Position numbers and translations under genes: made by a program. This document shows, piece after piece, positions 1-39,311 of a stretch of 39,311 nucleotides of DNA. Positions within the stretch are counted from its first letter, which is position 1. The number at the start of each line of letters is the position of its first letter. Below the pieces are notes generated by a model. That model ran no database searches. It was not told the DNA's origin and worked only from the letters and a program-made list of their open reading frames with translations. This DNA comes from Pseudogymnoascus verrucosus (lineage: Eukaryota), in the NCBI GenBank assembly GCA_001662655.1, contig KV460228.1; one strand, given 5' to 3'.

Positions 1-2049
1 GTATGCGAGCTCATCATCGCCTGCGGTTAGGGGCTGGGCTGAATCGTCTGGCGCAAGGACGACGTTGAGTGTGTGCAGGAAGATCCAGAAGACTTCCTTG
101 GTGACGTTTACGACCTCTTTGCACCAGACGCGGTAGGGACGCTCTTGGTGCATTTCCAGCACGAACGGCACCGGTCGTTCTTCCTCGGAGGGCATTGGGT
201 CGCGGAGGTGTTTTAGAAGGGTCTCTGCGCGCGCTTGGCGCTCGGGTAACGGCGCCGATTGGAGATACGTGAAGAGAAGGGAGCTGATAATCGTTCTTGT
301 TAAAAACTCACTCGGTCCCTTCTTCTCCTCATCAAAAAGCATACCCAGCAGCGCGGGGAAGAGCGAGGCCTGGATAAGTGCCAGATGCGACAGTGCGAGG
401 GCTGTGGTGCACAGTGCCTTGAGGCAGAGAAGTGACTCGTGAAGGAGTGCGTCCTCGTGCTCCTCTCGCCACTCAACAGCCATTATGCGGTGCAGTAAGG
501 CGATAATTTCTGTCATCCCACCGAGGGTGATGAACTCGTCTGTCCATGCTACGGTTTCGTTGCGGAGGAGCAGGCGGAGTTTGTGCAGCTTGCCGACCTC
601 GACAGACTCAGGCTTCTGCACTTTGCGAAGGTAGGCAACGAAGTCCGTGGCCAAGTGGCCCTTAGCTTTGGCAATGAGGTTGCTTGCCGCGCTGACGGTG
701 GCGGAGAGGGATTTACCCTTATCGGCTGTGCTATCTGAGGATTTTGTACGGGTGTGTCTGTTAGATGTCTCAGGCTTTGTCTCAGCGACATTTGCTCCCT
801 TCTTGCCGGATTTTGAGAGTGTGAATCCAGTGAATGTGCGGCTACGCGGGCGTTTGCTTTTTTGTGGCGAGGATTCAACTGTGTGTGACCCACTAGTTGT
901 GCTCTCCATGCTGCCAGCTGTTGTTGGGGGCTCTTTTTGAGAGGCTGCGGTCTCGGCCCAGTCCTGCCTTATGAAATCGATTTTCATCGTGTTGGCCAAG
1001 CTGCGCATCTTGTACCTCTGGTTCTCGGGTATATTTCTTCGGTCCAGCATAGCTTCGAACTCAGCATCAACGTCTCTCATATCCAGGGATGCTTCTGCCC
1101 CGGAGTTGTCTTCCTTCGGCTTTGCCTTCAAGTCCTGCTTGGACGGCAGCTTCTGTTCGGACTTCAGCACAGGTGTGGGTGCCACAGGTTGCTTCTGGTA
1201 AAACTGCTCTGTTGGAGACTCAGCGGCGCGAGTCCCTTCAAAGCTTGCAGGCCCAGCCTTGCTAGCTGGCCTACTGATATCCTGCACGATATAGCTGGCT
1301 GGAATCGACATGGAGTTTGGGCGTGATCCATCGCGCTGGCCCAGTGTAGGCGGCAAGCCTTCCTCAGCAAAGAAAGCGTCGTGATCATCAGAATAGCGTT
1401 CGTTTCCTGTGGGCACGTTGGTATCATCCTCGAGGAACCGGCCACCGAACTGCTGAGTGGCGAAATGCTGGCTAGAAAACTGTGTGTAAATTGGAGGTCG
1501 GGTAGGCGACTCCGGCGGCCTCGAGTTATTTGGTGGCTGGTTCTCTTTGTCTTTAATTGACATGAACCCAGCATCCGCAGCTAGCTTTTGGCGACTTTTG
1601 GAGGACCGCGGTCGTGTTAGAAGGGCTGCCAGATTGGTCGATGACTTTGACTTCTTCGGCTTGCGTTCCTTCTCCTCCTTGTTCTTATTTTCGTTGTCCT
1701 TGCTGGATAGTGACTTGAGTGAGATGGTGCTCAATGTCTTCTTGTGCAGGTATCGGAAGCCTTCCTTGTCCTTGCTCCGCTCGGCATCTTTGGACTTCCT
1801 CGGAGACGGAGGCTGTTCTACAGGCTTTTGTTGATTTTGATTGATCTCCCCCAGAGCTCTAGAATGAAAATAATCGGGGGGAGACACTGTCGCAGAGTTT
1901 GGTTGGTCATATCCAGGGGTAGCAACGAATATATCCGTTGGAGATGTCGATAATGGAGCTCCTTTGGAAGCCGATCGCTTGTGCATGAACGACCGCAACG
2001 CGGACTTCGTCCTCGTATGGTGGCGGGTGCTGTCCGTGGAATTCGACAT
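1..2049 (-). CDS. Formin GTPase-binding-domain (Drf_GBD) protein, Rid1-like; 3' end runs off the left edge of the window
   Basis: ATG at 2049 (MSNSTDSTRHHTRTKSALRSFMHKR...) is in the same frame as the translated segments near position 1. It is absent from the ORF track because there is no stop in the window. Motifs EFEAMLDRRNIPENQRYKMRSL, KLHKLRLLLRNETVAWTDEFI, EWREEHEDALLHESLLCLKALCTT and RPYRVWCKEVVNVTKEVFWIFLH match my recollection of fungal GBD/Rid1 proteins. Confidence 0.8.
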   Translation of the reverse strand, partial: MSNSTDSTRHHTRTKSALRSFMHKRSASKGAPLSTSPTDIFVATPGYDQPNSATVSPPDYFHSRALGEINQNQQKPVEQPPSPRKSKDAERSKDKEGFRYLHKKTLSTISLKSLSSKDNENKNKEEKERKPKKSKSSTNLAALLTRPRSSKSRQKLAADAGFMSIKDKENQPPNNSRPPESPTRPPIYTQFSSQHFATQQFGGRFLEDDTNVPTGNERYSDDHDAFFAEEGLPPTLGQRDGSRPNSMSIPASYIVQDISRPASKAGPASFEGTRAAESPTEQFYQKQPVAPTPVLKSEQKLPSKQDLKAKPKEDNSGAEASLDMRDVDAEFEAMLDRRNIPENQRYKMRSLANTMKIDFIRQDWAETAASQKEPPTTAGSMESTTSGSHTVESSPQKSKRPRSRTFTGFTLSKSGKKGANVAETKPETSNRHTRTKSSDSTADKGKSLSATVSAASNLIAKAKGHLATDFVAYLRKVQKPESVEVGKLHKLRLLLRNETVAWTDEFITLGGMTEIIALLHRIMAVEWREEHEDALLHESLLCLKALCTTALALSHLALIQASLFPALLGMLFDEEKKGPSEFLTRTIISSLLFTYLQSAPLPERQARAETLLKHLRDPMPSEEERPVPFVLEMHQERPYRVWCKEVVNVTKEVFWIFLHTLNVVLAPDDSAQPLTAGDDELAY

Positions 2050-2393
2050 AGTGGCCATCTTTATTGATATGATAATATATCAGGAGAACACTCTTGAATT
2101 TTTATTTCATGATTCCCTCAGTCGATGTTTCAGTCGTGGCGGTGAGTTGTCTTGACACTGGGTCGCTGGGTGCGACTTTGTTTTGCGAGACGTGGTTGTC
2201 ACGACAACAACACATATCTTATCACCGAAGTGGTGGGGGAAGGGTTCAACGAACCACGGCTGTCTTTCGGCCCAGGGACCACATCAAACATTCCCTAGCA
2301 ACCAGTCTTGCAATTCACGAATCTCCATTTAATAACATTGTATGCAACAGCAAGGGTTCTTTATATTTTGGTTCTAGCTCAAAATCTAAACAG

Positions 2394-3522
2394 CTACCAA
2401 CTGAAAACCCCACGCGTTCTGTCGAAGCCACCTCTAAGCTGCCGCTCTGGCTTCACAACCTTTCCTTGGAGGATTGTATACTTGACGATGTTCTCGCAGT
2501 CATTAGGGAAGACTCTCGCAAGCCAGATGCACTGAGCAGCACTATCCTCGACAATTTCGGCGTCAGCAGGCGTCGCTGGGACGTGAAAGTCGCCATTAGC
2601 TGTTGCCCTCTCCACGTCATCCAAGCCCCACGGGTTTTCTTTCCTGTACACCATCATATTGGCCGAATATTTGTGTCCACCAACATGGCTGATAAAGTAG
2701 ATTCCCACACCGCCTGGCCTCTCATCATCAAGGTCCCGGAAGAGACCCAACGGCCGCAAATGCCTCTCCAGTTCTTTCCGTAATAGCGGCGCGCTTTGCC
2801 CGCAACGGGCATCTCGTGTTCTTTGCGAGCATAAAAGTATTAACGCTTTGTGGGGGCATGGGCGAGCGACCAGCTCTGAGGCTGTTGGTAGCGGGTCTGG
2901 GAGTGATATAGGGACTGAATTCGGAAGTAGGCTCGAGGTGGTTGTTGGAGAATGATTGATGAAGGATGTGATTAAGTCGGGGACCGATGAAGGGGTGACA
3001 TTCTCGACAATTGTGAATGCGGGGAGGATTAAAACTGTCGTCGGTTCCGCATAATCGTTATGGTGTGTTGGGGTCGGAATATTCGACGCGGAGAGCTTTA
3101 ATTTCTGCAAGCAACCAGTTTGTTAGCAAGCTGCTGCTTCGTCTAGTAAAGGGTTGGCGACGGAGGTATCTTACACCATTACTTGGCTTGACGGAGGTCT
3201 TGTCAAACGCCTCCATTATGCTCCCCTTCTCGTCCCCGACGTCTCGTACCCAGTCCGTCTTTCCAGTCGCTACCAGTACATGAGTGCTCCATGCTTTAAT
3301 ATTCCCATAGATCTCGTCGCTTTCGTCAATTGAGAATTTCCTCGGGTACTTTATATCGCAGCTTGCGCAATCGTGGTTGCAATCGTCGCCATCAACAGAG
3401 GGATCGACCTTGGTAAATAAATTGTCAACCGCTGGTGTTTTTGATTCCGTCACAGTATTTGGCTCCTTCAACCCCAAAATACTCCTCTTCGCATTGTCAA
3501 TCAGATACCTGAAATCCGGCAT
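2394..3522 (-). CDS. APD1: Sucrase/ferredoxin-like (thioredoxin-like 2Fe-2S) protein, Apd1 family; exons 3522-3175 and 3104-2394
   Basis: Two ORFs joined by intron 3174-3105 (GTAAGA...GCTAAC...TTGCAG), frame preserved. Motifs DCNHDCASC, HVLVATGKTDW, LLCSQRTRDARCG and SHVGGHKYSAN. Confidence 0.85.
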
Positions 3523-3879
3523 CTTCGAGAGCTTAGCTTTCTCGTCGTGTAACACAAAAAGATGATGTTATTGGCGGGGAAAGTGCGTGGGGGGGGGGGG
3601 TAATGGCTTTATCTGATCTTGCGATGATGGAGATGGCGCAAAAGCGATTATCTAATCACCGCTGATCCGATCTAATCTGATGCACTATACCAGAGTTTGC
3701 CTAGTTAACAACGAAATCGCCGACAACGCCGATGAGAGCCCTCTGGAAAAGACTCCGAAATAACTGTGCAGACAAAAGAGTAGAGGAAAGACGTCAAAAA
3801 AATTCAGAACTCATAGCTTCTCGCGGCAGAATTGCTTACTATATCACTGCATCCCAGTAGTGAAGTTTTTGATGGTGTG

Positions 3880-3885
3880 ACGCGT
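3880..3885. promoter_or_regulatory. MCB box (ACGCGT) upstream of the OB-fold gene
   Basis: TGACGCGTCA palindrome about 220 bp upstream of ATG 4103, with further CGCG cores nearby (about 3924 and 3954). MCB/MBF control of DNA replication and repair genes is established in yeasts; function at this site is inferred. Confidence 0.4.
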
Positions 3886-4102
3886 CATATGCGCTCTCGT
3901 CCGACTTGAGTCCGAGACCGAGCCGCGACGTATGGTATTTTTGAGGCCATCCAACGCGATTACTCCGGCCATAACTCCGGGGCGGGTAGAGGTATCCGGA
4001 CCCGGCAGATGATAAACCCGGCCAAAGTAGCCTTGCAGGGTACTCAAGCCACAGTCACTCACAAAGAGACACGGTGAATGGGATTTTATGTGGCTTGAGA
4101 GT

Positions 4103-5275
4103 ATGGCTCCAAATATTCTCGTCTTCGCCGGTGCACCAATGCCTAGCTCCTTGGACTGGGAATTTGATGCTCTTATTGAGAATTTCTTGCCCCCAATCAG
4201 TCAATTTGCCGGGCTAAGCTACGACGCACATCCTTCGCCACTACCCACAGCATCTCATGAACATGTGCGGTGGCGCTCGTTGAGGGCTGCTTCTGAGCCA
4301 CTGGTATACAGTCAGCTCCAGGCTGGTGCTTCACCGGACGAAGACAAAGGAAATGCTGCCGCTCCTGCAGCTGCGGATTCGGCTCTTTCGTCATTTGGCA
4401 CGGATCAAAGCTTATCCTCTGCTCGGCAAGTTGATACGCAACCCCTCACTACTGAATTTACAGATGATATTACATCTCAATTTTATGAAGACTCGTTAGC
4501 TGTATATGAAAACCTCCCATCCTCTGCAATACCAGCTCCAGGGCCTGAGGATGATATATTACGACTAGACGCAGAGGCTGGAACCACTGCGTCCAATGCC
4601 ACTTCATTCTCTACCTCACTTGGGTTCTCATTCAACTCGCACTCAACAGCGCCATCTAATTTGCCGGTGCCGGATGGAGGACGAATTAATGAGTTGGGGT
4701 ATATCCCTAATTCAAAATACCTCCACTCAATTCAACCGCAGACCATGACAGTCAATATCATCGTTGGGATTATATCAATATCGCCGCCTCGGAGCATACA
4801 AACTCGCGGAGGATCTACCGTCGAGATTGTAGAATTGCTTGTCGGAGACGAGACTAGATCAGGTTTCGGGATCAACTGTTGGCTTCCACTGAATGTTGTT
4901 TCGAGGCCTACGGGAGGCCATCCTGATCTGAGGAGTTCTCTCAGTGGCCTTCGCCCTCAGGATATCATTTTGGTCCGAAATGTTGCCCTAACGAGCTTTC
5001 GTGGTAAAGTCTACGGCCAGAGCCTCAGGCGCGAGGTGACCAAGGTATATCTCTTGTTCCGGAATAGGATCGACAGAGAGGATGAGGGTGGCTGCTACAG
5101 TGTCCGAGATTTGAATACTACTATCGGCAGCGATACCCATCCCCAAGTTGCAAAGACAATTCGAGTGAGGGAATGGGTCCTTCGATTCGTTGGGCATGGC
5201 GCGGGCGCAATGAGAAGGACCGACGAAGGCAAAGTGGAAGTAGTCGACGAAAAGCTTCCGCCAGACACACAGTGA
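4103..5275 (+). CDS. OB-fold nucleic-acid-binding protein, SHLD2/FAM35A-OB1-like
   Basis: Intronless ORF, likely start MAPNILVFAGAP at 4103 (an upstream ATG exists at 4088). Low-complexity middle region. C-terminal beta-rich OB-like domain: TVNIIVGIISI...VELLVGDETRSGFGINCW...LRPQDIILVRNVALTSFRGKVYGQS. Confidence 0.7.
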   Translation: MAPNILVFAGAPMPSSLDWEFDALIENFLPPISQFAGLSYDAHPSPLPTASHEHVRWRSLRAASEPLVYSQLQAGASPDEDKGNAAAPAAADSALSSFGTDQSLSSARQVDTQPLTTEFTDDITSQFYEDSLAVYENLPSSAIPAPGPEDDILRLDAEAGTTASNATSFSTSLGFSFNSHSTAPSNLPVPDGGRINELGYIPNSKYLHSIQPQTMTVNIIVGIISISPPRSIQTRGGSTVEIVELLVGDETRSGFGINCWLPLNVVSRPTGGHPDLRSSLSGLRPQDIILVRNVALTSFRGKVYGQSLRREVTKVYLLFRNRIDREDEGGCYSVRDLNTTIGSDTHPQVAKTIRVREWVLRFVGHGAGAMRRTDEGKVEVVDEKLPPDTQ

Positions 5276-5403
5276 AACTGTTTTATACAATACGTAAGGC
5301 CTGTGCAAATATTATCTCCTCAGGTGACTACAGCAGTGTAATAATATTGAGTTGTATACAGATACTCTTATCAAGTGAAGGTCACTATCTATATATCACT
5401 ACA

Positions 5404-6336
5404 TCAGATCTTGGATTTCGTGCGCCAGTCATTCTTTGGCGGATCGGCATCGATCTGGTTCCACCATGGCCACACCGAAGGTGCATCTTTCGGCACTGTC
5501 CCCTTAAACTGTGCCTGCCGTTTCTCCAAGAACGACTTAATACCCTCCGCATTATCCTTGCTCTTGAACAAGTCCAGGATAACCCTGGAAGTGATCAATT
5601 GAGCTCCCTCAGGCGAGTCAGGTCCACGCCAAATCAGATCCTTGTTCATCTGTGTGCTGACAGTGCTGGTGTTCCTTGCGATGTCATCAGCCAGCTCCAG
5701 AGCCCTCGGGAGGACCTTCTCTGGGTCAACAATCTCCGAAAAGAGACCGTCGAGCAGAGGCGAGGTGGACGGGTAGACGTCGCCCGTGGTAACAACGTGC
5801 GTGGCCTTGCTGTACCCGAGAAGGCGGGGGAGGAAGAAGGCCGACGCTGCCTCCATGACCAGGCCGCGACGTGCGAAGACGAATCCAATCTTGGCCTTGT
5901 TGCTAACAATACGGATGCTCATGGGGAGCGTCATGGTGATTCCAACGCCAACAGCCGAGCCGTTGATGGCAGCGATCACGGGCTTCGTGCAGCGGAAAAT
6001 GGATAGGGAAGTGATGCCACCTCCGTCACGGTGCGTCCTGTCGGTGTCCTCGCCGAATTCGAAGCCAATGTCAAGATCTGCGCCAGCACAGAACATCTTG
6101 CCGTGGCCGGTGACGACGATAGACTTGACACGGTCGTCTGCGGAAAGAAGGGCGAAGGCATTGCTCATCTCCCGTGTCATAACCTCTGTGTAGGCATTGT
6201 ACTTTGCAGGTCGGTAGAGAGTGATGAGAATGACTGGAGTGGGAGTTGGAGAACTTGCTGGGACGTGGGAGACGCGGATCTGTGTGTATGGCACATCGGC
6301 GTAGTTCGCCGGCGGCGCAACTGGAAGATTAGACAT
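5404..6336 (-). CDS. Enoyl-CoA hydratase/isomerase (crotonase) family protein, probably peroxisomal
   Basis: Intronless, 310 aa. Crotonase motifs FCAGADL, KPVIAAINGSAVGVGITMTL, GFVFARRGLVMEA and EGIKSFLEKR. C-terminal -SKI is a PTS1-like tripeptide. Confidence 0.92.
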   Translation of the reverse strand: MSNLPVAPPANYADVPYTQIRVSHVPASSPTPTPVILITLYRPAKYNAYTEVMTREMSNAFALLSADDRVKSIVVTGHGKMFCAGADLDIGFEFGEDTDRTHRDGGGITSLSIFRCTKPVIAAINGSAVGVGITMTLPMSIRIVSNKAKIGFVFARRGLVMEAASAFFLPRLLGYSKATHVVTTGDVYPSTSPLLDGLFSEIVDPEKVLPRALELADDIARNTSTVSTQMNKDLIWRGPDSPEGAQLITSRVILDLFKSKDNAEGIKSFLEKRQAQFKGTVPKDAPSVWPWWNQIDADPPKNDWRTKSKI

Positions 6337-6936
6337 CGTTTTTTGCGGCTGTATGGTGAATGAATATAAAATCGTAGATGGATTCTAGTATAAGATCGCC
6401 AAACCTCACCTTGGGCTACTCAAGCTACTATAGCTTTAGTTGTTAAATAATAGAAAGCCGCAGAGTACCTCGGCATAGATCCAACTGGATGATGGAGCAC
6501 CAGATGTCAAGGTACCCGGGTTGGTCTCCACCAAACAACCGAGTCCAGAATGCGGGGTACGACGGTACGTACTTCTTAACCTGGAGACGACCCGTCGCTT
6601 CATCAACATGCTCGCTCCTGATATCATCATCACAACGAGCATTCTGTCCAAAGAGCAACTAAGGGCCTGGTAATATATGATAGATATCCGCTTGCGTCGC
6701 TCGCTATGGATTTTCTGCTCTCTTATGACAAAGGGAGGCAACGACCACCGAACCCGTCTGTTATGATCTGCATATGGTAAGAGCAATTTCTTTGTTTTCT
6801 CATTTCTATAATCATATAGAAATATTCTTTGTCTGATCATTATATCACCCGTCATCCATCCAGCACCATCCTTTTCATTATTTCCAATACAGTTGGCAAA
6901 AAAACGAATTTCAGGCCTGCATTTTTATATTTCAAA

Positions 6937-8638
6937 ATGAGAACCCCTCCTCGTACTCTGCCCGGCCGCCGGGGCACCAGCCCTCCTGGCCCTGTTGAGA
7001 CACCGCCGCCTGGAGGGGAAGGTGCCAACACTGGCCCGGTTACACCGCCGAACAACAGCCCTCCATTGCCGCCGCCTGGAGGGGGAGGAACCAGCAGTGG
7101 CCAGATTACACCGCCAGACAACAGCCCGCCAGTGCCGCCTCCTGGAGGGGGAGGTACTGGCAGTGGCCCGATTACACCCCCAATTCACAGCCCGCCACCG
7201 CAAGCAAACGCCCAGGAGAAAGGAGTGCGAATAGGAAATGTACCATTTACCATGCTTGACAGGAAGTAAGTGTACCAACGCTGTAACAGGTGTAAATGGC
7301 TATGTATAATCAGCCTGCTAACCACACCAGATTTGGGAGAAAAGACCAGGACTTGCTTCAACAACTGATCAATGATCTACGTCATCGGGGCCAAAGGCCA
7401 GAGCCTGCAAAAAAGGGGCCCTTTTCACATCTTCCCCCTTCTCAAATCAGACATGTCAAAGGACGCCTCGGGAATGTAGTCATGGCCCCAGATGAAGACT
7501 TTGTTGTCAGACTCCTTGAACCCTCTCGTCATACGGATGGCCCCCAGTCCGATGAGTTCTTTGATAATTTGTTCACCGAGGCCAATAAAATCGTCACCAG
7601 CTTTGTTGTTAATAACTTCGGGGGTTTCGATATCAAACCTGACGAGCTTGAGGGGAAGCGGCCTTGGAACGAAATGAACGCCTCACCTCTCTTCATAAGT
7701 CTGGCGGAATTGGTTCAGGATGTTGACCCTGATGACTCCAAGAGCTGGGACTCGTTGCTCTACGACGAGAGGAAACGATGCATGATGATAATGGGCATGA
7801 TCGCACGCATCTTCGTTGATAAAGTGTTTAGCCCCCTTTTATTCGGATGCACACCAAATCAAGATACCATGCTGAATGCCCTCGAAACGGATATGGCTGA
7901 AAAAAACTCGGATGATGGTATGTTTCACTCCCCAACTGAGGTTTATTCCATCAAACCTGACGTCTATTAGGATTTGTGCGCACAAAAACTCGCAGCAGGG
8001 CTATCCGGGAAGTCCTTGACGGCGAGGTACTTCCCGTAAACTTCTACGATGAAGTAGAGTTGCTCTCACTGAACATATTTGGTCTGTTCAACCCCGTTTC
8101 CGCCTACCTGGAGAAATATAGGATGAAGCATAACTTGGAAGTGTCAATACCAACTCGCGAGGAACAATTCGCTGCACTATTTGATATGGTCAGTGGCACA
8201 GCTTGGCTATCAATCTGCCGACGACTTCACCCCGATCCCATCATCCTCCGTATGTCGGAGCTTGGTGATGAGTTCAAGGAGGATTTGCATGTAGTCGCTA
8301 ATTATGACGAATACTGCGCGAACAAGGGCAGGGTCTTGAAACTTCAGTACGATAGACTCGGGCAGGAGATAGAGAATGGGCTTCTTAAGCAAAAAGGCGT
8401 GAGTGTAGAGGAGTTACCTCCCACTGAGATTTTGAAGGATAGGACGTGGCTGGTAAGAACAGTGGTATGGCCATCCGTCAACATCTATTCGCCTGTATAT
8501 GGAGATGGAGCAGGTGGTCAAAGTGGTGTTTCAGACTACAGTATCCAAAAATGTGAGGTAGCTGCCCAGTGGGTAGTGCCGCGGAACAATAGGGCGTCAG
8601 TCAGTCCTTCTTTACGAGAATGGGCTAAGTTAACATGA
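6937..8638 (+). CDS. Hypothetical protein with an N-terminal Pro/Gly-rich tandem repeat; exons 6937-7265, 7331-7917, 7971-8638
   Basis: Three consecutive ORFs joined in frame by introns 7266-7330 (GTAAGT...GCTAAC...CAG) and 7918-7970 (GTATGT...CTGAC...TAG). ATG 6937 is in a CAAAATG context. No family recognised. Confidence 0.75.
7003..7200 (+). repeat. Coding tandem repeat, 3 x 66 bp (22 aa; PPPGGGGT.SGPITPP.NSPP.)
   Basis: CCGCC(G/T)CCTGGAGGGG recurs at 7003, 7069 and 7135, an exact 66-bp period. Confidence 0.9.
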
Positions 8639-8908
8639 GGCGGAGTAGGATGGGAGTCTGTTTACTACTCTAGTGGATACTGGCAACAGGCTACCGAAGA
8701 CGGCATTGGCACCGTGGAGTACGGCGGAATATGTTTTATTGCAGTACAGTCAGAGTATAAGTGGAGGAGTTTAAATTTGGATACTTTCTTTCATACGTTC
8801 ATAAGATGTGGTATAGTTTGTCTGTGGTAGTTTTGCCAGGTTTTGCCAGAAGTAGCTTATTATTATTATGACCTCCTCTAAGATAGCAATATAACTGCTG
8901 GCCAAATA

Positions 8909-11900
8909 CTATATGACCTCGGCGATTGATTGCCTCTCAATGATGCTCTTCTGTTTATCGTCCCTACTAATACGATAATAGTGATCGCAGAAATCAGCAC
9001 ACTTCATGTATCGCAGAAATTCTTCGTCGTGAGTGATGACAATGAGTTGGAAGTTGGACTGTGCCTGTCGGGTGCGGATGATCCCGTGGAGAGACTCTGC
9101 AAGACTGCGAATGTTGTCGCGGTCCAGGTTAGTGGTAGGTTCATCCAATGCTATGAGCTGTGGATAACAGTTAGCTTCTGTTGTTCTTCGAGACAGATGT
9201 TTACATACCCCGCAATTGACGCCGAAACATTCCGCGAGTGCAAGTCGAATAATGATACTGGCCAATACTCGCTGCCCAGCGCTACATCGACCTCTCATGT
9301 CCATTTCGGCATCCTGCTTCACCATGCAGACTCGATAGTTATAATTACTCCTTCCGGCTGCATTTTCCGCGTCGGAGCGGATGAGAATTGTGTCGACATC
9401 AGTGCCCTGATAGGTACTTTGCCAGAGCTCTCCGGCGATGCGGTTGATCTCCTCCATCTTCAAGCTGTGATACTTCATGATCGCCTGATCCAGAGCAGTT
9501 CCGTAGCGGGCCAGATCCTCAATAGCTGCTTTGGTGGTCTCGACCTTAATGTGGGACTCTCGATAATTCTTTGCTGCATCCTTATACTCAGTCTCCCAAT
9601 CATGAAGAATGCCACGCAGTTCATCGTCCTTTGCTCTCATGGCACCGAGAATTGGGCCACGGTCAGCCAACAGTTTTTGATGCCTCATATTCTGCTTTTC
9701 TGCCTCACGGCTGAGTCGTAAGAGATCTTCGTTGGCATTCCGCAACTCAAGTTCCACAATCTCGGCATTCAAGACATCTAGCGCCCGCTTGAACTTGCGG
9801 TATTTGATGTTGTCTGATATGTTTCTCTTGATCCTTTCACTGTTGTCGATCTGCTCTTTTATGGCGTTGGCCTTATCGGTAATATCTGATATATCTGCGT
9901 CAATCCGCTTCATTTCCCGTTCCAGGTCAATAATCGACTGCTCGCATGCTCTCAGCTTGCCTGGACCATCATCATCAATGTAGTCTCGTATGGCTTTGTC
10001 TGAAAGTCTGAGCTTGTTCACTGTTTCAGATATTTTGAAGGATTCGTCACTGACAGCCTTTTCTTTGGTTTTTCCCTCATTCCGAATATTCGTGAGCTTA
10101 GCTTCGGCATTCTTTATTTCCGGTTCGAGAGATTTGAGACTGCTATCAGCTCGATTTATTGCTTCCTGTTGTCCAGCATTGACTTCTTTCATCTCCTGTA
10201 TTCGCTGTAATAGTTCTTCTTTCCTCTGCATCTGGTGATTGGCCTCGACCATTTTACTTCCCGCATCGCGTAGGTCGAGCTCGAGCAAGTTAATGCGAGA
10301 TCGAGATTCGTCCTTCTCTTTCACAAGCTTGGCAATTTGTGCCTTAAGCTCGTCCGACTTCCTGTTGCATATCTCCTGTTGGCTCTGGATATCACTGACG
10401 CTGAGATGGCTGCCTGACAACTTTTGTTGTGACGCGATCGAAGCAATTTGTTCTTCGAACCCAGAGATATCTGTCACATATCTGACAATTGTACTGACTG
10501 ATTTGGCAAGAGATTCAATGTCTAGTTTGGCGGACTCCTCCTCACGTACGGCGTTATCCTGTCCCTCCAGGCGCTTAATGAGAGTGCTACGTTGATCGTC
10601 AAGCTTCTTGATATCTTTCTCGAGGGCTGGAAGTTCCACTGTACTAAGCCGTACGTGCGTCTCATACTGTGAGCGAACAGCCTGGGCATCACCGCACATT
10701 TCCTCCATCTCTTTTAATTCCACCGCCAAAGTGTCTCTCGCGTCTTTGGCGAGCTTGCTCCTCAGCTTTGATATGGTCGCGGACTTTTCTTCTGGCTGGA
10801 ACTTCCGATCGCAAAGATGGCACTGGTTTTTCCGCTCGGCGGTCTCTATGCACCCAGACCAGAATTTATTCAAGTGAGCAAAGTTATCGATATCCGACTT
10901 GATGAGATCACGATCACTCTCCAGCTTTGAAAGCTCTGGTAAATAGTCTTCTATGGTTGGTAAAGCTTGGCCCTCAGGACTCAGAATTGAGTTAAGCACA
11001 GCCTTTTCACAGGACTTCATCTCCTCGAGCTTTCGCTTGCGGGAGTCCCGGGCAGTCAACAGCTTAAATTCCACTTGTTGCACTTCTTGGACAGTAACAT
11101 CACGCTGGATCTGAGCTTCTTGCGTGGCGGAGCTCTTTTGGTCCAGCGCGTCCTGGAAGTCCGCGGCCAAACTCGTGGGCTTCCAATCGTCGCCAACAAT
11201 AGAGGACAGTTTGTCTCCATATGTCGCTTTCATGGTGTCAAGGCTGCGCTGACGGTCTTTGAGTTCCTTTCTATAGTAGTCGAGCTGGGCACGGTCTTCT
11301 GCCATACGACTAGACTGCACGAGTTGGTCATTCAACGTCGATTTCTCGTCTTCTAAATCTCGGAGCTTCGAGTTCTCTGACTGAAGAAGCTTATCCCACC
11401 CAGCTTGCTCCGCATCATTGGTGGACTTGTTTAGCTTCTCCCGGAGTTCGCTAAGAGTTGATTCCAATTTGGCCTTTTGTCCTTCATCAATTTGGATGTT
11501 TCTAATATTGTCTTGCATGCTGACGATGCGTTTATCGTTGTCGGTGACCAATTGCCTGGCATTAACCTTATCTTGCATGCCTGCCGAGCGACGACTCTGC
11601 AAGCTGGACAAAACAGACTGCGCCTCATGAAGGTCGTCTTCTAAGGTTTGTTGGATGCGTTCTAGCTCCCGACTTTTATCCTTGGCAAGCTTGCCCATCC
11701 GGTCAATGAAGCTGTTTATTAGACCATCATCGATGTCTCCTTCATATCCTCGGACCTGGTGTTTTCGTGCAGCTTCTTTTACTAGTTTCTCACGATCCGT
11801 AATCTGACGGTCATAGTTCTCCTTTTCTGCATTGTACTGCCCTTGTTCAGCAAGTTTCCTAGCCTGTTTCTGTCTGCAAAGTTCAAGCTCCTTCCGAAGC

Positions 11901-13045
11901 CTAGCATAGCTTTCCTGGTGGCTTTGCTCTTCAGCTCTGTTCCTTTCCATAGTATCTTCAGACCGCGCCAGCATGTCCTCGAGTTTCTGATCTGACTCTT
12001 GGAGCTCCGTGAGGTTATCCTTCAAGTCATCAACGTCTTCGCGGCGCCGTTCAGCTTGATAACGCTTGTTTTTCAATTCGTTAACAATGCCTTGGAATTC
12101 CTGGGCTTGCTTGGTGTTCTCTCTTGCGCTGTCCAGCGCAAATTGCATGTCTTTCGTAAGCTGCTCGCTTTCGGAGCGTAGCTTTTCAATTTCGTCCTGA
12201 AGTTGCATGGACTTTTTCTCTGCCCTTTCACCTCTGTCCTTCTCCGTCTTGTACTGATCCTCGAACATCTTGTGCTTTGCCAAAGCGATGCCCTGGTTCT
12301 TTCTGACGACCTTGATATTCTCTATCGCTTTGGTGTACTTGAGAGCTTCGAAAATCTCATCGAACTTCTTCTTGAGCACCGAAGGCTCGCTCATGGGCCA
12401 TAACGACTCGTCCTGGTGGCAGAATATAACAGAATCCAGAATGGCCTCAGATACTCCCAAATACTGGGGCATAATCTGGTCCAACTCCGCAACCCGGGAA
12501 GATATCGTAGTTCTCTCGCCATCCTTTATCATCAACAGCTGGCCCTCTAAGGTTTTCTGTGATCTCGTAGTTTTCTTGACCGTGAGTTGTAAACTTCGAG
12601 TGACGACCAGTCTGGCGCCTTGCGTGCCCTTGAAGGATAACTTGACTTGTGCAAGAACCTCCTTTTCACCACAGAGCTTGGGGTCGTGAATGAAAGCTCC
12701 GCCTTTGCTATTCGGGGGGAGTTGTCCCGTTGTAGCGTACTTGAGACACTCGATAATCGTTGTCTTCCCTGAGCCATTGTACCCCACGATGAGCGTTAAT
12801 GGCGTGTGGAACTGTATCGTCTCGCTGCGGATGTTGTCGAAAGATCTCACCCTGTCAATATGGGTCAGCTACTGGCACCATGGGAGGTCCGCAGTATATA
12901 CCCAAGGATGGACAACTTATCGATTTTTGCTATAATAAACTAGTTAGCTGCCTGGAAGGCTGGCCCAGAAGCCGTATGTACATACACCTGTAACCCACTA
13001 TTAGCGCGACGTCTTCAGCTATCTAGGAGAGGGTAAGCTTTACAT
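8909..13045 (-). CDS. RAD50: DNA repair protein Rad50 (MRN complex); coding exons 13045-13044, 12987-12986, 12929-12902, 12851-9209, 9157-8909
   Basis: Walker A GYNGSGKT, Q-loop FCHQDES, long coiled coils, Zn-hook CHLC, signature CSAGQ and Walker B ALDEPTTNLD. The spliced N-terminus reads MSKIDKLSILGVRSF. Introns 13043-12988, 12985-12930, 12901-12852 and 9208-9158 are all GT..AG with branch motifs. Confidence 0.97.
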
Positions 13046-13203
13046 CTTGTCTATCTGGCAGTTCTGCCGCCACAGTAGCTATGTTACATGCCCATGGAAG
13101 ATTTGTTGTTGGGGGACATGGAGGCCGATATTGGGAAGTCAACGAATGGACGCCCTTTGATACCGTATAGTACGTACATAAATGTATGCAAGGGTGAGAC
13201 GGA

Positions 13204-13231
13204 ACGCGACATCACGTGATATATTAACGCG
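13204..13231. promoter_or_regulatory. Candidate cis-elements in the RAD50 / GATA-gene divergent promoter: two ACGCG (MCB-like) cores flanking an ATCACGTGAT palindrome (E-box)
   Basis: Sequence GGAACGCGACATCACGTGATATATTAACGCGAG lies about 160-190 bp upstream of the RAD50 start. Function is inferred. Confidence 0.4.
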
Positions 13232-13572
13232 AGGTGGGGGGTTGGTCTCAAGGTGATGTCCCAGCCTAACTTCCCAAGGGTTGACAGATGTCGGTGATTC
13301 TTACTATAACATAGATGTATAAGTTATAGCATGTTTCATTTGTGAAATGCCCCCAGATGATTCTGGGGTTTGGTAATATTTAAGTCAACTTGTGTGCGGG
13401 TTCACAACCCAAAATGCCGCCAGAACCAGCGCCAGCCATTGCTATTCTGGCTAATGATCCCTCGACCATGTACTATGGAGGCCAAGATGATGGAGATTTA
13501 TGTGTGGGTATTCAAGGCACCGAAAGGGAACTTCGCGTTCAAAACTTTAGCAGAGACTAATTACCCTTTTAG

Positions 13573-15004
13573 ATGATCAATGAACCGCCCATGACCGATA
13601 CGCTTGAAGAGAACCACGTCCATAGCCTTGGAGATCTCCCTATTTTTGAATCCGGAGATCTTCGCCTTGTAGACCTAGGTGTCCAAGCAAGCCAAGATGG
13701 TAAGGGGTGCTTTCTTCTTGAATATGACTGCTCGAAAACAAAGTAACAGGGCTTCAGATGAAACCAGTGCTCCACAAACCTACAATGAGAACGCAATAAA
13801 CGTGACAGGCGCCGGCGCCACATCCACGTACTTTGCAACGCAATCCTCTCAAGTAGGAAACATCGCAGGCAACGAGTTCACCAAAAATCGAAGTTGGATG
13901 CAGGAGATCGTAGAAGAGTTGAAAGATCTCATTCACGTCCTAGCTCCGGATGGTCGCGTGCTCTATATTTCAGACAGCGTCAAGCAACTGACAGGATATA
14001 CCCCGGAAGATATAATAGGTAAATCGATAGTAGACTTCATACATCCAGACGACAGTGCTATGTTTGTCCGCGAATTTAACAATTCCGTCACAAGCGGGGA
14101 TGCTCTACGGGTTTTCTACCGGTTCCGCAAACAGACCGGCGGCGACTACGCGGTTCTTGAATGTCATGGCCAACCGCATTTAACCAGCGGGACTACTTCT
14201 TCTAGTCAGAATAACTCCTCGACGTCTTGCAACGGTTTCTTCATGGTGTCGCGTCCGTACCCAAGCAAGAACGCCGCTCTGCTGGACTCCTTCCTCGAAC
14301 ACAAAATTGAGAATGAACGCCTCATGAAGAAGATCGAGGACCTACGCCGCGAAGACGCGGAGGAGCAAGATGACTACCAACCTCAATACAAGAAAGAGTA
14401 TGAAGGACCTTGGGAGCAATACTCCGCACGGGAAAGCAACGCCGCCTTGCCAGTTGGAATGGGCCATTCTTCAAACTCCGAACTTCTTGCCATGCCCCCC
14501 CCAGCCAACACCACCTCCTGGCAGGGTCATGAAGATGCAAGTTCAAGCAGCAAACCAGACTCTGCGGAGGAAAAATCCGTGGTCTATAAAGGGGCAACGA
14601 ATGTCGAAACTATCGAGATGTTAACCGGGCTCCGCTACCAAGACGGAGAACGCAGCAAGGGTATTAGCACCGGCGATGCCTCTCCCACACTTACTCGTGG
14701 GGATTCAGGCGCCACTATGCAAGTTGATAAGGACGGCAGGAGCGTGGACAAGAAGAAGAAACTCAAAACTGCAGACAAGTATATCTGTACGGACTGTGGT
14801 ATGCATACACCAAGAGTTGAACCGTATCGATTCCATTCCGAACTAACTGACTTATTAGGTACCCTCGACTCGCCGGAATGGCGCAAAGGCCCTGAGGGAC
14901 CAAAAACGCTGTGCAATGCATGTGGTCTCCGTTGGGCGAAGCAGGAAAAGAAGAAGTCGGGGGGGTTCACTTTCAATAATGGCGGTGGGGACATGCATTT
15001 ATAA
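13573..15004 (+). CDS. wc-2: White collar-2-like PAS + GATA zinc-finger transcription factor; exons 13573-13699, 13758-14798, 14859-15004
   Basis: PAS domain (DLIHVLAPDGRVLYIS...DFIHPDDSAMF), SRPYPSKNAALLDSFLEHKIENERL, MLTGLRYQDGERSKGISTGD, and after removal of intron 14799-14858 the GATA finger [30 protein letters not shown]. Exon 1 is less certain. Confidence 0.85.
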
Positions 15005-15446
15005 TCTATGAAGAGGATGGATATTACGGCGTATTTAGGATATCGGCCTGAACATGACCCGGAAGTCATTTTCTAATAACGTATGTACGACAGACTGATA
15101 GGGACAGCTATTCAAGGGGATAAATATAATTATAAATTTAAAATCAATATGCATTCGTGCTCGTCAGATCCCAATAGACAGTAGCTATACATGAGCCTAC
15201 ACACGAGTATTCCAATCCTTGCTCTCCCTCCTAGGATCAGCCTGCAAATTTTCAAATTCTCTGGCGCGCTATGCCGTCACGCAAGGATTGAAACTATCCC
15301 GAATCTTCCAACGCCCAGGGTATGAACGCCATGATATGCCACAATGGCCCAGGACGTGAAGATCTAAAACAAAAGAAAACAGTGGCTGCGATTCGTGCAA
15401 TATACAGTCCAGACCCAGAAACACCATGCGTGCCCCAGATCTCAGC

Positions 15447-16600
15447 CTAGTCGATCGTCATTCTGCTCGGCTGTGGTGCGACCGGGCCTCCGTGCTTCAT
15501 GTCAGGAAGCTCTGTGAAATTGTCCGTCTTTTCGTCCCCTCCGATAATCTTTCTCCTCGTCACAAATGGCTTGAGGCCCTTGTCAAAGTTGTGCATGCAA
15601 ACACATGCGTTGGTGATTGTCAACAGAATGAGTATAATAGTCAAGACCGCAAAAATGGTGAGGGATGTGCGGGCTGGGCGGTACTGGGCCTGACGACTAG
15701 GTTGATATATGCGTACCAACTTGAAGAGGAAATATGCGAGTGCGGCGAAATATAGCAAGATGTTGATAATCATGCCGATTTTGATCTCTCGGCGGGTCCA
15801 GATAGCGGCCATGGCGAGAATTAGGATAGTAATCGGAATCGCGGCAATGGTTAGGTAGAATTCCACGTTTTGGCTGCTCGACACAATGACGAGAAACTGT
15901 ACAGTAAATCCAAGGAAGAAGAAGAAATCGAACTTCAGGAGTGCGATGTAAATCTGCTATGCGTTAGTTCGGTAGACAGAGATGGATATAAGGCATGTTC
16001 CGTACCTGGAATGTCAAGAATCGTCTCTTCATGCGAAGATCCGCACTGATATGCTTATAGATGGTCCAGGCAAATTCGCCGTACAGCTTATAGGCAATAG
16101 CTGACATTACTGCTGTTCCCAACCCAATAATGACCGGGACTGCAACCAGGTATGGGTGTATAACAGGCCATAGCAACTGGCCCTCAGGGAGGTAACTTGG
16201 GCTGGACAGGTACAGATCCCAGACGGCGTCTTTGATCTGGCTAACCTGTACGGAGGAGTAAATCAAGATGCCAAGGTTATACAGACAAAGTCCGATGACC
16301 TGGATAGTGTTCTTCAACCGCAGGGAGTCGTAGACAAGGACCAGTTGATAGATGAAAGCGAAAATAAAGAGCGTGAGATAGGTCGGTATGACTTTAACTT
16401 TGGCTATTGATGGTAGATCAGGAGCAAGTGCGTTCTGAAACTTTGCGAAAATATAACTGCATTAGGAGGTCAGTCAGAATCTCAGCAAACCACCAAACAC
16501 TCCTCACAAAGACTTACGACTCCAAGCCCAGGACCACCGCGGCCTGCACAATTGTTACCACCATGAAGGCCCATGTCCACGTCGTGTTCGGTATATACAT
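15447..16600 (-). CDS. UPF0658-family multi-pass (Golgi) membrane protein; exons 16600-16518, 16456-16006, 15953-15447
   Basis: Three ORF pieces joined in frame by introns 16517-16457 and 16005-15954. Multiple TM segments; motifs KNTIQVIGLC, EFAWTIYKHISADLRMKRR, IYIALLKFDFFFFLGFTVQF, NFDKGLK and terminal RMTID. A possible GTG start at 16720 is discussed under findings. Confidence 0.82.
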
Positions 16601-17629
16601 GTTGCCTTCGGGCGTGTATCCGCGACCAGAGGCTCTACGGCGCTGGCGATCGCCAATATAAGGCGTGTATGCTAACTCTTCTGCGAGGAGAGAGTTTTGA
16701 GGCTCCTCTCGGTAGGCCACTTCGCCGGTGACGGGGCTCTACGAGAGAGCTCCTGGCTGATAGGTAGGTATAGGGTAGAAGAGATGGGATCGGTGGATGA
16801 AGCGGTTATTTCGATGTCAATGAAGGGTTGTTTGTTGTGTTGTGTTGGGTTGAATATTGTCGACAAGTAAGTCGTGTGTATGTATGTGTACGGGCTTTTC
16901 CGTTACTTGGTGCAATGGGTGCATATGGGCCCTACATGGGACGGTCGAGGATGAAACGCAGATGGTTGTCGTGTGTTACGAAAGAATCGATGGAGCAGGC
17001 GGTATGGCGGTCTTGGTGCAGGCCCCTGGCGATTTCTCGTAATGCGGGCGATAAAAAGAGGAGGTGACAAGAGAGGAGTCGTGACTAGAAAATGGTGCTG
17101 TATGGGGGTATAAAAGAGAAAGAAGGAAAGAGCTGAATGAAGTTTGGTAGTGAGGGAATAGAGAATAGAGAAATAAGGATTGTGAGATGCGTATTCGCTA
17201 GAAGGGGTCTGATTTACGAATGAAGGATTTGGGAGGGGTATCTTCTTCAAACGATGGGTTCTTGTTGGATCTACACGGATCCGACACAGTAAGAAGGGCA
17301 GGAAGGGTGGGAACTGGTAGGGAAATAGTAGGGGAAATGATAGACATGGTAGGGATAAACGGTTTGTGGCAGGTAGGAGAGGGTAGGAGAGGAGACCCAG
17401 ACCACACGATGATAGGTATAGGGTACATTGTGTTTGAGGTAGTGAGACAGATAAGACACATATTAGATAACTATTAGATAAGTACCATATACATGCGCAT
17501 ACGCGTACACGAGCACGGTACCACAGTAAGTTTATGGTAAGTTTATGGGGGACCATCAAAAGTGTGGCTCAGGGCTGAGAAAAGTCAATAAAGTCAATAA
17601 AGAAGTCAATGCTTGGGGCTGTGCAGTTA

Positions 17630-18285
17630 GTTGTGATGGTGAGAGGCTGTGTGGCTGTGCCAACGGGAGAGTTCACTGCCTCCGCGTTTACCATGGTCAG
17701 TATAGGAGTCTTTGATTGATGCCAATGCAGCTCTCATGGTCGAGAGGCTGTGTGGCTTGACAAATGAAGAGTCCACTCACTGTCCACACAATAACCCCGC
17801 GGTTTCTATAGGTTGGGCATTATACTGGAAGAGTGAGTGTTATGTGAAGCTCTCAGGGTCAAGAGGCGGCTGTGTGGCTGTAACAAATGATGATGGGCAT
17901 GCCGCTCTCACGGTCTAGACGCTGTGTGGCTGTAACAAATGAAGAGTCCACTGTCCAGGCAATAACTCTATACTCTAGTTACCATGATAAGCAAGCAGTT
18001 CTCACGATCCAGTCCTCACCGTCCAGATGCTGTGTCGCTGTAGCAAATGAAGAGTCCACAAAGCCCACTGTCCACACAATAACCATGATGGGCAAGCACC
18101 TCTCCTCACTGTCCAGACGCTGTGTAGCTGTAACAAACGAAGAGTCCATTACACACGCACAGTAGCTCAGCGGTTACCGTTTGAATCATAACATTCTTTA
18201 TGCTATCCAGTGGTTCTCACGCCGAAGAGGCTGCTGCTGCTGTGTCGCCGTGACAAATTAAAGGGTCCACCGAGAGTCCACAGCA
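17630..18285 (+). repeat. Degenerate intergenic repeat array, about 7 copies of the core GCTGTGTGGCTGTAACAAATGAAGAGTCCAC
   Basis: Core starts at 17646, 17747, 17869, 17921, 18029, 18119 and 18239. Most copies are preceded by CTC(T)CACGGTC.AGA. Confidence 0.85.
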
Positions 18286-18989
18286 TACATACACAAAGAA
18301 TATTTCGAGGTTACTTTGGGCATGATAACATTCTTTGCCACGGGCAATAACATTCTCTATGAGCATCATTAACATTCTGTGTTGTGAACCATCCAATACA
18401 AATACTACAATAGTCTATTCAGTCTCCTGTAATCTATGTGAAACCTCAAATTATATATCACTCTTCTTCAAGTCATGGCACCAGGCCATGTTCTCAATGA
18501 AAAGGTTCCCAAAGGGAGTGCAATCAAAAATTCCGCGATCCAAGACCCCGAAGGATATTGGCCGATGCTTGAGTCCCCGATGTGCAATGGAGCTCTCGCA
18601 TTAGGGCCGAGGATATTCATGAGCATCCTGGCCATCACAAGGTAAGTATGAAGAAGAAAAGAAGAGGTTTATCGAAGGGGGGAAGCTGGATATTTATACC
18701 CAGGCAGGAGCTCCCTGGCGCGAGCTAAGCGAACCTGAAATATTCTGAAAAGGGAAATTGAACAAGTGCAAACACAACAAACTTTTGCTAGCGCGTGTTC
18801 AACACCCAGTACGTACTACCGTACCTAGTCTAGTCTAGCGTCAATAGCTGGACGGACCTCCGACAAGGCTGAGAGAACATACTCTACTTGCCTTGCCCCA
18901 TAGACAGACTCCCACCGCCTTGCGCCTTGCCAACACTCTCTGCCCCACCATACAGTACACTTCCGTCTCCAACCACTGCTTCAATCGCC

Positions 18990-20447
18990 ATGGACGCCAT
19001 GGACTTGACTGATGATGATGTTGCCTTCTTGAAGATATGCTCGTCCGGCGCACAGATAGACTAGTAAGCTTGCCTCGTCTCTGTCCGTCTCGCCACTTTA
19101 CTGGTCGCGTTCCTAACATTGCCCCAGTGCCGTGTGGCCAGCTCTGGTCTCCCGCCTCATATATAGGCTAGAGAAGGTATGTATCATGCATGCCCCATGA
19201 TATATGATGCCGTGGCATACTTGGAGACTTTATTTGCTGATACTGTACCGTTGCAGGTCATTCCAAGCCAGTTCCCAGTCCCGTCAGCGCCTCGATCGCC
19301 ATCAAGTGTCACAGCTTCCCCAAATACCTTACAAGCACAAAAAACACCGCCGTCGCCATCAGCAGATAATTCGAGTCAGAGTGTGGCAGACTTAGCTCAA
19401 TCGGCAGACAAGGAGAACATCACCCCAACGCCCGCGCAGAATACCAGTACCTTCGACCCAAACTCAGCAATTGCGACTAGCTCCCTCCATCCTCAACTCG
19501 ACTCCCTCCTCAGTTCTATAGTCTCGACTCTCAACACTCACTTCACGTCATATCCTCCCCATACTATCCAGCGGCTGTCAGAGCTCATTCTTCAACCAAA
19601 ACTCCACTACCGCAGCCTGCCTGCATATCTACACGCGTTCGATCGCGTCGTCCATGTTACATCTGGCGCACATTTATACCCCCTGCCAGCACCAGTGCCC
19701 GATGCCAATGGCGCCAAGATCCTTACCAACGGTATATCCAGTGGCCCTGACCCAGAATCAGTATCCTGGGGTAATTCAACACAAGTCCAGCCCAACCTCG
19801 GCAGCGACGAAAGCCTGGGTGGTGCTTTGCTGACTCCAATCTCATGGATCAAATCGATTTCGGCTGCGAATGGAGAGGCCGCAGCTTCTGATATGGAAGG
19901 CGAGGTCAAGACGGAGAGGACGGAAACTATTGATGGCCCGAATGGAGCTGGTAGCATCGAAACGGTTTCTGTGTCGGTGAATGGCGTTTCATCAACCACG
20001 CTGGCTGCTGTTGGTGACAGCAACAACAACAGTGAGAGTGGACTACGGGCCGAGGGTGGTGTTACGCAAGGAGAGCTCTTGCGGCAAGAACAGCGCGCAG
20101 GGGTAGTACCTGCAACTCAACTCGCCCACATGCAGCCGCATCCCAATGGCGATGGCGAAGAAGATGAGACGCCGCATGTCCGTGGCCCTGAGGAGATTGG
20201 TATGGAGGATATGGGACCTCAAGGCTCGGGGAATAATCTGCGACATGGCATACAGGGCATCGATGTTGAAGCCGCGGTTGGGAGGAAAGTCGAGGCCTTA
20301 GAGGGCGAGGAAACTGAAGAGAAGCCCTCTACCCCAAAGAGGGAGGCTGATGAAGAGATTCAGGCTAGTAGTAAGAGGGTCAAGGACGAAAATGATGGTG
20401 ATGAAGATATGACGGGCGCTACTGATGCTGGGAATGATGAGAAGTAA
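18990..20447 (+). CDS. PSY4: Protein phosphatase 4 regulatory subunit 2 (PP4R2/Psy4-like); exons 18990-19063, 19128-19176, 19257-20447
   Basis: PPP4R2-like motif FTSYPPHTIQRLSELILQPKLHYRSLPAYLHAFDRVVHVTS, plus DESLGGALLTPISW and an acidic tail. Introns 19064-19127 and 19177-19256 keep the frame. Confidence 0.82.
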
Positions 20448-20724
20448 GGACGGGAGGAACCCACAGGTTCCATTTTCCAATTATTTGCGGCACATCTGTT
20501 TTTATATGAAGTGGCTCCTGGGTATGGGAAAGGTCGCCTCAAATGACTCATGTCTTCAGCTCGTGCAGTTTGAATCGGATGACATGGAAGTTATTAGATT
20601 CCATGGGCGTTTTAGTTACTATGCGTGGGCACTTGCACCATTAGGGATCTTTGAATTGTATAATATCCATTAACTTGTTCTACATATACATATTGTTACA
20701 GTAATCTACACAGGATATCCGCAA

Positions 20725-22586
20725 TCAGCTCTTGTACGAATCCTTCCCAAGACCCACAACATTCTTCAAGCTCCCAAACGCAAGCACATCGCTAATACGT
20801 GTCGCTCCCGACATCAACATGCACAACCTATCAATCCCACATCCCCACCCACCCGTAGGCGGCAACCCCCACTCCAGTGCTTCCAAATAACTCTCATCAA
20901 TAACTGCCTCATTCTCCTCATCCTTCCACTGCACCTGCTGAACAAACTTCCGGCGCTGTTCAAACGGCGAATTCTCCTCCTCATACATGTTTGCAAGCTC
21001 CTTGTGCTGCACAAACAGCTCCACGCGAGCGGACACGAGCTGGTTGGTGGCTGGATCGCGGAAGGACTTTGCGAGGGGTGCCATGCATGCGGGGTGGTGT
21101 ATTATAAAGGTCGGGGCGTCGCAGGAGGGCTCGAGGTATATCGAGGCGAGCTTGTCGAGCATTCGGGGAAGGGTGGGGGATGAAGGAAGGGGCTGGGAAA
21201 GTTCGGAGAATAGAGAGGCAATTGCTTCTGCTGCGTTCTCGGCTTCGAGGTCTGGTAGCTTGCGTCCGATTCGCTGCTCCAGGTCGGGTATAAACTCAAT
21301 CCGCTGAAAGGGTGCTGTGAATAAGTTTGTATCCAGCGGGTCCAATGAAGTGAGTTTTGATGATATGAGCTCGTTCACATGGCTGGCAAGCCCCGAAAAC
21401 AGGTCCTCAGTCATCTTAATGAGCTCCTCCAGGTCGGCAAAAGACTTGTAGAATTCGCAGGTTGTAAACTCGGGGTTGTGCGTTGCGTCAAGGCCTTCGT
21501 TTCGGAAGGCAGGGCCGATCTCAAACACGCGGTCCATGCCGCCCAGTATCAACCTCTTGAGCCATATTTCAGGTGCAATTCGAAGTGAGAGGGTCTTTGT
21601 TGAGAATTCCGTGGCCACCGTGTTAAAAGGGCGTGCAATCGCACCACCAGCATCCTCAGCGATGATTGGTGTCTGAACCTCGAGGAAGTCATCTGCTATT
21701 AGGAAATTGCGTAGATACTGCACGATATGAGAGCGGAGTTTTAATGTATCTGCAACTTTCTGGTTGACCAAAATATCTGCGTGTCTGTTCCTGATCCTTG
21801 TTTCCGGGTCGTCGAGGGTGTTTGGCAAGCTAGCCAGCGCAGGTGTGAGGATGACGGGGAGTTTCGTGGCATTGATAGATAGTTCACCTCTCTTTGTGCG
21901 CGTGGGCACACCTGTTATCTCTATGGAATCTGTTAATGGATGCAAAAAAAACAGCGATTTTCGAGAACCATACCGACTATATCGCCTCGTCTGGCAAGGT
22001 GGTAAAACTCCTTAAACTGCTCTGCCTGGACGTCATCCTCGGTCTGAAGACGACGCAGGTTCACCAATCCTTGGACTCTGTTCCCGTCCTGAACAACATC
22101 GAGGAATGCGAGCTTGGTGCCCGCAATTCGCGAGGAGTATAACCTCCCTAATACAATCAATCAGTCATGATGGACACAGGTGCTACGACGACTCAACATA
22201 CCGCGAAGGGTCACATTGTCACTTTCTCTTGATTCTTCGGGATTCAGCACGGCATATCGTTTCTTAAACTCTGCACAACTAATTGCATTTCTATCTGGCT
22301 GGATTCGAGGGTATTTTAGGGCATTTGCATTTTGGAGCTCCTTCAGGCGCTGCTGAAAATCATCGCTTCTCTTGCCAATTGAAGTTCCTTTACTTTCTTC
22401 TGTGGGTGCACCAGCCTTGGTGCTATATGTGCATGTAGACCAGCCCGAGGCGCGGCTTGGTGACCGTGAGAGTCCAGTCAGGTTCCTGCCTGTGGAGTAA
22501 AATAATATGTAGGCATCCTTCGTCGCGAAGGACAGGTCCCTGTGCGTCCGCGGATACAAAAACTTGAGCAATGGTCTGGCAGTCAT
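20725..22586 (-). CDS. MSK1: Mitochondrial lysyl-tRNA synthetase (class II); exons 22586-22202, 22147-21974, about 21920-20725
   Basis: Class II LysRS motifs FLEVQTP, AGGAIARPF, LRIAPEIWLKRL, FEIGPAFRNEG..HNPEFT and EWGLPPTGGWGCGIDRL. The Arg/Ser-rich, acid-poor N-terminus resembles a mitochondrial presequence. Introns 22201-22148 and 21973-about 21921. Confidence 0.9.
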
Positions 22587-23058
22587 CCTGTTGTAGAAAG
22601 TGTTTGTTAGCAAAGCACTTTGAAGTCTTGAATGGACGAATTGTAGGCAAAAATGCAGCAAAATATCAGGAATTGAGATGTGAGATCAACCACCGTGAGG
22701 TGTCAGTCGCAACGGTTCTAATGTTATAAATGGTTCATCATATTGAATTGACGGGAGAATAAATGAAAAAACTTTGACAACATACCTGTATTAGTTTCAA
22801 ATCATTGCGAGGTGGTTGTAGAAATGTTCAATTGGGAGAGTTGGTTATTCGCGGAGAAATGTTTTATTTGAAGCTGTGATTTTTAGCGGCTCGGTTCAAG
22901 CTTCCAGGTTCCGGGTCTTGGCGCAATTATTATCGGGAGCTAATAAAGTTGCGTATGGCCATCAAGCCTGAACATCATCATCAACGTCAATTCACAGCCT
23001 TGCCGACACTCTTTCACACACAATACCAAATCCCCAGACTACTCCTTCGCTTTTCAAG

Positions 23059-23433
23059 ATGTCTATGTTCGGAATCGGAAGGCCGCAGCCGTCGTCGGCT
23101 GAGAAGATCGCTGCCGCCGAGCAGGAGATGGACCTCGTCACAGACATGTTCAGCAAGTGCGTCACGTCCCAGGAGCACACTACCCATTGTCTAATTTGAC
23201 GAACCTTTACTAATTGCATATCCAGGCTCTCGCGCGCATGCATGAAGAAGTGTATACCCAACGATTACCGCGAGGGTGAGCTGAACAAGGGCGAGGGTGT
23301 CTGCATCGACAGGTGCGCCGCGAAATTTTTCGATGTCCAGATGAAGGTTTCGGAGATCCTACAAGCAGAGGCACAGGCGAAGGGTGCTGGTGGTGGACAG
23401 GGTCCGGGAGGAATGGGCTTTGGTGGGATGTAA
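23059..23433 (+). CDS. TIM10: Mitochondrial intermembrane-space chaperone Tim10; exons 23059-23156 and 23226-23433
   Basis: Spliced protein [67 protein letters not shown] with a twin CX3C motif. Intron 23157-23225. Confidence 0.95.
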
Positions 23434-24143
23434 GAATATGATGTGGCAGCATGACAAGGGCTTATTGGCACTCGGGGTGATCTGGTTACTTCGGCTTTTG
23501 GGATTAGACGCCTTTGGAGGCAGGGGATATATGTCTCCTCCAGGGCTTGTACGTCTTGGATTGTGGGGGGTCTCGGGGAGTGTTCTCTCGGATCTCAGCA
23601 CTATTGTACTACTATATGTAAAAATTATGACATTGTCGAGCTCATTTACTCCTCCGATTATGTTTATCTTGACCCATCTGCTCGTGGATGCCACCCGTAC
23701 TGGTGTGGGATATTAGAGTAGAGCATTAACTCTGTGGTATTATTGGAATCCACGTATCAGCACCTGTAGGTGGCTGGATTGGGTGCGTTTTATTGTCCCA
23801 TGGCTGTAGATCCCATTGTTGCTTTCAATATGAGCTACACGCCGCTTCTCGCTACCTTTTATGTCAAGGGGATGGTTATATGGTTGTGACACGGTGTCGA
23901 TATTGTACGGATGTTAAAATCTGGTATATATTAATTATCGGGGTTGATGGATTTGTTGGAGGGGGATTATTATACATGCCCATCTCAAAATGTAGAACCA
24001 AATATTCGATAATCACCCAGAGGACCATTATAATGAAACCCTTCTTTTCACCAAGGACCATAATACGACAGAACGAAAGAAAATACCTCAGTATAAACCA
24101 ATGGTCAATTGTATCATTAAGTGAACTATATTACATCGCCTGG

Positions 24144-26914
24144 CTATGCATCCACCGTGTGTGGTCCTATTCCAATACCCGTAAATGTCCTCACTGCCCA
24201 ATGCAGCCAGCCCTCAGTCTGTAGCAGCTGCTCCAACTCCGTAGCGTGAGATTCAAGGTTGTCAACCTGGGTCTCAAACTGAGCGACGCCATCTTCAACG
24301 TCTGCAACCTTGGACACAAGTGCATTGATCTCATATTCCAACTTGGCCTCCAATACCTCAATCTTGTTTGTTCCCTCCACAAGGCGAGCGCGTTCTTCCG
24401 CCAACAGATCCTGCGAGCTCTCCTGGATATTATGATAATTCTCGCTGAGCTCGTAATATAGTCTTTGAAACTCCTCTTGGTCCTCCATAGCCTGGGCTTC
24501 GAGGGCCTCGACGCTTGCAACCTTGGATTTTACCCACTCGCTAACATTGATGTTGAGTTCTAGGACTCTATCATGTAGTCTATTCTCGTCTTCGGCCACA
24601 TATCGTGGGCCAAAGGTATAGCCTGTCCTGCCCGCAGGAGCACTTATATCTTGCCACTTCAAAACAGCCTCTGATACGTCACTGAAGGACAGATGGCGGG
24701 GCCATCGTGCCTCGTTTTGGGTCTGCTCGTATACAGATTCCACATTGGCAACGCTCCTGCGCCTGTAAATGAACATGTTATTCGGACGGCGCTGTGTAAC
24801 TTGGGGTGGCTCATCTAGATCTGCATTACCGCTGGCGGACCCATTGATGGAAGGTTCAGCAGTGGCGACTTCGCCATTGACAATCGCCGGCTTGGCAGGT
24901 GGGGTGACTTTCTTTTCAAGCTTTGATGGTAATTTATCAGCTTGTGATGTGTCTGATCCTTGCTGAATATTGACTTTATTGTCACTCGAAGGGGATTCCG
25001 AGTCTCGTACTCTGGCCGATTCCCGTGCTATGGCCGATGGAGTTGTCGTTAACAGTGGATACTGGTCCTTCCGATATCCGCCCTGATACTCCTCAGGCTT
25101 GGTTTTCCACGAGAAAGCCTTTCCCATGTTCCCCGGTGTAGCGGAAGTTCCAGTGTTGGGATCGAAGTTTGCAGTGCCAGGGGTGAGATAATAGCCACCC
25201 TCCCCCTCTATTCCCTCATCTTTTGAATGCCTGCTAGCATGGCCCCTTAATCCAACAGCGTCCTTTATACGCCCAAAGCCAGAGCGTGCATCATTCATTT
25301 TGCCTGTCACGCTCTTGAACACTGTTTTGCGGAGCTGCGGATCCCTCTCGTTTGACGGTTCAGACAGACTAACCGCCGATCCTGGAGATCGAACTGGATA
25401 AATGGAGTTTGCGGTCTTCTCTCTTCGCAACTCATCGTCGTCCTCAACGGGGGTAGGTTCATTTTTCCTGTTGGACCATACGTAACCGCCAGACGTATCC
25501 CGACTGAAAACCATATTTCCATTCTCGGGCAATGATTTCCCGAAGTTGTCTCCAGTTCCGGTCCTCTTTTGTTTCCCATACCATAGCCATTTTGAACGGT
25601 CGCCATTAACAAGTGATACCAATCGGTCGATGTCTAGGGTCTCTATGTCCCCAATGCCAGCCTTGTCACGCGCTCCAACCATACCCATCATCATCTCACC
25701 GCCCTTTCCACTGAGCTCGACCACTGTGGACTTCACAGCCTTTGGCACTGCCCAACCTTCACCAGCTGCGGCCTTTGCTGTGCATCGGCGCAAGCACGCA
25801 AGAGTCTGCCTATCAAGCCTGCGAGTACGCTCCAACTTTTGAGATTTTTGAAAGTAAGCGATGCCGCGTTTTAGACTGGTGATGTCGAAGGCATCCTTTG
25901 CGACAGGCGCACCGCAGTAATTCAGACGATTCCGAGCACCCATCAGCATGCCAATGAGGGCGGCTACCGTTGTTGGACCAAGGATGCCATCGGCTGGCTC
26001 GATATTATAATATTCAGACCCAAATTCAGTCCACCAGTCGTTGATGGCCCTTTCCGTAACGTCACAAAGTAAACCATCTGCGTATTCTTGCTCTAACTTC
26101 CCAAACATCATCAAAGCAACTTGACAGAGCTTCACCAACTCAATGACGGCACTGTACAGGTCGATGCGGTCGCTTGTCTTGTACAGCTGCTGGAATTTGG
26201 CTTGTGTGGCGGCCACTGGCTGAGCGAGACTCAAGCCGGACCGTCCTGAGCACCCCAGCCTCTTCAGATTTTCATTGACAATAAAATCCTCTCGATGGCT
26301 CTTGATATCGCCATCTGGCACGGGAATGACGGTCAGAGCTGAAGGGAAACCACTCAGATTTGTGACCATAAGCATCCCGAGAGGTGTTTCTTTCGGCCTT
26401 GCGTGGAATTGGGATATTGCCTTGAAGTAAACCCGGAGACGTGGAGACCAGGCATCCTCATTGGCCGGCACACCCAAGACTCCAACCAGAACGGTATGTG
26501 TAGGGTCTCCTGTAAAAGTCGTTATGACGAATGTGGGATGTACGCGAGAGCATGCCCATTGCTCAACCAAGTATAGCTGGTAGCCTTTAAGCTGCCCCCG
26601 GCGCTCCAATACAATCGTTGACGAGTCATCTTCGAGATACCTTTACTAGGTTAGCAGTTGACACAAGTATTATCGCATCTTTGAGTGACTAACCTGAACG
26701 CTATGGGGTCGGTAAAGACAAATCGTCGGTGGGACCCAGTAGACCCCGACTGTTGTATATTGGTTTCTGGAGTGCCACGGGTGGCGTTGCCGTCAAGAGA
26801 AGCTGGCCTAGGACTCTTTGATGAGCTAGCCTGAACTGAAGATGTTCGAGAGAGAGTCCAGTCTTCCTCACGGTGGAGCCGAGCGTCTGATTGCAAGAAA
26901 GAACTGGGTGCCAT
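24144..26914 (-). CDS. Sin3-binding protein, Stb2/Stb6-like; exons 26914-26694 and 26640-24144
   Basis: Spliced junction reads FVFTDPIAFR|YLEDD. Motifs GYQLYLVEQWACSR, NLKRLGCSGRS, DGLLCDVTERAI..WW and DGILGPTTVAA; C-terminal coiled coil. Intron 26693-26641. Confidence 0.85.
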
Positions 26915-27627
26915 CTTTTTCGTTATGGCGGTGTGCCCAAGTCTGGGCGTTCGCCGTACTCAGCGAAGAAATTTCCTGTGAGCCTAGTGACAGGCCGTTC
27001 ATATCAACGTCCCCTCCTGCCACTGTCGGTTGTAGAAGGCTCAGGGCAAATGCTGAATAGCTCCTATCCGGATCATTGTACAAGCATGTGGTCCGGCAGC
27101 GGAGACATGAATGCTTCGGAAACCTGTGCAGTACGGACACGAGCCACCCAGCTTTAATGGATGTTCTTTTGGTCTGGCAAAAGCTCAGCGTATGGAACTG
27201 GATCGTAGAAGAACTCAACAAGAAAGGCGTTGAGTGTTTGGATATTGCAATGTCGAGGTCATGGAAGCTTCGAACTCGATTTGACGTACGGGTAGCATGT
27301 GGGGTACGTACCGGCGGGAAGCTTCTTATCGGCGTCTGCGGCATGACACCAAGGTTCCTCTGACCCCAGTAGTGCGGAAGACGTCCCGGATCCAGAGCGG
27401 GTCCACGATGACCAGCATGCCATCGACGACTGAGCTCTTGCAACATCAAATACAGAAGTTCACTGTCCTCCGACCATACGCTGCACAAAGGACCTCACTT
27501 ACCCTTCAGATCGCAGGGTCATATGGCCCGATGACATGTATATCATCTCTTCAAACCCTCGAAGTAGATGAGACCCTAGGATCCCGACGAAGGTGAACCA
27601 CTGTGACGGTGGGGTAACCATTTCAAC

Positions 27628-28978
27628 ATGGAAGCGCTTCAATTAGAGCTTGCCCGGCTGCAGAAAGACGCCTCACTATCACAGAGTATTGAGGATGTTG
27701 ACAAAGTCTTGGAGCAGCTGTGCAATGCACGGGAGGCAATTGCAGCAGGTTAGGACCACCATCACAGGCACTCTACGTCAGCACACCGCTGACAGACCTC
27801 CAGACTCGAACACTGCATCAATAACCCTTGCCAAGTTGCAGAATCCATTTAAACAGGGACTGGATAGAGTCACAGATGACCTTAAGAAGATATACTCTGC
27901 GCATAATAAATATGGAAAGGCGTTGGATAAGGTATGGAACCGGTCGTGGCACTGATGCTCAAGCTAACTCTTGATCTTCTAGAACCTATCGCAGAAGTCT
28001 CTTCCATCAGAAACCCTCTCGACCGATTATGATGCTCTTGCTTCACATCCGACCCTTATCAACCGGGCTATTGCCATGCATCTTCTTCGCGAGGGCCAGT
28101 TCGGTGTTGCTTCTACATTCATCGAAGAGGCGCACGCGAGCCCACCAGAAGCAAAGCCTACCCCAGGAACGCCGAATCCATATCCCGGTGATGAAGAGGA
28201 GTTTACATCCCTAAAGTCTCAAGAGCTACAAGCGAAGTTCGCGAACATGTACGCCATATTGGGACACCTCCGAGAGAGGAACTTGTTGCCAGCCATTGAA
28301 TGGGCTAGGGAACATAGTTCTGAACTGGAGAAGCGAGGTAGCAACCTTGAATTTGAGCTTACCAAGCTACAATACGTCTGGCTCTTCCAAGGACCTCAGG
28401 TGAACGGCCTACCGAACGATTCACGGAATGGTCTCCTCGGGGCTATTACATATGCACGGGAAAACTTTGGGCGGTTCCAGGCTCGCTTCCTCCGCGACAT
28501 CCAGCAGTTGTCTGCAGCCATGGCATTTGAGTCGAACTTGCAAGACTCGCCGTATCGTCTCACTTTTGAGACCGACAGTGCCTGGAGCGAAGTTGCACAA
28601 TCGTTTACGCGTGAATTCTGCTCCCTACTTGGGTTATCTGCAGATTCACCCCTCTACATTTCTGTCACGGCTGGGGCCATTGCGCTCCCCACGTTACTCA
28701 AACTGGCGAATATCATGAAGGAGAAGCGGACGGAGTGGACGACGCAGCACGAGCTGCCCGTTGAAATACCACTGCCAAGGTCGATGACTTACCACGCGAT
28801 CTTTGTCTGCCCAGTCAGCAAAGAACAGAGCACTGAGCAGAACCCTCCAATGATGATGCCGTGCGGCCATGTCGTCGCCAAAGAGAGTCTGCAGAGGCTG
28901 AGCAAGGGCCAGCGGTTCAAGTGCCCCTACTGCCCCAGCGAGAGCTTTCCAAGGGACGCAAAGGAGATATATCTATGA
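27628..28978 (+). CDS. RMD5: GID/CTLH E3 ligase RING subunit Rmd5/Gid2; exons 27628-27748, 27804-27931, 27983-28978
   Basis: LisH (LINRAIAMHLLREGQF), CTLH (PAIEWA...SNLEFEL), CRA and degenerate RING YHAIFVCPVSKEQ...NPPMMMPCGHV...FKCPYCP. Both introns are canonical and frame-consistent. Confidence 0.93.
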
Positions 28979-30894
28979 GGGAGACCCGAGGTATGGTATG
29001 GTGGCTATTCACATATATATGTGTAGTATGAGGCATTGGGACAACTTACTCTACTCAGGGTAAATCCAGGGCTAGGCGTTTGGTGACAGGAGATATAAGT
29101 GGACCAAAGCGCCCACATACTCCGTTCACACACAGCCCCGCAACAGAGATCCAAAGTGATGGAAGGCTGTCTAAGGTGCCGGTTAGCAGTGCTTTTGCAA
29201 TAGTTGAGTCAAACTCAGATATGCGGCCGGTGGGTTACTATAGCAATGCTACTCGGACCGCATGGACCAAATAGGGCCTTGGCGAGATCCGCTAAGAGGA
29301 GTCCGACATGTCTCAGCGCCCGAGGGTTGCATTTTACCAAAGTACATACTGCAGGCAGATATAAATATTATTGTTATTGTTTTACTTTTTTTTTTGTTCG
29401 GGCAGCGCAGTCGCAGAGTTACAGCGCCGTGAAATATCATCTCCGGCACTGTAATCAACCCGCCGTGCATCCGCCGAACGCGCCGACGGTCTGCCTCACA
29501 AATGCCTAACCTGGGCGAAAAGGGGCAATCGCTCGGGCGAGTGAGAGAGTACAGTAAGGCTCCTCCGCGCGGTCTTTCATTAGATTGCAGATCCTGGGTG
29601 GGGCGGGCGCATTTTTGTGTCTTTTTCTCAACGCAACGACCGTGACCCATACACTTTGTACTCTTTTTACTGCCTGTTAGGGGAAGATAAAGTACTTTTA
29701 CAGAGAACGAGCGAAGGGCAAGAGAAAAAGTTCTCCGCTAGGTGTCTGGGCGATGGATTACGAGGGCAGGGAGGGGGGCACATCATTTGACTGGCGGGAG
29801 GGCATCTCTCTTGCAAGATTCCCTCTTTTTTTTTTTCACGTGTGTGCCACCGCGCCAACAGGCTTGGAGTGCGTGCTGTGCACCGTGAGTGTGCGCCGTG
29901 TAACTGTGGCAGTAGCAGGGGTGTGAAGGCGATCGGCGCGTTGATGTGCAGAGTACCAGTGGATGAGAGCATATGAGGGAGGCGGGTTTATGTAATTATT
30001 AATGAACGGCATAGCGCGACGACGGGAAAGATGAGGTGCTGGTGGTCATGTGTGATGATGTGAGGTAAGTGGCGATTGTGTAGTCGTCGTGGGTGGTGGA
30101 TGGGGGTGGTGGGATGGCGATGGATAGTGGTTGCTTTGTTGCTTGGGAGGAGGAGTTTGTTGTGAGTCTATCAGCGGCGGCATCTCTCGTCGCCACAGAG
30201 TATAGTATGTGGAGTACCATGGGATGTTATGTACTGTGTGTGTGGTGTATACCTGATAAAAGGTGCATGGCTCCAGTCTGAAGTTAGAGTAGTTAGAGTA
30301 GAGTGTACATGGTCCTTGGTGCTCATGCTCGTGCTTGTGTTCGTGAGGGTGGTGAATGGTGAATGGTGGATGGATGGCCTAGACGGGGGGTATCAGGATC
30401 GTCAAGGATGGTGCATGAAGAGAGGTTGTTGAGCCGTGGAAGAGGTGGGAAGGGAAGGGCTCGATCATCCTCGTCCTCCTCCTCGGCACTGCACCTGTGC
30501 TGCATCGTTGGTGCGAGACTCTAAAAACGGTCATGCGCCCCTTCAATAGATAACGGTGCAGTGCAGTACAGACAGACAGTGCAGCGTACAGACAGTTCTA
30601 AGTATGGCATAAGTATGGCATATGGACTGTATGAGTGAATATAGTCGTCGATGGCTGTGAAACCCCTAACTCACATCTCCATCTCCATCTCCGATACACT
30701 CTTGATGCACTCCAGATGCCATACAGTGAGCACATGCACTTCTCACGTTGATAAGACAGTAATCAGTGAATATGTGGGTGATGTGGGTGATGTGGGTGGG
30801 TGCTTGGGTACCGCATACCCGTATAGCACGCGTATGGGTACATATGTCGAGTATAGTGTTGCATATATTAGTATACGGTAGTTGTGGGAACGGT

Positions 30895-31135
30895 ACTTGA
30901 GATGGATGGGATGGCTTGGGATGGGTTAGGGTGGGATGGGTGTGTGTGGATGGGAATGGGTGTGTGGATGGATGGGTCGGCAGGTGGGTGAACGAGGGTC
31001 TTGCCGTACTCCGTACTGACTGTACTACTACACTAACACCTAACTAACTAGCTACTGTAACTAACTACCAATACAAGAATAGAGTGAGGTGAGTAAGTAA
31101 GTGAGTAAGTGAGAGGCGGAGGAAGAGGAAGAGGA
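30895..31135. repeat. Low-complexity simple repeats, (GGATG)n, (CTAA)n and (GTAA/GTGA)n, in a long intergenic region
   Basis: Visible tracts such as gatggatgggatggcttgggatggg, ctaactaactagct and gagtaagtaagtgagtaagt. Confidence 0.6.
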
Positions 31136-32540
31136 TGACAGAGCTTCTTTTCAGGCTCGAGACTCAACTGTTTCTCCCTGCACACTATATCCAGTATATC
31201 CAGTATATCTAGCAAAGCATGTCTCTACTACACATGCCGTGTCTAGAACCCAATTGCTCGTACGGTAGGTACTATACTCGAATAGAGTGAGTACTGGAGT
31301 ATTCCACTACTTTACCTCTACGACTTCTACTACTTCTACTCCCTCTTACAACCTCTACTACCTCTCTACTCGTACCGTAACTCCTAAAATATCGATAAAT
31401 TGGTAAACAGCTAACTGCCAATCTCCCACGCCACATCCCACACCACATCTCATACCACTCCTCGTCGCCTACTCGTCACCTACTCGCCGCCCTCAACCAC
31501 GCTGTTACTCCGTAGGCCACGCCCATTCCACCTCCGTCCCACCTCTCAAACCGCCTCATACACCACAGAAGAGTACTCACTCTCCTCTCACCTGTGGAGT
31601 AGAGACAGTACTCGAGAATAGCCAGGCGAACATTCGATCTTCGTATCAGTGACCAATCTCCCACGCCCACATTAAGCCTATCCACCAAGTCCTCGAAACC
31701 CCGATATTTCTCCTGATCACCTCCTTTTATTGTACCTCCTCTACTCCTTTTTCTGCTTTCTGTGGATACAATACACCTAAAGTATCCACCAAAGTTAGAG
31801 TCAACACGGACGGCGGACCTACGCGTCAATTCATTGGCCTGGACCAGACTTTCGAGACCACTGACCATCACCCACAGGCCACCACCGGCCATCACAGGCC
31901 ACCACTGTGAGGTACTTCACACCATTTACCACCACTAGACACCACCAAATCACCCCACCGAACCACTAACCAGGTGGATACCTCTCTATTAAATTCTGTC
32001 TAATTTAGCATCCATTTAACTTAATGCGCACTATCCCTCAAACGGCAATCTCCTGTCCCACATCGGCCCTAACCACCCCTAGCCTCGTATGCTTTTTACG
32101 CTTTTCGGATCTTTTTATCCTCTTTTAGTCATTTTGCCCCATTACGGACCCATATAGTTTTTCGTAATTTCCCCAATTTCCCTCCGACAAACTCCTGACT
32201 GACACCTCGACCTCTTAGCCTGACAGGCCCAGCTCCATAATCCCTGTCACTACCTTCCCTACCAAAGCCCACTACTCCTGCTCTCGTCCAATCACAGCCC
32301 TCCCTCGTTGCCAATCTAATAAAACCCCGTCGCTTCCGTTACTTCGTTACATTTCTTTCGCCATCCACCATCCCTTCTCTCGCCATTCAAATACTCCCCC
32401 TCGCGTACTTCTTCCCAAATTTTTTTTTTTTCTACTCATCCCAACCTTTCTTCCTTACCAAATACCCTTTATTTACTCCCATTTCCTCTTGGGCAGATCT
32501 TATAATCTCTCTAATCCAATTCTCTTCAAACACCATCACA

Positions 32541-34234
32541 ATGTCTGAGATCCAAAAGCCAGTTGAGGAGGTCGTCGCCGTCGTTGAGGCTGCACCTGCT
32601 GAGGTCGTCGCCGCACCTGTCGAGGAGGTTGCCCCAGTTGAGGTCGCCCCCGTCGAGGTTGCTGCTGCCACCACCGAGGAGGCCACCGCAGAGGCCGCTG
32701 TTGAGACCCCGAAGAAGGAGTTTGAGGGTGAGGGTGTTATCGGCTACAAGGCACCAGGTGGTTTCATTAAGTAAGTTATTCCGCAGATCGAAATCGTATG
32801 ATACGAAATCGAATCATTTTATCACATGTTCCACAAATACTAATTCATACATCAGGAAGCTTGCTGGTTTCCAGAAGCGTTTCTTCTGGTTCGGCACTGA
32901 TGCCGTTGAGGTGAAGAGCCTCTCCAACTACCTCCGTGGCGAGAAGCCAGAGGCTGGCAACCACAACGCCGCCTGGGCTTCCCAGACCGGAAAGGGTCTC
33001 CTCTACTTCAGCAAGCAGGCTGGAGAGAAGAGCGCCCCAGTTGGCCTCATCAACCTCGTAAGTGATACACAAATTCACGTGCTTTACACTCAAGACATCG
33101 ACTAACAAATATTCACAGGCCGATATCACCGATATCAAGGAGGATGGTACCGTTGAGTTCTCTTTCGTCAGCCACAGCCAGAAGCACGTCTTCCAGGCCG
33201 CCAACCTTGTCGACCGTGACAGCTGGGTCGCCGCCCTCAAGGAGAAGTCCGTCGAGGCCAAGGAGAGCACCGAGGCCATCACTGGCAGCGAGGGTTACAA
33301 GGAGCAGCTTGCCAGCTTGAGTAAGCCTGTCGTTGTCGCCGCCAAGGTTGAGGACAAGAAGGAGGAGAAGGCTGTCGCCGCTGAGGAGACCAAGCCCGAG
33401 GAGGTTAAGGAGGTCGCTAAGGAGGAGACCAAGGAGGAGAAGAAGGCCCGCACCAAGAGCCGCTCTGCCAGCCGCAAGCGCAACTCCATCTTCGGTGGAT
33501 TCAACTTGGGAAGCAAGAAGGAGGAGGTCGTCGTCGCCGACAAGGCTGTCACCGAGGAGGAGCCAGTTGCTGAGGCCGCCCCAGTCGAGGCTGCTGTTGT
33601 TGAGGAGGCTGCTGCCCCTGTTGAGGCCGCTGCCACTGAGGCCGCCGTTGTCGAGGAGGCTGTTGTCCCAGAGACCCGCCCAGCTGCTTCCAAGCGCCAC
33701 TCTTCCCTCTTTGACTTCAAGTCCCGCTTTGGATCCAAGAAGGCTACTTCCGAGGTTACCCCAGCTGTCCCAGCCAAGGATGATGAGGTTGTGACCAGCA
33801 CCGAGGCCCCAGTTATCCCTGCCGTTGAGCAGTCCGAGCCCCTTGCTACCAGCATTGCTAGCCCCGCCACCGTCCCCGCTGAGGAGGTTGTTGCCGGAGA
33901 GCCCGTTGCTGAGGTCGCCCCCGAGGCCACCAAGGCTGAGAAGCGCAAGTCTGCCCTTCCATTCGGTCTTGGACAGAAGAAGGAGAAGGTCGAGAAGGCC
34001 CTCGAGGCTGAGGTCGAGAAGGCCGAGAAGTCCCTCTCCCCCTTCGCCAAGCTCCGCCAGACTGTGAAGGGCAAGGCCTCGCCAAAGGCCGCCGAGAAGG
34101 CTGCTGAAACTGAGGCCGAGACCCCAGCCGCAACTGAGGCCGCCGCCGAGACCACCGTTGAGGCCGCCGCTGAGGAGCCCGTCGTCGCTGCACCAATCCA
34201 GACCACGACCCCCGTCGTTTCCGCCACCGCCTAA
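32541..34234 (+). CDS. PH-domain (Meu6/PH_6-like) Ala/Glu/Val-rich protein; exons 32541-32770, 32856-33057, 33119-34234
   Basis: Introns 32771-32855 and 33058-33118 join three ORFs in frame. PH-like core EGVIGYKAPG...KRFFWFG...AAWASQTGKGLLYF...HVFQAANLVDRDSWVAAL; SRSASRKRNSIFG motif. Strongly C/G-ending codons suggest high expression. Confidence 0.85.
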
Positions 34235-35554
34235 ACGATAAATTAATGAGTCCTCATCTCCGTCGTTCTGGATCGCATCTCGTTACCATACCCACGATAC
34301 CACCTTGATTTTGCATCAGGTCTGTTTTGTCATTGCATTTTCTGCTTGTGTTGATACCCCTATACCCAGGCTGTTTCTCTCATCTGCCGCTAGGGCACAC
34401 TCACTCCATAATACTTAATATATTTGAGATTGTCCTGTTATATACATACTTCTATATATGATTGTGATTGCATTGTAATTTGTGAATGCTAGTTTGGCAA
34501 TATACCCAGCTGTTCAGTTTGTAAAGGTAACATCAGTTACTTGTAACATAATCTTGTAAAAACGACCCACGTTGAACCTGCGGCAGCCGGTTATGGATTA
34601 GGCGCTTATAATAAGTCAACTCAAACCACCTGTTCAGATCATCTATAATTATACAAATTAGCACTATGCTATATTATATTAGATAAATTATTGCCCATCA
34701 GTTCTACGAACTGCACTTTACTGTATTAATAGGTATTAGGAGAAAATTCCCACACCAAAATTGGCCGAGTGTCTAAATACTCAATGGTATTTTTCCAGCT
34801 CATTATTCGCACAAGTCTTCTACAAAGCTTTGTGCGGCACAAGTATAATCTCAGTTACCTTCTCTTCATAGATATATATATATTCAACTAACCCACAGTT
34901 TACTCGTTGCAAATAACCTGTAGACTACATACGTTATACGGACCGAGCCGCCTACTCCAAAGATGCATTGGCAAAATTGCCTTCGCAAATAAAATCAGTT
35001 TCACACAGGGTAGAACTATACAAGGTGAGTATGTCTAGGTTAGTTAGCCATAACCACAACTCCTGTGCGCCATTTATGGAATTATAAGCATCAATCATTG
35101 CTGCATTATATGCTCTAAGATTGATTTATCACTAATATCTGAACTTCCACTCGCCCTACACCCACCACGTACTAAGCGCCTTGAAACCACATGCATAAAT
35201 GTTATAGAGGTTAACACAAGACAGGAATGCTAACAGGACAGCAGATCTACCTTTAACACACCTGCATTTACAACCAATTAGGCACATACAATGTTTCAGG
35301 CTAGATGGCACGTTAAACTGCCCTTATTTTTTTGTTAGTAACGGCCAGCGTTACACAGCATTTAACTGTCGGCGTGTCTCATAGCTATTAACCAACATGA
35401 GGCTATGATCTACACAGTTGTGTTGGCTTTGCATTTTCACTTCTATTAAATAGCAATATGATCCATCCCCCTCTCAGCTATTCCCATAATATAACCTCTA
35501 GTAAAGGCATTCCACAACCTAATATGCGTTTCTCACCGACTGCTCTTATGTTCA

Positions 35555-35814
35555 TTAACAGTTTTAGATTTGCCATACAAAAATTTAGTATGGCAAAAGT
35601 TAAAACCTTTAGTAACTTGCGGAAAAAGACGCTAGTGCTATTAGCATTTTTATATATAGTAGATGATGATTTAAAGTTCCTATATATAAGAGGAATATGC
35701 TCTAGCATTTTTATCTACAGAGTTATTAAGGTTCTAATTTTCGTAGATGAAAGTACCTCTACATACAAATTTGTATGTGGTGGTACTAATAGCCGGTTAG
35801 GCCACGACTTACGT
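35555..35814 (-). mobile_element. Truncated (half) MITE related to the element at 38646-39129
   Basis: Ends ...TAGCCGGTTAGGCCACGACTTACGT followed by TA (35815-35816). Its reverse complement aligns by eye with the left arm of the 38646 MITE up to the central palindrome (TTTGCCATAC...GTATGGCAAA). The left boundary is approximate. Confidence 0.7.
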
Positions 35815-36160
35815 TACATTAAATACATTTTCTTTAGTTATCTAAGAATTATCCTTATTTATCTAAGTTACATTAGCATTTTAAGTTATAAAATTTATTA
35901 GAAAAGCCTTAGTAAGCTTTAGACTATATATTTTTCTTCTTATTATATAAGTTGTATTATTATATAAGTTGTACTACTCGTTTATATAAAGTATTACTTG
36001 TTTGTATAAAGTGTAAAGTTTATAATAAAAGTAACATACATGTTAGAGTGGCAACGCATGTACTAACAATGTCACGTGTATATAAACAAACAACAACTCG
36101 CGTGATAACTTAGAACATGTGTAGGAATAACAAAACACTAACGTAAGTCATGGTGTAAAG

Positions 36161-36236
36161 NNNNNNNNNNNNNNNNNNNNNNNNNNNNNNNNNNNNNNNN
36201 NNNNNNNNNNNNNNNNNNNNNNNNNNNNNNNNNNNN
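36161..36236. other. Assembly gap (76 N)
   Basis: Run of N inside the left TIR of the transposon. Confidence 1.
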
Positions 36237-36259
36237 GGGTAAAGTCGGTAGTGGGGTTA

Positions 36260-36754
36260 ACGTAAGTCATGGTGTAAGCGGCGATATGGCGTAAGCGGCG
36301 ATAAGTACCCTTACATATACATTTGTATGCAAAGGTACTTCTACATCCGAAACTAAAATCTTAAATAGCTCTATGGATAAAATTTATTAGGCTTAGCTGT
36401 TCGATATTTAGGTTCTATATATAGGCCTTTACATAACATAAAAACGTTAGTGTTACTAGTGTCTTTTTGCAACGCTAATTTAAGGGTTAAGTCTTACTCA
36501 TACAAATATTTGTATAAGCAATCTTCTCCTATTAATAGAACCACAATAACGACACTAGCAATACTAGTCTTTTGATATATTATAGAAGTGTATATATAGA
36601 ATCTAAATACCAAACAGCTAAGCCTAGCGATTTTTATTAACAGAGTTATTAAAGTTTTTATTTTTAGAAGCGTAAGTATCTTTGCATACAAATTTATATG
36701 TAAGGGTACTTATCGCCGCTTACGCCAGATCGCCGCTTACACCATGACTTACGT
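36260..36754. mobile_element. MITE (495 bp), hairpin-type, inserted at a TA in the transposon left TIR
   Basis: TIRs ACGTAAGTCATGGTGTAAGCGGCGAT.TGGCGTAAGCGGCGATAAGTACCCTTACATAT... at both ends. TA duplication at 36258-36259 and 36755-36756. No coding capacity. Confidence 0.92.
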
Positions 36755-36804
36755 TAGGGCCACCCTATCAAAACCATTAAAAAATTGTAACAATTCAATT
36801 ATTA

Positions 36805-38540
36805 CTATGCTAATTCATCTATATCATTATTAGAAAGCTCCTCTTTGCTCTCCTCGCTCTCTTCTTCACTCTCACTATTAGTTAAGTTAACTATTAAGGT
36901 AGGTTGTTGCGTTGTTCTAGACCTCTGTGAAGCTGTTGCTGCTTCTGCTTCTACAACTTGCGACTACAACTCCTCTCTTAAGATGTGGAATTGACCCTTT
37001 AAAACAGCTCTTTTGCCCTTATTCTGTGCTCTACGCTTCTGAATAATTGAGGGTAAGTTATCACACACTCTTTTTTGAAGGGTGTTGCGTGTATTAAGGC
37101 GTTCTGACTCATCTGCTAACTTATTGATATATCGCTTTGTAGGAGTATTAAGAGCACTACTACAACTTATTGTAGTAGACAGAACTGTATTTGCTTTGTG
37201 AAGTGTTTGAAAATCAGGTGGACTGCTATTCAAAAATACCTTCTCAAAAATATCATGCTCTGTAGGAGTATGTGGTCGTTCTACTACTACTACATCTGTA
37301 GTAGGAAGCGTAGCTGCTTGTATGACTGTCTACGGCTAGAATGGCTGTAGCCCACTCCCTCTCTAAGTAGAATTGATATTTGAAGTTGAAAAAGCAGCTG
37401 CTCTTATAGTAATATATGCATCTATCCATTCTGACTTCTATATACATAGGAGTTGTGCCTCATTTAGGTGTAAGAGAGCAGTTGTAAGGTGTTGCTTTAA
37501 GGGCCTAAAAATCGAAATATTAAGTGGCTGTAGAACAGAGTGATATTCGATTTTGAATGTAGTGTGATATAAAGCTTCCACTTATATGACTATTGTGACC
37601 ATTGCAAATAAGGAGCTGTTGTTGTAGTTTTCCATTTAAAAGTATTGCTTTTACTCTTGTAGAGGGCTTAAAAACACGTTTTAGCTACTCTAATCTATGT
37701 AGATTACTTATCTACCCTTTGTATTTATAGAGAAGTGCCATTTTTGTATAACTTCCTTTAGAATCCAGCTTTGTAAGATATTCTGTCCTTTGAAAATAAT
37801 AAGGGGGTTAATAGCTATTCTGTCTATACAAACGCATTTAATAGCAGACACCTATTCCTGTCAGCTAGGATAAGCTTGAAATCGCGTATAGAGCGTAGAG
37901 TCGACTATAATTCATATAGATTACATAGTTCTAATCGAAAATCTAGTTTCATCTATATTATAGGTGTTGTAGTTTTCGATTTTTAGCTCTGTTGTAAGGC
38001 TCTTATACGTGTCAAACTACCCCTTTAACACCTGCTTTATAACCCTATTTATCCTCTATGCCTTAACTCTACGTCCTAACTTAACACGTAAGTTAGGATG
38101 CCTTTGAATGAATTGTAGAACCCACTCTTGCCTAAGAGGTAAGTTAGGTATTTGAGGTTGAGGTTGTTGAGGTTGTTGAGGTTGTTGTGTTTGTTGTTGC
38201 TATTGTTGTAGTTGAGGCTAAAAAACGCAACACTTATTTGATTGGACTTCCTCTGCAACCTTACGTAATATCTAATAACTAGGAGCGTAGCCACTTATAG
38301 TAAGCTCCTTAATCCACTTTAGGAGCGTTTGCTCTTAAGTTTTAGATAATAACTGCTGTTTTTAACGCGCTTCAACACGCGTTTTGCCACCTTTTATACG
38401 TCGCTATAGAGTCCTTTCACACAGCCTAAAGCCTTTGCAGCAGCATATGAAGATTTAAATTTTCTAGACTTTATTCCTAAAATAGCTTCATAAAGTCGAA
38501 AATCAAGCTCTTGAGCCTTAATACTCCTACGTTCAACCAT
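36805..38540 (-). pseudogene. pogo/Fot1 DDE transposase pseudogene
   Basis: ATG 38540 MVERRSIKAQELDFRLYEAILGI...SSYAAAKALG (HTH-psq-like) and QLLSKT*EQTLLKWI (CENP-B-like HTH). Degenerate catalytic motifs YNIDETRF (from YNMDETGF), LLICNGHNSH (from DGH) and LQPLNISIFRPLK (from QPLD). Many stops and frameshifts. Confidence 0.88.
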
Positions 38541-38645
38541 TCTGTTAGTTGTAGTAGTAGGAGTTGTAGTTGTGATGTGGTTTGATGGGGTAGCCCTAAC
38601 CCCACTACTGACTTTACCCCATTACCGACTTTACACCATGACTTA

Positions 38646-39129
38646 ACGTAAGTCGTGGTCAGACCGGCTACATGGCCAGACCGGCTATTAGTACCATCAC
38701 ATACAAATTTGTATGCAGAAGTACTTATGCTTGCGAAAAATTAGAACTATAATAACTCTATTAATAAAAATGCTAGAGCAAAACCCTTTTCTATATAGAA
38801 ACTTTAAGTACGTATCTACTATATATAAAAAGGGTAATATTACTAGTGTCTTTTTACATAAGTTAATAACAGTTTTAAGTTTTACTATATAAATATTTGT
38901 ATAGTAAAAATATAAGCCTTAATATCTCTTGTAAAACAAAGCTAGTACTACTAGTGTTTATATACATGTTAGATTATTATATGAAAAAACATAATTTAAG
39001 AGGATTAAGCTTTATATACACTATTACAAAAGTTATTATAGTTTTAATTTTGGTTTAGTGACCTTGGTTTTGGTAGGGTGAGCTAAGTAGCCGGTCTGGC
39101 CATGTAGCCGGTCTGACCACGACTTACGT
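38646..39129. mobile_element. MITE (484 bp) inserted at a TA near the tip of the transposon right TIR
   Basis: Perfect TIRs ACGTAAGTCGTGGTCAGACCGGCTACATGGCCAGACCGGCTA at both ends. Flanked by TA at 38644-38645 and 39130-39131. Confidence 0.92.
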
Positions 39130-39131
39130 TA

Positions 39132-39311
39132 ACGTAGGTCGTGGCGTAACGGGTGTAATGGCGTAACGGGGGTAGTGGTATTTTGCTAGCGAATTTATAT
39201 CACGTGACTAGAATTAAAACCTTTAATAACTACTTAAGTAGGTGATGTAAAGTATAATACTTTTGTATATAGAAACTTCATATATACATATATTCGACTT
39301 AGAAATTTCAG
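39132..39311. mobile_element. Left end of a further pogo-type MITE or element; runs off the window
   Basis: Directly after TA: ACGTAGGTCGTGGCGTAACGGGTGTAATGGCGTAACGGG, the same TIR architecture (ACGT-tip plus two direct repeats). The AT-rich interior has weak similarity to the other MITEs. Confidence 0.75.

Follow-up and report, generated by a model that had tools for sequence, protein, structure and literature searches.

A putative 2-nt exon flanked by two adjoining introns is predicted to complete the RAD50 start codon of Pseudogymnoascus verrucosus

The RAD50 gene of Pseudogymnoascus verrucosus raises the question of how a conserved protein can begin with methionine when its 5' end offers no contiguous ATG at the expected place. 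We examined this in a stretch of 39,311 nt of contig KV460228.1 (GenBank assembly GCA_001662655.1), which we refer to throughout as the window. An earlier note on this DNA had proposed that the gene is RAD50, and that its start codon is created by splicing across an exon of only two nucleotides. The analysis presented here leads us to consider it probable (roughly 0.75), from the genomic sequence and from conservation of the encoded protein, that the RAD50 start codon is assembled from an AT and a GT microexon once two introns have been removed.

The identity of the gene is well founded. The top database matches, P. destructans GMDG_02537 and a protein of Pseudogymnoascus sp. VKM F-4518, are both named Rad50, and Rad50 chains in the PDB match at 8e-81, which bears out the assignment made in the earlier note. 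The matches also place the DNA with Pseudogymnoascus in the Thelebolales (Leotiomycetes). The elements of the locus, including those predicted at its 5' end, are as follows, in the order of transcription:

13087..13089, minus strand: alternative AT/G(T) donor (AT at 13089-13088, GTAACA from 13087; here and below a slash marks a splice site)
13044..13045, minus strand: AT, the last two bases of the 5' exon and the predicted first two bases of the start codon
12988..13043, minus strand: intron A, 56 nt, predicted (donor GTAAAG, branch GCTAAT, acceptor TTACAG)
12986..12987, minus strand: putative 2-nt internal exon GT, proposed from the sequence and from protein conservation
12930..12985, minus strand: intron B, 56 nt, predicted (donor GTATGT, branch GCTAAC, acceptor TTATAG)
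12902..12929, minus strand: exon of 28 nt, encoding CA + KIDKLSIL + GG and starting CA AAA ATC GAT AAG
12852..12901, minus strand: third intron, 50 nt (GTATAT...GCTGAC...GACAG)
9209..12851, minus strand: main RAD50 exon, about 3.6 kb, with Walker A GYNGSGKT, the zinc-hook CHLC, coiled coils and the signature region
9158..9208, minus strand: in-frame intron, 51 nt (GTATGT...GCTAAC...CCACAG), between ...GVNCG and LIALDEPTTNLD
8909..9157, minus strand: last RAD50 exon, with the stop codon

Joined in this way, the full spliced RAD50 model comprises 3924 nt and encodes 1307 aa with one terminal stop, and the predicted protein shares 95.6% identity with its P. destructans counterpart and 94.1% with that of VKM F-4518. 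Rad50 is an SMC-like ABC ATPase of the Mre11-Rad50 complex, with a length of about 1300 aa, and the predicted protein carries GYNGSGKT at residue 34, CHLC at residue 688 and LIALDEPTTNLD at residue 1226, in a set of motifs that we take to be the Walker A motif, the CxxC zinc hook, the C-terminal signature and the Walker B/D-loop. The third-intron junction L-G/V-R-S-F agrees with all homologues, and the translation of the 51-nt intron (9208-9158) is missing from both Pseudogymnoascus proteins (P0002 and P0003).

Turning to the 5' end, a script reproduced, base for base, the coordinates and signals that had been noted for both introns and for the GT between them. Removal of both introns gives ATG TCA AAA ATC and a protein starting M-S-K-I-D-K-L-S-I-L-G-V-R-S-F, with the GT microexon contributing the G that ends ATG and the T that opens the Ser codon TCA; the mature mRNA predicted under this model reads ...ACAAGATGTCAAAAATC... 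across the junction. The two failure products described in the earlier note were also recovered, in that the unspliced RNA reads ATG TAA, i.e., a start codon followed directly by a stop, and skipping of the GT leaves AT-CA with no start codon. Examination of the individual sites demonstrated that the putative exon is bounded directly by an AG and a GT (TTACAG/GT/GTATGT at 12993-12980), and that both flanking introns possess a donor, a branch site and an acceptor of their own and are of a size typical for the window. The branch A of GCTAAT in intron A is located 13 nt from the 3' end of the intron, and intron B is a phase 1 intron in codon 2. Provided that the gene model is correct, the 5' splice site of intron A falls inside the ATG (AT/GTAAAG). 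On the minus strand the AT at 13045-13044 stands in the context ACAAG-AT, with an A at -3, and this AAG-AT agrees with the K-M-S (AAR ATG T) found in the read-through 5' frames of other species (P0109, P0073, P0173 and P0218). The donor at 13087 competes with that of intron A, and its use would generate a 100-nt version of intron A with the same acceptor and an unchanged coding start.

The N-terminus predicted by this model is the one that Rad50 proteins share. In solved Rad50 structures (Chaetomium thermophilum 7zr1 and 5da9; yeast 9bi4), exactly 11 residues lie ahead of the V/I-R-S-F strand, and the spliced model likewise places 11 residues there (M-S-K-I-D-K-L-S-I-L-G). A whole-library search found the N-terminal motif in 95 of 146 newly returned cluster representatives; 80 of these 95 have a methionine plus one residue before the motif, 3 lack only the methionine, and 12 are extended. 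The earlier note had called the predicted start a typical Rad50 N-terminus, and a methionine plus one residue is indeed present in most of these representatives and in the structures. In addition, four relatives (P0005, P0047, P0103 and P0108) start M-S-K-I-D-K-L and are encoded without introns on transcript-sized contigs, e.g., P0005, with 1308 aa on a contig of 4273 nt; since such contigs barely exceed the open reading frame, they are probably transcripts. At the P. verrucosus locus, only inclusion of the GT gives M-S followed by the conserved strand.

It had also been predicted that automated annotation would miss this start codon, and both Pseudogymnoascus orthologues do carry spurious N-termini. 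P. destructans GMDG_02537 is annotated as MIAEDVALIVDYR-SK..., a read-through of intron A joined at the same donor B, and its R-S junction implies the same donor and acceptor pair that we assign to intron B. The VKM F-4518 protein is annotated as MYVLYSIKGP-K..., from an upstream ATG and a poor GTCCAT donor, and its model also uses the intron B acceptor. The frame through intron A in the window reads IAEDVALIVGYR; in the 3' part of this intron, P. destructans has AEDVALIVDYR where the window has AEDVALIVGYR. Among the 187 homologues that we collected, 116 contain a KIDKL-type motif in their first 400 residues, and 58 of these 116 show an M-S start, with the other 58 carrying unrelated leaders that end in A, P, T, R-S, etc. 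Judged from the protein sequences, such leaders would be expected across the Pezizomycotina if codon 2 contained a phase-1 intron and the coding exon ahead of it were too small for gene finders. A Rad50 alignment scan of genome contigs (prokaryote collection) returned 33 loci, all of them prokaryotic.

We compared the two putative introns with other introns of the window and with chance. Other likely introns of the window measure 49-85 nt, have the donors GTAAGT, GTATGT and GTTAGT, and have CTRAY located 5-18 nt from YAG; this local set consists of approximately 14 introns chosen by eye among 162 noisy ORF-joining candidates and is a qualitative guide only, an earlier ORF-joining screen with 553 candidates having been too noisy. 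Intron B fits this local population perfectly. Intron A fits it in length, branch site and acceptor. Its donor, GTAAAG, has no G at +5 and is less strong than most of the donors selected in the window; the donor of the well-supported third intron, GTATAT, is also without a G at +5. A scan of every window position on both strands for elements of 45-100 nt with the pattern AT + GT...CTRAY (8-30 nt from the end)...YAG, as in intron A, found such elements ending at 34 of 78,382 positions (4.3e-4), and since real introns are among them, chance alone would account for no more than this frequency. In just two cases does GTGT follow the element, i.e., at the RAD50 locus and in an AT-rich block near 37851. 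The equal length of introns A and B might suggest that one arose from the other, but they are not significantly alike, with 5.7% of 2000 shuffles reaching their global alignment score and the resemblance confined to the branch site and the TAGT following it; a recent duplication origin is therefore unsupported, and we rejected it.

How the start codon would be assembled from these elements can be set out as follows. The primary transcript would contain a 5' exon ending ...ACAAG-AT, then the 2-nt exon GT giving the G of AUG, and then the exon starting CA, with two ordinary U2-type introns of 56 nt, both complete in the primary transcript, flanking the GT and with intron definition acting twice. 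Introns A and B would most likely be removed one after the other, and either order would give AUGUCA. Ordered splicing of this kind is plausible: acceptor A and donor B are 2 nt apart, and sequential removal is therefore likely. U1 pairing spans donor positions -3 to +6, so U1 bound at donor B would cover the AG of intron A, and simultaneous full assembly on both introns is unlikely. If intron A were removed first, two donors would lie 2 nt apart, AT/GTGTAT and ATGT/GTATGT. The second of these matches the commonest donor type in the window, and only its use would preserve the AUG; splicing at the competing donor GTGTAT, located 2 nt upstream of GTATGT, would do away with the start codon. If the GT were left out altogether, the mRNA would have no start codon. 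That the spliceosome uses these particular sites, and the order in which it removes the introns, we infer from the sequence.

A gene whose start codon depends on two splicing events could in principle be controlled through them, and the earlier note had suggested an on/off control of this DSB-repair gene. Rad50 synthesis would then be switched on or off by whether the GT is included or skipped, or by an intron being retained, e.g., after DNA damage. In favour of such a device are the products of incomplete splicing described above (AT-CA without a start codon, and AUG UAA in the unspliced RNA), the weak donor A, the competing donor GTGTAT and the presence of a second AT/GT donor. However, an ATG-TAA arises automatically wherever AT is followed by the GTAA of a consensus donor, and Rad50 is a housekeeping repair and telomere factor. 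We also found no unusual RNA structure bringing the sites together: the fold of 12895-13075 has a z of +1.13 and was equalled or surpassed by 170 of 200 shuffles. Moreover, if the layout is as widespread as the homologous proteins hint, then a constitutive, merely tolerated structure explains it at least equally well. We thus find the proposed control unsupported and regard a regulatory device as improbable; most likely the layout is constitutive, a frozen accident of intron evolution and not a switch.

Could the protein start elsewhere, or could the same start be reached by a single intron? If intron A is retained, the frame is closed by a TAG at 13025-13023, with no ATG, and if intron B is retained, the frame is closed at 12942. 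ATGT occurs nine times within approximately 1.2 kb upstream, without a GT or GC directly after it in any of these cases, and an M-S start is therefore out of reach for a single canonical intron. There are 17 single-intron models in which an in-frame ATG reaches the acceptor at 12930; none of them yields M-S, and we rejected all of them for poor donors (GTCCAT, GTATCA, GTTCCG, etc.) or for introns of >850 nt, which extend into the neighbouring gene. The model with two introns and a 2-nt exon is the only canonical GT-AG solution that gives the conserved M-S N-terminus.

One of these single-intron models deserves separate consideration, since it is on record for the closest relative (P0003) and since the same open reading frame and donor are present in the window. 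In this model, Rad50 would have a conventional start and an N-terminal extension (...GP-KIDKL), with an ATG at 13179, an exon MYVLYGIKG on the minus strand, a GTCCAT donor at 13151 and an intron of 222 nt reaching to 12930. This donor departs from the consensus at +3 and +5, and the length of the intron greatly exceeds the range of 49-85 nt seen for likely introns of the window. The extension itself is not conserved: that of P. destructans is different, the two are mutually incompatible, and the read-through of the P. destructans type is impossible in the window, where the TAG at 13025-13023 closes the frame without an ATG. An extended protein would also depart from the methionine plus one residue that is found in 80 of the 95 representatives and in the solved structures. 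Taken together, we consider it quite unlikely that the extended start is real.

Another way to arrive at the same mRNA follows from the sequence of the microexon itself, since intron A begins with the same two bases, GT. A single non-canonical excision of 112 nt (13041-12930, AA...AG) would retain the GT at 13043-13042 in place of that at 12987-12986, would yield a product identical to that of the microexon model and would require no 2-nt exon. Because the two GTs are identical, mature mRNA or cDNA cannot show which of them was kept, and one outcome that the earlier note had named as refuting its model, i.e., the lack of reads including the GT microexon, cannot serve that purpose. Since introns start with GT, read aligners are blind to any GT microexon: with the genomic ATGT being contiguous, they would report a non-canonical junction of 112 nt, AA-AG, or would discard it, and this junction is the very one expected from one-step excision. 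Nevertheless, AA-AG is not a spliceosomal boundary, and the 112 nt hold two complete sets of canonical signals, with each half being a typical 56-nt intron; the chance of this is about 4e-4. The 112 nt are also about twice the usual size of introns in the window, the same argument as that used for the 1-nt exon of Fusarium (PMC12940212). We consider a one-step excision very improbable and favour retention of the GT at 12987-12986 as a separate exon.

Even less credible is a degenerate 5' end, with a non-AUG or downstream start or with the gene being a pseudogene: there is no contiguous ATG, and the near-cognate codons ATA and GTG are in frame in intron A, but the other 1296 codons form an intact frame that ends in a single stop, the protein retains its 95.6% identity to that of P. 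destructans as well as all ATPase motifs and the zinc hook, and a start at the first downstream methionine would remove Walker A.

How does the predicted RAD50 exon compare with systems described previously? Exons of a single nucleotide are known in plants and, among the reports that we found, in one fungal gene. Arabidopsis APC11 contains a 1-nt exon flanked by canonical introns, for which sequential removal has been proposed (PMC4674806); missed 1-nt exons in plant APC11 and VPS55 have led to wrong N-terminal peptides in annotations (PMC8831610); and Fusarium CYP621A has a 1-nt exon presented as the first of this kind in a fungal gene, with a combined "intron" approximately twice the usual size (PMC12940212). 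These known single-nucleotide exons carry RT-PCR or SRA read support (PMC4674806, PMC8831610, PMC12940212). The predicted RAD50 exon resembles all three in being shorter than 3 nt, bounded by AG and GT and flanked by two canonical introns, and in restoring a conserved protein while having been overlooked by annotation; it also shares with CYP621A a combined "intron" of about twice the usual size. It differs from them in being 2 nt long and known from sequence alone, and in its location at the start of the coding sequence, where skipping would abolish initiation, whereas skipping in APC11, VPS55 and CYP621A shifts the frame. By its sequence, the putative RAD50 GT exon belongs to the known rare class of exons shorter than 3 nt.

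Two other kinds of adjoining introns are similar in appearance. A stwintron is defined by an internal intron that interrupts the donor, branch site or acceptor of an external one, with no bases left between the two (PMC8469720, PMC6616335, PMC5639578). The RAD50 locus is comparable in that it has two adjoining U2 introns, probably removed consecutively, in a filamentous ascomycete, but its introns are complete and independent, and 2 nt would be retained between them. The stwintron-like character suggested in the earlier note therefore does not hold, as none of the six signals is broken up or overlaps another in the primary sequence. If the 114 nt were spliced out in the manner of a stwintron, AT-CA would result, with no start codon. 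The second kind is recursive splicing at zero-length exons, with AG/GT ratchet points, as cited in PMC4674806. The juxtaposed CAG/GTGTAT at RAD50 is of this form, and a 5' splice site would be regenerated at the new junction after the first step, but the productive donor would lie 2 nt further on (GT/GTATGT), with 2 nt kept in the mRNA, and the introns are 56 nt long compared with the tens of kilobases involved in recursive splicing. A recursive site with a zero-length exon was also rejected, as use of CAG/GTGTAT would delete the G of ATG.

A third comparison concerns introns located in start codons. For Yarrowia lipolytica, 42 introns are listed that have their 5' splice site behind the start codon's A, T or G (PMC13309789). 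The RAD50 model is like these in having a 5' splice site inside the ATG and a start codon that would exist only after splicing, and differs from these single introns by its second intron 2 nt later. Our search of CC-licensed PMC papers and bioRxiv found no paper on the RAD50 gene structure or on a 2-nt exon, and within this literature RAD50 would be the second fungal gene with an exon shorter than 3 nt, after Fusarium CYP621A. What would make it distinctive is that the start codon of a core repair gene would be put together by splicing, and the locus would offer a natural setting in which to test how an intron-defining spliceosome copes with 3' and 5' splice sites that are 2 nt apart.

Finally, the N-termini of homologous proteins allow us to ask how old such a layout may be. 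We tentatively suggest, at somewhat less than even odds and from the protein sequences, that the arrangement AT/intron/GT/intron/CN is ancient in RAD50 across the Pezizomycotina, i.e., in Orbiliomycetes, Leotiomycetes, Eurotiomycetes and Thelocarpales. Among 20 proteins that read x-S before the motif, with x not being M, x is R in 13, an excess with a binomial p of 3e-9 against 6 of 61, uncorrected for relatedness. An R-S is as expected from a read-through of ...YAG/GT/GT..., since AGG T translates as R plus the T of the Ser codon. Proteins of this R-S class occur in the Leotiomycetes (Pseudogymnoascus, with P. destructans GMDG_02537, Xylogone PMI_703 and Cudoniella acicularis), in the Eurotiomycetes (four Aspergillus, among them A. 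wentii, A. mulundensis and A. multicolor, Penicilliopsis zonata, Penicillium and Talaromyces verruculosus), in the Thelocarpales (Thelocarpon impressellum) and in two species of Orbiliomycetes, including Orbilia oligospora, whereas A. aculeatus and Coniochaeta are examples of the M-S class. The sequence upstream of R-S is also consistent with a translated branch site: 7 of the 10 R-S proteins with at least 4 upstream residues have a CTRAY-compatible dipeptide (T-D, S-N, T-N, P-N, L-T or L-I) no more than 10 residues upstream, against a background of 0.23 (p 0.002). In 11 of 12 cases the residue before R could be encoded by a codon with C or T in its last position, which carries little weight, as about 80% would be expected by chance. 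Against this, the Q-R-S of Orbilia brochopaga does not fit ...YAG/GT/GT..., and the R of R-S proteins could also be a CGN codon. K-S (2), V-S (2), I-S, T-S and L-S fall outside the R-S pattern, and for JGI-annotated species an M-S model would agree with one intron as well as with two.

These findings have consequences for the use of Rad50 sequences in this group of fungi. Affected annotations lack the correct N-terminus, i.e., the ATPase head's first strand, or have other sequence in its place, and this affects orthology, structure modelling and the design of knock-out and tagging constructs. If the layout is indeed ancient, it would explain why approximately half of the Rad50 N-termini in databases for Pezizomycotina are wrong, and it would both serve as a useful marker and exemplify microexon conservation of an extreme kind, in which a 2-nt exon would have been conserved for hundreds of millions of years and the initiation of a core genome-stability protein would depend on two back-to-back splicing events.

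Among the 187 collected Rad50 homologues (P0002-P0188), the first conserved strand is missing within 400 residues, or altogether, in 71, many of which start inside the ATPase domain. Of the 116 Pezizomycotina entries that do carry a KIDKL-type N-terminal motif within the first 400 residues, 58 have an N-terminus other than M-S. The annotation of this gene is systematically faulty.

The region 5′ of the RAD50 start contains several further ATGs and, beyond them, a divergently transcribed gene, with which RAD50 has a common intergenic region of ~630 bp:

13339, 13332, 13312, 13212, 13179, 13119, 13095 and 13089 (span 13084-13339), minus strand: eight upstream ATGs
13679-15004, plus strand: PAS domain and GATA zinc finger gene (Pfam PAS_3, 7.8e-15; GATA, 9.8e-13), whose product we take to be a White-Collar-2-like light regulator

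If the transcript start lies 5′ of the eight upstream ATGs, these are uORFs. Those at 13212, 13179, 13119, 13095 and 13089 occupy one common frame that closes at one common TAA (13086-13084), with the last of them, at 13089, being an ATG-TAA start-stop and also a possible alternative AT/GT donor (slashes mark splice sites).

Elsewhere in the window we identified ordinary housekeeping surroundings (the first four entries below), an AT-rich block and a likely intron:

1-2079, minus strand: formin-like Drf_GBD protein, running off the window
5404-6384, minus strand: enoyl-CoA hydratase
20725-22011, minus strand: class II aminoacyl-tRNA synthetase (D/K/N type)
27983-28978, plus strand: CTLH and RING protein
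~34000-38000: AT-rich block, GC 0.34-0.40 versus ~0.50 elsewhere in the window
26641-26693, minus strand: likely 53-nt intron, GTTAGT...GCTAAC, with the acceptor AAG rather than YAG (GTAAAG/gt)

Inside the AT-rich block, near minus-strand position 37851, lies the window's only other AT/GT...CTGAC...YAG/GTGT pattern, a match that has probably arisen by chance in DNA of low GC content. Removing the likely intron at 26641-26693 connects two long stretches of ORF, one of 88 codons and the other of 831, and, since this intron ends in AAG, non-YAG acceptors may be tolerated in this genome.

A further intron is located in the C-terminal ATPase half of RAD50:

9158-9208, minus strand: in-frame intron of 51 nt without a stop codon, between GVNCG and LIALDEPTTNLD

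In the annotated Pseudogymnoascus orthologues the counterpart of this intron is removed by splicing; its retention would add 17 residues immediately before the Walker B/D-loop region of Rad50.
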